From the IMG/VR virus record IMGVR_UViG_3300037467_001931, positions 1 to 64,000 of that record: a stretch of 64,000 nt of DNA; one strand, given 5' to 3'. The notes under the pieces are model-generated. The model had not been told where the DNA came from, did no database searches, and was given only the letters and a program-made list of their open reading frames with translations. Positions 1 through 64,000 of the stretch are shown here, in pieces (the stretch's first letter is position 1; each line of letters opens with the position of its first letter). Origin of the DNA: a virus. The position numbers and the translations under genes were made by a program.

Positions 1-1
1 T

Positions 2-889
2 GGTGATAGCGGCAAAGATTCTGCAGATAATAGAGCAAAATCATTTGGTAAGGCCAGGAAAAGAATTAGAGGTGTTACCGCTGCAACCAAGCGCCTAACA
101 AAAGAACAAAAAGAACTAATTGGTTCTGTGCTTGAAGAACTCGAACAAGAAGAAAATAAAATCATGGTTGACGTTACAGAAGATGTAAACGCGCTTCTAA
201 ACGGAGAAGATCTTACCGAAGAATTTAAAACAAAGGCAGCAACAATTTTCGAAGCTGCAGTTGTTACACGAGTTAAGGAAGAAGTTTCCAGACTCGAAGA
301 AGATTATGAGACAAGACTAGATGAACAAGTTGAGTCGATTAAAGAGGAGCTTGCTGAAAAAGTTGATGGATATCTCAACTATATTGTTGAGAAGTGGATT
401 GAAGATAATGAAATTGCTCTGACAAATGGTATCAAACTTGAAATGATGGAAAAGTTTGTTTCTGGTATTAAAAATGTATTTGAAGAAAATTACATTGAAG
501 TTCCAGAAGAAAAATTTGATGTTCTTGCTTCAATGGAAGAAAAGCTTCAAGAGTTAGAAACAAAATTAGATGAGTCTCTACAAAAGAATGTTGAACTTCA
601 CACAGAAATTAATAGCTTCAACCGTAAGGAAATTGTTACAGAAGCTTGTGATGGTTTAACAGATACCCAAGTAGAAAAGTTTAAAACTCTTGCAGAAGAA
701 CTCTCCTATGAAGATGAAGAATCATTCAAAGGTAAACTTAAAACCATTAGAGAAAATTATTTCTCAAATAAAAAATCATTAACAGAAACCAAAGGAACTT
801 TCATTACTGACGATCCAATTGTAGAAGAAGTAGAAACTGTTAAACTGGATCCAAAGATGAGTGCATACGTTTCAGCATTAGGTAAATAA
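2..889 (+). CDS. gp22: prohead core scaffold protein (T4 gp22-like); 5' end may lie outside the window
   Basis: Acidic coiled-coil ORF directly upstream of gp23. LLNGEDLTEEFKTKAATIFEAAV aligns with the T4 gp22 N-terminal region. The frame stays open back to position 2; internal candidate starts are GTG 128 and ATG 164. Confidence 0.75.
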   Translation, partial: GDSGKDSADNRAKSFGKARKRIRGVTAATKRLTKEQKELIGSVLEELEQEENKIMVDVTEDVNALLNGEDLTEEFKTKAATIFEAAVVTRVKEEVSRLEEDYETRLDEQVESIKEELAEKVDGYLNYIVEKWIEDNEIALTNGIKLEMMEKFVSGIKNVFEENYIEVPEEKFDVLASMEEKLQELETKLDESLQKNVELHTEINSFNRKEIVTEACDGLTDTQVEKFKTLAEELSYEDEESFKGKLKTIRENYFSNKKSLTETKGTFITDDPIVEEVETVKLDPKMSAYVSALGK

Positions 890-925
890 AACCAAATAAC
901 TCTTTAATTTAAAAGGAAAAAAGAA

Positions 926-2206
926 ATGGCTTACAATAGACAGCAATTACTGGAAAAGTGGGCTCCAGTATTAAATCATGATGGCGCTCCAGAAATCAAA
1001 GATACATACCGTAGAGAAGTTACTGCAATTCTTCTAGAAAACCAAGAACGTGCTCTTCAAGAAGAAAAGCAAGCTCTATTCGAAACAACCCATTCTAACG
1101 CTGCAGGTTCTTTACCTGATACCGGTGGTGTTGCTAAGTACGATCCCGTACTTATCAGTTTAGTAAGACGTGCAATGCCACAACTTATTGCATACGACAT
1201 TTGCGGTGTTCAGCCAATGAATCTCCCAACCGGCTTGATTTTCGCAATGAAATCCAAGTATGCATCACAAGGTGGAACCGAAGCTCTTTATAACGAAGCA
1301 GATACCGATTTCGGTGGAACAGGAACTCATGCTGGATCAAACCCTGTTGATGGTAATGCCTACACCACTGGTACCGGTATGTCAACAGCTACTGCTGAAG
1401 GCTTAGGAAGTGGTTCAACTTTCAACGAAATGGCATTCTCAATCGAGAAAGTATCAGTAGTTGCTAAGAGCCGTGCTCTAAAAGCAGAATACACTCTTGA
1501 ACTTGCTCAAGACTTAAAGGCTGTACATGGTCTAGATGCAGAACAAGAACTAAGCAATATTCTTTCAACCGAAATTCTTGCTGAAATCAACCGTGAAGTT
1601 GTTCGTACAATTTACACTGCAGCAAAGACCGGTGCTCAAGCTGGTGTTGCTACCGCAGGAACTTTCGACTTAGACGTTGATTCAAATGGTCGTTGGTCTG
1701 TTGAAAAATTCAAGGGTCTAATGTTCCAAATCGAACGTGACGCAAACGTCATCGCTCAATTAACCCGTAGAGGCAAGGGTAACTTCATTGTTTGCTCAAG
1801 TGATGTTGCTTCCGCTCTAGCAATGGCTGGTGTTCTTGATTACGCTCCTGCTCTTTCAACAAATCTAAATGTTGACGAAGCAAGCACTACATTCGCCGGT
1901 ATTCTTAATGGTAAATACAAAGTATACGTTGATCCATTTACTGCCAACGGTGGTGTAAATCCACAATTTGCTCTAGTTGGTTACAAGGGAACCAGTGCTT
2001 ATGATGCAGGTCTTTTCTACTGCCCATACGTTCCTCTTCAAATGGTTCGTGCTGTTGATCCTTCAACCTTCCAACCAAAGATCGCCTTCAAGACCCGTTA
2101 TGGTATGGTTGCAAATCCATTTACAACTCTTGATGCTGGCGCCGATGGTCTTGCTGCTGGTAACAACTACTACTACAGAAAATTCAAAGTTCAGAATTTA
2201 ATGTAA
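926..2206 (+). CDS. gp23: major capsid protein (T4 gp23-like)
   Basis: 426-aa ORF after the scaffold gene. The N-terminus QQLLEKWAPVL...ILLENQ and overall pattern are typical of T4-type gp23. RBS AAAGGAAAAAAG; strong terminator downstream. Confidence 0.93.
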   Translation: MAYNRQQLLEKWAPVLNHDGAPEIKDTYRREVTAILLENQERALQEEKQALFETTHSNAAGSLPDTGGVAKYDPVLISLVRRAMPQLIAYDICGVQPMNLPTGLIFAMKSKYASQGGTEALYNEADTDFGGTGTHAGSNPVDGNAYTTGTGMSTATAEGLGSGSTFNEMAFSIEKVSVVAKSRALKAEYTLELAQDLKAVHGLDAEQELSNILSTEILAEINREVVRTIYTAAKTGAQAGVATAGTFDLDVDSNGRWSVEKFKGLMFQIERDANVIAQLTRRGKGNFIVCSSDVASALAMAGVLDYAPALSTNLNVDEASTTFAGILNGKYKVYVDPFTANGGVNPQFALVGYKGTSAYDAGLFYCPYVPLQMVRAVDPSTFQPKIAFKTRYGMVANPFTTLDAGADGLAAGNNYYYRKFKVQNLM

Positions 2207-2240
2207 GAATTACAATTATAACATTTTAAAATAACAAATT

Positions 2241-2268
2241 AGAGGAGTCATTTGACTCCTCTTTTTTA
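2241..2268. terminator. intrinsic terminator hairpin between convergent genes
   Basis: AGAGGAGTC-ATTT-GACTCCTCT followed by TTTTTATA. It sits between the gp23 stop and the stop of the minus-strand ORF at 2273. Confidence 0.8.
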
Positions 2269-2272
2269 TACT

Positions 2273-2608
2273 CTAATTATTAATCTTTCTATAAAACAAT
2301 TCAATCATCTGAACTCGTTCTGGTCGATCACTAATAAACTTCCTTGCATTTTCCTTCTCAACTTCAACTATTACTTTTGATAAATCTTTCCCTTTATATA
2401 AAGGCCAATCCCATAATGGATCTATATATCCATAACCTCCATGAGTTAATTCTGGGCTTATAGAAGCGTTACTAGATTTAGAAGATAATTTTTTCTCACA
2501 CATTTGTAACTTATTTGCTGAACTCCAGTCACTAATTGCGAAACCACCAGTAAAAGAAAGAGCAGCAAATATAGAAATTGCGATTGCAAGAAATACTGGG
2601 TGCATCAT
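2273..2608 (-). CDS. hypothetical membrane/secreted protein
   Basis: 111-aa ORF with hydrophobic N-terminus MMHPVFLAIAISIFAALSF. Last gene of the minus-strand array. Confidence 0.55.
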   Translation of the reverse strand: MMHPVFLAIAISIFAALSFTGGFAISDWSSANKLQMCEKKLSSKSSNASISPELTHGGYGYIDPLWDWPLYKGKDLSKVIVEVEKENARKFISDRPERVQMIELFYRKINN

Positions 2609-2859
2609 AATTCATCATCCTTATGAAGTTGTACTCTAAATACCCAATCATCCTCAGAAAACCTAATTGAAAAGATATTTACAATATCATTATACTTGAG
2701 TTTGAATTCCAGAATATCTTCAAGTGGAGCCGAATCTTGTCCTGTTAAATATAATTCATTTTCATTAGTATTAATATATCTTAACAAATAATCACAAACA
2801 CCCTTGAAGGTAGCAAAAACCTTCACACCACAATCACGATCAATTATTGTATAAACCAT
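2605..2859 (-). CDS. hypothetical protein
   Basis: 84-aa ORF. Its stop overlaps the downstream start by 4 nt. Confidence 0.5.
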   Translation of the reverse strand: MVYTIIDRDCGVKVFATFKGVCDYLLRYINTNENELYLTGQDSAPLEDILEFKLKYNDIVNIFSIRFSEDDWVFRVQLHKDDEL

Positions 2860-2923
2860 TACTCAATTACCTCATTAAATGAACAGAAATAATTATAATA
2901 CAATTTTTATTTAAAGTAAAGGA

Positions 2924-3133
2924 TTATTTATTAAAGTGAACTTCGTAATAGTTATCTTTATCTCTTGGATCATTAATGTACAAATTCTTTGGAATATCAA
3001 AGCACCAATATTCATAACAACGTAATTTTCTACTAATTTCAAATAATAATTTATTCTTCATGAAGAATCCTTCAATTAGTAACACTAATATAGCAATTGG
3101 TAGAAATGAAATCCAAAATAACAAAGCTTTCAT
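2924..3133 (-). CDS. small membrane protein
   Basis: 69-aa ORF with TM segment LLFWISFLPIAILVLLIEGFF. Confidence 0.5.
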   Translation of the reverse strand: MKALLFWISFLPIAILVLLIEGFFMKNKLLFEISRKLRCYEYWCFDIPKNLYINDPRDKDNYYEVHFNK

Positions 3134-3135
3134 AA

Positions 3136-3333
3136 TTACTTTATTACCGTTAGAAATTTTTCAACAATAAATCGACAATAATTAAACTTTGGTTTATGAT
3201 TAGGTCCACCAAACTTAACAATCACATTGTTTTCTAATTTCTCAATTACTGTTCCTAAACCATATAATGGATAATGCGCGTCACTTATTATTGATCCAAT
3301 TCTTAACGAATCAAACTTGGATTCTTCCATCAA
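3136..3333 (-). CDS. hypothetical protein
   Basis: 65-aa ORF, co-directional and tightly packed. Confidence 0.45.
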   Translation of the reverse strand: MMEESKFDSLRIGSIISDAHYPLYGLGTVIEKLENNVIVKFGGPNHKPKFNYCRFIVEKFLTVIK

Positions 3334-3590
3334 TCTTTTATTTCCATTAAAATGAATGCACCATCTTCATAACCATAATAATCCTCGTTTACTTGGTCAC
3401 CTTCATATGGATTAGTCGTTGGGCAAGAATCATCCCAAGAAGCAGATTCATGACACTTTGGACAAAACCAACCATCATTATAGGAATTCATTTGAAGCTT
3501 ATATTCTTCCTCTGATAGACAAACTATTCCCTTACTACAAACAACAGCGTAAGGAGTTGCATATTCTACACCATTAGCATTCTTTACCAC
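3330..3590 (-). CDS. hypothetical Cys-containing protein
   Basis: 86-aa ORF with CPKCH...C cluster. 4-nt overlap with the downstream ORF. Confidence 0.5.
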   Translation of the reverse strand: MVKNANGVEYATPYAVVCSKGIVCLSEEEYKLQMNSYNDGWFCPKCHESASWDDSCPTTNPYEGDQVNEDYYGYEDGAFILMEIKD

Positions 3591-3789
3591 GATTATTTCC
3601 TTTGAGTCTATTTAAAATAATTTTGATGTTTTTATTCCATTTATCAATTTCTTTTTGGTTTATCACACCAACACCTTCTTTAAATAATCTTGGTGGAGGC
3701 ATTGGTATTATTCCTTTTGGAATTCTCTTATTCAAATCCTTGTTCCAAATGGATTCTTGATAATGCTTTTTGAGCATCTCTGAAGGCAT
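3574..3789 (-). CDS. hypothetical protein (start uncertain)
   Basis: 71-aa ORF that overlaps the upstream ORF by 62 nt. An internal ATG at 3702 preceded by AAAGGA is an alternative start. Confidence 0.3.
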   Translation of the reverse strand: MPSEMLKKHYQESIWNKDLNKRIPKGIIPMPPPRLFKEGVGVINQKEIDKWNKNIKIILNRLKGNNRGKEC

Positions 3790-3934
3790 CTTCTAAAAAA
3801 GCATATTTATGAGGTCCTTGTTCCCAAACAGCCCATACACAATCAGGCTGACAGATACACCAATTATACCCACCATATTTTGCTGGTTCTAATACTATTT
3901 CAGCAGGAACTTCCCAGAAGATGTCTTCTTTCAT
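3728..3934 (-). CDS. hypothetical protein
   Basis: 68-aa ORF. Its start overlaps the NAMPT-like stop by 4 nt. Confidence 0.45.
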   Translation of the reverse strand: MKEDIFWEVPAEIVLEPAKYGGYNWCICQPDCVWAVWEQGPHKYAFLEDAFRDAQKALSRIHLEQGFE

Positions 3935-5658
3935 AGAGAGTTAGATAATCTTTCTTTTATACCACTAAAGGATTCATGGAAAATCGCACCCTCATCATAA
4001 ACAACTCTTAATTCACCTTGCTCAGATTGCTCAAGAGTTTGATTATCATAGAGAACAAATTCACCATTTTCATTTTCAACTCGAAGTAATCCTACTGCAG
4101 ATTTCTTTGTTCCCGAATCAGTTTTTGGATTTTTAGAAATATTAACTGGTTTGCCATTTACCAAACCCCATGTGGCCTTCATGGCGAATCCAAATGTATC
4201 CCTGGTATTATAAGTATATGTGTAAGAACCAACACCAAACACGATATTATCTGAAGCGAATCCCTTTTCTTTTAACCTCTTTAGAATTTCATTTGCTCTT
4301 TCTAAAGTAATAGAATCACCATAAATGAGCCCTACTTTTTGATTTAGAGTTTTATATCCTTTTTCATTTACAGTTCCACCAAAAATATTCCATAGACATT
4401 CAACAGCACCAAGATGATGTGGTTCTGGTTCGACTTCTTCGAATGAAACTAAATGTGAACCATCTATGTAATAATATTGTTTATCATATCTATTCCACGA
4501 TATTTCTACATGAGCTTTATAATATTTCCCATGCGATTTAAATATTTCTACAACTTCTTCTGGGCCACATTCACCATGTGGTGTTTCACTTCCAACTGCA
4601 TTAACAATTAACTCTTCTGCATATAATTTTACTTTTTCGATACTTTCAATTGAACCGAAATCGTGAATATTATTTCCACAAATAATATCAACAGGATCAC
4701 CAGAATCAGGGCGAAATACTACTTTAGCCAATCCTTGTGAATCTGGTTGTCTGCTTATAATAACATCCTTTAACTCAGAAGCAATATTTGTGATGACGTT
4801 CCAAAAATCCCAGGAATCAGAAACAATAGAAACAACTCCTGTTGGATAAACATCTTGAATTATTCTTCGAATCGTTTCTTTTTCGTTTGATTCTTCCCCG
4901 ATACACATAACACTATGTTCGGTTGCAGGAACAGAATATCCATGAATTTTGGTTTTATCTTGATAATAATAATTAATGAAATCTACTGCTGGAAGTGTAT
5001 CAGTCCCTAAGAAGGATAATAAATGCCCTGCTCCTGTCTTGCAGGAATCCAACATATTTGTTGAACCACGCATCGAAAAATCATGCGCTTGGAATTGAAC
5101 GAAATCTTTATTACCTCCAGTAACATCTGACCAATAATTTAGTATTTTCTTATACGCGTCAGAAATAGTTGCAGCAGTGCTCATCTTCCAAAGTTCTGCT
5201 GAAAGATATGTTTCCAGGAAATTTGTTATCCAATAAAACCTTGGGTCAGTATTTGCTATAGTTAACACTGGAACTTTTATATTAACTCTTGATCCCTCTG
5301 GAAGAGCTTTTACAACAATAGGTAATGCGCCGTATTCCCACAATTCTTTCAATTTTTCTCTACTGAAAGTGTGGTCTCCGGTGAATGGTTTAATCTTTTC
5401 TAGAAATCTATCAGCAACAACATCGAATTTCTTTAAGAAAAAATTCTCTTGCCAATTTTGATTCATTTCCATCAGAACAGATTGCAAACCAAAAAATATG
5501 ACTTTATCACATTTAATTGGTAAGTTGGCTGGCACTTTAAAATGTGAATTACTTCTTGGGGTAAAGTTTGAATATATAAATTGCGTTCCTTCTGGATACT
5601 GACTTAGATGCCCTAATTTATAAGCGTCTGTTGCTACTAATGGATCAACTTTAAACAT
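3931..5658 (-). CDS. nadV: nicotinamide phosphoribosyltransferase-like protein (Nampt/NadV family; possibly NARP1 Namat)
   Basis: 575 aa. The N-terminus DPLVATDAYKLGHLSQYPEGTQFIYSNFTPRS matches the Nampt signature (human LLATDSYKVTHYKQYP...). Paired with a Prs-like gene. Confidence 0.88.
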   Translation of the reverse strand: MFKVDPLVATDAYKLGHLSQYPEGTQFIYSNFTPRSNSHFKVPANLPIKCDKVIFFGLQSVLMEMNQNWQENFFLKKFDVVADRFLEKIKPFTGDHTFSREKLKELWEYGALPIVVKALPEGSRVNIKVPVLTIANTDPRFYWITNFLETYLSAELWKMSTAATISDAYKKILNYWSDVTGGNKDFVQFQAHDFSMRGSTNMLDSCKTGAGHLLSFLGTDTLPAVDFINYYYQDKTKIHGYSVPATEHSVMCIGEESNEKETIRRIIQDVYPTGVVSIVSDSWDFWNVITNIASELKDVIISRQPDSQGLAKVVFRPDSGDPVDIICGNNIHDFGSIESIEKVKLYAEELIVNAVGSETPHGECGPEEVVEIFKSHGKYYKAHVEISWNRYDKQYYYIDGSHLVSFEEVEPEPHHLGAVECLWNIFGGTVNEKGYKTLNQKVGLIYGDSITLERANEILKRLKEKGFASDNIVFGVGSYTYTYNTRDTFGFAMKATWGLVNGKPVNISKNPKTDSGTKKSAVGLLRVENENGEFVLYDNQTLEQSEQGELRVVYDEGAIFHESFSGIKERLSNSL

Positions 5659-5685
5659 TATTTTCCTTTCACAAATCTCTTCTAA

Positions 5686-6474
5686 TTAAAATAACTCAAA
5701 TCCGTTAATATTCTTTCTTAGGCTTCTTGTTGTATAGAATTCCCTAATTCCACCATCAATAAGATGATCAAATCCCTTAGAAAAAATTCCATGAGTAACA
5801 TAAAGTGATAAATAATCAATCTCATATTGATAAAGTAATCTTGCTGCTCCCAAGAATGTTGCACCACCATCACAAATATCATCGACGATCAATAATCTCT
5901 TTCCATCAATTTCAACATCTTCTGTTTCTTTGGAAAATTTAATTCCAGTAATTGCACCAGTTTCTTGATTTCTTTCTTTATCTAAAATAACATATGGCAT
6001 ACAAGGAACTTCATATCTTGCTGCTGCTCCAGCATCCGGAAAGACAAGTACATTCGATTGTGATTCTTTAATTGCTCTTCTTATATAATTTGTTGCTGGA
6101 TAGCTTAAAATTCCTTTTTGTTCACTATGAATATCTAATGTTGAAATAATCCTACCACATCTGATATAATTTAATAGAGATAAGAACGGTTTCAATGCAA
6201 ATGTATTTTCATTTGATATTTCTTTATCTTGCCTTGCATATGGTAAGAAAGGAATAAAAATTTCAGGATTGACAATGTTATGAGCGTCTAATAATTCCAT
6301 CACTTGGTAGAGATGCATAAGTTCTGCTTCAGATTCAAAATGCCAAATGATTTTACAGGCATCTCGATTAAAGCGTTCTAAGGGTAATTTCCATACCTGA
6401 GAAGTTCCATCTGGAAAAATGGTTGGACTAATTCCCAACATTTCAGATGTATACATGTTTTTAAGAAATATCAT
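5686..6474 (-). CDS. prs: ribose-phosphate pyrophosphokinase-like protein (Prs family; possibly NARP1 Adps)
   Basis: Prs signature FLPYARQDKE and PRPP-binding loop LLIVDDICDGGATF. 262 aa, shorter than cellular Prs. Confidence 0.8.
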   Translation of the reverse strand: MIFLKNMYTSEMLGISPTIFPDGTSQVWKLPLERFNRDACKIIWHFESEAELMHLYQVMELLDAHNIVNPEIFIPFLPYARQDKEISNENTFALKPFLSLLNYIRCGRIISTLDIHSEQKGILSYPATNYIRRAIKESQSNVLVFPDAGAAARYEVPCMPYVILDKERNQETGAITGIKFSKETEDVEIDGKRLLIVDDICDGGATFLGAARLLYQYEIDYLSLYVTHGIFSKGFDHLIDGGIREFYTTRSLRKNINGFELF

Positions 6475-6476
6475 TT

Positions 6477-6701
6477 TTACTCCGATTTATTTACATTCTC
6501 TGCTGGACGATTCACACACATAAAAATTTCATTACGATCCATAATTCCAACTGAACATCCAGCTGCTATAGGATCTATTCCATTTTTAACCATTTCCGAA
6601 ACCGTATTCACTTTATTTACACTAACTGCTGCTACACTCAAAGTGATGGTCGCAATTAATAAAACTATAAGAGCAGTTACCTTTAAAATTATATTATTCA
6701 C
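6477..6701 (-). CDS. small membrane protein
   Basis: 74-aa ORF with TM ILKVTALIVLLIATITLSVAAV. Confidence 0.5.
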   Translation of the reverse strand: MNNIILKVTALIVLLIATITLSVAAVSVNKVNTVSEMVKNGIDPIAAGCSVGIMDRNEIFMCVNRPAENVNKSE

Positions 6702-6709
6702 AATTTAAC

Positions 6710-7066
6710 CTATTTTAGAAATTTAAATAATCCAGATTCATAATTTCCGTAATTTCCCATCCATTTCCATTCTGTATTTACAGCATCAAAGAAATCCTTT
6801 GAAGTTACATTTTCATCAATAATTACCCTTACAGATGGAGAATTTAATCTGCCACGACTCTTATCTCGACCAATCTTTCTTTCGAAATTATCTTTTGTGC
6901 TACAAATTGCAATAGCATATGCTTTAACGAATCCTTCATGTTCTATGTAAGCGATAGTAACTCCACCCATGTTGTGTGGGGTGAAGTCGTGACAATAATT
7001 TCGAAGATGAATATATTTCACAGGATAATCACCGATCATATCCCGCTGTTCTGGTGCTTGTTTCAT
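6710..7066 (-). CDS. hypothetical protein
   Basis: 118-aa ORF with RBS GGAGGATATAAA upstream on the minus strand. Confidence 0.55.
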   Translation of the reverse strand: MKQAPEQRDMIGDYPVKYIHLRNYCHDFTPHNMGGVTIAYIEHEGFVKAYAIAICSTKDNFERKIGRDKSRGRLNSPSVRVIIDENVTSKDFFDAVNTEWKWMGNYGNYESGLFKFLK

Positions 7067-7077
7067 TTTATATCCTC

Positions 7078-8148
7078 CTATTGGTTCTTTAATAAATAAG
7101 AATTAGAAATTGCCTTAAATGTGAAATCAGAATTGTATGACTTAAAAACTAATCCTTCTCTTACAGGATTATTCAAACTCTTTCCATCAGCGAATTTTAA
7201 TAAATCTTCGATACTTGTAATATTTCCATCAACAGAAAGATTGAAGAAATCATGAACTATTGGAACATGTTTGATATTTGCACCATAATCCAATAACTTA
7301 CTAAAAATCATTCGGCGTGTTAGAGGATCGAGATATTCACCTTGATCAATATCAAAGATATCAAAAACATAAAATTCATGCTCTTTAAGATTTTCTCTAT
7401 TGCCTTGAACTCTTGGGCCCATCAGTTCACCTTGAATGGCATAATTTCCTTCGATTTTTTCAATCGCTTTTAGTATTCCGGTCTTCTTTGACAAATCAAC
7501 AAAAGCATTACCTTCTTGTTCAAGTTTCAATTGTTGATTTCGTGAGCAAACCCCAATAGGATCATAGTCAGCTTTATCAAACTTGAAAACTGTCATTGAT
7601 GATCCATCAAGTTTCAATGTAACTTCAAATTCCTCATTGTGGTGATGATTAAAGATTTCATTAACTAAATTTTGACAACGTTCTTGATCAGTTTTTCTGA
7701 TGAAATAAGGAAACCTTCCTTTAATTTCTCCAGCAAGCTGAGCTTCTACAGGAGGTTCCCATTTCTTAATTCCTAATGCTTCTGTTAAATCTTGACCTTC
7801 ATACCAATTTTCATCATAAACCCAACCAATAATTGTTTCTGTAATGGTTGATAATGGAAGAAGTAAGCCTTGACTAAGTTTACCACGAAGTTTAATTGTT
7901 TTTAGACGTTGTCCTTCCACTCCATCATAAACCTTCGTATTATGACCCGGTTTGGTCAAGAATGGTGCCAAAGTATGAGGAACCCAAGAATCAATTTCAA
8001 AATATATGGCAAATTCACCAATTTTGAATTCATCTTTCTTTACTACAACTTGCCAACCACCAATTATAGCAAGTTCTATAGCATCTGCACCAACAATTGG
8101 TTTTATATTATCAATTTTTCTTATTGTTGCTAAAGATCGTTCAGTCAT
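7078..8148 (-). CDS. ATP-dependent RNA ligase (DraRnl/DRB0094-like, Rnl5-type)
   Basis: Adenylyltransferase motif I VTLKLDGSS. The N-terminal segment ATIRKIDNIKPIVGADAIELAIIGGWQVVVKKDEFKIGE is typical of the DRB0094-family N-terminal OB module. Confidence 0.68.
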   Translation of the reverse strand: MTERSLATIRKIDNIKPIVGADAIELAIIGGWQVVVKKDEFKIGEFAIYFEIDSWVPHTLAPFLTKPGHNTKVYDGVEGQRLKTIKLRGKLSQGLLLPLSTITETIIGWVYDENWYEGQDLTEALGIKKWEPPVEAQLAGEIKGRFPYFIRKTDQERCQNLVNEIFNHHHNEEFEVTLKLDGSSMTVFKFDKADYDPIGVCSRNQQLKLEQEGNAFVDLSKKTGILKAIEKIEGNYAIQGELMGPRVQGNRENLKEHEFYVFDIFDIDQGEYLDPLTRRMIFSKLLDYGANIKHVPIVHDFFNLSVDGNITSIEDLLKFADGKSLNNPVREGLVFKSYNSDFTFKAISNSYLLKNQ

Positions 8149-8407
8149 TTTTAAAGTGCTCTACAATGTTTATATTCATATACCCTTCAACTCTATAGAA
8201 GAACTTATCACGCCAGCATTCTTCGAATGCGCATTCTAATATTTTACCAGTTAAATATAAAACAACATTTCCTTTACCGTATTCCCCACACATTGAAATG
8301 ATAAAAGTATCATCAGTGGCATCAACTGGCTTATATATTCCTTCCCCATTTTTAACAAAAACCCAACCAAGTTTTACTTTTTCTGATCGTTGTAAATTGA
8401 TGTTCAT
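8141..8407 (-). CDS. hypothetical protein
   Basis: 88-aa ORF. Its stop overlaps the RNA ligase start by 8 nt. Confidence 0.5.
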   Translation of the reverse strand: MNINLQRSEKVKLGWVFVKNGEGIYKPVDATDDTFIISMCGEYGKGNVVLYLTGKILECAFEECWRDKFFYRVEGYMNINIVEHFKND

Positions 8408-8408
8408 A

Positions 8409-8528
8409 TTAAAATCCTACTATCATTCGATAGATAACTGATAGAACAGCAATTCCTTGTATGATTGGCCAAGCTAAACACATTATTATAATGATTATTA
8501 AAACCAACAACGCGCCTTTCTCAGACAT
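8409..8528 (-). CDS. small hydrophobic protein (39 aa, below ORF-track cutoff)
   Basis: ATG at 8528 preceded by AAGGAGATAATTA. MSEKGALLVLIIIIIMCLAWPIIQGIAVLSVIYRMIVGF; its stop abuts the next start. Confidence 0.45.
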   Translation of the reverse strand: MSEKGALLVLIIIIIMCLAWPIIQGIAVLSVIYRMIVGF

Positions 8529-8557
8529 TAATTATCTCCTTCAAATTTAAGGGTAAG

Positions 8558-8565
8558 TATAAATT
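8558..8565 (+). promoter_or_regulatory. candidate T4-type late promoter TATAAATT
   Basis: 7/8 match to T4 late consensus TATAAATA, 38 nt upstream of the structural-like ORF at 8603. The same octamer lies upstream of ORF 46677. Confidence 0.35.
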
Positions 8566-8602
8566 AATAAATAGATAAAGTAAACTAATATTTTATAAGA
8601 TT

Positions 8603-9133
8603 ATGCCAAATTTAACCTGCCCATACCCATCAAACGTGAATCCTCTATATTCAAATGGATTTATGTTTTCTATACAAAAATTACCAGAGCTAAAGTATTT
8701 TTGCCAAACAGCAAATATACCATCATTGTCTTTAGGAATTTCTACACAATCTAGTCCATTTTCTGATTCTAGAATTCCTGGAGATAAATTAGAATTCGAA
8801 AGTTTAAATATCGAATTCATAGTTGATGAAGGAATGGATAATTATATGGGAATTCATGCATGGATAAAAGGATTAGGATTTCCAAAAAGTTATGATCAGT
8901 ACATCGAACTTTTGTCAACAGTTCAACAACAAAATATCTCTGAATTAGAAAAGAATTATTCAGACGCAACTCTTACTATTTTAAACTCAAATTTCAATCC
9001 TGTAAAGTCACTAAGTTTCATTAATTTGTTTCCTATCTCAATAAACACTATTCCATTCACATCAACAAATACAGATGCTCAACCAATTATAGCTTCGGCA
9101 ACATTCATATACACATATTACGAATTCATTTAA
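8603..9133 (+). CDS. tail tube/baseplate tube family protein (T4 gp19/gp54-like fold family)
   Basis: NGFMFSIQKLPELKYFCQTANIPSLSLG...IPGDKLEFESLNIEFIVDEGMDNYMGIHAWI parallels T4 gp19 NLFQVEI..FTFQCKATALPAG...AGDRTFDDWTVTVMNDE...W. Confidence 0.45.
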   Translation: MPNLTCPYPSNVNPLYSNGFMFSIQKLPELKYFCQTANIPSLSLGISTQSSPFSDSRIPGDKLEFESLNIEFIVDEGMDNYMGIHAWIKGLGFPKSYDQYIELLSTVQQQNISELEKNYSDATLTILNSNFNPVKSLSFINLFPISINTIPFTSTNTDAQPIIASATFIYTYYEFI

Positions 9134-9167
9134 AAAATTATACTTCTTCTAAAAATTAATGTATAAT
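9132..9167 (+). promoter_or_regulatory. class-B promoter: A-tract + ATTATAC-N17-GTATAAT
   Basis: ATTATAC 9137-9143, GTATAAT 9161-9167. Upstream of uvsY. Confidence 0.6.
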
Positions 9168-9210
9168 TGAAAGTGATTACCATTTTCATAAATATATTAT
9201 AGGATCGTAA

Positions 9211-9648
9211 ATGAATTTAGAATTTTTGAAGGAAGAATGGAGTAAAGATTGTGTAATAGATGAAACAAAAATAACTCAAGCTTCCCTCGGAACCGCAAAG
9301 TTACATAGTAAATACCTCAATATCCTTGTTGAAACAAAACAAAAAATAACCTTAGAAAAGCACAATTTAAATAAAATAAAAAAGTTAAAGACTCGTTATT
9401 ATAAGGGTGAATTAACAAAACCAGAATTAGAAAAATATGGTTGGGATCAATATCAATATAACAAACCATTAAAATCTGAACTCAATGATATTTTAGATGG
9501 TGATGATGATGTGATTCAGAAAAAAGAACAGATAGAATATCTAGAAACAAAGTTATATTTTCTAGAGTCTGTATTAGGATCTCTGAGAAACAGAGGATTT
9601 GATATCAAAAATGCAATAGAATGGGGTAAGTACTTATTAGGAAATTAA
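9211..9648 (+). CDS. uvsY: recombination mediator UvsY
   Basis: LKEEWSKDCVIDETKI...HSKYLN and the C-terminal SLRNRGFDIKNAIEW are colinear with T4 UvsY (LQEELKKDVFIDSTKL...YSKWLN...SRGFAIKHIQD). Confidence 0.85.
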   Translation: MNLEFLKEEWSKDCVIDETKITQASLGTAKLHSKYLNILVETKQKITLEKHNLNKIKKLKTRYYKGELTKPELEKYGWDQYQYNKPLKSELNDILDGDDDVIQKKEQIEYLETKLYFLESVLGSLRNRGFDIKNAIEWGKYLLGN

Positions 9649-9671
9649 ACTTTAAATAACACAAAAAATAA

Positions 9672-10409
9672 ATGAAAACTTACGAGTATGAAATAAGAGT
9701 TGCAGAAACGGAAAAGGATTTCAGGGAAGCAGCGGACTTAGTTTCAGAAATGTACGGAACCAAAGGTTATAAAGTCGATCCTGAAAACTTATATGATAAT
9801 GCAGAAAATAAAATAACACTAATATCAAAGTTTGAAGATGTTACAATAGGAACCATATCATTGATATTTGATAATGGTTCTAAAAATCTTAATGTTGATC
9901 AAAGTTATCCAGAAAGAATATCTGAACTTAGAAATGCTGGGTATAAGGTTTGTGAAATAACTAAGTTTGCAGTATCTGATAAAATCAGATCAACAAAACA
10001 TTTAGCTTCGTTATATTCTTTATTATCTCTTTACGCATATATAAATGATTCTACACATTTATTAATTGAAGTAAATCCAAGACATGAAAATTACTACAAA
10101 AAAACTCTTGGGTTTGAAAAAATTGATGAATATAAAATATGTGAAAGAGTAAATGCTCCAGGAGTACTATTGTTAGCAACAATGTTTTATTGGCACGAAC
10201 AAATAAGATTAAATGCAGGAAACAGAAGTAAAAATAGAAATATATTCAATCAGTTCTTTACTATAGAAGAATTGTGTAAAATCAAGCAATCTATATTATC
10301 CGGAAATAAAAAGTTGACAGTTGAAGAAGATAATTTCTCCTTTCAAATTATTAATAAATATCCATATATTACTTGTTTTATGGATATATTTTGTCAACAA
10401 TCTACATAG
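9672..10409 (+). CDS. GNAT-fold acyltransferase, FeeM/N-acyl amino acid synthase-like
   Basis: CEITKFAVS...LLIEVNPRHENYYKKTLGFEKIDEYKICERVNAPGVLLL matches the E-[IV]-[ST]-[RK]-[FL]-A and NP[RK]H..[FY]Y..LGFE pattern I associate with FeeM/exosortase-associated N-acyl amino acid synthases. A paralog lies at 61647. Confidence 0.45.
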   Translation: MKTYEYEIRVAETEKDFREAADLVSEMYGTKGYKVDPENLYDNAENKITLISKFEDVTIGTISLIFDNGSKNLNVDQSYPERISELRNAGYKVCEITKFAVSDKIRSTKHLASLYSLLSLYAYINDSTHLLIEVNPRHENYYKKTLGFEKIDEYKICERVNAPGVLLLATMFYWHEQIRLNAGNRSKNRNIFNQFFTIEELCKIKQSILSGNKKLTVEEDNFSFQIINKYPYITCFMDIFCQQST

Positions 10410-11893
10410 AAAAAATCTCAGAAACCTATATCAAGATAAATTCAACTAAAGATATAGAAACAGAGCTTTCACAGTATTTCACGTTCGAATCACCTGGAGC
10501 AAAGTATACTCCTCTCTATAAGGCAAAGAGATGGGATGGGATGATTCGACTTTATAATCGCTCAACTAAACTACTATATGCTGGATTATATGATATGGTA
10601 GTTAGTTGGGCTGAAAATAATGGTTATGAAATAGAAATTATTCAAAATGAATATTATACCATATTCTCCAAAGAAAAAGAAGTTGATAGAGAAAAAGTTG
10701 AAGCTTGGATAAATTCTCTAGACGTTCATGATGGATATGGAAATCCAATTGAAGTTAGAGAATATCAAATAGATGCATTTATCCAAGCAATAAAAACAAA
10801 GAGAATTATTCTCCTTTCACCGACAGCTTCTGGTAAATCACTGATCATTTATCTATTGGTTAGATTTTTCCAGATGATCAATAAAAAGATGTTACTGGTT
10901 GTTCCTTCTGTAGCATTAGTTCAACAAATGTTCAATGATTTTAATGATTATGCATTAACTCAGGAATGGAAATCGGAGGATAACTGTCAGGAAATATATG
11001 CTGGTAAAACTAAGGAAATAACAAAATCCGTTACCATTTCAACATGGCAATCACTTTATGATTTAAAGAATAAAAGTTTCTTTGAACAGTTCGATGTAGT
11101 GTTTGGTGACGAGGCACACCAGTTTAAATCTAAATCTCTATGTACTATAATGGAGAAATTATCTAATGCCAAATATAGAGTAGCAACAACTGGAACAATA
11201 GACGAAAAATCCAGTGTTAATATTTTAACCTTAACTGGATTATTTGGTAAACAATTTACCGTTTCAACTCTTAGAGAATTAATGGATGATGGATTTATTT
11301 CTCAGTTGAAAATTAAAGTATTAGTTCTAAAACATAGTGATGAGGTGAGAAAAGTAGTATCTAAATATGATTATAAAAATGAAATAAATTATATTTGTTG
11401 TGATCAAGAACGAAATGAATTCATTGCTAAATTGGCATTATCATGTGATGGAAATACATTAATACTTGTTAATTATGTAGAAAAACATGCAAAACCATTA
11501 ATTGAAATGATCAGTGAAATGGTTAAAGGAACTGATAGAAAGGTTTTTGGAATATTTGGTTCAGCTTCTATAGAAGATTTAAAAGGACCAATAGAGAAAG
11601 AAAATAACTGTACAATTATTGCTTCTTATTCTAAATTCTCTACAGGAGCTAATGTTCCATCAATAAGGAATATTATTTTTGGTTCTCCTAATAAATCATA
11701 TATTAGAATTTTTCAATCACTTGGTAGAGGATTAAGATTACATAAAAATAAAGATTATTGCACATTATATGATATTATTGATAATCTTTCATGGAAGAAG
11801 AAAAGAAATACAACTATAGAACATGGAACTGAGAGAATTAAGATGTATAATGATCAAGAATTTAATTATGATATAGAAGAGATAGATTTATGA
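10373..11893 (+). CDS. uvsW: ATP-dependent DNA helicase UvsW
   Basis: Walker A SPTASGKS, DEAH box FGDEAHQF, motif VI QSLGRGLR. The C-terminus ERIKMYNDQEFNYDIEEIDL is colinear with the T4 UvsW end. No ATG is available; the start is a non-ATG codon (TTG 10373 or 10391). Confidence 0.9.
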   Translation: MFYGYILSTIYIEKISETYIKINSTKDIETELSQYFTFESPGAKYTPLYKAKRWDGMIRLYNRSTKLLYAGLYDMVVSWAENNGYEIEIIQNEYYTIFSKEKEVDREKVEAWINSLDVHDGYGNPIEVREYQIDAFIQAIKTKRIILLSPTASGKSLIIYLLVRFFQMINKKMLLVVPSVALVQQMFNDFNDYALTQEWKSEDNCQEIYAGKTKEITKSVTISTWQSLYDLKNKSFFEQFDVVFGDEAHQFKSKSLCTIMEKLSNAKYRVATTGTIDEKSSVNILTLTGLFGKQFTVSTLRELMDDGFISQLKIKVLVLKHSDEVRKVVSKYDYKNEINYICCDQERNEFIAKLALSCDGNTLILVNYVEKHAKPLIEMISEMVKGTDRKVFGIFGSASIEDLKGPIEKENNCTIIASYSKFSTGANVPSIRNIIFGSPNKSYIRIFQSLGRGLRLHKNKDYCTLYDIIDNLSWKKKRNTTIEHGTERIKMYNDQEFNYDIEEIDL

Positions 11894-11963
11894 GGTCTTA
11901 CCCCGAAGGGTACCTACGAACGTAGTGAGGAGGTAAAGGATCTAGAAGGCCCAGGAGGTTACT

Positions 11964-12008
11964 GATATCGCCTTCGGCGATCGGCTTCGCCGAGATATTA
12001 TTTTTTAT
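11964..12008 (+). terminator. tandem GC hairpins plus T-run after uvsW
   Basis: ATCGCC-TTC-GGCGAT and TCGGC-TTC-GCCGA, followed by ATATTATTTTTTA. Confidence 0.7.
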
Positions 12009-12029
12009 TATTAATGATTTTTCTTTAAT

Positions 12030-12390
12030 CCAGAGCCTGACCTCCCAAACGACGTTTCAGAGTTTACTGAAACTAAATAGGTCTTAATCGATGTGTATAA
12101 AAGTGTTTATAACGTAAGATACTATTCCATCTTACTAGGAACGGATGCATTCCAGCCAAACACAAATATGGTTTCTTCTCTATGGAGATTGGTTATAGTC
12201 CATAGATACTGCTCCATACAATGGTTGCTTTTTAAAACTCCGCTGGCCGTGATTCTTAGACGAAGCCAGTAAATCCCTTATATGTCTGGCACCCACATAA
12301 TTATCCAGACGGTCCGAGGTTCAGACCCACTCCTGCTCATCCTACGTAATCTCTACGATGGTTTCAAATTACATAACAAATTGGGTAAAT
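12030..12390. ncRNA. candidate structured non-coding RNA (strand and class undetermined)
   Basis: No ORF of 60 aa or more in any frame, and GC visibly above the flanks. Perfect 6-8-bp stems: GTTTCAG/CTGAAAC (12054-12073), GTAAGAT/ATCTTAC (12114-12135), TCTATGGA/TCCATAGA (12179-12206), CTGGC/GCCAG (12243-12269), GTCTGG/CCAGAC (12284-12310). Confidence 0.35.
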
Positions 12391-12424
12391 CTAGTATATT
12401 TTAATATAAGTAGTATGTGTAATA

Positions 12425-12700
12425 TTATTTTATATAACGTTTCGATTCTTCTTTTTTAGCTTGTTTTATTTTCTCAATTTTTAATGATTTTATTTTCTTT
12501 TTATCAGTTTGTTCAGCTCTAATTATATTATTTTCATATTTAGAAAGTTTATGTGGATTGCGTAGGTCTTTAGGTATCCACTTTAAAAATGGATATAAAT
12601 CTTCTTTATCTTCCACATACCAAGTTTTTCCATCCCACTTCGCTCCAAGTGATTTGGCAACACTTTTTTCTTTGAATGGAACTGTTAGGTTTACTCTCAT
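12425..12700 (-). CDS. DUF5710-like small DNA-associated protein with Lys-rich tail
   Basis: LTVPFKEKSVAKSLGAKWDGKTWYV matches the VPFxEKDxAKxLGAxWDxxxKxWY motif seen on primase/topoisomerase accessory domains. The ATG lies 6 nt after a -10 box. Confidence 0.5.
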   Translation of the reverse strand: MRVNLTVPFKEKSVAKSLGAKWDGKTWYVEDKEDLYPFLKWIPKDLRNPHKLSKYENNIIRAEQTDKKKIKSLKIEKIKQAKKEESKRYIK

Positions 12701-12706
12701 ACTGTA

Positions 12707-12745
12707 ATGATACTATAAAATTTAAACAAAGTATAATTTATTTTT
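12707..12745 (-). promoter_or_regulatory. class-B promoter (minus orientation)
   Basis: On the minus strand: AAAAATAA-ATTATAC-N17-GTATCAT. The -10 ends 6 nt before ATG 12700. Confidence 0.55.
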
Positions 12746-12770
12746 CATATTTCTCTACTCAACAATAACT

Positions 12771-12803
12771 AAATTATACTATGATAACTCAAAGTAGTAT
12801 AAT
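12771..12803 (+). promoter_or_regulatory. class-B promoter
   Basis: ATTATAC 12773-12779, N17, GTATAAT 12797-12803. Divergent from the promoter at 12707-12745. Confidence 0.55.
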
Positions 12804-12809
12804 TATGAT

Positions 12810-13082
12810 ATGAGAAAGTATATACCTTGCAAATATTGCGAAACGCTAATATTCTTCCATAAAAGACAAGATGGAAAATGGGATACCGTTGAAGAAACTG
12901 GTGAACTTCATAGATGTCTTACCAAGAAAGAATATAAATCCGCAAAACAAGGAAATGAAATAAAGAAATGGAAAATGGATTCTAATACTGAGGTAAAACC
13001 TGTCAAGAATCCTAACAAGCAAAATAAATTAGGAACACTTACTCCAAGAAAGATAGTTCGTGTTCAACCGTTTGGAAGATAA
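12810..13082 (+). CDS. hypothetical zinc-ribbon-like protein
   Basis: 90-aa ORF with CKYC...HRC. Confidence 0.5.
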   Translation: MRKYIPCKYCETLIFFHKRQDGKWDTVEETGELHRCLTKKEYKSAKQGNEIKKWKMDSNTEVKPVKNPNKQNKLGTLTPRKIVRVQPFGR

Positions 13083-13088
13083 GGAGCA

Positions 13089-13631
13089 ATGGAAAATTAT
13101 TACGTAAGTAACGAAGATTTGTTAAAGGCAATTACAGAGTATCAAAAAGGGTTGCATGAATCTGTTGAAAATGGAACTGAAGAACCTCAAATGTCGAATT
13201 ACATAGGAGAATGTATAATCAAGATTGCTTCTAAGTTCGCATATAGAAACAATTTCATTAATTATTCATATAGAGATGAAATGATATCTGACGGAATAGA
13301 AGCTTGTGTCACTGGTGTAAAGAAATTTGATACAGCATACAGCAACCCATTTGCATATCTAACACAGTGCTGTTTTTATGCGTTTATATCTCGAATTAAA
13401 AGAGAAAAGACGCAGCAGTATGTAAGATCAGAAATGATAAAGAATTTTGGAATAGAAACTTTTAACATTCAAGATCAAGATTTAGATGAAGATTTCAGAA
13501 TGTCGTTTGAAGAATTTATGAATTCCAATATGAATATTGATGGAGCATTTTTAAATAAAAAGAAGAAACCTACAGTAAAAAAGGTTGGACCTCTTGAAGA
13601 TTTTATGGAAGAAGATACTGTAAATGTCTAA
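13089..13631 (+). CDS. gp55: late-transcription sigma factor gp55
   Basis: NNFINYSYRDEMISDGIEACVTGVKKFDTAYSNPFAYLTQCCFYAFISRIKREK is colinear with T4 gp55 ([57 protein letters not shown]). Confidence 0.93.
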   Translation: MENYYVSNEDLLKAITEYQKGLHESVENGTEEPQMSNYIGECIIKIASKFAYRNNFINYSYRDEMISDGIEACVTGVKKFDTAYSNPFAYLTQCCFYAFISRIKREKTQQYVRSEMIKNFGIETFNIQDQDLDEDFRMSFEEFMNSNMNIDGAFLNKKKKPTVKKVGPLEDFMEEDTVNV

Positions 13632-14679
13632 AACAGCTTTACTTGGTGACACACATTTTGGTGGCAAGTCTGATTCTGTTGATTTTATAGAATTTCAGAG
13701 AAAGTTTTTTGAAAATCAATTTATTCCTTATTTAATTGAAAATAACATTAAGAGGGTGATTCAAGTTGGTGATGTTAATGATAGAAGAACATATATAAAT
13801 TTTCGATCATTATATCATTCAAAGAAAAACTTTTTTGATCCTCTAAGGGATAATGGAATTTCCTTGGAAATATTGTTGGGAAATCATGATTTATTTTATC
13901 TCGAAACGCTTGAAATAAATTCCCCAGAACTTCTTCTTAGAGAATATTCTAATATAATTATTCATAGAAATCCTACAACTTTACAATATGGAATATATTT
14001 GTTTGACATTATTCCGTGGATTTGTAAAGAAAATGTTCAAGAGATAGATGAATTTATCAAAAAATCTCAGTCTGATTTTTGTCTTGGACATTTCTCTATA
14101 TCTGGTTTCTCAATGTACAAGGGACACATTGCAGAAGAAGGATTAAATCCAAAAGTATTCTCTAATTACAAACATGTGTGGACAGGACATTTTCACACAA
14201 GATCAACGAACGGAAATATAACATATCTTGGAACTCCTTATGAAATAACTTGGCAGGATTGTGATGATCCAAGAGGATTTTATGTTTTTGATGATGAAGA
14301 AGGAACAATTGAGTTCATTAAGAATAATTATACTTTGTTTACTAAGATAGAGTATAATGAAGATTTATTTGACATTAAAGAATTTGATTTTAATTCAATT
14401 AAAGATAAATATGTCAAGGTAATAGTAACTAAGAAATCTAATGTTGTAAAGTTTGAAAATTTCATCCAGAGAATTTATGAATCTGGATGTCATGATTTGT
14501 CTATAGATGAAAATTTTGAAGAATATTCAAATGGGACAATTGATGAAGAAATTAAAATTAACGATACGTTGAGTGTTGTTAATTCATATATAGATTCAAT
14601 AGAAATAGAAACAGATAAAGATACGTTAAAAAAACTGATGCAGAGACTTTATGTTGAAGCAATAAATATGGAGAAATAG
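13624..14679 (+). CDS. gp47: recombination endonuclease subunit gp47 (Mre11-like)
   Basis: Phosphoesterase motifs LLGDTHFG, GDVNDRR, GNHD and GHFH, in the T4 gene order 55-47-46. Confidence 0.9.
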   Translation: MSKTALLGDTHFGGKSDSVDFIEFQRKFFENQFIPYLIENNIKRVIQVGDVNDRRTYINFRSLYHSKKNFFDPLRDNGISLEILLGNHDLFYLETLEINSPELLLREYSNIIIHRNPTTLQYGIYLFDIIPWICKENVQEIDEFIKKSQSDFCLGHFSISGFSMYKGHIAEEGLNPKVFSNYKHVWTGHFHTRSTNGNITYLGTPYEITWQDCDDPRGFYVFDDEEGTIEFIKNNYTLFTKIEYNEDLFDIKEFDFNSIKDKYVKVIVTKKSNVVKFENFIQRIYESGCHDLSIDENFEEYSNGTIDEEIKINDTLSVVNSYIDSIEIETDKDTLKKLMQRLYVEAINMEK

Positions 14680-14682
14680 GAA

Positions 14683-14865
14683 ATGGTTGTTCGTATGAAA
14701 ACTTTTGGTTGGGTAGCTTTTATTATTGCAGTTATTATCTATACAATTTGTTTTCCGTTTGTTACTGTGTTCTTATGGGCCAAAGAAGTTTTTATGACCC
14801 CATACGGAATTATTAAAGGGTATAAAATTATTTGGGATGAAGTTTCAAGAAAGTATTGGTATTAA
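14683..14865 (+). CDS. small membrane protein
   Basis: 60-aa ORF with TM FGWVAFIIAVIIYTICFPFVTVFLW. Confidence 0.5.
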   Translation: MVVRMKTFGWVAFIIAVIIYTICFPFVTVFLWAKEVFMTPYGIIKGYKIIWDEVSRKYWY

Positions 14866-16590
14866 ATGATTAATTTTGAAAGTATCCGGTGGGTGAATTT
14901 TTTATCTACCGGATCTGGTGGAAATGAGATTCAACTCAATGCCACCAAAACTACGTTAATAACTGGCAAAAATGGTTCTGGTAAAAGCGCTGGTGTAACT
15001 GACGCGCTTTGCTTTGTTTTATTCAACAAACCATTTAGAAATGTCAATCGTGGTCAACTAATAAATTCAATCAACAATAAGAATTGTTTAGTAACAGTCA
15101 AATTCACTTCTGGAGGAAATCGTTATGTAGTTTCCAGAGGGATGAAGCCAAATATATTTGAAATATACGAAAACGATACCTTATTCACAAAAGAATCTTC
15201 TTCAAAAGATTATCAAAAAATACTAGAGGAACAAATCCTCAGATATAATTTCAAAACCTTTACCCAAGTTGTTTTGTTAGGTTCAGCTTCCTTTGTTCCG
15301 TTCATGGAATTACCAAAGGCATCTAGAAGGGAAGTCATTGAAGATGTTTTGGATATTGGTGTTTTCTCCAGTATGAACGAAATTCTTAAGAAAGAATTAT
15401 CAGTAACTAAAGATGAATTAAATATTGCTGAATCTAATATTTTAATTTTTAAAGAAAAAGTTGATGCTCAAAGAAAGATTATATCTCTTATTGAATCATC
15501 TAATGAAACTCAGATAAAAGAGATAAATGATCAGATTCAAGATTTGATAAATCATTTAATTGATTTATCAAAATCGAAAGGTAATCTTGAATCTGATAAA
15601 AATTCTTTAGGTGATGGATTAGATGAGATTGTTGATCTAGAAAATCGTAAGAGTATTGGATCAAATTTAAGGTTAAGAATTGAAGAAAGAATAAGCAAGA
15701 TAGAAAAAGAGTTGGAATTTTTTCATGATAATGAAACTTGCCCTGTCTGTTCACAGAACATAAGCAGTGATCATAAAGAAAGTATTGTAGATAGTCTACA
15801 TGAAAGAAAGAACAAACAGGAAGATAAATTATCTGACACTAAAACAACTTTAGAATCTATTGAATCGGAATTACTGATTTTAAAGAAAAAGAAGAAGCAG
15901 TTAGAAGGTATTGAAAATAAAGTTTCTCAAATTGATGAACAGATAAGATTCATCACAAACCAAATAACAAAATTAAATAAAAGTCTAGAACAAAAACAAC
16001 AAGTAAATGATGTAGAAAAAGAAAAAATAGAATTAGAAAAAATTACAGAACAGGCGATATCTCTTGTAAAAACCAAAAAAGAACTTCAAAAAAATAAAGC
16101 GTTGCAGGAACAAGCTCTCCTGCTGCTTAAAGACAATGGAATAAAAACATCCATTATTCGAGAGTATTTACCAGTTATAAATATTAAAATAAATCAGTAT
16201 TTAGCTTCAATGGATTTCTTCTGTAATTTTGAGATAGATGAAGAATTCAATGAAGTAATAAAGTCTCGTCACCGCGACGATTTTTCTTACGCCAGCTTTT
16301 CTCAGGGACAAAAACAAAGAATTGATATTGCTATAATGTTCACTTTTCGTGAAATAGCGAAAATGAAAAATAGCCTCAATACCAATATCTTGGTTCTAGA
16401 TGAAATTTTCAGTTCATCATTAGATAAAACTGCTGTAACGTTTTTGGTGGATATGTTAAATTCTTTAAAAGACACTAATACCTTTGTGGTAACTCATCAT
16501 CCAGATGAATTTGAAGATGTATTTGATAGACATATCCAGTTCAAAGAAGTAAATAACTTTTCCATAATGAAGGATTTAAGTAATGTTTGA
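14866..16590 (+). CDS. gp46: recombination endonuclease subunit gp46 (Rad50-like)
   Basis: Walker A GKNGSGKS, central coiled coil with CPVC zinc hook, ABC signature SFSQGQKQR, Walker B ILVLDE. Confidence 0.9.
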   Translation: MINFESIRWVNFLSTGSGGNEIQLNATKTTLITGKNGSGKSAGVTDALCFVLFNKPFRNVNRGQLINSINNKNCLVTVKFTSGGNRYVVSRGMKPNIFEIYENDTLFTKESSSKDYQKILEEQILRYNFKTFTQVVLLGSASFVPFMELPKASRREVIEDVLDIGVFSSMNEILKKELSVTKDELNIAESNILIFKEKVDAQRKIISLIESSNETQIKEINDQIQDLINHLIDLSKSKGNLESDKNSLGDGLDEIVDLENRKSIGSNLRLRIEERISKIEKELEFFHDNETCPVCSQNISSDHKESIVDSLHERKNKQEDKLSDTKTTLESIESELLILKKKKKQLEGIENKVSQIDEQIRFITNQITKLNKSLEQKQQVNDVEKEKIELEKITEQAISLVKTKKELQKNKALQEQALLLLKDNGIKTSIIREYLPVINIKINQYLASMDFFCNFEIDEEFNEVIKSRHRDDFSYASFSQGQKQRIDIAIMFTFREIAKMKNSLNTNILVLDEIFSSSLDKTAVTFLVDMLNSLKDTNTFVVTHHPDEFEDVFDRHIQFKEVNNFSIMKDLSNV

Positions 16591-18127
16591 TTGTGTAAAT
16601 TGTGGTTCAAAGAATTTGAAATATGGTGGTATTTTAATGCGTGGTAGAGAAAAGATGACGAAACTATGTTGTCTTGATTGTGGAACAAATAGTTACGTTG
16701 GTGTTGATGTTTATGAAGAATTAGTTGGTGAAAGTGTTGAAAAAATAATAAAGCAACAGGAATTACCAAGCAATTGTGAACGATTAGTTATCACTAGCGC
16801 AATCATAGGAAGTCCTGTAGATGATGTATTTTTAGAAACCCTTGAAACTTATTGTGCTTCCAGAAATGCAAGATTAGTTGTCATTCCAATTAAATACAAA
16901 AATAGAGATTGGGATGAAGATGTGGAAGGACCTCATCCAGCAAGTGAATATTTTACTTATGATAATTTTTACTTCGGAAACGAATTCAAAGTCATGGGTG
17001 GATTGAGACTTAATGCTTCTATGGAACATCCTCTTTCAGGACTAGAATCTCTATCTAAAGGATATTCTGTTATTTTTGGTCATCCACAAGTAGCTTTAAA
17101 AACTGTTCCTTCTGAAGGTAGTTACCCTTCAATAATAACAACTACTGGTTGCATAACAAATAAAATTATTTATACAGATACCAAACAAGGATTGAAAGCA
17201 ACATTTAATCATAGCAACTCTGCAGTTGTCCTGGAAATTGATGAAGATTCAAACACTCACATGAGACATTTGAATTTTGATGGTATTGGGTTCTTCGATT
17301 TAAGTATTTATTATTCTCGTGACACAATTACATATAAAGAAGATCCTGTTATTGCCTTAGTTACTGGTGATGAACATGTTATTTTTCGCGACGAATTTGT
17401 TTCTGCCGCAACATATACAGATAAAGATTCTATCGTAAATGTTCTAAAACCAAAATTAATTGTTCGTCATGACGTGATGGATTCATACAGTGTTTCTCAT
17501 CATCATAAACATAATGTATTTACTCAATATGCAAAGTATAAAGAAGGATATTCATCCTTGGCAGATGAATTGGATGAAACTATAGATTATATTGTAGCAA
17601 CCACACCACCTTGGGCAAAATCTTTAATTGTATCAAGTAATCATAACGATCATATCCTTAGATGGTTAAATGAATGTGATCCAAAAGAAGAACCATGGAA
17701 TGCTGAATTGTATCATTGGTTTATGTATGAAATGCTTAAAAAAACAAGGATGGGAGAATCAGGTGCAGAATACCCGAATCCTTTTGAATTATATGTAAAA
17801 GAATTTTATGATTCATCTAATATGGAATTTTTGAAAAGAACTGAATCATATATGATAGATGAAGTTTCTGTGAATTATCATGGAGACATTTCCACGAATG
17901 GAACAAGAGGTAATAGGAGTTCATTTAGTAAATTACCAACCAAAACAATAATTGGCCATTCTCACAGCCCAGGAATCGATAAGGGAGCATACCAAGTAGG
18001 AACAAGTTCTAAACGAAGACTTGAGTATAATTCTGGACCAAGCTCTTGGGATCATTGTCATTGCCTCATTTATAAGAACTCTAAGAGGCAATTAATTTTT
18101 ATCCGAAACCGAAAATGGAGAGCGTAA
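16583..18127 (+). CDS. zinc-ribbon + calcineurin-like metallophosphoesterase protein
   Basis: N-terminal CVNCGS...CLDCG. C-terminal motifs LVTGDEHV, SSNHNDH, YHGD, IGHSHSPG. Confidence 0.6.
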   Translation: MFDCVNCGSKNLKYGGILMRGREKMTKLCCLDCGTNSYVGVDVYEELVGESVEKIIKQQELPSNCERLVITSAIIGSPVDDVFLETLETYCASRNARLVVIPIKYKNRDWDEDVEGPHPASEYFTYDNFYFGNEFKVMGGLRLNASMEHPLSGLESLSKGYSVIFGHPQVALKTVPSEGSYPSIITTTGCITNKIIYTDTKQGLKATFNHSNSAVVLEIDEDSNTHMRHLNFDGIGFFDLSIYYSRDTITYKEDPVIALVTGDEHVIFRDEFVSAATYTDKDSIVNVLKPKLIVRHDVMDSYSVSHHHKHNVFTQYAKYKEGYSSLADELDETIDYIVATTPPWAKSLIVSSNHNDHILRWLNECDPKEEPWNAELYHWFMYEMLKKTRMGESGAEYPNPFELYVKEFYDSSNMEFLKRTESYMIDEVSVNYHGDISTNGTRGNRSSFSKLPTKTIIGHSHSPGIDKGAYQVGTSSKRRLEYNSGPSSWDHCHCLIYKNSKRQLIFIRNRKWRA

Positions 18128-19177
18128 ATGGGAAACCGAGTTTTATTTATTTTAAAGCGAAGAGAGGATTATGCTCTCGACGTTAGTTACAGCAAAAATG
18201 GTTTATCAACAGGACTATTAAATTCAGCAACATTCGTTAATGATATGCTGAATAAAGATGGGATAGAATCAAAAATAGTTGTTGTCATAGATAATAATGA
18301 TATTGATCGTGAAGTTACAAAATATAAACCAACCCACGTTATTATTGAGGCATTATGGGTTGTTCCTGAGAAGTTTGATATTTTAACTAAGCTTCACCCA
18401 AATGTAAAGTGGATTGTTCGTTTCCATTCTGAAATTCCTTTTCTTTCTAACGAAGGAATTGCAATGGAATGGCTGTTCCAATATATCACCAAGAAGAATG
18501 TATATATTGGAGTAAACAGCACAAGATTTCTAAAAGAATCAAAAAATCTCTTAAATAAAATTGTTGATCAGAATTATATTGATGAGCATGTAATTTTCCT
18601 TCCAAACTATTATCCAACTGGTGAAATCAACTTCCCTTTACCTGATATGTTCACCAGAACGTTTGAAATTGGTTGCTTTGGAGCTATTAGGCCGTTGAAG
18701 AACCATTTAATGCAAGCGGTTGCAGCAATTAAGTTTGCTGATATGCATAGAAGGAAACTTAATTTCCACATCAACGTTGGACGAGTGGAAATGAAAGGTA
18801 AAAACATTTTAAATAATCTTCATTCACTTTTTGCTAATATACAAGATTCTGGTCATCAGTTGGTAGTTCATGATTGGTTAGAACATGATGATTTCCTTGA
18901 ATTGATCTCCTGTATGGACATCTGTATGCAGATTAGCTTCTCAGAAACCTTTAATATTGTTGCTGCGGATTCTATTTCAGTAGGGGTCCCAACTGTTATG
19001 TCTAAAGAAATTCCATGGGCAAGATTTGGAGTTGCAGACCCTACAGATCTCGATGATATCGTCCAAACAATGAATAGAACATGGAAGTATAGGTTCGCGA
19101 ATTCTATCATAAATCAATTGAGCCTCAATTCATACGTCAAAAATTCTGAGAAGGTTTGGCTCAGATATTTTCGATAA
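18128..19177 (+). CDS. GT-B (GT4-like) glycosyltransferase
   Basis: C-terminal sugar-donor motif ISFSETFNIVAADSISVGVPTV (E-x7-E-like). Its start abuts the stop of the preceding ORF. Confidence 0.5.
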   Translation: MGNRVLFILKRREDYALDVSYSKNGLSTGLLNSATFVNDMLNKDGIESKIVVVIDNNDIDREVTKYKPTHVIIEALWVVPEKFDILTKLHPNVKWIVRFHSEIPFLSNEGIAMEWLFQYITKKNVYIGVNSTRFLKESKNLLNKIVDQNYIDEHVIFLPNYYPTGEINFPLPDMFTRTFEIGCFGAIRPLKNHLMQAVAAIKFADMHRRKLNFHINVGRVEMKGKNILNNLHSLFANIQDSGHQLVVHDWLEHDDFLELISCMDICMQISFSETFNIVAADSISVGVPTVMSKEIPWARFGVADPTDLDDIVQTMNRTWKYRFANSIINQLSLNSYVKNSEKVWLRYFR

Positions 19178-19214
19178 AAATAAATTATACTTTTGAAAAA
19201 TGAGGAGGTATAAT
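19176..19214 (+). promoter_or_regulatory. class-B promoter
   Basis: AAAAATAA-ATTATAC (19184-19190)-N17-GTATAAT (19208-19214). Confidence 0.6.
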
Positions 19215-19283
19215 TACAAAATCAATTACCTCTCATCAAAGAAAATTGATAACTAATTTAATAATATTTTGGAGAAATCATAA

Positions 19284-19493
19284 ATGGTAAGTGCAACAAG
19301 TAAGGTACTGAAAGCTCTATTAAGTGGTAAAGTATTAACCCCTGCTCAAATTTCAAAGAAGTTTGGTTTAGACAATCCTCATAATCCAGTTTATCAACTA
19401 TCAGAACGCGGATATTATATCGTACGTCAATATAAGAAGACAAAGCAAGGATATTATACAGTTAAGTATTCAATGCCTCACGCAACAGCTTAA
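19284..19493 (+). CDS. small putative winged-helix DNA-binding protein
   Basis: 69-aa ORF with RBS GGAGA. LTPAQISKKFGLDNPHNPVYQLSERGY is HTH-like. Followed by a strong terminator. Confidence 0.5.
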   Translation: MVSATSKVLKALLSGKVLTPAQISKKFGLDNPHNPVYQLSERGYYIVRQYKKTKQGYYTVKYSMPHATA

Positions 19494-19508
19494 TTTTTTA
19501 TTTTTTCA

Positions 19509-19543
19509 ACAAAGAGGATCCATAATGGATCCTCTTTGTTTTT
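19509..19543 (+). terminator. intrinsic terminator
   Basis: 13-bp stem ACAAAGAGGATCC-ATAAT-GGATCCTCTTTGT followed by TTTTT. Confidence 0.85.
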
Positions 19544-19547
19544 ATGC

Positions 19548-19576
19548 TTTACATTATATAGATTATAAAATATAAT
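19548..19576 (+). promoter_or_regulatory. sigma70-like early promoter TTTACA-N17-TATAAT
   Basis: TTTACA 19548-19553, TATAAT 19571-19576. Leader CCTCC (19578-19582) can pair with SD GGAGG (19603-19607). Confidence 0.65.
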
Positions 19577-19612
19577 GCCTCCATCGATTTTATATAACAA
19601 CGGGAGGTCATT

Positions 19613-20368
19613 ATGAAAGAAATTATTATATCTTTATCTGTGCCATTAGTATTTTTTGTATGTGGTGGAGCTTTTGCTAATAATGTCGATCAAAAATTAT
19701 TGACCAATCTTAAGTACCAAACAAGTTCTAATTCTAGTAGTTGGCACGGTAATGGCCATGGTGGAAATACAGGAGTTAATCCATCAGTAAATAAAGTTCC
19801 AGTTCCCAATGCATTGTTTCTAACTCTTATTGGATTTGTTGGGTTAATTTTTGTTAGGACTAAGAAAAGAATTATTACATTTTTAGCCATCTTACTACTA
19901 ATCGGTGGAACGAGCGTAGCCTTCGCACAAAGCATTCCTCTTATTCCTACTTTAGTTGATCAGGGAATTAACTTATCTGGATCTAATCAGGCTGCTTCAT
20001 CTTCATGGAGTTGGTCAAATTCTAATTCTAATGCAACTGGTGGGGACGCGGTTGCCACCAATATGGGAAACAACCAAAATGTCAATTTCCAATATGGGGG
20101 AGGAACTCATGAAAGAAACGCTCCAGCTGTTTTCATGGGATCATTGTTTCCAACTGCTCCTTGCCAGGGGACCGCTAATGGATTTCTATCAGCATTTGTT
20201 TTTGGTGGAGTTGGTGGTGGTATGTCCTTCACCCTAGAGCAATGTGAAATCAGAGAAGAAGCAAGAGTTGCTTATGGCATTGGTCAACCAGAAATCGCAA
20301 AGGAAATATTATGTATGGCTAAGTATGCCAGCCAAACTAAATTTTGTAAAAAAGAAGAAAGTATTTAA
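19613..20368 (+). CDS. secreted protein with internal PEP-CTERM-like motif and a second signal-like segment
   Basis: Signal peptide MKEIIISLSVPLVFFVCGGAFA, then a G/S/N-rich segment, then VPVPNALFLTLIGFVGLIFVRTKKR (PEP-CTERM-like). Next comes IITFLAILLLIGGTSVAFAQ and a 165-aa Cys-containing domain. Confidence 0.55.
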   Translation: MKEIIISLSVPLVFFVCGGAFANNVDQKLLTNLKYQTSSNSSSWHGNGHGGNTGVNPSVNKVPVPNALFLTLIGFVGLIFVRTKKRIITFLAILLLIGGTSVAFAQSIPLIPTLVDQGINLSGSNQAASSSWSWSNSNSNATGGDAVATNMGNNQNVNFQYGGGTHERNAPAVFMGSLFPTAPCQGTANGFLSAFVFGGVGGGMSFTLEQCEIREEARVAYGIGQPEIAKEILCMAKYASQTKFCKKEESI

Positions 20369-20377
20369 ATAAATCTA

Positions 20378-20406
20378 TTTACTTTAAATAAAATTACCTG
20401 TATAAT
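20378..20406 (+). promoter_or_regulatory. PeSL-type early promoter TTTACT-N17-TATAAT
   Basis: TTTACT 20378-20383, TATAAT 20401-20406. Leader arm TTCTTAAGT (20409-20417) pairs with ACTTAGGAG (20436-20444), which covers the SD. Confidence 0.65.
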
Positions 20407-20451
20407 TATTCTTAAGTTGGTTAATATTTAATTTTACTTAGGAGAAATGAA

Positions 20452-20655
20452 ATGGCAAAGTTAATCAAGTTCGAAGCTACCAAAACCTACGCAACCGCTG
20501 CAAATGCAGTTAAGGCTGTTGAGAAAAAAGGCTGGCCCAATGACTATCGCTACTTCATTTACCGCGACGAAGCCACCGGTCGTTACTATCCGATATTCGT
20601 TGGAGAAAAGGCTCTTCATGCCGGGATTCACTTTCACTTTCACGTTGTTGCTTAA
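20452..20655 (+). CDS. hypothetical protein
   Basis: 67-aa ORF with SD AGGAG. GC visibly higher than surrounding phage DNA. Confidence 0.55.
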   Translation: MAKLIKFEATKTYATAANAVKAVEKKGWPNDYRYFIYRDEATGRYYPIFVGEKALHAGIHFHFHVVA

Positions 20656-20683
20656 TTCTAAAATTTAACCAGGAGATAAAGAA

Positions 20684-21097
20684 ATGGGATTCAATTATTA
20701 TGAAAAAAGAAAGGAACTGAATGCTGAAATTTTGGCTAATATTGGAGATTGTCCAGAACGTGAAGTGGTTTACTATGGGTATAAGGATGGTAAGGCCGCA
20801 GCGTATGCTTCACGTATAGAAGCTGAATCTTATGGTAGTAAATTTATTGAATCGGTGTTGGAAAACAAAGCTGAAATTGATGATTACTGGAAACAGTATC
20901 ATTCGCTCGTGAGCGTTTTGGATAAACAATTTCATGATTATTTGCGAGAAGAATATAGTAACTTAAACGACGAAACATATGCTATTTGTTACTCACAAGC
21001 GTATGAAGATGGTCATTCATCAGGATATGATGAAGTAGAAAACTACATGTCTACTTATGTAGACATGGCAGAAAGAATTATCAAAGCCAACAAGTAA
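20684..21097 (+). CDS. hypothetical protein
   Basis: 137-aa ORF with RBS AGGAGATAAAGAA. Confidence 0.55.
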   Translation: MGFNYYEKRKELNAEILANIGDCPEREVVYYGYKDGKAAAYASRIEAESYGSKFIESVLENKAEIDDYWKQYHSLVSVLDKQFHDYLREEYSNLNDETYAICYSQAYEDGHSSGYDEVENYMSTYVDMAERIIKANK

Positions 21098-21125
21098 TTT
21101 CATTTATAATTAAGGAGAAAACATT

Positions 21126-21248
21126 ATGATATTTTTCAAGGCTCGTTGGGTAGCTCGTAATTTTGCAAATGGTCGTAAAGTAATCGATCTTGGGGTTGGT
21201 GCTAAGTCCCGTTGGGGTGTTAAGGTTTTACAACATAAAATTAATTAA
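21126..21248 (+). CDS. small basic protein (40 aa)
   Basis: ATG preceded by TAAGGAGAAAACATT. MIFFKARWVARNFANGRKVIDLGVGAKSRWGVKVLQHKIN. Confidence 0.45.
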   Translation: MIFFKARWVARNFANGRKVIDLGVGAKSRWGVKVLQHKIN

Positions 21249-21254
21249 AATAGC

Positions 21255-21283
21255 TTTACTTTAATTAAAAATTAGCCTATAAT
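21255..21283 (+). promoter_or_regulatory. PeSL-type early promoter TTTACT-N17-TATAAT
   Basis: TTTACT 21255-21260, TATAAT 21278-21283. Leader ATTCCT (21285-21290) can pair, with a bulge, to GAGGAGAAT (21316-21324). Confidence 0.6.
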
Positions 21284-21327
21284 TATTCCTGTGGTTTAAT
21301 ATTAATTAATTTTTTGAGGAGAATTTT

Positions 21328-22296
21328 ATGGCACATCAGATAGATTTCAGTAATGGTCGGGCAAATATGGCGTTCGTCGGTGATCGGGCAAATATTTGGC
21401 ACGGTCTTGGTCAACAACTCACAGATGAAGCTTCGATAGATGTTTGGAAGGTTGAAGCTGGGATGAACTGGGTGATCGAGAGCTCCCCCATCATCTATGA
21501 CAACGGTGTTCGAGATGGGAATCCATTTCCAATCTATTCTGGGAAGCGAGTACTTTTCAGGTCTGACACGAAAGAAGCTCTTTCCATCGTTTCCAACAAG
21601 TACAATGTAGTTCAACCAGAGGAAGTTCTCGAATTCTTCCGTGATCTTACTGAAGATTTAGGGATGAAAATGAGCACTGCTGGATGCCTCTTCGGTGGTC
21701 GCAAGTTCTGGGCCTTGGCTGACACAGGTCTGGCAGGGAAGGTTCTTGGGGATGATGAAGTTAAGGGATACACTCTTCTCACTTCATCCTGTGATGGTTC
21801 CTCCCCAACGATTGCTCAGTTCACTTCCATTCGGGTGGTGTGCAATAACACTCTGGAGTGGTCTCTTCAAGGATCTTCCAGCAAGAGAGCTTCGGTTCGT
21901 CATCGTCGGGTGTTTTCACCAAGAGACATCAAGGCTTCTCTCGGATTGGTTCATTCTTCTTGGGATGCGTTTATGGATTCCATCACTGTTCTTTCTGAAA
22001 AGAAGGTTACAGATAAAATGGCGAGAAAATTCATCGAAAATCTTCTGGTCAACAAAGGATCAGAAATCACCGATGCTCAGGTGAGAAAGACTGATGCAAT
22101 TTTCGATCTTTTCAAGAACGGAATGGGAGCTGATATGTCTCGGGGAACTCTCTGGGGTGTTGTAAATGGCGTTACCGAATTCGTTGATCATCACTCAGGT
22201 GGTCGAATTGGTGACACGAAACTCTGGAACTCCTGGTATGGGAACGGAGCCACCTTAAAGAATAAGGCATTCGAGAACGCTCTGGCCTTACTCTAA
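21328..22296 (+). CDS. DUF932 / phage-plasmid-like protein (TIGR03299-type)
   Basis: The N-terminus MAHQIDFSNGRANMAFVGDRANIWHGLGQQL and the length fit the DUF932 family as I recall it. The gene is a GC-enriched island. Confidence 0.65.
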   Translation: MAHQIDFSNGRANMAFVGDRANIWHGLGQQLTDEASIDVWKVEAGMNWVIESSPIIYDNGVRDGNPFPIYSGKRVLFRSDTKEALSIVSNKYNVVQPEEVLEFFRDLTEDLGMKMSTAGCLFGGRKFWALADTGLAGKVLGDDEVKGYTLLTSSCDGSSPTIAQFTSIRVVCNNTLEWSLQGSSSKRASVRHRRVFSPRDIKASLGLVHSSWDAFMDSITVLSEKKVTDKMARKFIENLLVNKGSEITDAQVRKTDAIFDLFKNGMGADMSRGTLWGVVNGVTEFVDHHSGGRIGDTKLWNSWYGNGATLKNKAFENALALL

Positions 22297-22304
22297 ACCC
22301 AAAT

Positions 22305-22361
22305 GGGCTTTGAAAGTTATAGTGATATTTCTTTCAAAGTCCATTAATCTTTGAAAGAAAT
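22305..22361 (+). promoter_or_regulatory. mutually exclusive hairpins built from three copies of CTTTGAAAG/CTTTCAAAG
   Basis: GGGCTTTGAAAG (22305-22316) pairs with CTTTCAAAGTCC (22331-22342). Alternatively ATTTCTTTCAAAG (22327-22339) pairs with CTTTGAAAGAAAT (22349-22361). Confidence 0.45.
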
Positions 22362-22364
22362 CTT

Positions 22365-22520
22365 ATGGTTAAAGTAATTAAAAAAGATGGCAACGATTTT
22401 ATAGAATATGTTTGGGAAATAGACGAAACCAAACCAAAGTGTTATAAAGAAGGGAATTCGTATAAATTCAATTCTGTTCTTCTACAAAGAATTAAATTTC
22501 CAAGTAACAATCAAAAATAA
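22365..22520 (+). CDS. possible small ORF (51 aa)
   Basis: ATG directly after the hairpin with no clear SD. MVKVIKKDGNDFIEYVWEIDETKPKCYKEG... Confidence 0.3.
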   Translation: MVKVIKKDGNDFIEYVWEIDETKPKCYKEGNSYKFNSVLLQRIKFPSNNQK

Positions 22521-22551
22521 ATTATACTTCTGATTTTCTTTCCGGTATAAT
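22514..22551 (+). promoter_or_regulatory. class-B promoter
   Basis: AAAAATAA-ATTATAC (22521-22527)-N17-GTATAAT (22545-22551). Upstream of the gp45 operon. Confidence 0.6.
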
Positions 22552-22575
22552 TATTCTTTTAATGAGGATGATTAT

Positions 22576-22803
22576 ATGGAAGAAAATCAAAAGAACTGGG
22601 TTGATCCAAACGTAGAACAAGTCTCGAATATGATGTATTCGAGAATGCTTCATGGATTCAAAAAATATGGTGTTACCACCATGAGGGAAGATATCGACCT
22701 CTTTGGGTGGTTGCAACATCTTCAAGAAGAATTATTGGACGCCGCTATATATATTCAGGCAGCAAAAAACAAAATTATACGTGATCAAATTAAAGAAGTA
22801 TAA
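22576..22803 (+). CDS. hypothetical helical protein
   Basis: 75-aa ORF with RBS GAGGATGATTAT. WLQHLQEELLDAAIYI resembles all-alpha NTP-pyrophosphohydrolase helices (weak). Confidence 0.5.
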   Translation: MEENQKNWVDPNVEQVSNMMYSRMLHGFKKYGVTTMREDIDLFGWLQHLQEELLDAAIYIQAAKNKIIRDQIKEV

Positions 22804-22833
22804 TATAACTTTTAATATTAAGGAAAGGTAATA

Positions 22834-23487
22834 ATGAAAATCAGTAAGGAAACAGTTGGTGTACTAAAGAATTTCGCCTCAATCAATTCAAATTTAATGC
22901 TGAAAGAAGGAAATTATATTTCTTCTATTTCCGTTGGTAAATCACTCGTTGGAAGAGCAAGAATTACAGAAACAATTCCTCAAGATTTTGGCATTTATGA
23001 TGTTCAGGAATTTCTTGGAGTTCTTTCATTATTCGAAGATCCTGAAATTACATTTGAAGATAAATATGTAATTATCAAGCAAGGAAATAGCAGCATTAAG
23101 TATTTTGCTGCTGATGAATCAGTTTTAACCTACCCAAAGAAGTTTCCTCCTCTTGGTGATTCAGAGATTGAATTCAATCTAACTGCAAATGATATTACCG
23201 CAATTCTAAAGACTGCATCAGTTCTAAAGACTTCAGATGTTCGTTTCGTTGGTGATGGTTCTTCATTAAGTGTTGTTGTTGGTAGCAAGAAAACTAATAC
23301 ATCAAATAACTTCACACAAGAACTTGGTGAAACTGATAAGACATTCTGTGTATCAATCAATACTGACAATCTAAAGGTAATTCCACAGGATTTCACAGCG
23401 AGTGTAATTAATCGTCGAATGATCCAATTGAAGTCAGAATCATTAACATATATTATTGCCATTGAAACTGATTCTTCATTTGAGTAA
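22834..23487 (+). CDS. gp45: sliding clamp gp45
   Basis: MKISKETVGVLKNFASINSNLMLKEG versus T4 MKLSKDTTALLKNFATINSGIMLKSG. The C-terminus YIIAIETDSSFE matches T4 YVVALEADSTHDF. Confidence 0.94.
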   Translation: MKISKETVGVLKNFASINSNLMLKEGNYISSISVGKSLVGRARITETIPQDFGIYDVQEFLGVLSLFEDPEITFEDKYVIIKQGNSSIKYFAADESVLTYPKKFPPLGDSEIEFNLTANDITAILKTASVLKTSDVRFVGDGSSLSVVVGSKKTNTSNNFTQELGETDKTFCVSINTDNLKVIPQDFTASVINRRMIQLKSESLTYIIAIETDSSFE

Positions 23488-23488
23488 A

Positions 23489-24436
23489 ATGGATATTAAC
23501 GCAAAAGAATATTTGTGGGTTCAGAAATACAGACCAAGGAAGATATCTGATTGTATTCTCCCAAAAGAAATAAAGAAGATTTTCAATGACTTTGTTTCTT
23601 CTGGGGAGATTCCAAATTTTCTATTGGCTGGAACTGCTGGAACTGGTAAAACAACAATAGCATATGCTCTTTGTGAAGAAATTAAAGCAGACGTTCTTTA
23701 TATAAACGCTTCTTTAGAAAATGGTATTGATATCTTACGTTATAAGATATCACAATTTGCCTCAACAGTTTCTTTTGGTGAAGGTATCAAAGTTGTTATA
23801 CTTGATGAGGCTGATCATCTTAATGCTAATTCAACTCAACCAGCATTAAGAGGGTTCATTGAAGAGTTTTCTTCAAATTGTAGATTTATCTTTACATGTA
23901 ACACACCATCAAGAATTATCGAACCATTACATTCTCGCTGTTGTGTTGTCACTTTTAAAATTCCAAAGGAAGAATCTCAGAAACTTCAAGTACAAATTTT
24001 TAAAAGAATAAATGAAATTCTAGAAAATGAAGGTGTGGAATATGACAAGGCTGTTGTTGCAGAACTTATTCAAAAACATTTTCCAGATTTCCGTAGAACG
24101 ATAAATGAATTACAAAGATACTCAGTTTCGGGAAAAATTGATGAGGGTATTTTTGCAAATTTATCCGAAGATAGTTATGATAAATTAAATTCATATCTAA
24201 AAGAAAAGAAATTTACAGATATGAGAAATTGGGTATCACAGAATATTTCTGGAAATGGTTTAGATATTATTGACAGGTTGTATCAAACTTCATCTGAGGT
24301 TATGATTCCAAATAGTATCCCACAATTAATTATGATCTTAAATGAAGCCCAAAAGAACGCTGCTTTTTGTGCAAACGCAGAGTTAAATATTACAGCTTGT
24401 CTAACAGAAATTATGTCTTCTTGTCAATATAAATAA
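23489..24436 (+). CDS. gp44: clamp loader large subunit gp44
   Basis: Walker A GTAGTGKTT, VVILDEAD, SRC motif HSRC. ATG 23489 lies 1 nt after the gp45 stop; the ORF-track start 23456 overlaps gp45. Confidence 0.93.
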   Translation: MDINAKEYLWVQKYRPRKISDCILPKEIKKIFNDFVSSGEIPNFLLAGTAGTGKTTIAYALCEEIKADVLYINASLENGIDILRYKISQFASTVSFGEGIKVVILDEADHLNANSTQPALRGFIEEFSSNCRFIFTCNTPSRIIEPLHSRCCVVTFKIPKEESQKLQVQIFKRINEILENEGVEYDKAVVAELIQKHFPDFRRTINELQRYSVSGKIDEGIFANLSEDSYDKLNSYLKEKKFTDMRNWVSQNISGNGLDIIDRLYQTSSEVMIPNSIPQLIMILNEAQKNAAFCANAELNITACLTEIMSSCQYK

Positions 24437-24438
24437 TC

Positions 24439-24759
24439 ATGGATATTCAAATTTTTTCAATTCTTTTGTCTTTTATTGCGTTTGGTGTTGGATATTATTA
24501 TGGTTATATCAAAGGTAAAATGTTCGTTATCCAACAAACGAATTATTACTATTCATACGCTGATGACCCAAACGCGATAGAATTTTATATAGAAAAGGTT
24601 AGTGAAGAGTTACTTCTATATGAAAAATTAACAAATAATTTTATAGTAAAATTTACAACATTAGAAGAAACCAAAGAATTTCTTCAGAATAAATATCCTG
24701 GAAAGATTGTTTGGATTAAAAAAGAAAATTTACAAAGTGTAGGATTGGATTTATCATGA
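24439..24759 (+). CDS. hypothetical membrane-anchored protein
   Basis: 106-aa ORF with N-terminal TM IFSILLSFIAFGVGYYYGYI. Confidence 0.5.
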   Translation: MDIQIFSILLSFIAFGVGYYYGYIKGKMFVIQQTNYYYSYADDPNAIEFYIEKVSEELLLYEKLTNNFIVKFTTLEETKEFLQNKYPGKIVWIKKENLQSVGLDLS

Positions 24760-25211
24760 CTGTTATTGCTTGGGATGGAAGAATTTTAGCCGCAGATAAA
24801 CGTATGTCAAATGGTGGCCTCATCAATACCATTACTAAAATATTTCGTTTTGGTGATATTGTTGTTGCTACTTGTGGAAGAGTCGATCAAGGATTATCCA
24901 TGGTTGACTGGGTAAAGAATGGAAGGATCATTGAAAAATTTCCAACCACACAACAACTCAGTAATTTTTCCCCTGCTGCAGTTGTTGAAAATGGAAGATT
25001 GTATGTTTATGAAAGTGCACCATACCCATATTTAATAGAAGATCAATTTTGGGCTGCAGGATCAGGAAGAGATTTTGCTTTAGCTGCCATGTTTCTTGGT
25101 AAAACTGCTATTGAAGCAGTGCAGGTGGCCAGCGCTTTTCAGAACGATTGTGGGAATGGATGTGATTGGTTCGATTTTTCTGGAGTGTTAAATAATGTCG
25201 AATCCGTTTGA
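24756..25211 (+). CDS. proteasome/HslV-like Ntn-hydrolase
   Basis: Thr2 follows the initiator Met (MTVIAWDGRILAADKR...KIFRFGD...), plus AAGSGRDFALAAM. This parallels HslV TTIV...AGDGQ... and IAIGSGGPYAQAAA. Confidence 0.55.
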   Translation: MTVIAWDGRILAADKRMSNGGLINTITKIFRFGDIVVATCGRVDQGLSMVDWVKNGRIIEKFPTTQQLSNFSPAAVVENGRLYVYESAPYPYLIEDQFWAAGSGRDFALAAMFLGKTAIEAVQVASAFQNDCGNGCDWFDFSGVLNNVESV

Positions 25212-25572
25212 TTATATCAATGGAATTAATAATAAGAGTTATAACTTTGATGATTTATCAGTAAAAGATTATAACCCGTTCATGGTTAATATGGGATTTT
25301 CATATTTTCAGGATACAGTTTTATTGGCAAATGTTCTAAATATTTATCCTGAGTGTCCTTATAAGATGCAATATGATTTTCTATATTATTCAGTAACGAA
25401 GAAGAAGAGATTTAGTAAGTGGAGTAAGAAAGAAGAAATTAATGAAGATATCGAAATAATAATGAATTATTTTAATTGTTCGTATGATCGAGCTAAGGAA
25501 ATTAAAGGAATTCTAACGGAAGAACAAATTAAGGAAATTAAAGAAACTCAATTTAAAGGTGGTAAGAAATGA
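25195..25572 (+). CDS. gp62: clamp loader small subunit gp62
   Basis: INGINNKSY...KDYNPFMVNMGFSYFQDTVL...YPEC...KKRFSKWSKK is colinear with T4 gp62 (IGAINNKTK...KDYSKFMVENALSQFPEC...GKRYGKWAK). Confidence 0.8.
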   Translation: MSNPFDYINGINNKSYNFDDLSVKDYNPFMVNMGFSYFQDTVLLANVLNIYPECPYKMQYDFLYYSVTKKKRFSKWSKKEEINEDIEIIMNYFNCSYDRAKEIKGILTEEQIKEIKETQFKGGKK

Positions 25573-25979
25573 ATCATGTTTTATATAATTGGACTCCAGA
25601 ATCTATGGTTGAGGTTTATTTAGATCAACCAGAAGATTTTTTGAAAGTGAAGGAAACCTTAACAAGAATAGGAATTGCATCAAGGAAGGAGAACAAACTT
25701 TATCAAAGTTGCTTTATTCTTCACAAGCAGTCAAAGTATTTTATAGTTCATTTCAAGGAATTATTTATACTTGATGGGAAATACTCTGATATTTCCCTAG
25801 ATGATGTTGAACGTAGAAACACAATCGCTGCACTTTTACATGATTGGGGATTGGTTACTATTATTAATCTTACAAAAGTGGAAAAGAAAGCTCCAATGAC
25901 AAACATTAAGATTGTTCCTTATAGGGAACGTGATGATTGGACATTTGTTGCTAAGTATACCATAGGTAATAAGAATTAA
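25569..25979 (+). CDS. regA: translational repressor RegA
   Basis: PEDFLKVKETLTRIGIA, YQSCFILHKQSKYFIVHFKELF, LLHDWGL and KYTIGN are near-identical in order to T4 RegA. Confidence 0.96.
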   Translation: MNHVLYNWTPESMVEVYLDQPEDFLKVKETLTRIGIASRKENKLYQSCFILHKQSKYFIVHFKELFILDGKYSDISLDDVERRNTIAALLHDWGLVTIINLTKVEKKAPMTNIKIVPYRERDDWTFVAKYTIGNKN

Positions 25980-26035
25980 CGCTTAGGGACCGTTGATATT
26001 CCTTGGTAAGAATTAAAACTGCCAATTTAAAATAG

Positions 26036-26063
26036 TTTACTTTATATTAATTTTGAGGTATAA
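26036..26063 (+). promoter_or_regulatory. sigma70-like promoter TTTACT-N16-TATAAT
   Basis: TTTACT 26036-26041, TATAAT 26058-26063. ATG 26070 follows after exactly 6 nt. Confidence 0.55.
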
Positions 26064-26069
26064 TTTTAT

Positions 26070-26147
26070 TATGGTTGAGTTGTTCATAATTTCGGCGATG
26101 GTTCTTTCAGTCACTATTGTTCTGCTTGGAGTAAAAATATAATATGA
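26070..26147 (+). CDS. possible leaderless 25-aa leader ORF coupled to DNA ligase
   Basis: MVELFIISAMGSFSHYCSAWSKNII. Its stop overlaps the ligase ATG (ATGA at 26144-26147). Confidence 0.3.
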
Positions 26148-27472
26148 AAGGTATATATAGCATTGTTCAGGAACTCCGTTCCAACAATTCTAGGTTGTTC
26201 AAAGAATCTGTTCTCGAATCACAAAAAGAAAATGATGTTCTAAAGTGGACATTTAAATTGGCGTTAGATCCTCTGACTCAGTTTCATATTCGTAAAATTC
26301 CAGCATATACTCCATCTTCCCAACAAGATTTACCATGGGCTTTTTATCAGCTCGGTAAACTCTCACGCAGGGAATTGACCGGCCATGCTGGAATAGCTCA
26401 TCTGAAACAAGTTTTATCTTCCCTTTATGAAGATGACGCAAAGATTATCGAATTGATAATTGCCAAGGATTTGGACTGCGGCGTATCCGTTGAAACTGTG
26501 AATAAAACATGGCCAGGATTAATTTCTAAATTTCCTTATATGCGTTGTTCTCAGTTCAAGGATATTAAGAAAGCTAAGATTAATTGGAAGTCTGGTATTT
26601 ATTCACAGATCAAGTCTGATGGAATGTATGCTTCTATTTCAGTAAGAAATGACGGCGTTGAAATTTCCACTCGTGGTGGTAGACTTTTTGATTCTGATCA
26701 ATTCTCAGGAATTGTTAATGAAATAAAGGATAGAGTTGGATTTCAGTATCATGGCGAACTCTTAGTTGAGGAAGATGGCGTAATTCTAGAGCGCAAAACT
26801 GGGAATGGCGTTCTAACTTCTGTTCTGAAAGGTGGAAGCTTCGGGTTAAATCAACAACCAGTTTTTGTTTGTTGGGATGTGATTCCATTGGAAAAAGCAG
26901 TTCCAGGTGGTGAATACGCAGAATCTTATTCAATTAGATTCAGAAATGTTGGTGTGGCATTTTCTGGTTGCGAACATATTAAGGTTGCTGAAAATCGCAT
27001 GGTGTATTCATTAGAAGAAGCAATGGATCACTACGAAGAATTACTTAGCCAGGGTCATGAAGGATCGATTATTAAATGCCCAGATGCTATTTGGGAGCAT
27101 GGAACTTCTAAAAAGCAATTCAAGGTTAAAGTTGATTTTAATGTTGATCTTAAGGTAATTTCGGTAAAACCTGGTAATGGTAAGAACGCAGCAACCTTTG
27201 GTTCGTTACGTTGCGCTTCTGGAGACGATCTTTTAGAAGTTAGTGTTTCTGGAATGAGTGATAAACTTCGTAAGGAAATTCATGAACTTGGTGATAAAAT
27301 AATTGATAAAATTGTTGAGGTAAAATCCAATTGTATTATGAAACCAAAAAAAGAAGGTGGGAAATATTCATTGTTCCTTCCACGGTTCGTTGAAATTCGT
27401 GATGACAAAGAAGTAGCTGATACATTACCACAAATATTTGATCAATTTGAATCTATAGTTAAAGATAAATGA
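26144..27472 (+). CDS. gp30: ATP-dependent DNA ligase (T4 gp30-like)
   Basis: Motif I QIKSDGMYA. LTGHAG..., DLDCGVSVETVNKTWPGLI and the C-terminal FLPRFVEIRDDK are colinear with T4 ligase (LTGNAA, DLECGASVSIANKVWPGLI, FLPIAIRLREDK). Confidence 0.9.
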   Translation: MKGIYSIVQELRSNNSRLFKESVLESQKENDVLKWTFKLALDPLTQFHIRKIPAYTPSSQQDLPWAFYQLGKLSRRELTGHAGIAHLKQVLSSLYEDDAKIIELIIAKDLDCGVSVETVNKTWPGLISKFPYMRCSQFKDIKKAKINWKSGIYSQIKSDGMYASISVRNDGVEISTRGGRLFDSDQFSGIVNEIKDRVGFQYHGELLVEEDGVILERKTGNGVLTSVLKGGSFGLNQQPVFVCWDVIPLEKAVPGGEYAESYSIRFRNVGVAFSGCEHIKVAENRMVYSLEEAMDHYEELLSQGHEGSIIKCPDAIWEHGTSKKQFKVKVDFNVDLKVISVKPGNGKNAATFGSLRCASGDDLLEVSVSGMSDKLRKEIHELGDKIIDKIVEVKSNCIMKPKKEGGKYSLFLPRFVEIRDDKEVADTLPQIFDQFESIVKDK

Positions 27473-27621
27473 TGTCAACAACTTTCAATACATGGTGGGA
27501 TAGTTTTGTTTGGATGTCTTTCATGTATGGAATATTTGTATTTGGTGTATTTTTCATAGCTATACCTACATTTGTTATAATTACTTCAACAATAGAATAC
27601 TTCCTTAAAATTAAAAGATAA
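27472..27621 (+). CDS. small membrane protein (49 aa)
   Basis: ATG overlaps the ligase stop. WMSFMYGIFVFGVFFIAIPTFVIITS is hydrophobic. Confidence 0.4.
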   Translation: MSTTFNTWWDSFVWMSFMYGIFVFGVFFIAIPTFVIITSTIEYFLKIKR

Positions 27622-27627
27622 ATTAAT

Positions 27628-27891
27628 ATGGCTTACTCAAATGATTTGAATATTCAGAAATGTATTTACGATCCAAGTAATAAAAAACATAGAGAAGAAT
27701 ATTTTAAAATGGCTGATTCAGAAAGATATTCTGGATTAAATTCTTGGAGGCTTGAACCAGGATATTCCAGTGTGTTTGATATGATGCAAGAAAAAACTAT
27801 TCAATATTATCTATATAAAGAGTTCGGAAAAAAGTCTCAAAGAAAAAATGTAATATATGATGCGCCTTTTGGTTTAGAAAGAATAGGATAA
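27628..27891 (+). CDS. hypothetical protein
   Basis: 87-aa ORF, co-directional. Confidence 0.5.
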   Translation: MAYSNDLNIQKCIYDPSNKKHREEYFKMADSERYSGLNSWRLEPGYSSVFDMMQEKTIQYYLYKEFGKKSQRKNVIYDAPFGLERIG

Positions 27892-27897
27892 GAATAA

Positions 27898-28026
27898 ATG
27901 AAAACGAAATTATATAGCTTTTTTGTTGTAACCACTTTCCCAATATTTTTTGCTGGGAATATTTTGTTGTTAGTTGTTGCATCAATTGTTGATTTTTTCC
28001 AAAGAATCTATCAGAGCCTAAAATAA
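27898..28026 (+). CDS. small membrane protein (42 aa)
   Basis: RBS AGGATAAGAATAA. MKTKLYSFFVVTTFPIFFAGNILLLVVASIVDFF... Confidence 0.4.
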   Translation: MKTKLYSFFVVTTFPIFFAGNILLLVVASIVDFFQRIYQSLK

Positions 28027-28069
28027 ATTATAGCGTCAGGAAATTCTATATTTTACCTGACGCTATAAT
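28021..28069 (+). promoter_or_regulatory. class-B-like element expanded into a 14-bp perfect inverted repeat
   Basis: AAATAA-ATTATAGCGTCAGG (28027-28040), 15-nt loop, CCTGACGCTATAAT (28056-69). It may act as a hairpin/terminator and/or a promoter. Confidence 0.5.
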
Positions 28070-28077
28070 CTTTCTCT

Positions 28078-28113
28078 AAAATATTATACTTAGTTGTTTC
28101 GTTAGAGTATAAT
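28078..28113 (+). promoter_or_regulatory. class-B promoter upstream of DNA polymerase
   Basis: ATTATAC 28083-28089, N17, GTATAAT 28107-28113. Confidence 0.6.
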
Positions 28114-28142
28114 ATATCTAATTTTAACACCAAAGGATTCAA

Positions 28143-30629
28143 ATGAAGTTTTATTCATCCATTGTTCAGTGGGGAAATAGCATACTTGTTCGCGGATATG
28201 AAAAAAATGGCCCGTTCAAGAAGAAAGAAGAATTCAACCCAACGATGTATGTTTCATCAAAGAAAGGCAATTCCAAGTTTAAATTATTTAATGGTGGTAT
28301 GGTTGATGAAATATCACCAGGATCCATTAAAGAAACAAAAGAATTTATTGAACGATATGATGAAGTTGAAGGATTCGCTGTTCATGGGCAAACAAATTTT
28401 TCATATCAATATATCTCTGAGAATTTTCCAGGAGAAATTCAGTATGATTCAACATTAATTAGAGTTCATTTTTTAGATATTGAAACTGAAAATGAACATG
28501 GGTGGCCTAATCTTGCTGACGCTAATGAAAAAATAAATCTAATAACAATATATGATTCGATAAAAAAGCATCCAGTGACATTTGGTTGGGGTGAATTTAC
28601 TCCAAAGAATAATGAAATTTATTTCAAATTTTCCAGTGAATTTGAAATGCTCAGTAAATATGTTGAGTGGCATTCTCAAGATTATCCAGATGTTATGACA
28701 GGATGGTTTTCTAATGGATTTGATATTCCTTATATATGTAGGAGAATAGAAAAGATCTGTGGAGTGCATACTCTAAATAGACTTTCTCCATGGAGTTATG
28801 TTAGAAATGATGAAAAAATGTTTCAGGGTGAAAAAGAATATACCTCAATGATATTAGGTATTGCTCTTATTGATTACCTTGATCTTTATAAAAAGTTTAT
28901 TCTAAAACCTAGAGAAAATTACAAATTAGATTATATCGCTGAGGTAGAACTTGGTGAGAAGAAAGTCGATTATTCCGAATATAATTCATTTAAAGAATTC
29001 TATGAAAACAATTTTCAAAAGTTCACAGAATATAATATTCATGATACAGTTCTTGTCTATAAATTAGAACAAAAATTAAAACTTCTCGACATTCTATTCA
29101 CTGTTGCTTATTACGCAAAGATTAACTATGAAGATGTGTTTTCCCCTGTTAAAACTTGGGATACAATCATTTATAATTATCTCAGGGAAAGAAATGTTGT
29201 AATTCCTAAACAAAAATTTCATAGGAAAGAAGAATACCCTGGAGGATTTGTAAAGGAACCAATCAAGGGGATGCATAAATGGGTTGTTTCTTTTGACTTG
29301 CAATCTCTATATCCACACCTGATTATGCAATATGGAATTTCCCCAGAGAATTTTGTTGGGCTGCGTATGGATGTTGTTATGGAAGATTTGGTAAATAAGA
29401 AAACTGATCTTTCAGAATTATTGGAAAATGATTATTGTATGACTGCAAATGGTTGGCTTTATCGAAGAGAAGAAGCCATGCTACCAAATCTGATGCAAGA
29501 AATGTATAACCTCAGAGCAAAAGCAAAAAAAGAAATGATTGAGGTAAAAAAACAATATGAGGATTCACCAAGTAATGCGTTAAAGAATAAAATATCCAGT
29601 CTTGACAATCTTCAACATGCTGCTAAAATTCTACTGAACAGCTGCTACGGAGCTGTTGGTAACGAATTTTTCAGATATTATGATAGTCGAATGGCAGAAG
29701 GTATAACGTTATCTGGACAGCTTTCTATCATGTGGATGGAGAGAAAGTTTAATGCTTATTTAAATAAAGTTCTTAAAACAACCAATGTTGATTATGTCAT
29801 TGCAATTGATACAGATTCTTGTTATTTAAATCTAGAACCATTAGTAAATGAATATTGTGATGAAGGTGATTCGATTATTTCTAAAATCGATTTCATGGAT
29901 AAGATATGTAAGGAAGCCATTCAACCATTCATAAATAAATGCTTTGAGGAGTTGGCAAAATACATGAACGCTTATCAACAAAAGATGTTCATGAAAAGAG
30001 AATCACTTGCAGACACAGGAATTTGGGTTGCGAAAAAGAAATATGTGCTTAATGTTTATGACAATGAAGGCGTTCGATACAAAGAACCGGAAGTAAAGGT
30101 CACTGGATTACAGATGATTCAATCATCAACTCCACAGGTTATTAAGAAAAACCTGAAAGATTCCCTTGATATAATTATTTCTGGCGATCAAGAAAAACTT
30201 CAAGAATATGTATTAAAACTTGAAGGTGCATTTAGGAATTATAAAGTTGAGGAAATTTCAAAACCATCTGGTGTTAATGGTTTAAAGAAATATGATGATT
30301 CAAAAACTATTTATACCAAAGGAACTCCTATACATGTTAGAGGGAGTTTGCTATATAATCATTTGGTGAAGGAACTAAATTTAACTAATAGATATCAATT
30401 TATCAAGGACAACGATAAAATAAAGTTTGTCTATTTGATGATGCCTAATCATATAAAAGAAGACGTTATTGCGTTTCCATCTGAACTTCCTGTAGAATTT
30501 GAATTACATAAATATGTAGATTATGAAACACAATTTCAAAAGATTTATATTTCTCCTCTTGAGGCAATTTTAGATGTTATTGGTTGGTCAGCATATAAAT
30601 CAAATTCGATGGGAGATCTTTTTGGGTAA
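28143..30629 (+). CDS. gp43: DNA polymerase gp43 (family B)
   Basis: Exo I FLDIETE; pol motifs FDLQSLYPH, KILLNSCYG and IAIDTDS. 828 aa. Confidence 0.97.
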   Translation: MKFYSSIVQWGNSILVRGYEKNGPFKKKEEFNPTMYVSSKKGNSKFKLFNGGMVDEISPGSIKETKEFIERYDEVEGFAVHGQTNFSYQYISENFPGEIQYDSTLIRVHFLDIETENEHGWPNLADANEKINLITIYDSIKKHPVTFGWGEFTPKNNEIYFKFSSEFEMLSKYVEWHSQDYPDVMTGWFSNGFDIPYICRRIEKICGVHTLNRLSPWSYVRNDEKMFQGEKEYTSMILGIALIDYLDLYKKFILKPRENYKLDYIAEVELGEKKVDYSEYNSFKEFYENNFQKFTEYNIHDTVLVYKLEQKLKLLDILFTVAYYAKINYEDVFSPVKTWDTIIYNYLRERNVVIPKQKFHRKEEYPGGFVKEPIKGMHKWVVSFDLQSLYPHLIMQYGISPENFVGLRMDVVMEDLVNKKTDLSELLENDYCMTANGWLYRREEAMLPNLMQEMYNLRAKAKKEMIEVKKQYEDSPSNALKNKISSLDNLQHAAKILLNSCYGAVGNEFFRYYDSRMAEGITLSGQLSIMWMERKFNAYLNKVLKTTNVDYVIAIDTDSCYLNLEPLVNEYCDEGDSIISKIDFMDKICKEAIQPFINKCFEELAKYMNAYQQKMFMKRESLADTGIWVAKKKYVLNVYDNEGVRYKEPEVKVTGLQMIQSSTPQVIKKNLKDSLDIIISGDQEKLQEYVLKLEGAFRNYKVEEISKPSGVNGLKKYDDSKTIYTKGTPIHVRGSLLYNHLVKELNLTNRYQFIKDNDKIKFVYLMMPNHIKEDVIAFPSELPVEFELHKYVDYETQFQKIYISPLEAILDVIGWSAYKSNSMGDLFG

Positions 30630-30632
30630 AAT

Positions 30633-31169
30633 ATGAAACCTGTAGAATATAGACATGCAGTGAATCCAGACTTCTGTCAAGAGATCATTAATAATTTTGA
30701 TAAATGTGAAATAACATATAGAAAGAAAAAAGAATATTCTTTCAAAGAAATTTCCATGATCGAAAATGAACATATGAGTAAATTAATGGAAGGATTAGTT
30801 CGAAAAGCAGATTATTTTACAACTCTTTTCAAATCCCAAAATAATTTAAAAGTTTTTCCTGATAGATATGGTTATGAAGCAGTTAGAGTTAAGAGGTATG
30901 ATGCAGCAGATCAAGATGAGTTTCCTTGGCACGCCGATGTTATGGATTGGCAATCTGCAAAAAGATTTTTAGTTTGTATGTTTTATCTTAATGATAATTT
31001 TATTGGTGGTGAAACTGATTTTGGTTCAGAAGAAAAAATAAATTATATTATCACACCAGAACAAGGTAAAATTGTTTTATTCACCCCATTCTGGGATAAT
31101 CCCCACCGTGGAAGAAAGGTAATATCAGGTTCAAAATATATTGCAAATGTTTATTTACATCTATTGTAA
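30633..31169 (+). CDS. 2OG-Fe(II) oxygenase (prolyl 4-hydroxylase-like)
   Basis: HxD in FPWHADVMD, distal His in NPHRGRKV, and a Lys/Arg-x-Ser region GSKYIANVY. Confidence 0.68.
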   Translation: MKPVEYRHAVNPDFCQEIINNFDKCEITYRKKKEYSFKEISMIENEHMSKLMEGLVRKADYFTTLFKSQNNLKVFPDRYGYEAVRVKRYDAADQDEFPWHADVMDWQSAKRFLVCMFYLNDNFIGGETDFGSEEKINYIITPEQGKIVLFTPFWDNPHRGRKVISGSKYIANVYLHLL

Positions 31170-31184
31170 AAAGGAATAAAGTAA

Positions 31185-32318
31185 ATGAGTTTAATGGATA
31201 AGATTAGAAAGAATAGCACGATTAAAGAATCATCAATTTTAACAAAGTCAAAGTTTTTCACAACAAAGGATTTAATTCCAACACCAGTGCCAGCTTTAAA
31301 TATTGCTCTATCCGGATCCCTTAATGGAGGATTTAGTCCTGGATTAACAATGTGGGCTGGTCCTTCAAAGCATTTTAAGACTGCGTTTTCTCTACTAATG
31401 GCAAAGTCTTACATGGACAAATATCCAGATTCAGTATTGGTATTTTATGATTCTGAATTCGGAACACCTAAATCATACTTTGATTCTTTTCAAATTGATA
31501 TGGATAGAGTTCTCCATACACCATTAACAAACATTGAACAATTTAAGTTTGATTCTGTTGCTCAATTGGAAGGTGTTGAGCGTGGTGATAAGATAATTTT
31601 CGTTGTTGATTCTGTTGGTAATATGGCTTCTAAGAAAGAATTAGAAGATGCTATAGCAGAGAAGGGAACAACTGACATGTCTCGAGCTAAGCAAATTAAG
31701 AGTTGCTTCCGTATGATTACACCATACCTTAACATCAAGGATATTCCGATGATTGTGGTAAATCATATTTATATGACTCAAGAAATGTATAGCAAGCCAG
31801 TTGTGAGTGGAGGAACAGGTCCTTATTATAGTGCAGATAATATTTATATTATTGGTCGTCAACAAACAAAAGATGGTAATGATCTTGATGGATATAACTT
31901 TATTATCAATGTTGAAAAGTCAAGATATGTAAGAGAAAAATCAAAGATTCCTGTTACTGTGAAGTTTGATGGTGGAATTTCTAAGTTCTCTGGTTTACTT
32001 GAAATTGCCTTAGAATCAGGTCATGTTATTAAACCAAAGAATGGTTGGTATCAAAAGGTTGATCTTGAAACTGGAGAGGTTGATCCAAAATCATATAGAG
32101 AAAAGAATACTTCTACAAATGATTTCTGGAATTCTATTCTAAAATCAACATCATTCAATGAGTATGTTGAGAAGACATATAAAATTTCAAACGGAAATAT
32201 TATCAGCGAAGAAGATTCTGATCCTATCGTTGATGAAGAATTAAATGATAGTGATGATATTTCCCTCACAAATGACTATGAGTTTTCCACTGGTGATATG
32301 CTATTTAAGAGAGATTAA
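31185..32318 (+). CDS. uvsX: RecA-like recombinase UvsX
   Basis: Colinear with T4 UvsX throughout (PALNIALSG..., GPSKHFKT, FYDSEFG, VVDSVGNMASKKE, MSRAKQIKS, VKPKNGWY). Confidence 0.96.
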   Translation: MSLMDKIRKNSTIKESSILTKSKFFTTKDLIPTPVPALNIALSGSLNGGFSPGLTMWAGPSKHFKTAFSLLMAKSYMDKYPDSVLVFYDSEFGTPKSYFDSFQIDMDRVLHTPLTNIEQFKFDSVAQLEGVERGDKIIFVVDSVGNMASKKELEDAIAEKGTTDMSRAKQIKSCFRMITPYLNIKDIPMIVVNHIYMTQEMYSKPVVSGGTGPYYSADNIYIIGRQQTKDGNDLDGYNFIINVEKSRYVREKSKIPVTVKFDGGISKFSGLLEIALESGHVIKPKNGWYQKVDLETGEVDPKSYREKNTSTNDFWNSILKSTSFNEYVEKTYKISNGNIISEEDSDPIVDEELNDSDDISLTNDYEFSTGDMLFKRD

Positions 32319-32320
32319 TT

Positions 32321-32674
32321 ATGGATGATGAATTAGGACAAAATATCTTAAGACCTCATCGAAAATTAGAGAAAAATTCTGGTGGTCAACAGTTATATGC
32401 TTTTAATTTTAAAAATTCTGAATTTGATGATATAATATTCAGTTACGATAGAGTTGAGTTTATTGAAGATACGGCAAACGATAAGTTGATCACGAAATTC
32501 AATTATATTGTTCATGAACATAAACGAGAGTATGATAAAATTAAGTTTGAAAAAGAATTAGGTGATTTTCTGATTGAGTTGGTTGTTCAAGGAGCATTGG
32601 AAAATAATCTAATTTTCACGGGTGGAGTTGATGAGCAGGATAGAGCAAACGATAATTCATCATCTAATAACTGA
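32321..32674 (+). CDS. hypothetical acidic protein
   Basis: 117-aa ORF. Its 3' end overlaps the gp41 start. Confidence 0.5.
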   Translation: MDDELGQNILRPHRKLEKNSGGQQLYAFNFKNSEFDDIIFSYDRVEFIEDTANDKLITKFNYIVHEHKREYDKIKFEKELGDFLIELVVQGALENNLIFTGGVDEQDRANDNSSSNN

Positions 32675-34019
32675 TGAGCAATATGCAAGAAAAGTACTTC
32701 CATTTATTACAAAAGAATATTTCTCAGATACTAACGAAAATGTCTTAATTCAAGAAATTGTTAAATTTTTTGGGAAATATAATTCCTTACCTTCAAAAGA
32801 AGTTCTACTTATATGCACCGCTAAACGTGATGATCTTACGGAAGTAGAAAATAAAGAAGTTCAAAAATATATAAAGGAATTGGATTCTGAACGAGTTAAT
32901 GAAGATTGGCTTCTTGATGAAACTGAAAAATTCTGTAAGGATAGAGCAGTATATAATGCAATTCTTGATTCAATCAATATAATTGATGGGAAGGATAAAA
33001 AAAGAAGTAAAGATTCTATCCCATCAATTTTATCAGAAGCGTTGGCAATAAGTTTCGATACCAATATAGGACATGATTATTTGGAAAATGCAGAAGAACG
33101 TTGGGAATATTATCATGTTGATGGAGGGCATAGAATAGCATTTGGTCTTGAAATGCTAAATAAAATTACCAAAGGAGGAATGAAGAAAAAGACTTTAAAT
33201 TGTGTAATGGCTGGAACTGGTATTGGTAAAACCATTCTTATGTGTGATGAGGCTGGATATGCTCTTTCTCAGGGGCATAATGTTTTATATATCACACTAG
33301 AAATGGCCGCAGAAGATATTTCCCACAGAATAGATGCTAAGCTCATGAATATTACAATGGATGATGTGGAAGCCATTGATAAAAAAATGTTCATGGATAA
33401 AATAGGTAAGATTAAATCTAAAACTAATGGGAAATTAATTGTAAAGGAATATCCTACTGGTGTTCATGCTGGTCATTTCAGAGCACTCATTGAAGAATTA
33501 AAGCAAAAAAAGGATTTCATTCCTGATTTAATCATTATAGATTATTTGGGTATTTGTGGTTCCCAGAGGTTAAGAGGAAATAGCTCAGTTAACACAAATA
33601 CATATTATAGATCTGTTTCCGAGGAATTGCGTGATCTCGGTAAAGAATACGATGTTCCCATTTTTACCGGAGTTCAGCCAAACCGTGATGGACAAGATAA
33701 TTCTGATACTTCTATCACAAATATTGCAGAAGCAATTGGAATTACCAGCACTCTCGATTTTTTCATTGTTTTAATGGCACCTGAGGAATTGATAGAAATT
33801 GGTCAGGTGCTTGTTAAACAGTTGAAGAATAGATATAGAGATATTAATTATTACAAAAAGTTCGTAATAGGATTGGATAAATCTAGAATGACGTTTTATG
33901 ATGTAGATAATGAAGGTAAATATTTAGATGATTCTGGAACAAAGGAAGAGCCAAAAAGTTTACTGCTTGATATAAAGAATAATGGATCAAAGGTAAAGGT
34001 TGATTCTTTTACATTTTAA
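32631..34019 (+). CDS. gp41: replicative DNA helicase gp41 (DnaB-like)
   Basis: Colinear with T4 gp41 (LNKITKGG, Walker A AGTGIGKT, GHNVLYITLEMAAE, VKEYPTG, IIDYLGIC). ATG 32631 is preferred over GTG 32622. Confidence 0.95.
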   Translation: MSRIEQTIIHHLITDEQYARKVLPFITKEYFSDTNENVLIQEIVKFFGKYNSLPSKEVLLICTAKRDDLTEVENKEVQKYIKELDSERVNEDWLLDETEKFCKDRAVYNAILDSINIIDGKDKKRSKDSIPSILSEALAISFDTNIGHDYLENAEERWEYYHVDGGHRIAFGLEMLNKITKGGMKKKTLNCVMAGTGIGKTILMCDEAGYALSQGHNVLYITLEMAAEDISHRIDAKLMNITMDDVEAIDKKMFMDKIGKIKSKTNGKLIVKEYPTGVHAGHFRALIEELKQKKDFIPDLIIIDYLGICGSQRLRGNSSVNTNTYYRSVSEELRDLGKEYDVPIFTGVQPNRDGQDNSDTSITNIAEAIGITSTLDFFIVLMAPEELIEIGQVLVKQLKNRYRDINYYKKFVIGLDKSRMTFYDVDNEGKYLDDSGTKEEPKSLLLDIKNNGSKVKVDSFTF

Positions 34020-34027
34020 GGAAATGT

Positions 34028-34276
34028 ATGTTAAAAAGTATTGCGTTTGAGCAAATTATAAATAATCTCTTTTCTAGTATTGGTGATGTCCTTAAACAAA
34101 GATTAATCGAAGGGATAAAAGAGAAAGTTCAACCAGAAGTTGATAAGATTATTGAAGAAACTGCGGAAGGAATTTTAAATGACATTCGCGTAAAAATTAT
34201 TGGGTATAGTGATTTTGGAAGTGACAATTTTGTCACGAAATTGGTGATAAACGATAAAGAAAAGGAAATAAAATAA
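34028..34276 (+). CDS. hypothetical protein
   Basis: 82-aa ORF. Confidence 0.5.
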   Translation: MLKSIAFEQIINNLFSSIGDVLKQRLIEGIKEKVQPEVDKIIEETAEGILNDIRVKIIGYSDFGSDNFVTKLVINDKEKEIK

Positions 34277-34277
34277 A

Positions 34278-34748
34278 ATGGAATTCGTAGAAAAGGTAAA
34301 GTTGTTCAACGGTATCGCAGGGACTAAAGAAGAATTTAATGTAAAGATGATTTCTCTTTACACAGGATTAGTTCTTGAAGAAGTTGCAGAAATGCTAGAA
34401 GCTCTTCATATAGATGATCCTGAGGTCGAAGATCTAATTGAATCATTAAATGAATCTTCTCATAGTTTTAAAATAAATGATTTTGAAGCAACAATTGGTT
34501 GTTGTGTAGATAGAAAAGAATTCCTGGATGGTGCTGTTGACGTGGCAGTAGTTGCTTTGGGTGCAGGAGTTTCAATTGGTGCAGATGTTTTGGGTGCCTG
34601 CCATGAAGTTGCTGATTCTAATTTATCCAAATTCCCAATTGTAAATGGTGAACATGTTGTTCTTAAGGATGAAAATGGTAAGATTATGAAACCAGAATCA
34701 TTTCGCAGACCTGAGCTTGGGAAATTCTTGCATCAAATAGAACAATAA
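34278..34748 (+). CDS. mazG: MazG-like nucleoside triphosphate pyrophosphohydrolase
   Basis: All-alpha ORF with metal-binding helix LVLEEVAEMLEAL and LDGAVDVAVVALG...EVADSNLSKF, as in phage MazG proteins. Confidence 0.65.
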   Translation: MEFVEKVKLFNGIAGTKEEFNVKMISLYTGLVLEEVAEMLEALHIDDPEVEDLIESLNESSHSFKINDFEATIGCCVDRKEFLDGAVDVAVVALGAGVSIGADVLGACHEVADSNLSKFPIVNGEHVVLKDENGKIMKPESFRRPELGKFLHQIEQ

Positions 34749-34778
34749 ATATACATATCATTTTAATACAGGTATAAT
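34744..34778 (+). promoter_or_regulatory. class-B-variant promoter; ATG follows the -10 by 6 nt
   Basis: AATAA-ATATAC (34749-54)-N17-GTATAAT (34772-78), then TATTTC, then ATG 34785. Confidence 0.5.
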
Positions 34779-34784
34779 TATTTC

Positions 34785-36113
34785 ATGGTTAAAAAAATTG
34801 TTGCAACAGAAAAATTAAATTGTGAACACCTTCTAGGGATGTTCCTTGACGAAAGTCACTATGATTTACTTGTAGAATCGGATATGGATTTCTACACGCC
34901 ACAGAATATAAATGGTGAAAGTGAAATTCTATTTTCCTTCAGGAAGAATTATTTTACTGAAGAAGAACAAAAGGGTGCTTATGATGGTCTTTTTGCCGCT
35001 GCAACAATTTCTGAAAATCGTGGAATGGCTGCAGGGACTAAGGAAGGATACACAAATACAAATGTGGCTGGTGAACGTCAATTCGTTACCAATTACGAAA
35101 GAGAAATGATGGATGCCATAATGGCTGATGTCAATGCAAAATTAGTTGAAGAAGAAGATTGCATCACCAAAGTTCGTAACAAGTATCCCACTGTTGAATC
35201 TAGAAGGAGATGTGAAGGTAGTTCCATGAATCTCACTTGGGTAATCAATAGAATCAGGAATGGTAAAAAATTATTTGTTTTTGATGATTGGGTTGATTCT
35301 ATAATTCCCCTATCGAAAAAGGAACGTGCAGAAGCGGTTGAGGATGTCAGCACGATGATGTCGCAATCTCATTATGGTAATAAAGTTTTCTCTGGTGTGG
35401 CTGGATTTTATGATCGTTATCCAAGAATTCCATATGGAAGAGCAACTTCCTACACCGAACATAATCCAGAAAAATGGAAGTTGGCATTTCCCTATCTTCA
35501 AAAACTGAGTGCTGCGTATAAGGAACTCATTCCTCTGAAATGGGCAAATCAAAATGAAGCAATTCAAAAACTCGATCCTGAATTTGTTGTGCCTGGAACA
35601 GTATTCACAACAATTACAGTTAATAAAACTTTCAGGACTGCTGCTCATAGGGATGCAGGTGATCTTTCCACAGGGTTCTCCAATCTTTGCGTAATTACTA
35701 ACGGGAAGAAATTTTCCGGTGGGTATTTGATATTCCCTGAGTTCAACGTAGCTATTAATATTCGTCCTGGTGATTTGCTTTTGGTTAACAATCATGAGGG
35801 AATTCATGGAAACACACCAATAGTTCTTGAAGAAGAAGGTGCAGAAAGAATTTCTTTAGTTTGCTATTTCCGTGAAGGAATGTTGGAACTTGGTGAAAAG
35901 AAGTATGAAGACATTCGTAGACAATTTATAAGAGATAGAAAAAATAATGAGAATCATCCATTCTGGAAATTTGGGTGGAATGGTGTTTCTGCTGGTTGGG
36001 AAAGCAGTCAAGAATGGTATGATTATCTTTCCTCAAAAGAAAATGGTGAAAGATATTTAAAAATGTATCATCCAGAAGCAGAAAAGGTTTCTCTAGAGGA
36101 TTTATTTGCGTGA
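34785..36113 (+). CDS. 2OG-Fe(II) dioxygenase, TET/JBP-like (candidate nucleic-acid base hydroxylase)
   Basis: Catalytic core FRTAAHRDAGD (HxD in the AHRD context seen in TET), ...GDLLLVNNHEGIHGNTP (distal His), ...ERISLVCYF (2OG-binding Arg). Confidence 0.55.
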   Translation: MVKKIVATEKLNCEHLLGMFLDESHYDLLVESDMDFYTPQNINGESEILFSFRKNYFTEEEQKGAYDGLFAAATISENRGMAAGTKEGYTNTNVAGERQFVTNYEREMMDAIMADVNAKLVEEEDCITKVRNKYPTVESRRRCEGSSMNLTWVINRIRNGKKLFVFDDWVDSIIPLSKKERAEAVEDVSTMMSQSHYGNKVFSGVAGFYDRYPRIPYGRATSYTEHNPEKWKLAFPYLQKLSAAYKELIPLKWANQNEAIQKLDPEFVVPGTVFTTITVNKTFRTAAHRDAGDLSTGFSNLCVITNGKKFSGGYLIFPEFNVAINIRPGDLLLVNNHEGIHGNTPIVLEEEGAERISLVCYFREGMLELGEKKYEDIRRQFIRDRKNNENHPFWKFGWNGVSAGWESSQEWYDYLSSKENGERYLKMYHPEAEKVSLEDLFA

Positions 36114-37261
36114 GAATTTTAAATATTCATTCCTACCCATTCGGATTGGTTAATAAGGAAGGATCACCGAATGGTGGTGGTGAAAAAGTTCATTTGGATA
36201 TTCATCATTTATTGGAAGAAAATGGTATTGACATTTATTCTTTTTGTTCGGAATCTGATCCTCTTCATGGTGATCGCTGGGTAAAAGTATTACCCAGCGG
36301 TGGGTTGGATCCTTGGAAAAAGAATAAAACACAAATCTATGCTGATATCACAAAGGCAATTAATAAACTCAAACCCGATATTATCATAAATAATGGTTCT
36401 GACAAGTTACTTCGATTAACGAATCATTTGAGGATTCCATCATTATTTGTTGATCATAGAAGCAATGATATCCATAAACTTTACCATGCCGATTTCTTTA
36501 CCAATTCAGCATTTAAAAATCGTGAACTTGGTGGCAAATCTGTGACAGTTTCTTTATATTCTCAACTTACAAAAAATAATGTAATTAAGAAATATTGGGG
36601 AGATAAAGGTTACGAACTTGATGGGTATCTTCAATTTCAATATGTTACTCCTGAACTGGAAAGTTATGAGGTGGCAAAATATAAAACAAAAAACTGTATA
36701 ACAATTGGTAGGCCAGAAACAAATAAGAATCCTCATAGAATTAAGAAATTTGCAGAAAAATATAAACTCGATTATAGGATTATTACGCAACTGCCGGATA
36801 AACCCAAACCAGATACTGAAAAATATTTCAACGAAAAAATAGTGGCGAATCCTGGAGTTTTAAAAAGAACTCATGTAAATATTGGCAGGAAATTCACTAT
36901 GACCATGTTGAAGAATTCCATGTTATATTATTCCACGAGTGAAATAGAATCAGCAGGTATTACAGCATTTGAAAGTCTTTGTCTTGGCGTTCCTCTTGTT
37001 TTATATTCTCCATTGAGATATCATGCTTCACAGATGTTCGCTCCAGATGGAGAAAAGTACTGTTGGGATTATGATAACAAGACAGCGAATCTCGAAGAAT
37101 ATGTTGAACATTGTAAATCTCTTAATTTTGATCAAAGAAGAGAAATCGCAAATTATACCAGAAGTCATAGCAGTAAGAGAATTATTGCCATGAAGATTAT
37201 CCAGCAATTAGATTCGATATATAACAATAAGAAACCAGTAGGATTAGAAGATTATGTGTGA
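36110..37261 (+). CDS. GT-B (GT4-like) glycosyltransferase
   Basis: STSEIESAGITAFESLCLGVPLVL is an E-x7-E donor-binding motif. The GTG start overlaps the dioxygenase stop (GTGA). Confidence 0.6.
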   Translation: MRILNIHSYPFGLVNKEGSPNGGGEKVHLDIHHLLEENGIDIYSFCSESDPLHGDRWVKVLPSGGLDPWKKNKTQIYADITKAINKLKPDIIINNGSDKLLRLTNHLRIPSLFVDHRSNDIHKLYHADFFTNSAFKNRELGGKSVTVSLYSQLTKNNVIKKYWGDKGYELDGYLQFQYVTPELESYEVAKYKTKNCITIGRPETNKNPHRIKKFAEKYKLDYRIITQLPDKPKPDTEKYFNEKIVANPGVLKRTHVNIGRKFTMTMLKNSMLYYSTSEIESAGITAFESLCLGVPLVLYSPLRYHASQMFAPDGEKYCWDYDNKTANLEEYVEHCKSLNFDQRREIANYTRSHSSKRIIAMKIIQQLDSIYNNKKPVGLEDYV

Positions 37262-37379
37262 TGGCCCTCATTCTGGATTTAAAGCTTTAATGTCAGAAAA
37301 AGTTAAGAAGCTTTTAAAAAGTACCGAGGGATTAGAAAAATTAAAAAAGATAATTCGTGATGTATCCAAAAGGAAATGA
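37254..37379 (+). CDS. small coupled ORF (41 aa)
   Basis: It overlaps the glycosyltransferase stop, and its own stop overlaps the next ATG (ATGA at 37376). Confidence 0.35.
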   Translation: MCDGPHSGFKALMSEKVKKLLKSTEGLEKLKKIIRDVSKRK

Positions 37380-38473
37380 AATTGTATAAGCATCTAGAGA
37401 ATAAAGATAAACCATATATAGATTGGCGATTACCAAAAAATCGCATGAAGGGATTTTTGATGTGGCTTGATTGGCGATTGACCTATGGTGATCTTGATCA
37501 TTATGTCTGTAATAATGCTTATCGAGATACAAAATTTTCCCCAACTGGAAAATCAATGACCATAGAACAAGCCATTTGGTTTTCATTGATTTTTGGAATG
37601 ACTTATCAATCAGAAATGGCTTGGGTTATCTATTGGCATTTTCCTAATTTATTGAGTATTAACCTCAAGGAATTAGAAGAATGGAATCTGGAAAACATGG
37701 ATAAGCAAAAGTATGCCAGGGATACCAAATATAATAAGGGAAGAATTGTTGAGCAGGTAAAATCCATTCAGGAAAATGTAGGAAGACATGGCTCTTGTGT
37801 CGGTTGGGTAAATTCATTTCTTGAAGAAAAGGAATCCGATTCTTTTTACTCTGCATATAATTCTGTTATGGAGTTCTATAAATTTGGCAGGATGACTTCA
37901 TGGATTGCCTGTCAAGTTTTATTTGAAACTGCTGATGTCCCTATAAGACCAGATACTCTATTGGCTCATGATCAATCCAGTTGGTCTGTTCGTTCTGGAC
38001 TAATGTTTTTATATAATCGTGATGACAGAGTGGAATCAACTGGAGCAGTTTTCGATAAGAACGATATTCCTTGGATACTGAGTACTGAAAAAGAATTATA
38101 TAAAATTTGTGAAGATTATATAAAGCCAGAAAACCGGAAAATATTTTCAAATTATCTTTTAGAATCACATCTTTGCCAATATAAAAAATTGATGCTGGGT
38201 GGTGATTTTCCAGGACATTCTTCTGGTGATCATGTTTCACGGGCAAATTGGTTATCTTCCAGATGGAAAAATGTTGATTTCTCTGCATTCTATAAAGAAG
38301 CAATTCAGCATCATCACCCATTAGTTAGAGGAAAAGAAGAAAATAAAGAATTGCGCAATATTTGTTGTGATACTGGTCAAATTATAAACATGCATCAAGA
38401 TTATGATTTTATGCCAAATCTATATCTTGAAATGCAAGCAGAAAGTAATAATCTCTCGAATATTTTTGGTTAA
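37376..38473 (+). CDS. uncharacterised Trp-rich helical protein; tentative aGPT-pyrophosphorylase-like DNA-base transferase
   Basis: 365-aa ORF translationally coupled to the dioxygenase-glycosyltransferase genes. The functional guess rests only on gene context and composition. Confidence 0.4.
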   Translation: MKLYKHLENKDKPYIDWRLPKNRMKGFLMWLDWRLTYGDLDHYVCNNAYRDTKFSPTGKSMTIEQAIWFSLIFGMTYQSEMAWVIYWHFPNLLSINLKELEEWNLENMDKQKYARDTKYNKGRIVEQVKSIQENVGRHGSCVGWVNSFLEEKESDSFYSAYNSVMEFYKFGRMTSWIACQVLFETADVPIRPDTLLAHDQSSWSVRSGLMFLYNRDDRVESTGAVFDKNDIPWILSTEKELYKICEDYIKPENRKIFSNYLLESHLCQYKKLMLGGDFPGHSSGDHVSRANWLSSRWKNVDFSAFYKEAIQHHHPLVRGKEENKELRNICCDTGQIINMHQDYDFMPNLYLEMQAESNNLSNIFG

Positions 38474-38508
38474 ATAAATTATACAAAGAGAAATATTTTA
38501 TGTATAAT
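38472..38508 (+). promoter_or_regulatory. class-B promoter driving tRNA-Gln
   Basis: AAATAA-ATTATAC (38478-84)-N17-GTATAAT (38502-08). The tRNA 5' end is at 38520. Confidence 0.6.
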
Positions 38509-38519
38509 TTTCTTTTAGT

Positions 38520-38593
38520 TGGGGAATGGTCTAATGGTATGACTCCGGAATTTGACTCCGGCAATGTAGGTTCGATTCCTGCTTCCTCTGCCA
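38520..38593 (+). tRNA. tRNA-Gln (anticodon UUG)
   Basis: Manual cloverleaf: acceptor TGGGGAA/TTCCTCT (position 1:72 is U:U), D arm GTCT..TGAC. Anticodon stem CCGGA/TCCGG with loop ATTTGAC. T arm GTAGG-TTCGATT-CCTGC, discriminator G, encoded CCA. Confidence 0.85.
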
Positions 38594-38689
38594 AATAGAG
38601 TTTTGGGCAGCTACTCTGAAATCCTCAGACAAATTCCTGCCTTTCGTCTCATTAAAACGATAAAACAACTGATATAATAAAGGAAAGAA

Positions 38690-39925
38690 ATGAAAGACGA
38701 AATACGTGTTTGTGTTGTTGGTGTTGGTAATTGCGCTAAATCCCTAATTGAAGGAGTTGCATTATATAATAGAACTGGAAGAACAGATGGTCTTGCTTTT
38801 TCAGAAATTGGTGGATATACACCAAGCCATATAAAATTCGTAATGGCATTAGACGTTGATGGTCGCAAAGTTGGTCATAGACTAAGAAGTGCAATTTATT
38901 CAAAACCAAATTGTGCAATGGATATGCAAGTTACTGATTTCGATTTAGAATTAGTTTGTGGTGATACCCGAGTTCTTCATGGTAAGCAGCTTGATGGAAT
39001 TGCTCCTCATATGGAACTTTTACCAGAGGATGAAGCATTTCTCCCAGTTAAAGGAGTTGAAATTACCAAGGAAGAATTCATCAATGAGTTACGTAAAAAT
39101 AAAGTAGACATCGTTGTTAATTATCTTCCTGTTGGTTCACAAGAAGCTACAGAGTTTTATCTAGATGCCTGCATAGAAGCTAAAATTCCATTTGTTAATT
39201 GCATTCCTGTATTTATTGTCTCTGATCCTGTTTGGGGGCAGAAACTAATTGATGCACAAATCCCTGCAATTGGAGATGACATGAGAAGCCAATTAGGAGC
39301 TTCTGTATTATCTCAAGCTCTTCAAGAATTATTCTTCAATCGCGGTATGAATATCAAATTCCATGAACAAACAAATCATGGTGGAAATACTGACTTTGCC
39401 AATATGATGGATCAAAGTCGTCTGGCATCCAAGAAAATTTCCAAGGAAAATGTTATTCGTTCACAAAACGATATTCGAGGAATTCCTGTTCCAAAGAATG
39501 GAATTTATGCAGGACCATCATCCTACATTCCTTATCACGGTGACAACAAGGTTGCTCATTTTAGGATTGAAGCTGAGGGGTTTGGTGGAGCACCAGTTAC
39601 TTTTGATGCACGTCTTTCTGTTCAAGATTCACCAAATTCAGCTGGTGTTGTTATAGATGCAATTCGTTATCTTCAAGTTGCCGTGGAAATGGGAATGATT
39701 GGCCCTCTTTTTGGGCCGAGCGCTGCTACTCAAAAGACTCCCCCAAAACAAATGATGATTCAAGATGCACATGAAGAGTGTGTTGCTTTATCTCAACGTA
39801 GATGGACTAAAATTACAAAAGAAAAGAATAATATTTTTAACTATATTGATTTTGAAGTTAGAAACGAACCATATCAACCTATAGATGTAAAAACTCTTGC
39901 AGATATTATCGAAAGGTCTAAGTGA
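38690..39925 (+). CDS. ino1: myo-inositol-1-phosphate synthase (Ino1 family)
   Basis: IRVCVVGVGNCAKSLIEGV, KFVMALDVDGRKVG, VDIVVNYLPVGSQEATEFY, PFVNCIPVFIVSDPVWGQK, PAIGDDMRSQLGAS, GGNTDFANM...RLASKKISK and DSPNSAGVVIDAIR are colinear with mycobacterial Ino1 as I recall it. Confidence 0.9.
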   Translation: MKDEIRVCVVGVGNCAKSLIEGVALYNRTGRTDGLAFSEIGGYTPSHIKFVMALDVDGRKVGHRLRSAIYSKPNCAMDMQVTDFDLELVCGDTRVLHGKQLDGIAPHMELLPEDEAFLPVKGVEITKEEFINELRKNKVDIVVNYLPVGSQEATEFYLDACIEAKIPFVNCIPVFIVSDPVWGQKLIDAQIPAIGDDMRSQLGASVLSQALQELFFNRGMNIKFHEQTNHGGNTDFANMMDQSRLASKKISKENVIRSQNDIRGIPVPKNGIYAGPSSYIPYHGDNKVAHFRIEAEGFGGAPVTFDARLSVQDSPNSAGVVIDAIRYLQVAVEMGMIGPLFGPSAATQKTPPKQMMIQDAHEECVALSQRRWTKITKEKNNIFNYIDFEVRNEPYQPIDVKTLADIIERSK

Positions 39926-40089
39926 TGATTACAATTAGAACTTGTAGTGATTGGATTAGAATTTATAAAGATGATTCCCGAATTTTTGAAGGTCATAGTG
40001 TAAAATCAAGTGATCTTTATGGAATCTTAAATTGTTTTGAAGAAACCGATTATAAAGAAATTTCAGATGAAGAAATGGAGAATTATTAA
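39925..40089 (+). CDS. small coupled ORF (54 aa)
   Basis: Its ATG shares the A of the ino1 TGA, and its TAA shares an A with the next ATG. Confidence 0.45.
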   Translation: MITIRTCSDWIRIYKDDSRIFEGHSVKSSDLYGILNCFEETDYKEISDEEMENY

Positions 40090-40436
40090 TGGGAGTTGAT
40101 CATTCCACAATATTTGGTATTGGTAAGTTGTTTGAAAATTCACATAAAGCAGAAGAATATTTTAGAGAAAAGTATAAATTAACTGAAGAACAAGAAGAAG
40201 AACTGGATAAGATTGGATTAGAAGAATTTTTGTCGTGTGCCGGACCGGGTGAAGATGATTTACCATTTGGTGAAACCATAAATTGCTATTCCGGTGATGG
40301 GTTTTGGATAGGATATTCATTAAACACATATGATGAAATTGTTGATCTAAAGTTATCCATTGAATATGGTGAATCACAGTGGAGAAAGGTATTTGGTGAT
40401 GAACCTGAAATAATTGATCAAGTGAGAGTTTGGTGA
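40089..40436 (+). CDS. hypothetical acidic protein
   Basis: 115-aa ORF in the coupled chain. Confidence 0.55.
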   Translation: MGVDHSTIFGIGKLFENSHKAEEYFREKYKLTEEQEEELDKIGLEEFLSCAGPGEDDLPFGETINCYSGDGFWIGYSLNTYDEIVDLKLSIEYGESQWRKVFGDEPEIIDQVRVW

Positions 40437-40759
40437 TGGATAGAGAAATTAAAGTATATGCCAGATTCGATATGTTAAATAACACTATCGATATGTTTGT
40501 TCGTTCTAAGGAAGATGGGATTTTAAGAATAGCTCCATCTTTACTTCCTGAAACATTTTCACCGGCAGAACCTGGTAAAACGCAATCTCCTACATTAACC
40601 ATAGCTCCTGAATGCGGACAGGAATTAATGGATCAATTGTGGTCTTGTGGATTGAGACCAAAAGCAGGTAGTGGATCAGCTGGTTCATTGGCTGCAACAG
40701 AAAATCATTTGAAAGATTTACGAAAAATTACATTTAATTTACTTAAGATTGAAAACTAA
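40436..40759 (+). CDS. hypothetical protein
   Basis: ATG 40436 overlaps the upstream TGA (TGATG). The ORF track lists TTG 40430. Confidence 0.55.
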   Translation: MDREIKVYARFDMLNNTIDMFVRSKEDGILRIAPSLLPETFSPAEPGKTQSPTLTIAPECGQELMDQLWSCGLRPKAGSGSAGSLAATENHLKDLRKITFNLLKIEN

Positions 40760-41139
40760 TGAAGATAAATACATATGATATAGATGGCGTGATTTTTATG
40801 GGGAAGGAATTGACTGGAGTTTATCCTGGCCCATTTGACATTATCATTACTGGTCGCTCCTATGAAGAACGCCCAGAGACAGAAAAGATGTTAGCTGAAC
40901 GTGGAATTGATAATGTTGTATATTTCAATTTAACAAAATTCGATGATAAAACAAGGGAGGATTCGGGATATCATAAAGGTATAACTATTGCTCATCTAAA
41001 GACTGTTGGTTACGAAATTGGTATACATTTTGAAGATGATCCAATTCAGGCAGGAGTAATAAAAATTATACATCCAGAATTAAATATTGTATTATTACAA
41101 CATAACTTAATGACCATGGAGAATGTAAGGCATCTATGA
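40759..41139 (+). CDS. HAD-superfamily phosphatase (small, capless)
   Basis: Motif I YDIDGVI, motif II ITGRS, motif IV HFEDDP. The layout resembles the T4 Pnkp phosphatase domain (DVDGTL, VSGRES, IDDR). Confidence 0.6.
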   Translation: MKINTYDIDGVIFMGKELTGVYPGPFDIIITGRSYEERPETEKMLAERGIDNVVYFNLTKFDDKTREDSGYHKGITIAHLKTVGYEIGIHFEDDPIQAGVIKIIHPELNIVLLQHNLMTMENVRHL

Positions 41140-41375
41140 AAAGTGTTAGAGCAAGAATACAATCTGAAATTCGAATAGATGTTAAAGGGATTTCGGATGA
41201 AGAGGCACTCAGAATCACCACGGCAATTCAAAAAATGGTGCTTTGTGGTATAGAAGTTGTTGATTCAACTATTAACAAGGAATATAAAATTTTCATCATT
41301 ACACCTGTCGTGTATAGAGATATAGATACAATTTTAATGGAATTTTCTTTAGTTACGGGATTACAAATTATATGA
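41136..41375 (+). CDS. hypothetical protein
   Basis: 79-aa ORF with an ATGA overlap upstream. Confidence 0.5.
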   Translation: MKSVRARIQSEIRIDVKGISDEEALRITTAIQKMVLCGIEVVDSTINKEYKIFIITPVVYRDIDTILMEFSLVTGLQII

Positions 41376-41455
41376 GAAATATCGTAGGTATTATCTCTGT
41401 TACTCAAGGGAATTTTTTTTGGTTTATTTCTTATTTTATGTTTAGGGGATTATGA
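41372..41455 (+). CDS. possible 27-aa coupling ORF
   Basis: ATGA overlaps at both ends keep the coupling chain unbroken. Confidence 0.25.
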   Translation: MRNIVGIISVTQGNFFWFISYFMFRGL

Positions 41456-41652
41456 TGAGCACAGAAAGAAAGATAGTTAGAAGGGGAGATATTTTCAAAT
41501 CCAGTAGATTTGGTTGGGTTAAATTCGTTGGGTTTGATTATTATCATGGTCAAAAGACTGCTGAATTATATAGTTCCGAATATAGGGATAGATATTATCC
41601 ATGGCCAGCTGATATTGAAAAAGAAAATAATGTGGAGCTTGTTGATCTATGA
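41452..41652 (+). CDS. hypothetical protein
   Basis: 66-aa ORF in the coupled chain. Confidence 0.5.
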   Translation: MMSTERKIVRRGDIFKSSRFGWVKFVGFDYYHGQKTAELYSSEYRDRYYPWPADIEKENNVELVDL

Positions 41653-42203
41653 GAAAAATTGTTGCAATATCAGGAAGACCAGGAACAGGTAAATCGACTT
41701 TAATTAATATTTTCTTGAATAAATGGTGTTGGGAAAACGTTAGCCCTCTTCCTCTAGTTAATGGGTTATACTGCAAAGAATTAGATTTATATGTGTTAGG
41801 AAAGTATGAAGCTGGGGAAGTATTTCCTGGAACAGATAAACTTTCCATGGCTGTTCAACCAGCTGTTGAACAATTCATTAAATCAAATTCTTCAAATGTT
41901 TTATTTGAAGGTGATCGCTTAACGAATATGAAGTTCTATGACTTTCTTTTATCCCTCCCAGATACAGAAGTTGAACTCGTTGTTATTAAAGCAAAGGAAG
42001 ACATTCTCACAGAAAGATATTCCGAAAGGGGATCAGATCAGTCAGAAACTTTCCTGAAAGGAAGAGAAACAAAAATAAAGAATATTGAAAATAATATGGA
42101 TTATTGGGACAACATTACTACTCTCTGGAATAATAACAAAGATGATCAACAAAAGATACTGAGCCATCTTGATCTTTGGTTGTGTGATAAGGTGAATGTA
42201 TAA
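41649..42203 (+). CDS. P-loop kinase of polynucleotide-kinase type
   Basis: Walker A ISGRPGTGKST, Walker B-like VLFEGDR. Lid motif LTERYSERGS resembles T4 Pnkp LVKRNSKRGT. Confidence 0.55.
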   Translation: MRKIVAISGRPGTGKSTLINIFLNKWCWENVSPLPLVNGLYCKELDLYVLGKYEAGEVFPGTDKLSMAVQPAVEQFIKSNSSNVLFEGDRLTNMKFYDFLLSLPDTEVELVVIKAKEDILTERYSERGSDQSETFLKGRETKIKNIENNMDYWDNITTLWNNNKDDQQKILSHLDLWLCDKVNV

Positions 42204-42778
42204 TGATTAGTGATAATAATCCAGATAGTGTTCCTGATTGGGTAAAAAATTCAAAATATCCATCAACACCACCAACTCCGGAAGAATGGGGTAGGGCATT
42301 TCCTAATTTAATATTTGTTGATAAAGAAAAATTAGCAAGGGATCAAAAGTGGCACGATCGTTGGTTTAAAAGAGCAGAAGAAGTTTCAACTTGGTCAAAA
42401 GACCCCTCCACAAAGGTTGGTGCTGTTTTTGTAAACGAAGAAAAACATAGAGAATTATCTGCAGGATATAATGGATTCCCCCGAGGTATCAAGGATGATG
42501 ATCGATTAAATAATCGTGAGATAAAGTATAAGCTTGTTGTCCATGCTGAAATGAATGGAATTTTTAATGCTGTGAATAATGGTGTAACTCTTGACGGATG
42601 TTCCTTATATGTTTGGGGATTACCAATTTGTTCAGAATGTGCCAAAGGAATTATTCAAGTTGGTGTTAAGAAAATTTATGTAAAGAAACAATTTGTTGAT
42701 AATGAAAGGTGGAAAGAATCATGGAAACTGACTCAACAGATATTTAGTGAAGCAGAAATAAAAGTTATTGTAATATAA
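42203..42778 (+). CDS. cd: dCMP deaminase
   Basis: Zinc motifs VVHAEMN and PICSECAK, with an approximately 60-aa N-terminal extension. Confidence 0.9.
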   Translation: MISDNNPDSVPDWVKNSKYPSTPPTPEEWGRAFPNLIFVDKEKLARDQKWHDRWFKRAEEVSTWSKDPSTKVGAVFVNEEKHRELSAGYNGFPRGIKDDDRLNNREIKYKLVVHAEMNGIFNAVNNGVTLDGCSLYVWGLPICSECAKGIIQVGVKKIYVKKQFVDNERWKESWKLTQQIFSEAEIKVIVI

Positions 42779-42784
42779 TATTGC

Positions 42785-42813
42785 TTTACTTTATTTAAAG
42801 TTTAGACTATAAT
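42785..42813 (+). promoter_or_regulatory. PeSL-type early promoter TTTACT-N17-TATAAT
   Basis: TTTACT 42785-90, TATAAT 42808-13. The perfect 8-bp leader hairpin TTCCTAAG (42816-23)/CTTAGGAA (42834-41) covers the SD. Confidence 0.7.
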
Positions 42814-42846
42814 TATTCCTAAGTTAGTTAATTCTTAGGAAAGAAA

Positions 42847-43056
42847 ATGTTAACATTAAAGAAAGTAAACAAAGAGATCAAAGCTCGTGGTATCGATGCT
42901 GAGCTTGCAAGGGCGAATGGTTATTTTTACTTCTTTGGGGTGTCGGTTGAAAGATGTTATTCAACAATGATTTATTGTAATTCTCTGAATCGACTTACCT
43001 TGGAACAATGGATGAATGATTTAGATTATTTTGTTAGGGAACATGACGCAAGATGA
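42847..43056 (+). CDS. hypothetical protein
   Basis: 69-aa ORF after the PeSL cassette. Confidence 0.5.
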   Translation: MLTLKKVNKEIKARGIDAELARANGYFYFFGVSVERCYSTMIYCNSLNRLTLEQWMNDLDYFVREHDAR

Positions 43057-43271
43057 TTAATCAAGATCCGAAACCAAATTGTCCAGCATGTGGAGAAGGG
43101 TATCTTCTCCCTAGGCAAATGTTTGAAAGAGTAACGCATAATGGAGTTGAAGGAAGTATTACATTGTATTACTCCGAATGCAATCATTGTGGTTCAGAAT
43201 TGGCTGGTAAGGAAGAATCAAACCGCAATAAAGTTTCAATGTTAATTTTTAAGGCAATAGCCGAATCATAG
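43053..43271 (+). CDS. YgiT/MqsA-type zinc-ribbon protein (no HTH domain)
   Basis: CPACGEGYL...(29 aa)...CNHCGSEL. The spacing and length fit the MqsA N-terminal zinc ribbon. Confidence 0.45.
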   Translation: MINQDPKPNCPACGEGYLLPRQMFERVTHNGVEGSITLYYSECNHCGSELAGKEESNRNKVSMLIFKAIAES

Positions 43272-43322
43272 AAATCCATTTAAAGCTAAATAATATATAT
43301 TAACTTAGCTGATGGATTTCTA
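43269..43322 (+). promoter_or_regulatory. long two-tier hairpin spanning an upstream stop and a downstream start
   Basis: TAGAAATCCAT (43269-79) pairs with ATGGATTTCTA (43312-22). The inner stem is AGCTAA (43284-89)/TTAGCT (43305-10). Confidence 0.5.
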
Positions 43323-45238
43323 TGAAAGGTTTTTCTGGTTCCACACAACAACACCCAAAAATTGTATTTTCAGTTCTTGAAGGAGAAATACCTTCTTTAA
43401 CAGAAGAATTAATTGTAAGAACTGGAAATAAACTTTCTGTGGAAAATGAAGTAGATCACATCGTTCTTCTTCCACACTCTCCAATAAACGAGTCTGAAGT
43501 AATAAAGAATTACCTTAGCCAGTTCTCTACAGGATTGGTTTATTACTCTTCGAAAGAAGAAGTAAAATCAGCAATTTCAAGTTATAATCCTCTGCATGTT
43601 GTTTGTGAAGAAATCAATTCACGAACTTTCAAGAATTCATTCCCAGTAAAGAGTTACAATTTTCCCATCAAAGAATCTATTATTGATGGTAAATTAGATC
43701 AATTTTCAAAGTGTTCATTTAATGGACTCAGGGAGATTGATTGTAAATTTTTATTTAATTTAATGAGGGAACATTTTAATCTAGAACCATTAATAGAAAA
43801 AATAGATTTACCAAAGAATGATTTAAGAGAACAATACTTCAAGGGTGATATATTTAAAATTGGTCAAACTGTGGAAACCAAAGGAGAATTGTATGAAATT
43901 ATTAATCGCGGTAGTAATTATTTGGTCCTAGTTGATTCTGTTGGTGATATACATAAATCTTGGATTAATGATACAAATACCACTACAGAAACTATTGTTT
44001 GGAATCCATTAATTTCTGAAGGAGAAGTGTTCTTCAAGGGATATTCTTCAAAGAACTTTCATATTGCAAATAAAGAATTAAAAGAAAAAATAGAAAGGGT
44101 AATTGAAGAAAACGTTGATCCCTTCATTATTCTTAATTTGGTTAAAATGATTGATGATTTCATTATTTCTAATGATGAAACAACTTTAAATAAAATAAAC
44201 GAAAACCTCTCTAAGCTAGAGAAGCAGAAACCCATTTCCGAAGATGTTATGTCATCTGACTTTAAATTATCTTCAGATGGAAGAAGAATTAGAGCACATA
44301 GAATAACCTTCAAGAACAAGGTAAACGGTAAAAAAGATCAGTCTGAAGAAGATGATCAAGAACAAGTAAAAGAAGAACTTGATACTAAATTAGAATACCA
44401 TGATGAACTTAATCCTAAACTCTGGAAGGATGATAAATTAATTCCAATTGTTAGGAACAAGTTATTAAAGATTGCTGATAAATTCGAGGACTTCCTGGAT
44501 AAGGATGGAAAAATACTTGATATCGTAGATGTTATAATTACCGGATCAAATTGTAATTACAATTATACTCCTCAATCAGATATTGATTTACATTTAATTG
44601 TTGATCTTTCTGACATTGAAGATAAAGAATTAATGGCTGCGTTCTTAACAGCAAAGAAAACTTTATGGAAAGATCAGCACGATATTACCATAAAAGGATA
44701 TGATGTTGAATTATATGCTCAAGATAAAGATGATAAACTTGTTGCAACAGGAATGTATTCTATTCGTAAAGATAAATGGATAGAAAAACCTCAACATCTT
44801 GAATTAAAAGTTGACAATTTCTCTGTTCAAGCAAAGGCTTGTGACATTATTAATCAAATAGATCAAATACTTGATAATGGTGGAACAGTTGAAAGAATAG
44901 ATGCTGTTAAAGCTAAGATAAAGAAATTGAGATCAGCAGGTCTTTCAACAGGTGGAGAATTTTCTGTAGAGAATCTTGCGTTCAAAGCCATTAGGAATAA
45001 TGGATATTTTGAAAAACTAAATAATTTAAAGAAAGCAATTACAGATAAAGAATTGTCTTTAGAAAGCACAGTGGTCGTTGATAAAAATAGAACCGATAAC
45101 GCTTCTAAAGATATAATGTCTTATGACGATTTTAAAACTCTAGTAAAGAAATTAAAAACTTCAGTAAATTATCCAGGCCATTCATTGGGTGATAGAGAAG
45201 ACTTAAGAAAACTAAAAATAAAGTACGGATACGAATAA
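43322..45238 (+). CDS. large protein with Pol-beta-type nucleotidyltransferase domain
   Basis: VIITGSNCNYNYTPQSDIDLHLIVD is a GS-x(n)-DxD NTase motif. The rest of the 638 aa is unassigned. Confidence 0.5.
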   Translation: MKGFSGSTQQHPKIVFSVLEGEIPSLTEELIVRTGNKLSVENEVDHIVLLPHSPINESEVIKNYLSQFSTGLVYYSSKEEVKSAISSYNPLHVVCEEINSRTFKNSFPVKSYNFPIKESIIDGKLDQFSKCSFNGLREIDCKFLFNLMREHFNLEPLIEKIDLPKNDLREQYFKGDIFKIGQTVETKGELYEIINRGSNYLVLVDSVGDIHKSWINDTNTTTETIVWNPLISEGEVFFKGYSSKNFHIANKELKEKIERVIEENVDPFIILNLVKMIDDFIISNDETTLNKINENLSKLEKQKPISEDVMSSDFKLSSDGRRIRAHRITFKNKVNGKKDQSEEDDQEQVKEELDTKLEYHDELNPKLWKDDKLIPIVRNKLLKIADKFEDFLDKDGKILDIVDVIITGSNCNYNYTPQSDIDLHLIVDLSDIEDKELMAAFLTAKKTLWKDQHDITIKGYDVELYAQDKDDKLVATGMYSIRKDKWIEKPQHLELKVDNFSVQAKACDIINQIDQILDNGGTVERIDAVKAKIKKLRSAGLSTGGEFSVENLAFKAIRNNGYFEKLNNLKKAITDKELSLESTVVVDKNRTDNASKDIMSYDDFKTLVKKLKTSVNYPGHSLGDREDLRKLKIKYGYE

Positions 45239-46642
45239 ATGAAAAATTTTAAAGAATTTTTAGAAGAATCAAAGGCAAATAATGTTCTTTCTGATAAATT
45301 GAAGAATATGAATTCACTTAAGAAATTCAGTTACCCTACTCCTGAGGAAAGACGAGCACAATTAGCAAAAGAAAAAGAAAAGAAAGATGTTAAGGAATCA
45401 GAAGATCTTGATGAGTCAGATGGCGTTAAATCAGGTGGTGTAGGTGGATATGCTAAGGCAACTACTTCAAAAGGAATTAAAAGAGACACAACAGATTCTT
45501 CGAAATTTGATAAAAGAACCGATGAATTAGTTCTTTCTGGTGACCACGAAAGCTTATTAAAGCATCTATCGACTCATGTCAATGGGAAAAGTAGAAAAAG
45601 AGATGCTTATATTGCTAAATTAAAGAATTCTATCACCAGTAAGATGAAAAAAGAATCATTGGAATATCTCGATGAAAGAACAAATCAAGAGCACGAATTC
45701 ATAATGCAATCACTTGCTGATAAAGATATCAATTCCCATATTAAAGATGGCAAAGTGGTTGTTCATAAAGATAATGTAGCAAAAGCTAAATCACAATTGA
45801 AGAAGATGGGTCATGAAATGCAAGTTGTCCATGAAGGATTCGAAGAATTAGAAGAAGCAATGGTTGGGCATACAACAAAAAGTTTATCAAAGTATGTAAA
45901 ATCACTTGGGTGGACTCTTGTCAGAACTGATGGTGGCCACGATGTTTACAAGCACCCAAAATCAGTTAAAAATCTCCCAATCCCAAGACATGCCGGAGAA
46001 CTATCTAGGCCCACAGTAGCGAAGATGTTAAAAAGAGCAGAATTTAGAGAAGGGGAAGAAATGTTATCGTTTAAGGAATTTATTACAGAAGATCAAGAAT
46101 GTCAAATTGATGAATCATATAAGAAAAAATATGAAACGGCTCCAGATCGTGTCAAGAGAGTTGCTGACGAAATGGCCAGATTAAGAAAGATGAGCAAATC
46201 TGATCTAATTAGGACATTTCCATCAAGGTTAAATACAAACCATTTAAAGAGTGAGCCAAAGGATATTATTATAGGTGGGCATTTGGAGACAAAATTTTCT
46301 CACAAAGATCTGCGAGCTCACGATAAACATTTCTTTGGTGAATCAACCGAAGTCGTTGAAGATCAAGAGGATTTAATGGAAGATCTTCATGATAGACTTT
46401 CAACTCATATTCGTAATATGCGTAATGATGGTCATCACGTTGTAATTACCGACAGAGGCAGTGATGGTCGTTCTGCAAAATTTGTTTCTACCAAGGGTGG
46501 TATAAAGAGATTACATACTATAACAATGAATAGTATTAAACAAGAAAGAATTGGTGGGAAAGATAAAGAAGAAGAATCTCAGGAAACAGAAAAGAGAGGT
46601 AGAGGTCGTCCAGCCGGAAGTAAGTCTGGAGCAAGAGCTTAA
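45239..46642 (+). CDS. Lys/Glu-rich protein with embedded HicA-like domain and C-terminal AT-hook
   Basis: YVKSLGWTLVRTDGGHDVYKHPKSVKNLPIPRHAGELSRPTVAKMLKRA matches the HicA pattern (G-[GS]-H ... PRH ... ILKQ). The C-terminus KRGRGRPAGSK is an AT-hook. Confidence 0.55.
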   Translation: MKNFKEFLEESKANNVLSDKLKNMNSLKKFSYPTPEERRAQLAKEKEKKDVKESEDLDESDGVKSGGVGGYAKATTSKGIKRDTTDSSKFDKRTDELVLSGDHESLLKHLSTHVNGKSRKRDAYIAKLKNSITSKMKKESLEYLDERTNQEHEFIMQSLADKDINSHIKDGKVVVHKDNVAKAKSQLKKMGHEMQVVHEGFEELEEAMVGHTTKSLSKYVKSLGWTLVRTDGGHDVYKHPKSVKNLPIPRHAGELSRPTVAKMLKRAEFREGEEMLSFKEFITEDQECQIDESYKKKYETAPDRVKRVADEMARLRKMSKSDLIRTFPSRLNTNHLKSEPKDIIIGGHLETKFSHKDLRAHDKHFFGESTEVVEDQEDLMEDLHDRLSTHIRNMRNDGHHVVITDRGSDGRSAKFVSTKGGIKRLHTITMNSIKQERIGGKDKEEESQETEKRGRGRPAGSKSGARA

Positions 46643-46650
46643 ATAGTTAA

Positions 46651-46658
46651 TATAAATT
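46651..46658 (+). promoter_or_regulatory. candidate T4-type late promoter TATAAATT
   Basis: 7/8 match to TATAAATA, 19 nt upstream of ATG 46677 of a structural-like gene. Confidence 0.35.
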
Positions 46659-46676
46659 TTTTAAAAGAGGAATAAT

Positions 46677-47705
46677 ATGCCATTATGGAGTGACCAGGAC
46701 GCTTCCGGACAATATCCAAAGTACGTCCCAGTAGGAAGAGTTTTAATGATCAGAGTTACTGATGGTGGCTCTGGATACACTGATGGTGCATCAGTTGCAT
46801 GCACCATCGCAACACCAAGCGCAGGTGGAGTAGCCGCAACAGCAACTGCTAATGTTTCTGGTGGTGTTGTTCAATCTATCACAATTACAAATAGTGGAAG
46901 TAAGTATACTTCTACCCCATCTGTAACTGTTCCTGGCGGCACAGGTCTTACAGTTTCTGTTGTTCTTGAACCAAATGTTTATGATCCATCAAGAATTTTC
47001 TTTGTTGATGAAACAGAGGCTGCTCAAGCCTCAAACAGAGCGAAAGGGATTCATGGGGCAGGTTGGTGGTATTTTCATACATATAATGATTGCGAAGGAA
47101 ATACTAGATATAAGACAGAAAATCTTGTAGCAATGACTACACCAAATTCTGTTTCTGGTGACTTAGAAAATACTACTATTGTTAATACTTCAACTACTAT
47201 TGCTTTCTCATTACAACCAGTTTCACAGTCAATTGCTCTAGGAACAATTCTTTCCATCGCAGTAAGCAACGGTGGTTCTGGATATACAAATGGATCAGCA
47301 GTTGCGGTAACATTAACTGGTGGTGGTGGAACTGGAGCAGTTGCAACTGCTAATGTTTCTGGTGGTGTTGTTCAATCAATTACTGTAACAGATCCTGGAT
47401 CTGGTTACACATCAGCTCCAACAGTTTCTATGGCTACTGGAACTGGATTAGTCGCTACCGCGAAAGTTGATGAAGTTACATTTAGTGCTACTGCTGTAGT
47501 ATCACCTTCTGGATCAGCTACATATCAATGGCAAACTGCTGCAATTGGATCAACAAAATATGTTGATATGGCTGGTAAAACTACAAGCTCACTTACTATT
47601 ACTGCTCTTGATTCTACATATAATGGTAAGAGATACAGAGTTAAAGCATCATACACTGGTGCTCCAGTCGCGACTTCAAATCCTGTTACATTAACTATTT
47701 CTTAA
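46677..47705 (+). CDS. virion surface/decoration-type protein with GSGYT repeats and C-terminal Ig-like domain
   Basis: Two about 66-aa repeats (GGSGYT..G.AV....[16 protein letters not shown]..GS.YTS.P.V). The C-terminal segment ATYQWQ...[21 protein letters not shown]...VTLTI is Ig-like. Confidence 0.55.
46755..46958 (+). repeat. intragenic repeat copy 1
   Basis: Repeats with 47262-47459. It includes a 35-nt identical core at 46842-46876, equal to 47343-47377. Confidence 0.8.
47262..47459 (+). repeat. intragenic repeat copy 2
   Basis: See copy 1. The shared core is GCAACTGCTAATGTTTCTGGTGGTGTTGTTCAATC. Confidence 0.8.
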
Positions 47706-47709
47706 TTAA

Positions 47710-47731
47710 AGAGGGAGATTAATCTCCCTCT
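47710..47731 (+). terminator. GC-rich hairpin after the structural gene (weak T-tract)
   Basis: AGAGGGAG-ATTAAT-CTCCCTCT. No clear U-run follows. Confidence 0.4.
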
Positions 47732-47737
47732 ACTTAT

Positions 47738-48109
47738 ATGAAGTTGACAGACGAAACGTTTTTACAGTTTGCATTTAAAAATTATGATAACATTCAATGT
47801 TTAACTGTAGAAGAATTTGAAGAGGATTTAAAAAGATTCACATATGTAAAGAAATTATTTTACAGATATAAATATAATAACGATTTGTGTGAAAGAATTA
47901 TACTTAACCATTTGATTGTTCTTTTTAATGTTTTTGGTTCAGAAGCAACAAAGATGCTATTTTTTAAAATGGAAACGGAGTTGTGGAATTATCTTGCGAC
48001 ATTTTTGATTTATCTTCAAAGAATGCCTGATAGTATTCCAGAATTCAATATAATTTCCTCAGAGATATCTTTAGATAAAATGATAATAGACAAGTTGAGG
48101 TTATTATAA
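47738..48109 (+). CDS. hypothetical protein
   Basis: 123-aa ORF. Confidence 0.55.
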   Translation: MKLTDETFLQFAFKNYDNIQCLTVEEFEEDLKRFTYVKKLFYRYKYNNDLCERIILNHLIVLFNVFGSEATKMLFFKMETELWNYLATFLIYLQRMPDSIPEFNIISSEISLDKMIIDKLRLL

Positions 48110-48261
48110 TGAGTTTAAAAAAGAGAGAAAATTTTAAAATTCGTGAGGAAGTCGCAACAAATAACACAGCTGGTGTTGAAGTTAAGAATCCCGATGCTAT
48201 ACCAAAGAAAAAGAGAACTTTTAAAGAATTACTAAAGAGGATATCAAATGTTCCTAATTGA
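48109..48261 (+). CDS. small basic ORF (50 aa)
   Basis: TAATG overlap with the upstream ORF. MSLKKRENFKIREEVATNNTAGVEVKNPDAIPKKKRTFKELLKR... Confidence 0.4.
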   Translation: MSLKKRENFKIREEVATNNTAGVEVKNPDAIPKKKRTFKELLKRISNVPN

Positions 48262-48847
48262 ATTGCTTCCAGAGTATCTTATACATTTGATAGCTCTTAT
48301 TTCCTTTCTTGGTTCATTGTTAATGCCAATAATATCTGCTATACCATTTATAGTTCAGTATAGAATGGCAGTTCAGTATGGATTGTTTATCGTTCTAGTT
48401 ATTAGTATGTTTGTTGAAGGAGTTATTCACACAAATGATATCTGGAAAAATAAGAGTTTGAAACAGGAAATAGTGGTGGCTAAAACGGAACAAAAATCTG
48501 CCGAAAAGACCACCGAGATTGTGGAAAAAGTTGTTATAAAGAAAGTTCTTATTAAAGGAGATACAATTGAAATTCGTACACAAGTTCCTGTCTTTATTCC
48601 AAAAGAAGCTGATTCTAAGTGTGATATTCCTAACTCTTTTGTCCAGTTGTGGAACGCTGCCATCGACGGCAAAATTCCCGAATCCGCCAGAATCCCTGAT
48701 GGAACCACTTCCGAAATTAAATTATCTGAAGTCGAAGAAAACGCCATCGAAAATTTCGGCACCTACAGGGAAGTAGTCAATCAGTGTCAAGGATTACAAG
48801 ATTGGGTGCGAGAACAGAAGAAAATAATTAATAACGAACATGAATAA
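48248..48847 (+). CDS. membrane protein (two N-terminal TM segments)
   Basis: LIALISFLGSLLMPIISAIPFIV and YGLFIVLVISMFVEGVI. Confidence 0.55.
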   Translation: MFLIELLPEYLIHLIALISFLGSLLMPIISAIPFIVQYRMAVQYGLFIVLVISMFVEGVIHTNDIWKNKSLKQEIVVAKTEQKSAEKTTEIVEKVVIKKVLIKGDTIEIRTQVPVFIPKEADSKCDIPNSFVQLWNAAIDGKIPESARIPDGTTSEIKLSEVEENAIENFGTYREVVNQCQGLQDWVREQKKIINNEHE

Positions 48848-49391
48848 TAACGATACAACAATTCAAGAAATAGAAACTTCAATTGCGCTAGTAAAAAAAG
48901 ATGTTGAAAATTTCTCGCACCTTTTCAACAAGCTTGAAGCTGTAGTTGGCAAAATGGGAGAAGTTTCTAATAACATAAATAGATTATTATCTGTTCATGA
49001 TCAGAAATTAGAAACCCTTGACGATAAAATGGAGAAAAGTTCAGGACTTTTTCAAACAGAACTGAAAGAGCTCCATAACCATATTCGCTCTAACAATAGA
49101 GATATTATGGAAAAGTTGAGGTCTTCTGAAGAATCGATCAACAATAATTTAAAATATGTCAGGGAAACTTTAGATAGAGAAAATAAAATTCTTAGAGAAT
49201 CTATTGACAGTGACAATAAATTATTTAAAGAGTCTATTGATAGAGAAAACACAATCATCAGGAATTCTATTATTTCCAACAATCAAAGAATAAGTGCATT
49301 AGAAAGGTGGAGATGGATTGTTATTGGTGGCGCAGCAGTATTATATTTCGTTGTAAACAAAACTCCATTTTCATTGGCAATAGTAAGTTAA
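48840..49391 (+). CDS. coiled-coil protein with C-terminal TM anchor
   Basis: Repeated DRENKILRESID / DSDNKLFKESID / DRENTIIRNSI units. C-terminal WRWIVIGGAAVLYFVV. Confidence 0.55.
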   Translation: MNNNDTTIQEIETSIALVKKDVENFSHLFNKLEAVVGKMGEVSNNINRLLSVHDQKLETLDDKMEKSSGLFQTELKELHNHIRSNNRDIMEKLRSSEESINNNLKYVRETLDRENKILRESIDSDNKLFKESIDRENTIIRNSIISNNQRISALERWRWIVIGGAAVLYFVVNKTPFSLAIVS

Positions 49392-49392
49392 G

Positions 49393-49430
49393 AAAATAAA
49401 TTATACTTAGACACTCGTTTAAAGTATAAT
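49393..49430 (+). promoter_or_regulatory. class-B promoter; the primase ATG follows the -10 by 6 nt
   Basis: AAAATAA-ATTATAC (49400-06)-N17-GTATAAT (49424-30), then TTCGCT, then ATG 49437. Confidence 0.55.
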
Positions 49431-49436
49431 TTCGCT

Positions 49437-50438
49437 ATGCTTTATATTGATCTTAAGTACGTAAGACTTCTTGCGCCAAAATTATCCAACTTCAAACAGG
49501 TGGATACACACGCATATAGATTTCGATGCCCAATTTGTGGTGATTCTAAAAAAAGCCAAACGAAATCCAGAGGTAACATTTTTCCAAGTAAAGGGAAGCT
49601 TCATTATAAATGTTTCAACTGCCATACCCCAATAGGATACCTGGGATTAATAAAACAAGTTGACCCAAATTTATATAAAGAATATCTTTTAGAAAAATAT
49701 AAAAATCCTTCTATTAAAGAAGAATACCTTTTCAAGAAAGAAGAACCAATAGAATTACTTAAAGATTCTATTCTTGATGATTTGATAGAAATTAATGATT
49801 TACGAAAAGATCATCCAGTTATAGAAATTATAGAACATAGGAAGATTCCAAAAGATAAATGGAATAGAATTTATTACACAAAGAAGTTCAAAACTTGGGT
49901 CAACTCTATTCTTCCTGATAAATTTAATGTAGCTAGAGATGATAATCCAAGATTGGTTTTTCCATATTTCAATAAACATGGGAAAGTTTTCGCGGCAAAT
50001 TCTAGAGCATTTGGTGATGAGGAACCTAAATATATTATTACGAAGTTTGATAATAGTTATGAAACGGTTTATGGTTTAGATACAGTTGATTGGGGAAGGC
50101 ACGTGTTTGTTGTGGAAGGACAAATAGATTCTTTGTTTCTTCCAAATTGTCTGGCAGTTTCTGGATCTTCTTTTGATATTGATACAATTAGAAAAATAAA
50201 ATCTAATTGCACATTGATTTTTGATAATGAACCAAGAAATAAACAAATTGTAAAAATAATATCTAATTGTATAGATAAAGGATATAATATATGTTTATTT
50301 CCAAGAACCTTTGAATTTAAAGATATTAATGAAGCAATTATAGGAGGATTAACTGTGGATCAAATTGTTTCAATTATTCGAAAGAATACGTTTAGTGGAA
50401 TTAAAGCAAAATTAATTTTTAGTGATTGGAGAACCTAA
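49437..50438 (+). CDS. gp61: DNA primase gp61
   Basis: LLAPKLSNFKQVDTHAYRFRCPICGDSKKSQTKSRG is colinear with T4 gp61 (LAHLPKFTQVNNSSTFKLRFRCPVCGDSKTDQNKARG). TOPRIM motifs VVEGQIDS and FDNE. Confidence 0.9.
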   Translation: MLYIDLKYVRLLAPKLSNFKQVDTHAYRFRCPICGDSKKSQTKSRGNIFPSKGKLHYKCFNCHTPIGYLGLIKQVDPNLYKEYLLEKYKNPSIKEEYLFKKEEPIELLKDSILDDLIEINDLRKDHPVIEIIEHRKIPKDKWNRIYYTKKFKTWVNSILPDKFNVARDDNPRLVFPYFNKHGKVFAANSRAFGDEEPKYIITKFDNSYETVYGLDTVDWGRHVFVVEGQIDSLFLPNCLAVSGSSFDIDTIRKIKSNCTLIFDNEPRNKQIVKIISNCIDKGYNICLFPRTFEFKDINEAIIGGLTVDQIVSIIRKNTFSGIKAKLIFSDWRT

Positions 50439-50812
50439 TGTTTGAAGACTTTCCTTATATAGATTTTGATGATTTCAATTCATTAGGAATTGATGTTGTA
50501 TTAGAAGATGGAACATATAATGTTCAATTAGTTTTTTTGAATGTTTTAGAGAATAAAGATCCAAGGGAAGGAATGGTTTTTAGAACTCCATTTTTCTGCA
50601 AAAGTCTTGAGGAAGTTGGTGCAAAAATTAAACAACTTCATGATGTAGGAATTTTTTATCATCTAAATATTTTCGCTGCCGGAAATATTATTTCCATAAC
50701 AGAAGATGATGAAGAAGAAGTATTGGAAATAGTAGACTGGAACCAATATTGTGACTTCTCTAAAATAACAGCATTTATTCCAAAATATCAACAATCACAC
50801 ACTATACACTAA
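50438..50812 (+). CDS. hypothetical acidic protein
   Basis: ATG 50438 overlaps the primase TAA (TAATG). The ORF track lists TTG 50426. Confidence 0.5.
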   Translation: MFEDFPYIDFDDFNSLGIDVVLEDGTYNVQLVFLNVLENKDPREGMVFRTPFFCKSLEEVGAKIKQLHDVGIFYHLNIFAAGNIISITEDDEEEVLEIVDWNQYCDFSKITAFIPKYQQSHTIH

Positions 50813-50813
50813 A

Positions 50814-51749
50814 ATGACAGGAATTAAAGCAAAAGTTGTCGCAGACAGCATTTCCAAGAAATTCAAGATTAGATTAATTACACTACAACTAAGATACCCA
50901 AGATTTATCCATGCAGAACTTATGACTCACAGAGTCTTTTCAAGAAATGCTTCTAGTTCGAGAGCAATCCCTGTGATGAAAATGTTAAAACAAGTTTGGA
51001 ATGATCCTGCAATGCCTGTTTATTGGGGAGAGAATAAGGTAGGTATGCAAGCAACTAAGGATGTCAAAGGAATAAAGTTGTGGATGAATAAATTCCTTTG
51101 GAAAACTGCATCAAAGGTAGCGGTTTGTTTTTCCTTTTTGATGCATAAATTTAATCTCCATAAGCAACTTGCAAATAGAATTACCGAACCATGGCAATAT
51201 ATTTCTGTAATTTTAACCTCTACAGAATGGGATAATTTCTTTGAATTAAGAGACCATCCAGCAGCCCAACCAGAAATACAAGAATTGGCTGGAGAAATAA
51301 AAGATGCTATTGAATACTCTTCAACCCCTAAAGAATTAATGGAAGGTGAATGGCATCTCCCATATATCAATGACGAAGAAAGAAAAATATATTCTCTAGA
51401 AACTTTGAAAAAACTTTCGACAGCAAGGAATGCGAGAGTTTCGTATTTAACCCATGATGGTAATTCACCAGATCCATTTAAAGATATTAAACTCCATGAT
51501 GATTTGGTTGTTTCGGTGCCAATACATGCTTCACCTACAGAACATGTAGCTACTCCAGCCGATGATGATAAATTCCATAAGAATTTCAGGGGATGGATTC
51601 AATATAGAGAAGAAGTTGAACGCAATGCTTATTTTTCAAAATGTTTACGTGAAGGTAAAACTTTAACTGTTTCCACATCTTCTCCCAACCAGGTATTTGT
51701 TACCAATGTTACATACACCACAAAGGAAATAGAATGCTTTTTAAAATAA
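50814..51749 (+). CDS. thyX: flavin-dependent thymidylate synthase ThyX
   Basis: ThyX motif region LMTHRVFSRNASSSRAIP, with a C-terminal extension. Confidence 0.8.
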   Translation: MTGIKAKVVADSISKKFKIRLITLQLRYPRFIHAELMTHRVFSRNASSSRAIPVMKMLKQVWNDPAMPVYWGENKVGMQATKDVKGIKLWMNKFLWKTASKVAVCFSFLMHKFNLHKQLANRITEPWQYISVILTSTEWDNFFELRDHPAAQPEIQELAGEIKDAIEYSSTPKELMEGEWHLPYINDEERKIYSLETLKKLSTARNARVSYLTHDGNSPDPFKDIKLHDDLVVSVPIHASPTEHVATPADDDKFHKNFRGWIQYREEVERNAYFSKCLREGKTLTVSTSSPNQVFVTNVTYTTKEIECFLK

Positions 51750-51913
51750 TTCAAAAAATGCTTTCACCAAACACAATTGAAATATCTCTTTATGTTTCGC
51801 ACGAAGATAATAAATGGGAATATATTCCCGTTCAATTTCGAACTATAGAAGAATCTAGGAAATATGCAACGTTATATAAGAAAAACTATGTAGTATCGGA
51901 ATTCGAGCTATGA
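51734..51913 (+). CDS. small ORF (59 aa) coupled to nrdB
   Basis: RBS AAGGAAATAGA. Its stop overlaps the nrdB ATG (ATGA at 51910). Confidence 0.45.
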   Translation: MLFKIIQKMLSPNTIEISLYVSHEDNKWEYIPVQFRTIEESRKYATLYKKNYVVSEFEL

Positions 51914-52854
51914 TTAGTCCAGTAGCAAAATATAAGGAACCATTATGGTTCGAAGAAGAACAATTGAAGGTCTTTTGGACTGCAACCGAGATTAAGGTAG
52001 AGAAGGATGTGCAGGACATGTTGGTAAACATGACTGATGCAGAAAAGCATGGAGTAATCACTACATTAAAATTGTTCACTCTCTATGAATTAAAGGCAGG
52101 TGAGGAATATTGGGGAAGCCGATTTAAACAAATATTCCCAAAGGTAGAATTCCTCAGAATGGCATCTGCGTTTTCCATGTTTGAAAATTGCGTGCATATG
52201 CCATTCTATTCTAAGATTAATGAGTTACTACATATTCACACTGATGAATTTTATGATTCTTATGTCAAGGATAAAACTCTTGAGGCAAGAATGCATTTCA
52301 TTGATGAAATAGTTGGTTCAGAAAACGATTTAATCTCTCTTGCTGGATTTTCCATGGTAGAAGGAGTTATTCTATATTCTTCATTTGCATTTTTAAAGCA
52401 TTTCCAGTCAGAAGGGAAGAACAAATTAATGAATATTGTCAGAGGAATTAATTTCTCTGTTAGAGATGAGAATCTTCATTCAATGGCTGGAGCATGGGCA
52501 TTCAAGATGGAACGGGAAAAAAGAAATCCGTCTGTGGAGGAATTAGAAGAATTGGAGTTTAAAATTATTACTCTAGCGAATGATTTATACCATCATGAAT
52601 CAAGAATTGTTGATATGATTTTTGAGAAGGGAAACATTGACGGAATTACTCCTGTTCAAATGAAACATTTTATTGAATCTAGGATTAATAATTGTTTAAT
52701 TAATCTTGGATATAAGAAATTCTTTGATGTTAAGTACAATCCCATAGCGGAATGGTTTTATAAGGGAATAAATAACTTCACTTATAATGATTTCTTTAGT
52801 GGTCAGGGTAGGGAATATACAAGAAATTGGGATGAATCGAGGTTTATATGGTAA
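51910..52854 (+). CDS. nrdB: ribonucleotide reductase beta subunit
   Basis: The N-terminal EEQLKVFWTATEI pattern and length (314 aa) fit R2. It lies immediately upstream of and overlaps nrdA. Confidence 0.88.
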   Translation: MISPVAKYKEPLWFEEEQLKVFWTATEIKVEKDVQDMLVNMTDAEKHGVITTLKLFTLYELKAGEEYWGSRFKQIFPKVEFLRMASAFSMFENCVHMPFYSKINELLHIHTDEFYDSYVKDKTLEARMHFIDEIVGSENDLISLAGFSMVEGVILYSSFAFLKHFQSEGKNKLMNIVRGINFSVRDENLHSMAGAWAFKMEREKRNPSVEELEELEFKIITLANDLYHHESRIVDMIFEKGNIDGITPVQMKHFIESRINNCLINLGYKKFFDVKYNPIAEWFYKGINNFTYNDFFSGQGREYTRNWDESRFIW

Positions 52855-54572
52855 AACACGTAGAAAATATTTACAAAAATCTTTCTGAAAGAAGAAAAAC
52901 ATTACAGGAAGAAGGATTAATACCAGAGTGGTATACCACTGCAGGTATGCAAATGTTTGAAGAAAGATACCTTTATGGTTGTAATAATGTTAGGGAACAA
53001 TTTGAAAGAATTGCATCAACAGCTGCAAAACATTTTTCTAATGTGTCTGATGGGTATAATTTGTTTAGTTTGGCACAAAAAAAATTCTTTAATCTATTAT
53101 GGAAAGGTTGGTTATCCCCTTCTACCCCAGTGTTAGCAAATATGGGAACCGATCGTGGAATGCCTGTTTCTTGTTCTGGTGGCTATGTCAGGGATTCTAT
53201 AGACGGATTTTATTCTGCCAGAAAAGAAGTTGCCATATTAACCAAACATGGATTCGGAACATCCGCATATCTGGGAGATATTCGCGCAAGAGGCACATCA
53301 ATTAGAGTTGGTGGGAAAGCTTCTGGAGTAGTTCCTGTGTTTAAAGGATTTGTTCAAGATATGCGTGATGTTGCTCAGGGAACTGCAAGAAGAGGAGCAT
53401 GGGCTGGATATTTACCAATAGAACATGGTGATTTCTATCAATTAGCTGATCATATTATGGCAGAACCAGATGACGCTAATGTTGGTTGGATTGTCCCAAA
53501 TTCATTTATTGAAAAATTAGATTCTGGAGACCAGGAAGCAATTAGAAGGTACCAAAAGGCACTTAAATTAAAGATGGTCACTGGAAAGGGTTATTTTTTA
53601 TTCATTGATAAAGCGAATGAAAAAAGACCTGAAATGTATAAAGCTCGTGGATTAGAAATTAAAGCATCTAATTTATGTTCTGAGATCATGCTTCATTCTG
53701 ATAGAGAACATACCTTTACCTGCGTTCTTTCTTCTATGAATGTTGCAAAATATGATGAATGGAAGTTTAGTGATGCGGTTTATTGGGCAACAATATTTCT
53801 CGATTGCGTTGCTGAAGAATTTATTCAAAGAGGAATTGAGGTTCCTGGATTAGAAAATGCTGTAAGATTCACACAAAAAGGAAGAGCTCTTGGGTTAGGA
53901 GTTTGTGGATTTCATACATATTTACAACAAAATATGATTCCATTTGAATCTCTTGATGCAATGTATAAAAACAATGAAATCTTTAATCATATTTGGGTTC
54001 AATCTGAAAAGGCATCAAGAGATTTAGCTAAAGAACTTGGTGAACCAGAATGGTGTAAAGGATCAAGATTAAGAAATACTCATAGAATTGCTATTGCTCC
54101 AACAAAAAGTACTGCGGTAATGATGGGTGGTGTTTCTGAAGGAATTAATCCCGATCCAGCCATGACATACACACAAACCACTGCGGCTGGCGAGGTTGAT
54201 AGAATTAATCCAGTTTTACTTAAATTAATGAAAGAAAGAAATGTTTATACTAAGAAAACTCTTTCTGGAATTACCGATAAGATGGGATCAATTCAACATG
54301 TTGATTGGTTAAGTGATTTTGAAAAACAGGTTTTCAGAACTGCCTTCGAAATTAACCAAGAGGTTGTAATTAGACTTGCTTCACAGAGGGCTAAATATAT
54401 TGATCAGTGGCAATCTTTGAATTTATTCTTTTCATCTGATGAAGATGAGGAATTGATTAGTCAAGTGCATAAGCAAGCATTCAAAGATCCTAATATACTT
54501 GCCTTGTATTATGTTTATAGTATGAGTGGAGTTCAAGGTAGTAAAGAAATGGAATGTGTAGCATGTCAATAA
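52848..54572 (+). CDS. nrdA: ribonucleotide reductase alpha subunit (short form, no ATP-cone)
   Basis: Active-site NLCSEI, IAIAPTKST, and C-terminal redox pair CVAC. 574 aa. Confidence 0.9.
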   Translation: MVKHVENIYKNLSERRKTLQEEGLIPEWYTTAGMQMFEERYLYGCNNVREQFERIASTAAKHFSNVSDGYNLFSLAQKKFFNLLWKGWLSPSTPVLANMGTDRGMPVSCSGGYVRDSIDGFYSARKEVAILTKHGFGTSAYLGDIRARGTSIRVGGKASGVVPVFKGFVQDMRDVAQGTARRGAWAGYLPIEHGDFYQLADHIMAEPDDANVGWIVPNSFIEKLDSGDQEAIRRYQKALKLKMVTGKGYFLFIDKANEKRPEMYKARGLEIKASNLCSEIMLHSDREHTFTCVLSSMNVAKYDEWKFSDAVYWATIFLDCVAEEFIQRGIEVPGLENAVRFTQKGRALGLGVCGFHTYLQQNMIPFESLDAMYKNNEIFNHIWVQSEKASRDLAKELGEPEWCKGSRLRNTHRIAIAPTKSTAVMMGGVSEGINPDPAMTYTQTTAAGEVDRINPVLLKLMKERNVYTKKTLSGITDKMGSIQHVDWLSDFEKQVFRTAFEINQEVVIRLASQRAKYIDQWQSLNLFFSSDEDEELISQVHKQAFKDPNILALYYVYSMSGVQGSKEMECVACQ

Positions 54573-54730
54573 ATAAAACTATTGATGGCTTATCACCACT
54601 GAAAGAATGTTTGGGGATAAAGGAGGGGAACGTTTCTTACACTTGTGCTGGTTGTTTTATAAGGTATGAAAACGTTCCAAAACATCATAATTGTAAATGT
54701 CCATATAGTAGAGAATTAAAAGGAAAGTAA
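54563..54730 (+). CDS. small Cys-rich ORF (55 aa)
   Basis: It overlaps the nrdA 3' end and carries CAGC...CKC. Confidence 0.35.
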   Translation: MSINKTIDGLSPLKECLGIKEGNVSYTCAGCFIRYENVPKHHNCKCPYSRELKGK

Positions 54731-54883
54731 ATGGCGAAGGAAAAATTTAGATGCAGCGAATGCGATGGAGAGGGGACTGTATCATTTAAACAAACTGATA
54801 CAAGATTTCCCTTGGAGGTTGTATTTTGCCCATTTTGTTCGGCTGATTTAGATACTGGTGTAGAAGAAGACGAAGAAGATTAA
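54731..54883 (+). CDS. small zinc-ribbon ORF (50 aa) with acidic tail
   Basis: RBS AAGGAAAG. CSEC...CPFC, then EEDEED. Confidence 0.45.
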   Translation: MAKEKFRCSECDGEGTVSFKQTDTRFPLEVVFCPFCSADLDTGVEEDEED

Positions 54884-55275
54884 ATCTTCACGTGACTGTG
54901 ATGAATTCTACAAGATATTTGTTTATTGTAGAATTTGTTTGGAATTTCTAAAACTTCATGTTGGAATTGGAGCTTCGCCTCCAAGTATCCCATCATACCT
55001 TTATTTTTGCAGAGAAATAGAATTTCTCTCTTGAAGTTTTCTTTACCTAATTTCAGAACGTCTTGTTTTAATTCTTCTGAAGAACTGTAATATTCTTTCC
55101 AGTCTGATTCTTCTTTAATCTTTTTTTTCTTTTTCTTGATTATTTTTGTCTTAGTGAACCAAAATAATTTCTTTCCGAAGTATTCCCTTCCATCAACAAG
55201 GTTGGTTATTTTATACACGAATCCAGTAAAACCTGCTGGAATTTCTGTAAATTCTTTATTTTCATATATCCACAT
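54880..55275 (-). CDS. GIY-YIG endonuclease-like protein (free-standing homing-endonuclease type, catalytic domain only)
   Basis: GFVYKITNLVDGREYFGKK is a GIY-(10)-YIG-like motif, with a downstream conserved Glu in GYLEAKL. It lies on the opposite strand, inserted after the nrd genes. Confidence 0.6.
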   Translation of the reverse strand: MWIYENKEFTEIPAGFTGFVYKITNLVDGREYFGKKLFWFTKTKIIKKKKKKIKEESDWKEYYSSSEELKQDVLKLGKENFKREILFLCKNKGMMGYLEAKLQFQHEVLEIPNKFYNKQISCRIHHSHVKI

Positions 55276-55283
55276 AATGAACT

Positions 55284-55320
55284 ATTTAGATGAAAAATAA
55301 ATTATACTTTTCATCTAAAT
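55284..55320. repeat. 13-bp perfect inverted repeat whose loop carries the class-B box
   Basis: ATTTAGATGAAAA (55284-96), loop ATAAATTATAC, TTTTCATCTAAAT (55308-20). On the minus strand the loop reads GTATAAT, 25 nt upstream of the GIY-YIG ATG. Confidence 0.7.
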
Positions 55321-55331
55321 TGGTTTAAAAT
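55295..55331 (+). promoter_or_regulatory. class-B promoter (-10 = TAAAAT)
   Basis: AAATAA-ATTATAC (55301-07)-N17-TTAAAAT (55325-31). Confidence 0.45.
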
Positions 55332-55354
55332 TATTGTTTTTGAGGGTTATAATA

Positions 55355-55681
55355 ATGACTGACACATGGGATGATGAGTTTATAGGGAATTATCAAGCAA
55401 GTGTTTTATCTGGTAATAAAGATTATCATCTAACAGTTTCTCACATATATAGTATCGGGGATGTTTTTGTTTACACTGGTGATGCATTTAAAAATTCCAG
55501 ATATTTATTGTGTCAAGTTTCAAGAAGAAAAGTTGCATTAATTCATTTGGAATATGCAAGGTATTGGAAATCTGCTGTTAAAGTTAAGGATGTAAATTCC
55601 ATAACTATGAAAGAATTTAAAGAAATTGTAGGTGGTGAAGCAATGTTTAATAATTTTTATTTACTTTTAGGAGAGCAATAG
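55355..55681 (+). CDS. hypothetical protein
   Basis: ATG 55355 preceded by GAGGG. The ORF track lists TTG 55334. Confidence 0.5.
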   Translation: MTDTWDDEFIGNYQASVLSGNKDYHLTVSHIYSIGDVFVYTGDAFKNSRYLLCQVSRRKVALIHLEYARYWKSAVKVKDVNSITMKEFKEIVGGEAMFNNFYLLLGEQ

Positions 55682-55682
55682 A

Positions 55683-55943
55683 ATGATATCAAATCCAGCA
55701 GATAGAGAGAAAATTAGAAAGGGTCTTCAAGAAATCTCTGATTCAAAGACAAGGCAAGCTGCAGAAACAGCATTAATCAAGGATATTATTGTTGATTTAC
55801 ATGAACAATTCAAAGATCATCTAACTAAAAAGCAAATTAGGAAAATGGCGAATGTGTTTCATAAGCGATCATTCAATGAAGAAGTTGCTGCTCATGAGGA
55901 ATTTGAAACTCTTTACGAAACTGTTATTGGTAATAAAGAATAA
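55683..55943 (+). CDS. hypothetical helical protein
   Basis: 86-aa ORF with RBS GGAGAGCAATAGA. Confidence 0.5.
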   Translation: MISNPADREKIRKGLQEISDSKTRQAAETALIKDIIVDLHEQFKDHLTKKQIRKMANVFHKRSFNEEVAAHEEFETLYETVIGNKE

Positions 55944-55979
55944 ATAAAGTTATACATTTTATCATTTTTGAGTTATAAT
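55942..55979 (+). promoter_or_regulatory. class-B-variant promoter
   Basis: AAATAAA-GTTATAC (55949-55)-N17-TTATAAT (55973-79). Confidence 0.5.
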
Positions 55980-56013
55980 TAACTATTCATCAATAATAAC
56001 CTTAGGAGTTCTT

Positions 56014-57120
56014 GTGTCAACCTCTTCAGCAGAGAAGATCAAAGAAAAACGCGAAAGAATCATTAATTTTGCTAAAGGTACTTCTGGAGAACCATTAGTT
56101 ACAGAAGAAAATTACAAATTAATGATGTGTGAAGCTCTTAATTATTACAACATCTTTGAAGATAATAAAACAAAAAGGAAGTGGGTAAGGAATTACTGTC
56201 TTAAGAACGGATTGGTTGAGGAATTAAGTTTAGTCGATAGTGATATCGGTGATTACCATTTTTCTCAGATAGGGACTGTTGTTAGGTTGTTAGATAGAGG
56301 ACAATATGTTTCGGAGTCTCACAAAAAAGCTATTTTTAATAAGTTTTCTCTGTTGAAACAAGAATCAATTAAGGTTAAGAAATCTGAAGAAGTTGAGAAG
56401 AAGAAAGCAACTATCGTTGATAGAACTCAAGTAATAGTTGATCAATGTATGGATAAGATTAATGGTGAAATTGACCACTTCATAATTAATAGAAGTTCAG
56501 ATTTTGACATGGTCTCTTATCTGAAAGCCAATGATATTCCTACCTCAGCCAAAAAAATCATAGCAGAAGAATTATCTAAGACTTCTCGAGAGTTGGCAAG
56601 TATCAACCCTGATGACGAAGATGATCAGATGTTTGAGGGTTATTCTAACTATTCCAAAAAGGATCTAAAGAAGTATCGAGAAATCATTGATGGAATAATT
56701 AGCGCATGTAGCCACCAAGTAAGGAAAACAACTAGGAAGACACAAAAGGTAAAAGTAAAACCCACAAGCATCAAAGTTGGTAAATTACAATACGCAGAAA
56801 GCACAAATGTTGGTGGTGTGGAAATAAAAAGTGTTAAACCTGAAAGTTTGATTGGTGCCAAAGAAGCATGGTTTTATCATATTAAATATAAGATAGTCCA
56901 TGTGTATAAGTCTGAGAAGGGGATTAGTGTAAAGGGATCAAAATTAACTGATTTTATTCCTGAAATATCCCTAGGTAAGAGAATAAAGAATCCTGAAAAA
57001 TTCTTATCTGGGAATCTTGCTCAGAAAACATTGAATGAATCTTTCAGTAATTTATTGAATAAATCATGGGAAGCTAATGGTAGAATTAGTTCTGATATGA
57101 TAATATTAAAGGTATTTTGA
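56014..57120 (+). CDS. hypothetical protein (368 aa)
   Basis: GTG start preceded by TAGGAG. Its stop overlaps the rnh start. Confidence 0.55.
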   Translation: MSTSSAEKIKEKRERIINFAKGTSGEPLVTEENYKLMMCEALNYYNIFEDNKTKRKWVRNYCLKNGLVEELSLVDSDIGDYHFSQIGTVVRLLDRGQYVSESHKKAIFNKFSLLKQESIKVKKSEEVEKKKATIVDRTQVIVDQCMDKINGEIDHFIINRSSDFDMVSYLKANDIPTSAKKIIAEELSKTSRELASINPDDEDDQMFEGYSNYSKKDLKKYREIIDGIISACSHQVRKTTRKTQKVKVKPTSIKVGKLQYAESTNVGGVEIKSVKPESLIGAKEAWFYHIKYKIVHVYKSEKGISVKGSKLTDFIPEISLGKRIKNPEKFLSGNLAQKTLNESFSNLLNKSWEANGRISSDMIILKVF

Positions 57121-58115
57121 TGGCGATATTAGTTGATTACAACCAAATTGTTTTGGCCAATGTTTATCAGGTTTCCAAGGATTTAAAATCATCTGATCCA
57201 AGTGAATCAAAGAATATTATTCGCCATTCAATTATAACCAGTTTACTGAGTTATAAAAAGAAATTCCAATCTGATTATGGTGAAATGATAATTTGTTGTG
57301 ATTCCAGGAATTATTGGAGGGAAGATATATTCCCTGAGTATAAGGCAGGAAGAAAGAAGTCTAGAGAAGAATCTGATTTACCTTGGGATATCATTTTTGA
57401 AATTTTAAATGAAGTTAGGGAAAGTATTAAAAAATATTTTCCTTGGCGAGTGGTTCATGTAGATAGATGTGAATCTGATGATATTCGTGCAGTATTAACT
57501 AAGTATTTAACATTTAATGAAACTAGTAAAGTTGGGTTATATGATGATCCTTCCCCAATTTTGATAATTTCTTCAGATGGTGATGATACTCAATTAACAG
57601 AAAATGATAATGTAAGGCAGTGGTGTCCAAAACAGAAGAAATATTTACCAAAACTTAGCAAGGAAGATTTAAGAAAGTTTAAAATTGAGCATATTGTAAA
57701 GGGTGATGCTGGCGACGGAATTCCAAATATATTTATGCCATCAGATTTCTTCGTAACTAAAGAAAGTGGTAAAAGACAAAAATCTGTAACTCAAAGTACT
57801 TTAGATTTATTTTACATGTATCAAAGGAATGCGATTGGGCATCTTCCAAAAGAAAAAATTGTTGTTGAAGTAAATGGTAAAAAGAAAAAGATAGATGAAA
57901 GTGATGAGGATTATAAGGAAAGACTACAACTCATTGAAGAAAGATATGTGCAGAATATGCATTTAGTTCTTTATGCAAACATTCCAGATTCTATCGAAGA
58001 TTCTATTATTGATCATTTCAAAAATAACAAACCTGTAGGAAAGAAGATTGATGTATATAATTACTTAAATCTTCATCGCTGTAGATTACTTTTAAACGAT
58101 ATTGACGATTTCTAA
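57117..58115 (+). CDS. rnh: RNase H / 5'-3' flap exonuclease (T4 rnh)
   Basis: FEN-type acidic clusters VDYNQI, CESDD, SSDGDDTQL and GDAGDGIPN. Confidence 0.9.
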   Translation: MMAILVDYNQIVLANVYQVSKDLKSSDPSESKNIIRHSIITSLLSYKKKFQSDYGEMIICCDSRNYWREDIFPEYKAGRKKSREESDLPWDIIFEILNEVRESIKKYFPWRVVHVDRCESDDIRAVLTKYLTFNETSKVGLYDDPSPILIISSDGDDTQLTENDNVRQWCPKQKKYLPKLSKEDLRKFKIEHIVKGDAGDGIPNIFMPSDFFVTKESGKRQKSVTQSTLDLFYMYQRNAIGHLPKEKIVVEVNGKKKKIDESDEDYKERLQLIEERYVQNMHLVLYANIPDSIEDSIIDHFKNNKPVGKKIDVYNYLNLHRCRLLLNDIDDF

Positions 58116-58116
58116 T

Positions 58117-58296
58117 ATGAAAAAAATTTTATTTGGGTTACTGTTAATTATTAGTAGTTTCAGTATTTTGGCTGACGATGATATTGATTGCGTAGTGGTT
58201 GACGATATCGAAGTTTATTCTTATGTTGATGAAAATGGAAATCTTTCAAAAACAATGATATCTCACCCAATCTCGATTTGTTCTACGCAAGTTTAG
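58117..58296 (+). CDS. small secreted protein
   Basis: ATG 58117 gives signal peptide MKKILFGLLLIISSFSILA. The ORF track lists 58102. Confidence 0.5.
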   Translation: MKKILFGLLLIISSFSILADDDIDCVVVDDIEVYSYVDENGNLSKTMISHPISICSTQV

Positions 58297-58307
58297 AAGA
58301 GGATAAA

Positions 58308-58694
58308 ATGGTACAATTTGTAAACGAATTACTACAAGAAGTAAATGACAATATTGGTAACTTGAACAAGTATAAAGGAAACGCCGTTTTAAAAAATATA
58401 TTCACCCACGCTTTCTTACCAGAAAGTAAATTCATTCTACCAGAAGGTGATCCTCCTTATAGAAAAGATGATGCTCCTCAAGGAATGACTCCATCGAACA
58501 TGATGCAGGAAATTCGAAGATTTTATATTTTTCTTCGAAAGGATCTAACTCCTATAAAAAGAGAAGGATTATTTATTTCCATGTTAGAAGGATTACATCC
58601 AAAAGAAGCTGAAGTTCTTCTCCTAATCAAAGACCAAAATCTTACAAGTAAATATCCAAATATCACAAGAGAATCTGTAGCTTCTCTTTTATAA
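58308..58694 (+). CDS. hypothetical protein
   Basis: ATG 58308 preceded by GAGGATAAA. The ORF track lists 58278. Confidence 0.5.
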   Translation: MVQFVNELLQEVNDNIGNLNKYKGNAVLKNIFTHAFLPESKFILPEGDPPYRKDDAPQGMTPSNMMQEIRRFYIFLRKDLTPIKREGLFISMLEGLHPKEAEVLLLIKDQNLTSKYPNITRESVASLL

Positions 58695-58704
58695 GGTTTT
58701 AATA

Positions 58705-59142
58705 ATGAACAAAGCGATAGAAAACCCAAAGGATATTATTTCCGGAGGGAAGTTACCATTGGGATTGGTTCCAGATACAATAATGATAGAAGCTGCAATT
58801 CCCTTCCTAGAAGGTGCGTTGAAGTACGGAAGATATAATTGGAGGTTGTGTGGAGTAAAGGCCAGCATTTATCGTGACGCATTACAACGTCATCTAGATG
58901 ATTGGTGGAATGGAGAAGATGTTGACCCTGTTACAAAAGTTAAGAATTTGGCAAGTGTTATAGCATGTGCGGGAATTATTCTAGATGCTGAACTTTGTGG
59001 AATGTTAACAGATGATCGACCTCCAAGAGCACCAATCAGTGAATTAATAGAACAGTACGAAGAACAGGTAAAATTTCTTAAGGAAATGTTCAAAGATAAG
59101 AATCCTTACCATTACACAATTGAAGATAGTGAGGTAAAATAA
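58705..59142 (+). CDS. DUF5664/MazZ-like all-alpha dNTP pyrophosphohydrolase family protein
   Basis: GKLPLGLVPDTIMIEAAIPFLEGALKYGRYNWR...YRDALQRHLDDWWNGEDVD...NLASVIACAGIIL matches the family pattern GK.....P..AL...A.VL..GA.KYG..NW...RHL.....GE..D..SG..HLAH. Confidence 0.55.
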   Translation: MNKAIENPKDIISGGKLPLGLVPDTIMIEAAIPFLEGALKYGRYNWRLCGVKASIYRDALQRHLDDWWNGEDVDPVTKVKNLASVIACAGIILDAELCGMLTDDRPPRAPISELIEQYEEQVKFLKEMFKDKNPYHYTIEDSEVK

Positions 59143-59144
59143 TA

Positions 59145-59666
59145 ATGGATACCGTTTTTGTAGATATGGATGGTGTGTTGGCAGACTTTTCTACTGAATA
59201 TTTATCTTGGCTTAATGGAAGAAAGGAACGCACCAGAGATTTATTCATCGAAGCTACGGAAGAATATAGAATATTTTCAAAGTTGAAACCAATGCCAAAT
59301 AGTCATATTCTCATTAATAAATTATTAAAGTTGGAAGAATATGGTTATAATATAGAAATATTATCCAGTTTAAATCGTGATGATATTGATCAAGCAAAGA
59401 ATTCAGCAAAAGATAAAGATAATTGGTTACTTGAAAGAAATATTCATTGGAAAAGAAATTTCGTTAAATCTGGTAAAGAAAAGTCAAAATACGCAACAAC
59501 AAAATCTATTTTAATCGATGATGATATGTTTAATGTTTGTGATTTCAGAAATTTTGGAGGAAGAGCAATACTCCATTACGACGCTTTGCCGCAAGTGACA
59601 ATAGATTTATTGGATTTAAATATAGAAGAAATACTAAAGGAATCAGATGAAGATAACAGGCACTAG
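59145..59666 (+). CDS. 5'(3')-deoxyribonucleotidase (HAD, NT5C-like)
   Basis: Motif I VFVDMDGVLADF, distal LIDDD. Confidence 0.65.
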   Translation: MDTVFVDMDGVLADFSTEYLSWLNGRKERTRDLFIEATEEYRIFSKLKPMPNSHILINKLLKLEEYGYNIEILSSLNRDDIDQAKNSAKDKDNWLLERNIHWKRNFVKSGKEKSKYATTKSILIDDDMFNVCDFRNFGGRAILHYDALPQVTIDLLDLNIEEILKESDEDNRH

Positions 59667-59922
59667 AACAGAAATAGAACGTGTAGATGTCGAAATTGAT
59701 CCAATGAAAGCTCTTGAGTCTTTGGATGACCTCATTAGACAAAAGTTAAGTATTCCTTGGGGATCTTATCTAAAAACTGATAAAAACAATAAATATCTTC
59801 TCGTTGAAGATTATAGAGGCGGTGATTCTGTAATTTCTGAAAATCCTTCTCAAGAAACCATTGATTACTTATTAACGTATAATCAATTTTATAAAACATT
59901 ACAGAGATGTGTATATGCCTAA
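59647..59922 (+). CDS. hypothetical protein
   Basis: 91-aa ORF. Confidence 0.45.
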   Translation: MKITGTRTEIERVDVEIDPMKALESLDDLIRQKLSIPWGSYLKTDKNNKYLLVEDYRGGDSVISENPSQETIDYLLTYNQFYKTLQRCVYA

Positions 59923-60163
59923 TTACCAATACCAGTGTGCCCATTGTTGCCATGAATTTGAACGACAATTAAAAATCGAAGAAAGAAATTTCCCAACTTA
60001 CGATTCTTGCCCAAATTGTGATCTTATCGGATATATAAATAAAAAAATAGGAAGTCCAATGATGGTTAGGGATACTCCTAGATTAGATAATGGATTCAGA
60101 GAAGTTCTTTCTAAAATACATGAAAAAACTCCTGGATCTGTTTTGAAGGACAACATCAGATAA
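59915..60163 (+). CDS. FmdB-type zinc-ribbon protein
   Basis: MPNYQYQCAHCCHEFE...CPNCD matches the CxxC_CxxC_SSSS ribbon pattern. ATG 59915 is preferred over GTG 59909. Confidence 0.55.
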   Translation: MPNYQYQCAHCCHEFERQLKIEERNFPTYDSCPNCDLIGYINKKIGSPMMVRDTPRLDNGFREVLSKIHEKTPGSVLKDNIR

Positions 60164-60178
60164 ATAACAAGGAGCAGC

Positions 60179-60931
60179 ATGGCAAGAACTCCTAGAAGTA
60201 AACAACCGCAGGAAACTCAAAGTAAGCCCACCAATCAAAAAGGTAATTCTTTAAAGATGAAATTGGATTATTTGGTTACCATTGATCCATTAACAGAACA
60301 TCAAAAAGAATTCTTTAATTCATATAAGAGACAAGATTATTTTATTATTCTTCATGGATGTGCTGGAACAGGCAAAACTTTCATCGCATTATATAAAACA
60401 TTAGAAGAAGTTTTAGAACCTGGTAATTCATTTGAAAGAATAATTATTGTTAGGTCAGCAGTTCAGGGGAGAGAAATTGGGCACACTCCTGGTAGTGTTG
60501 AAGAAAAGATGGCTCTATATGAATCTCCATACATACAGATTTGTTCAAGACTTTTTGAAAGAAAAGATGCTTATGAAAGATTGACTGAACAAGGTTATAT
60601 TGAATTTCTTAGCACATCATTTTCTAGAGGAACTACTTTTGATAATTCCATAGTAATTGTTGATGAAATGCAAAACCTGACTTTTGAGGAATTGGATACT
60701 ATAATTACTAGAGTTGGTAATGAATCTAAGATTATATTCTGTGGCGATTATAGGCAAACTGATTTAAGGAAAAGTAACGATAAATCTGGAATTAACAAAT
60801 TTCTTGCTATTGCTGAAAGAATGAAATCATTTACAAAGATAGAATTTACGGTTGATGATATCGTCAGAAGCTCATTAGTTAAAGAATATATCGTAGCTAA
60901 GACAGAATACGAAGACGAAAGGAATCCTTGA
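60179..60931 (+). CDS. phoH: PhoH-like ATPase
   Basis: Walker A GCAGTGKTF, Walker B IVIVDEMQN. The length and layout are typical of marine-phage PhoH. Confidence 0.9.
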   Translation: MARTPRSKQPQETQSKPTNQKGNSLKMKLDYLVTIDPLTEHQKEFFNSYKRQDYFIILHGCAGTGKTFIALYKTLEEVLEPGNSFERIIIVRSAVQGREIGHTPGSVEEKMALYESPYIQICSRLFERKDAYERLTEQGYIEFLSTSFSRGTTFDNSIVIVDEMQNLTFEELDTIITRVGNESKIIFCGDYRQTDLRKSNDKSGINKFLAIAERMKSFTKIEFTVDDIVRSSLVKEYIVAKTEYEDERNP

Positions 60932-61548
60932 TGTTAGAATTTTTAGACGAAGAAAAACTTTATAAGATTATTCCCAGGGCACCAGGGATTCCAGAATGGT
61001 TCGATTTAATTCAAGTTCATCTAGAACCTGCTTTCATCAATGTTCCAGAAAGAGTTGGGATGTTTTTGGCACAAACATCCCATGAGTCTAATGGGTTTAC
61101 TGTAATTGAAGAAAATCTTAATTACTCCGCTAATGGGTTGCTGAAGATATTTCGTAAATACTTCAATGCTGATTCTGCTGCTAGGTATCATAGAAGACCA
61201 CAAGATATTGCTAATATCGTATATGCGAATAGGATGGGTAATGGTCCAGAATCATCTGGTGATGGTTGGAAATTTCGTGGAAGAGGTTTAATTCAAGTCA
61301 CTGGAAGTAATAATTATCATGCATTCGCCTCCTTTCTTCAAATATCAATAGATGAATGTGTTGAATATATGGGAACAAAGGAAGGAGCTTTACATTCTGC
61401 AGTTTGGTATTGGAATGTAAACGGATTAAATAAAGTTGCAGATGCTGGTGATGTAGAAAGATCGACAAGAATTATCAATGGGGGATTAATAGGCATTGAA
61501 GAAAGAAAATCAGAATATAACAGAATAATGAGAATTCTGACTAAATAA
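60931..61548 (+). CDS. GH19 (chitinase-like) endolysin
   Basis: FLAQTSHESNGF and WKFRGRGLIQVTGSNNY motifs. The ATG overlaps the phoH TGA. Confidence 0.85.
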   Translation: MLEFLDEEKLYKIIPRAPGIPEWFDLIQVHLEPAFINVPERVGMFLAQTSHESNGFTVIEENLNYSANGLLKIFRKYFNADSAARYHRRPQDIANIVYANRMGNGPESSGDGWKFRGRGLIQVTGSNNYHAFASFLQISIDECVEYMGTKEGALHSAVWYWNVNGLNKVADAGDVERSTRIINGGLIGIEERKSEYNRIMRILTK

Positions 61549-61551
61549 GTA

Positions 61552-61580
61552 TTTACTTTAATTAAACAAAATATTATACT
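61552..61580 (+). promoter_or_regulatory. sigma70-like promoter TTTACT-N17-TATACT
   Basis: TTTACT 61552-57, TATACT 61575-80. Confidence 0.5.
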
Positions 61581-61646
61581 AATCTTAAATAAATGGTGAT
61601 AAATATCTAAAACAATTTTTAAATAATAAGTGAGAATAAAAATATT

Positions 61647-62156
61647 ATGATGTCACTGAATTTTGGGGAATATTCGGTTAGAATTAGTAACAATAGACCA
61701 GATCTTGTCAAAAAAAGATATGACGAAAGTGGGCTGAAAATAAAAGATTCAATAACTAGCAGTTCTTTAGTCATTGAATGTTTGAGAAACTCTAAAATAA
61801 TTGGATCAGTGACAGTTGATTTGGGTAACTATCAAGATTTTTTCGCATATGATAGTTACCCAGAAAAATTAAAAGAATTTCAAGAAAAAAACTCCAGGAT
61901 GGCTGAAATAACTAAATTGGCCATTGAACAAGGAGAAGAAACCAGAATGGTAATGGGCCTAATGTTCAATATGATCTATAGGCTATGCGTGATCAAAAAT
62001 GGGATTACCCATTTCATAGTAGAATGCAAAAAGAATCATGTTGCAGGTTATAAAAGATTATTGAAATTTGAATTGGCCGATGGGCCAAAGTATAATCCTA
62101 TTGCTCAAGGGGAGGCATGTCTATTGGTATTAGACATTAATAAAGTTACTAATTAG
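61647..62156 (+). CDS. GNAT-fold acyltransferase, FeeM/N-acyl amino acid synthase-like (paralog of 9672)
   Basis: AEITKLAIE...HFIVECKKNHVAGYKRLLKFE...ACLLVLD has the same motif order as ORF 9672 (CEITKFAVS...LIEVNPRHENYYKKTLGFE...GVLLLA). Confidence 0.4.
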   Translation: MMSLNFGEYSVRISNNRPDLVKKRYDESGLKIKDSITSSSLVIECLRNSKIIGSVTVDLGNYQDFFAYDSYPEKLKEFQEKNSRMAEITKLAIEQGEETRMVMGLMFNMIYRLCVIKNGITHFIVECKKNHVAGYKRLLKFELADGPKYNPIAQGEACLLVLDINKVTN

Positions 62157-62164
62157 GAGGAGAT

Positions 62165-62476
62165 ATGGAAATACACGTTGTTTATAATCCAAAGAGTTCT
62201 CAAGAATTTCTTGGGAAAATTGGAGTTGAAAAAATTATCTCTTCTAATAAAGAAAATCCAAAAAGTGTTTGGGTTTCCGTTAATAATCATTCTGATATAA
62301 CTGAATTTAGAAAGGCAGTTATTACTGGATTGATAGCTGCGCAACAAATAATTTTCTGGTGCAGTGGAATAAGATCATTTTTGGATAATTCTGGAAACTT
62401 TATTGATTCGGTTCCATGTGACTGCTTTGAATGGCAAATTAATCCTAATTGTATCCATAAAAATCCTTTACTTTAA
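62165..62476 (+). CDS. hypothetical protein
   Basis: 103-aa ORF with strong RBS TAGGAGGAGAT. Confidence 0.55.
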   Translation: MEIHVVYNPKSSQEFLGKIGVEKIISSNKENPKSVWVSVNNHSDITEFRKAVITGLIAAQQIIFWCSGIRSFLDNSGNFIDSVPCDCFEWQINPNCIHKNPLL

Positions 62477-62495
62477 ATAAAGATTCGTGTATAAT
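62467..62495 (+). promoter_or_regulatory. PeSL-type early promoter TTTACT-N17-TATAAT
   Basis: TTTACT 62467-72, TATAAT 62490-95. Leader TATTCCT (62496-502) pairs with AGGAATA (62521-27), covering the SD. Confidence 0.65.
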
Positions 62496-62533
62496 TATTC
62501 CTAGTTAAATTAATTACTTGAGGAATATTCATA

Positions 62534-62827
62534 ATGAATCATTATAAATTTCTTGAAGCGAATATCGAAACATTTTTCAAGAGTGTTGGTTTGGATAAAC
62601 ATCAACATATTGGATTGATTGTTGCGGCAGGTGATAAGTGTTATGGATATAAGAGCAAATGGGAAACTGCAGGAATTCCATTTGAACATGGTGTTATGTT
62701 ATATCTTTTAACTTACACTAATCTTTACGAGAAAGAAGTTAGAGAAACATCTGATGGATGGGTGGATGTATCTAAATGGGTTATAGATAATTATATGAGA
62801 TTTAAACCGCATCTAGATTTACTTTAG
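62534..62827 (+). CDS. hypothetical protein
   Basis: 97-aa ORF after the PeSL cassette. Confidence 0.5.
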   Translation: MNHYKFLEANIETFFKSVGLDKHQHIGLIVAAGDKCYGYKSKWETAGIPFEHGVMLYLLTYTNLYEKEVRETSDGWVDVSKWVIDNYMRFKPHLDLL

Positions 62828-62839
62828 GGAGTATATATT

Positions 62840-63100
62840 ATGAAAAAATTTGATCTTAGAGAATTCCAAGGGATGGATGGGCGTAACTTTATTCAAGATA
62901 ATGTTGAAAAGAAGATTGTTAAGCTTGATGAAGATGAACATGAATCTGACTCTATTGATTATGTAATAGCATTAGTGAAGAAACAATCCAACTCATACCG
63001 TGAAATGGATATCATGATGCAATACATAATTAAAGAATTGATTATCTTTCATAAGAATATCAAAAAATTGTCTGACGAGGAGGATGGTGTAAATGTTTAA
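62840..63100 (+). CDS. hypothetical protein
   Basis: 86-aa ORF with RBS TAGGGAG. Confidence 0.5.
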   Translation: MKKFDLREFQGMDGRNFIQDNVEKKIVKLDEDEHESDSIDYVIALVKKQSNSYREMDIMMQYIIKELIIFHKNIKKLSDEEDGVNV

Positions 63101-63401
63101 CGAAGAAAAAATTATCAATGGTATTCTTCATTGGAGAGGAGTTCCTGGTGGTGAATGGCATGCCTATTCTTTGGAACAATTGACCAGAAAGATCACCGAC
63201 ATGAAATCGTATTTTAATGAGCAAAATGAAGACTTAGATTACAACTACTTCAAAAGTGTTCTTAAATCAGATCGCATTGCAAGAATAATTGAAAGAAGTG
63301 TATCCAAAAATTCTGCGATTCATGATCTCATGATGGTTTATTGCTTGAATCATAATGAGGCAATCTTTATGTATGATCAACATTGTGGAGCAACATGCTA
63401 A
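63093..63401 (+). CDS. hypothetical protein
   Basis: 102-aa ORF that overlaps the upstream stop. Confidence 0.5.
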   Translation: MFNEEKIINGILHWRGVPGGEWHAYSLEQLTRKITDMKSYFNEQNEDLDYNYFKSVLKSDRIARIIERSVSKNSAIHDLMMVYCLNHNEAIFMYDQHCGATC

Positions 63402-63796
63402 TTCCTGCCAAGAAACTTGTAGTTACCGGAACAACAAAACATGATGTTCTGGTAAGTGCGGGATTGCGCCCTAATGGTAAGTTGAGTTACAAGTCAGCTC
63501 ATCTTTCATATATTCCTGCCAACAAAGAAAATTATTATGCATTTGTAAATTTCGAAAAGAGGAATACAAAAGTAAGAGTTTCCCATAAATACAATCAAGA
63601 AAGTAATGAATTAATTAAACAAAGGGAATTAATTAGTCCAGCTTATTGGGTTGGATATGTTTATTTCTTTGAAAAGTATGAATTAGATAATCAATATGAT
63701 ATTGAACTTATACAAGGGGACAGAACATTCAAAATCCGCGTAAAAGTTGCAATTTCCCTTCGATCTTTTAGTAAACTTTCTGGAGATATAAAATGA
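63395..63796 (+). CDS. hypothetical protein
   Basis: ATG 63395. The ORF track lists TTG 63383. Confidence 0.5.
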   Translation: MLIPAKKLVVTGTTKHDVLVSAGLRPNGKLSYKSAHLSYIPANKENYYAFVNFEKRNTKVRVSHKYNQESNELIKQRELISPAYWVGYVYFFEKYELDNQYDIELIQGDRTFKIRVKVAISLRSFSKLSGDIK

Positions 63797-64000
63797 GATC
63801 ACCACAAGTTAAAAACGTTGTTTCTGCAGCAGAAGAACGTTTATACACTGATTTGATGGTTCTAAAATCAGCAGCTGGATATTATATTGGAACTTTATAT
63901 AATAATCCAGATGGATATCAAGAACCAGGATCAAGAGATAGTGAGTATTTCCCAACAAAAGAACGCGCAGATGAAGCATTAAAAAATTGTTCTTGGTATC
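63793..64000 (+). CDS. hypothetical protein, 3' end outside the window
   Basis: ATGA overlap with the upstream ORF. The frame is open to the window end (MRSPQVKNVVSAAEERLYTDLMVLKSAAGYYIGTLYNNPDGYQEPGSRDSEYF...). Confidence 0.5.
   Translation, partial: MRSPQVKNVVSAAEERLYTDLMVLKSAAGYYIGTLYNNPDGYQEPGSRDSEYFPTKERADEALKNCSWY

Follow-up and report, generated by a model that had tools for sequence, protein, structure and literature searches.

The window (the whole stretch of viral DNA analysed here, 64,000 nucleotides from IMG/VR record IMGVR_UViG_3300037467_001931) contains an operon headed by a gene for an Ino1-type synthase of myo-inositol-1-phosphate (MIPS), which an earlier note had singled out. 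The flagged interval is part of a larger gene cluster (Table 1), whose upstream unit encodes a TET/JBP-family dioxygenase, a glycosyltransferase (GT) and an amino-acid:DNA transferase (AADT, formerly aGPT-Pplase2), the last of which sits between the GT and the tRNA and was missed by the earlier note. The succession of a tRNA-Gln and MIPS was found as that note had described it, as was the dCMP deaminase gene at the end of the chain.

Table 1. Features of the gene cluster and of the accessory thymidylate synthase gene, in window coordinates
Feature	Position	Strand	Basis or remark
Larger gene cluster	about 34750 to 42778		
Operon interval flagged earlier	38472-42778		
Promoter-like TATACA-N17-TATAAT	34750..34778	+	ahead of TET/JBP-GT-AADT unit
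TET/JBP-family 2OG/Fe(II) 5-methylpyrimidine dioxygenase, 442 aa	34785..36113	+	PF12851, 90.8 bits
GT4-type (GT-B) glycosyltransferase	36110..37261	+	E-x7-E motif; weak PF00534 and PF13439
AADT	37376-38473	+	PF18724, 66 bits
Palindromic promoter-like ATTATAC-N15-GTATAAT	38478..38508	.	ahead of tRNA and MIPS unit
tRNA-Gln (UUG)	38520-38593	+	
MIPS, Ino1 type, 411 aa	38690-39925	+	PF01658, 1gr0
Small ORFs, 54, 115 and 107 aa	39925..40759	+	mutually overlapping
Capless (C0) HAD phosphatase, 126 aa	40759-41139	+	motifs, AF2 model, co-occurrence with MIPS
Small ORFs, 79, 27 and 66 aa	41136..41652	+	overlapping
P-loop nucleotide kinase 3, 184 aa	41649-42203	+	PF18751
dCMP deaminase, 191 aa	42203-42778	+	HAE and PICSEC zinc motifs; PF00383, 68.7 bits; phrog_174
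ThyX-like thymidylate synthase (accessory)	50814..51749	+	PF02511, 34.7 bits

The promoter-like elements ahead of the two units belong to the same motif class. The one before the tRNA, TATACA-N17-TATAAT at 38480-38508, is part of a palindrome, ATTATAC-N15-GTATAAT, that has 21 matches in the whole window compared with 1.5 expected by chance and is probably what had been called a class-B promoter; a generic sigma-70 scan of the whole window gave no overall enrichment (44 found, 41.7 expected). From MIPS to dCMP deaminase, nine successive gene junctions overlap by 1-4 nt (in order GTGA/TGATG, TAATG, TGATG, TAATG, four times ATGA and TAATG), which verifies the chain of overlaps reported earlier. 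This run is the longest in the window, where the runner-up spans four junctions and 42% of all same-strand junctions overlap. When genes were called independently for the source contig, those of 54, 115, 107, 126, 79, 66, 184 and 191 residues were reproduced; of the two connector ORFs proposed earlier, the 54-residue one is among them and the 27-residue one is absent. Homologues of the small connector ORFs were sought in 83 related loci and none were detectable; in a close relative, other small ORFs occupy their positions.

The MIPS-HAD pair and the kinase

The MIPS ORF gives a Pfam match to PF01658 (92 bits) and aligns through residues 3-356 with Mycobacterium tuberculosis Ino1 (1gr0; E=1.8e-77, about 50% identity); all of the motifs on which the Ino1-family assignment had been based are present. 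Residues D197, K287, D313 and K349, which we take to be those essential in the M. tuberculosis enzyme, are invariant. Ari2, by comparison, converts fructose-6-phosphate to a five-membered cyclitol phosphate, and the second-best solved relative of the phage protein is a five-membered-cyclitol-phosphate synthase (6k96; E=1.1e-43). Together with a TIGR03450 score of 287 bits, under the equivalog cut-off of 638 for actinobacterial Ino1, this could suggest that a different cyclitol is formed in place of myo-inositol-1-phosphate and that MIPS and the HAD phosphatase together supply a non-inositol carbocycle. We consider such a product improbable, however, given that the protein is far nearer to genuine Ino1 (264 versus 153 bits, with a full-length Ino1 alignment), that all four presumed essential residues are kept and that cellular homologues with 67% identity are annotated as inositol-3-phosphate synthase.

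The HAD motifs (DxDGV, TGR, K and EDD) do not vary among homologues, in agreement with the capless phosphatase recognized earlier. The AF2 model of this protein (pLDDT 93) has the T4 Pnkp phosphatase domain (TM about 0.6), Pnkp1 and lipin/Nir2 as Foldseek neighbours, and its sequence matches phrog_415, labelled 'polynucleotide kinase'. The genes for MIPS and HAD are coupled as a fixed pair. Among cultured phages, HAD homologues occur in exactly the 19 records that hold MIPS; in viral contigs, HAD is found in 57 of the 66 MIPS loci with downstream sequence and is missing from the other nine; and in a genome collection MIPS lies immediately upstream in all 13 HAD matches. The pair also occurs in cellular genomes, next to ProRS, PurT and BrkB in Endozoicomonas, to teichoic-acid and GT2 genes in Coriobacteriales, and to APS kinase and four sulfotransferases in Ca. 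Desulfarcum. These housekeeping, cell-wall and sulfotransferase contexts, none of them concerned with DNA, indicate a self-contained inositol-making cassette whose free cyclitol is consumed by differing downstream enzymes. The substrate of the HAD protein, a predicted inositol-1-phosphate phosphatase, is then most simply free inositol-1-phosphate, and the product of the pair most simply myo-inositol; in this sense the new cyclitol-based metabolite entertained earlier is partly borne out.

The kinase had been described as PNK-type, a label that we replace: it matches PF18751 (Ploopntkinase3; 37.4 bits, cut-off 27), the kinase type of phage TET and thymidine-hypermodification clusters, and its matches among solved structures are P-loop proteins that do not include T4 Pnk. 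It is a predicted 5-hydroxymethyluracil (5hmU) DNA kinase, with homologues in actinophages, Rhodococcus phage Tonitrus among them, as well as in Caulobacter phage Cr30 and Melnitz; pairwise comparison with gp243 of Salmonella phage ViI gave no similarity.

The earlier note had also proposed that kinase and HAD form a split Pnkp-like end-healing pair working with the RNA ligase. In such a reading they would be a T4 Pnkp-like 5'-kinase and 3'-phosphatase that heal broken tRNA or DNA ends for an Rnl-type RNA ligase (7078-8148 in the window), with MIPS unrelated. The HAD fold, nearest to the T4 Pnkp phosphatase domain, the phrog_415 match and the presence of the ligase would agree with this, but the HAD gene tracks MIPS rather than the kinase (HAD in 70 and the PF18751 kinase in 10 of 83 MIPS loci), the bacterial HAD-MIPS pairs have no kinase or ligase nearby, no Pnk structure matches the kinase in sequence, and the ligase gene is on the opposite strand at a distance of 30 kb. 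We reject this pairing as highly improbable.

Linkage to predicted thymidine-hypermodification genes

The TET/JBP translation shows HRD...H...R motifs, and the enzyme is predicted to oxidize thymine to 5hmU in DNA. No C5-methyltransferase or ThyA-like gene was detected in the window; the ThyX-like gene is consistent with incorporation of ordinary thymine followed by post-replication oxidation, and the dCMP deaminase, whose gene lies directly upstream of MIPS at many other loci, is a predicted source of dUMP for the thymidylate pool. Residues E263 and C267 of the AADT are invariant and align with E282 and C287 of ViI gp247, an equivalence that comes from a MAFFT alignment in which identity is about 20-27%; a profile of the AADT clade found no match among solved structures, PaMx11 gp46 included. 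The GT4 matches fall under their Pfam cut-offs, and the position of this gene is a variable tailoring slot, where relatives have either an FkbM-type methyltransferase or a TAGT-like GT (the latter in Cr30 and the loci L021 and L025). Among 30 AADT loci, six have a GT, 13 have FkbM and none has both, which fits an adduct with free hydroxyls.

Considering only phage MIPS-HAD loci flanked on each side by at least 4 kb, and modification genes within 5 kb, 30 of 38 lie in thymidine-hypermodification clusters, eight in deazaguanine (QueC/DpdA) clusters and none in neither; because similarity searches supplied the loci, which share ancestry, these counts and those that follow do not represent independent events. 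A further 45 loci retrieved with the MIPS of Ralstonia phage RP13 have the same types of neighbour, except for one 2-kb fragment. At some loci the DNA polymerase is of family A in place of family B, so the link between MIPS and modification is not only T4-type synteny. A scan seeded with the AADT only returned 45 distinct genes (24-63% identity), and MIPS comes next in 34 of the 35 distinct members with at least 2.5 kb of downstream sequence. With at least 4.5 kb downstream (n=24), MIPS is present in 23 loci, HAD in 21 and a kinase in 22. TET/JBP was found upstream of the AADT in 26 of 30 loci. Gene order is unchanged in Cr30 and a related contig (L087); a single lineage (L103, identical to L137) has AADT, HAD and kinase with MIPS and TET absent within 8 kb. 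MIPS-HAD also occurs in clusters without a recognizable AADT or PF18751 kinase, either of ThyA-like/HMUDK_hel-like/U355 types or of the 7-deazaguanine type. Its presence there and in cellular genomes points to a generic inositol supply, and the linkage does not fix the attachment chemistry.

MIPS-HAD could also be an auxiliary metabolic module whose inositol serves as an osmolyte, in envelope remodelling, in diversion of glucose-6-phosphate or in another non-DNA use; its place among modification genes would then mean only that early genes and genes of nucleotide metabolism accumulate in this part of the genomes. In cellular genomes the pair does yield a free metabolite, the carriers are for the most part related T4-like phages whose gene order is conserved, and the differing modification systems next to it would fit indifference to them. 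We nevertheless regard this reading as unlikely. Not one of the 38 full-flank loci is free of modification genes and the 45 further loci add no exception; the pair is wedged among modification genes in several orders and beside differing polymerase types; the coupling of the AADT clade to MIPS persists down to 24% identity; and the T4-like relatives HTVC008M and Melnitz gave no MIPS match, though Melnitz has the kinase. This comparison strongly favours, as an association, the earlier suggestion that the TET/JBP-GT module extends into a nucleic-acid modification containing inositol; the overlooked AADT is the key gene that connects the two.

Proposed pathway and relation to known systems

On balance, we lean towards the operon being the second half of a thymidine-hypermodification cluster, in which phage-made inositol would substitute phosphorylated 5hmU. 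Family membership, intact catalytic motifs and gene linkage are observed; from these we infer what each enzyme does, which nucleophile is used and what the final adduct is. In the proposed scheme, dCMP deaminase and ThyX would lead to dTTP and ordinary thymine would be replicated into DNA, where the TET/JBP dioxygenase would convert it to 5hmU and the P-loop kinase would phosphorylate the hydroxyl to give 5-PmdU. The AADT, through Cys267 and Glu263, would then expel the phosphate and join a nucleophile to the exocyclic methylene. The MIPS-HAD cassette would meanwhile turn glucose-6-phosphate into free myo-inositol, a metabolite that, by our assumption, is probably not synthesized by the likely hosts. 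Inositol would be the AADT nucleophile, O-linked as serine is in phage ViI, yielding a cyclitol-ether derivative of thymine whose free hydroxyls may optionally be tailored with a glycosyl or methyl group by the GT4 here or the FkbM O-methyltransferase of relatives. If true, this two-gene inositol kit within the thymine-decoration genes of a marine T4-like phage points to an undescribed inositol-bearing DNA base.

We know of no AADT that uses a polyol. The diversification of these enzymes in the literature covers glycine, serine, putrescine and 1,3-diaminopropane. It is conceivable, if doubtful, that the AADT adds an ordinary amino acid and that inositol feeds DNA modification at another step, for example with inositol or inositol-1-phosphate as a GT4 acceptor (by analogy with MshA/PimA chemistry) or as part of a group attached through a phosphodiester, in which case the capless HAD might dephosphorylate a DNA-linked intermediate. 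According to the literature, the GT4 enzyme MshA uses an inositol-3-phosphate acceptor and phage DNA GTs resemble MshA; the enzymes nearest in fold to the HAD protein (T4 Pnkp, Pnkp1 and lipin) have as substrates phosphates bound to polymers or membranes, the L103/L137 lineage keeps HAD, AADT and kinase together where MIPS is missing, and the pair stands beside non-AADT systems too. Against this, just six of the 30 AADT loci have the GT and 13 have a methyltransferase in its place, so that it is not core; inspection of the genes adjoining the cluster revealed neither a nucleotidyltransferase nor a CDP-alcohol transferase; and the cellular contexts argue that HAD acts on a free sugar phosphate.

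Among the closest known counterparts of the scheme with inositol as AADT nucleophile is the 5-NeOmdU pathway of phage ViI, with the 5-hmdU DNA kinases gp67 and gp243, the serine:DNA transferase gp247 and the PLP decarboxylase gp226 (PMC8989533). Both systems pair a P-loop kinase with an AADT, and the target is 5hmU in DNA, by prediction in our case. Among the closest characterized AADT homologues is gp247 (about 27% identity over the N-terminal 57%), which adds a hydroxyl nucleophile to form an ether (PMC8989533) through essential Cys and Glu residues conserved here, whereas the C-terminal half of our AADT is unrelated at the BLAST level. ViI obtains 5hmU with a dUMP hydroxymethylase rather than, as predicted here, a post-replication TET/JBP dioxygenase, and our cluster lacks a PLP decarboxylase and has MIPS-HAD and a GT/methyltransferase tailoring slot. 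TET-type thymine dioxygenases have been linked to P-loop kinases and AADTs (PMC13229309), and phage 5mYOX (TET/JBP-like) clusters likewise combine TET/JBP, a P-loop nucleotide kinase, an AADT and a GT with no C5-methyltransferase nearby, but inositol and MIPS are not mentioned in these papers (PMC13229309; PMC8256090).

As in the early steps of actinobacterial mycothiol and phosphatidylinositol synthesis (Ino1, MshA and PimA as GT4 enzymes, and a phosphatase), an Ino1-type MIPS, a GT4 and a phosphatase share a neighbourhood here; in contrast, our MIPS falls under the TIGR03450 cut-off, the GT is not conserved with it, MshB, MshC and MshD genes were not seen and the context is phage DNA modification. 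The ino1 genes of Cr30, Stenotrophomonas Menderavirus phages and RP13 encode homologous MIPS (43-52% identity) with the same HAD close downstream; Cr30 has an identical order of TET, AADT, MIPS, HAD and kinase, whereas the Menderaviruses have MIPS-HAD inside a GCH1-QueC-DpdA-QueE cluster. The literature merely lists these ino1 genes as bacteria-like acquired genes (PMC9025141), and the earlier statement that no role of MIPS in a lytic phage has been characterized agrees with the searchable literature. A precedent for the supply strategy is the arabinosyl-5-hydroxycytosine of phages RB69 and DLP3, the precursor of which comes from a phage sugar-phosphate isomerase and a HAD-type phosphatase (PMC13326640). 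Their sugar is arabinose and not a cyclitol, and it is attached to 5-hydroxycytosine by glycosyltransferases with no AADT or kinase, but there too an unusual building block for DNA modification comes from phage-encoded enzymes, one that converts a sugar phosphate and one that is a small HAD phosphatase.

Genomic setting and organization of the MIPS operon

With a G+C content of 32.7%, the window derives from the genome of a T4-like phage. It encodes gp23, a scaffold protein, UvsW, gp46/47-like proteins, the clamp loader, RegA, a DNA ligase, a family B polymerase, UvsX and the gp41 helicase. In its major capsid protein it shares 66-68% identity with Pelagibacter phage HTVC008M and Methylophilales phage Melnitz, and a megablast search of the region against cultured phages gave no match. 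The exact sequence of MIPS (myo-inositol-1-phosphate synthase) is recorded in JGI and Logan assemblies, the longest contig carrying it being 154 kb.

Every feature that the earlier note had described between the tRNA-Gln and dCMP deaminase genes is present at the locus. This includes the chain of overlaps, in which each start after MIPS, down to the deaminase, overlaps the preceding stop by 1 or 4 nt. Overlaps are common in the window (37 of 88 same-strand junctions); the nine in a row after MIPS form its longest run, the next longest comprising four. Gene calls made separately for the source contig include the small connector ORFs of this chain, except for a 27-aa ORF. Because the calls match the plus strand, plus-strand ORFs of 115 and 107 aa were preferred to a 146-aa minus-strand ORF chosen by a greedy ORF picker, which was dropped. 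No homologues of the small operon ORFs were detectable in 83 related loci, and a close relative holds different small ORFs at the same positions; we regard them as either filler or genes specific to a lineage.

A TATACA-N17-TATAAT element precedes both the unit encoding a TET/JBP dioxygenase, a glycosyltransferase (GT) and an amino-acid:DNA transferase (AADT) and the unit running from the tRNA through MIPS to the deaminase. The element is part of a palindromic class, ATTATAC-N15-GTATAAT, with 21 matches in the window (at most one mismatch) against 1.5 expected, a count reached in none of 100 shuffles. The palindrome lies just upstream of many genes, including those for DNA polymerase, TET/JBP and the tRNA, and may be a class of phage promoters or an operator bound by a dimeric regulator. 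A generic scan of the window for sigma-70 promoters and terminators showed no enrichment over shuffles, and two plus-strand terminator-like matches inside MIPS are probably due to chance.

Several other genes in the window were noted. The NAD-salvage pair adjoins the RNA ligase gene, the small 2OG-Fe(II) oxygenase gene directly follows that of DNA polymerase and is kept in a related locus (L087), and a 638-aa ORF without a Pfam match precedes the HicA-domain protein. A MazG/PRA-PH-like protein is encoded just upstream of TET/JBP; the same region of Caulobacter phage Cr30 also has a phosphoribosyl-ATP diphosphatase-like gene. The NT5C-like 5'-deoxynucleotidase, a member of the HAD family, has a homologue adjoining MIPS in two related loci, one of which (L014) lacks the usual 126-aa HAD protein while the other (L025) also has it.

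Coordinates of features in the window and in related sequences
Feature	Sequence	Coordinates	Strand	Remarks
NAD-salvage pair	Window	3931-6474	-	Nicotinamide phosphoribosyltransferase (PF04095, PF18127) and PRPP-synthetase-like protein
Rnl-type RNA ligase	Window	7078-8148	-	PHA02142 OB domain
DUF932 protein	Window	21328-22296		322 aa; 184 bits
ORF between clamp-loader subunits	Window	24756-25211		151 aa; marginal proteasome-subunit match (PF00227, 25.6 bits)
2OG-Fe(II) oxygenase	Window	30633-31169		PF13640
MazG/PRA-PH-like protein	Window	34278-34748		156 aa
TET/JBP dioxygenase	Window	34785-36113
GT, GT4 type	Window	36110-37261
AADT	Window	37376-38473
tRNA-Gln(UUG)	Window	38520-38593
MIPS	Window	38690-39925		411 aa
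Rejected ORF	Window	40162-40602	-	146 aa
HAD phosphatase	Window	40759-41139		126 aa
P-loop kinase	Window	41649-42203		PF18751
dCMP deaminase	Window	end 42778
HicA-domain protein	Window	45239-46642		467 aa; HicA-toxin domain (PF07927) at residues 218-268, inside a much larger protein
ThyX homologue	Window	50814-51749
NT5C-like 5'-deoxynucleotidase	Window	59145-59666
Palindromic motif sites	Window	9137-9167, 12773-12803, 19184-19214, 22521-22551, 22774-22804, 28083-28113, 34750-34778, 38478-38508, 49400-49430
MIPS-HAD in 7-deazaguanine cluster	L001 (Mendera)	7092-12618
FkbM-AADT-HAD-kinase	L103 = L137	7458-10468
Cluster headed by cellular MIPS-HAD	L101 (Ca. Desulfarcum epimagneticum)	8001-16518		317-kb contig
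Pair of uncharacterized families	Aeromonas phage 44RR2.8t	160539-162809

MIPS and the capless HAD phosphatase

The assignment of MIPS to the Ino1 family stands. The catalytic domain model PF01658 matches at 92 bits (cut-off 27) over all of its 107 positions, all of the Ino1 motifs quoted in the earlier note are found in the translation and Mycobacterium tuberculosis Ino1 (PDB code 1gr0) aligns over its full length (E = 1.8e-77, query residues 3-356 on chain residues 14-353), with the N-terminal NAD-binding GxGxxA motif (GVGNCA in the window) in register. The next-best solved match is a five-membered-cyclitol-phosphate synthase (PDB code 6k96). Residues D197, K287, D313 and K349 are invariant in four phage MIPS sequences and align with D197, K284, D310 and K346 of the M. 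tuberculosis enzyme, reportedly found to be essential by Movahedzadeh et al. in 2004. Since the score against TIGR03450, the NCBIfam equivalog for mycothiol-type INO1, is 287 bits and thus below the cut-off of 638, the protein is, as judged by profile, an Ino1 family member outside the actinobacterial equivalog and not a mycothiol-type orthologue.

The HAD protein retains motifs I (DxD), II (T/S), III (K) and IV (E/D-D), and D7, D9, T31, K73, D93 and D94 vary little or not at all in alignments of 22 and 42 sequences. An AF2 model of the 126 residues (pLDDT 93.2) displays a Rossmannoid core without a cap domain, with the phosphatase domain of T4 Pnkp, Pnkp1 and the lipin/Nir2 LNS2 domain as the best folds (TM 0.55-0.64, E of about 2e-3), so that its previous description as a capless, Pnkp-like HAD is fair at the level of the fold. 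A sequence-profile search of the PDB with the HAD family gave nothing usable.

Among cultured phages, MIPS homologues were limited to 16 records of Stenotrophomonas phages (Menderavirus), Cr30 and Ralstonia phage RP13, and HAD homologues occur in exactly the same 19 records. A scan with the HAD profile of one genome per prokaryotic species gave 13 loci, most of them phage contigs binned into MAGs, and MIPS lies immediately upstream in all 13. Two of these, together with a third locus reached through a 67%-identical MIPS, are cellular. The pair lies between genes for prolyl-tRNA synthetase, PurT and BrkB on an Endozoicomonas contig and among teichoic-acid, GT2 and UDP-glucose dehydrogenase genes on a Coriobacteriales contig; in Ca. 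Desulfarcum epimagneticum, the source of the 67%-identical MIPS, it heads a cluster with an APS kinase, four sulfotransferases and a GFO/IDH/MocA oxidoreductase, which may be a route to a sulfated cyclitol. From these settings, MIPS-HAD appears to work as a stand-alone unit, the product of which is used by unrelated downstream enzymes. The simplest reading is that MIPS makes inositol 1-phosphate (Ins1P) and that the HAD protein is an Ins1P phosphatase releasing free myo-inositol. The 126-aa HAD would then represent a new, non-IMPase family of inositol-monophosphate phosphatases in bacteria and phages, irrespective of any link to DNA.

The fold of the HAD protein could instead suit one half of a split T4 Pnkp-type end-healing pair with the neighbouring kinase, as had been proposed. 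The distribution of the genes speaks against this: the HAD gene accompanies MIPS in 19 of 19 cultured records and 13 of 13 profile-scan loci and is present at 70 of 83 MIPS loci, and the kinase is found at only 10 of the 83. A stand-alone MIPS-HAD pair with various consumers argues against end healing and, less strongly, against action of the HAD protein on a DNA-linked phosphate. Nor does the label of PNK-type kinase hold, as the protein belongs to PF18751 (P-loop nucleotide kinase 3; 37.4 bits, cut-off 27; Walker A motif GRPGTGKST) and is unrelated in sequence to Pnk structures, only the P-loop being matched among PDB chains. A BLASTP comparison with the characterized 5-hmdU kinase ViI gp243 showed no similarity (E = 2.8, using a copy of gp243 without its first residues). 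Phages that have thymine-hypermodification clusters, Rhodococcus phage Tonitrus among them, encode homologues of the kinase; a P-loop nucleotide kinase is a frequent member of phage TET clusters and resembles the 5-hmdU kinases of phiW-14, SP10, ViI and M6 (Burke et al.).

Putative thymidine-hypermodification genes and the distribution of the cassette

Directly upstream of the tRNA-MIPS unit are the genes for TET/JBP, the GT and AADT, the last of which was absent from the earlier note. The TET/JBP protein matches PF12851 at 90.8 bits (cut-off 34.9) with its HxD...H...R motifs intact (AHRD and HGN for the iron ligands and RISLVCYFR for the 2OG arginine). The GT, of the GT4 type, carries an E-x7-E motif and gave only a weak match to CapJ in the PDB; GT-B/GT4 folds do not separate MshA-like from DNA-GT-like enzymes. 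Neither a ThyA-like hydroxymethylase nor a C5-methyltransferase is detectable in the 64-kb window, which, together with the presence of ThyX, fits incorporation of ordinary T followed by post-replicative oxidation.

AADT matches PF18724 at 66 bits (cut-off 26.2) over residues 60-227. Across 16 sequences, its E263 and C267 do not vary, and in a low-identity alignment they correspond to E282 and C287 of the characterized ViI gp247; Lee et al. (PMC8989533) found such a cysteine and neighbouring glutamate to be essential. A profile of 13 members of the AADT clade found no PDB chain at E <= 1, the solved AADT PaMx11 gp46 (PDB code 8Z2M) included, and by sequence the window protein belongs to a divergent clade. 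TET/JBP, kinase and AADT occur together here, as in the T-dioxygenase clade of PMC13229309; the substrate of TET/JBP may be T, giving 5hmU, rather than 5mC.

A scan of IMG/VR seeded with MIPS found at least 495 viral contigs with a relative, of which the 80 best were analysed together with three cultured loci; all locus counts derive from related contigs retrieved by similarity and do not represent independent events. HAD follows MIPS in 57 of the 66 loci with enough downstream sequence. Where at least 4 kb is available on both sides (38 loci), markers of thymidine hypermodification (AADT, PF18751 kinase, HMUDK_hel proteins, TET/JBP or ThyA-like genes) lie within 5 kb in 30 and the remaining eight carry QueC and DpdA-like genes, so that none has neither type. 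A second sample seeded with RP13 MIPS added 45 loci, with the same neighbour types in all but one 2-kb fragment.

Architecture A, that of the window, is TET/JBP - (GT or FkbM) - AADT - MIPS - HAD - kinase; Cr30 has TET/JBP, AADT, a TAGT-like GT, MIPS, HAD and kinase, ordered as in the window. Architecture B comprises ThyA-like - dCMP deaminase - MIPS - HAD - HMUDK_hel-like - unknown 355-aa protein - C5-methyltransferase, and C has the same unknowns in another order together with an FkbM methyltransferase. Architecture D is GCH1 - MIPS - HAD - QueC - DpdA - QueE, and E, on contigs with a family A polymerase, is HMUDK_hel + P-loop kinase - AADT - TAGT or FkbM - MIPS - HAD - ThyA-like. The window MIPS is closer to type B sequences (72-75% identity) than to several of type A (49-57%), which indicates that cassette and neighbours have been reshuffled. 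Types B, C and D have no recognizable AADT or PF18751 kinase, suggesting that MIPS-HAD is a general inositol supply and that the attachment point may differ between systems. In the 7-deazaguanine clusters of Menderavirus-type and other contigs (L001, L029, L038, L044, L065 and L096), the pair lies within the cluster, the DpdA-like protein has a DSGG[FL]Q motif and neither AADT nor kinase is nearby, which hints at a link of inositol to deazaguanine modification too.

Two uncharacterized families usually flank MIPS-HAD (L004-L009, L048, L053, L154-L183 and others). One (U355; about 355 aa) lacks a Pfam match and keeps GDSHS and GNID as invariant motifs; the other (about 350-425 aa) matches HMUDK_hel (PF18723) weakly and has an invariant E-x3-C-Q-F resembling the E-x3-C-Q-Y site of AADT. 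The two are adjacent in the Aeromonas T4-like phages 44RR2.8t, 31 and Aes012, which are not among the MIPS matches. As divergent AADTs or kinases they gave no signal in hhalign (probabilities of at most 3%), and PDB sequence-profile searches with both gave nothing usable.

A scan seeded with the AADT clade alone yielded 45 distinct genes (24-63% identity). MIPS follows AADT in 34 of the 35 with at least 2.5 kb downstream; among the 24 with at least 4.5 kb, MIPS is found in 23, HAD in 21 and the kinase in 22, and TET/JBP lies upstream of AADT in 26 of 30. Between TET/JBP and AADT, 13 loci have an FkbM methyltransferase and six a GT at the same slot, never both, an alternation that fits tailoring of a polyol. 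The sole exception to the AADT-MIPS linkage (L103, identical to L137) has an AADT 63% identical to that of the window and no MIPS or TET within 8 kb; it is also the only clear case of HAD apart from MIPS.

A predicted inositol adduct of thymine

The direct findings concern family membership, the intactness of motifs and the linkage of genes; from them we infer all enzymatic steps. dCMP deaminase and ThyX would lead to dTTP, and TET/JBP would oxidize T in DNA to 5hmU, which the kinase would phosphorylate to 5-phosphomethyl-dU (5-PmdU). AADT would then form a Cys-C6 adduct and an exocyclic methylene, to which a nucleophile would be added. We infer that this nucleophile is inositol, giving an ether-linked inosityl-methyl-uracil, because inositol synthesis is the sole small-molecule biosynthetic capacity among the type A core genes (TET/JBP, kinase, AADT, MIPS and HAD), because this AADT clade almost never occurs without MIPS and because one member of a family with diversified nucleophiles takes a hydroxyl. 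ViI gp247 joins the serine hydroxyl to the exocyclic methylene derived from 5-phosphomethyl-dU, giving an ether (Lee et al., PMC8989533); across the family, the nucleophiles range over glycine, serine, putrescine and 1,3-diaminopropane.

We consider it quite possible, if on balance not probable, that phages including Cr30 and RP13 carry thymine as 5-(myo-inosityl-O-methyl)uracil. A dedicated AADT clade would produce this base from 5-PmdU and phage-made inositol, and glycosylation or O-methylation would follow. The formula of the nucleoside would be C16H24N2O11 with, by arithmetic from the formulae, a monoisotopic mass of 420.138 (258.085 + 180.063 - 18.011); being isobaric with the base J nucleoside, it would not be identified by mass alone. 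If the prediction is correct, this would be the first cyclitol-bearing nucleobase and a new handle for restriction evasion and enzymatic DNA labelling, and mass-only screens could mistake it for a hexose adduct, given that it is isobaric with glucosylated 5hmU. The presence of MIPS-HAD in Menderavirus-type GCH1-QueC-DpdA-QueE clusters would further imply inositol conjugates of 7-deazaguanine. Cr30 is a standard Caulobacter transducing phage and carries the whole module, which makes the prediction directly testable.

The ino1 gene is already annotated in the Cr30, Menderavirus and RP13 genomes and is listed in one paper as a bacteria-like acquisition (PMC9025141). In the searchable literature, we found nothing relevant that connects phage DNA modification or auxiliary metabolic genes with MIPS or inositol, and no inositol or MIPS in this role in work on TET, AADT and kinase hypermodification or on deazaguanine.

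The cassette recurs in about 170 retrieved viral loci, out of at least 495 viral contigs that encode a relative of MIPS, and the neighbouring DNA-modification toolkits are of at least three kinds. The known thymidine hypermodifications, to our knowledge, add amino acids or polyamines that are already produced by the host; the likely hosts are assumed here to lack inositol, and the cluster seems to carry two enzymes of its own for supplying a carbocyclic polyol. We rate the system as belonging to the 5hmU-kinase-AADT type of hypermodification, its new elements being the predicted class of DNA adduct and, separately, the putative family of inositol-monophosphate phosphatases.
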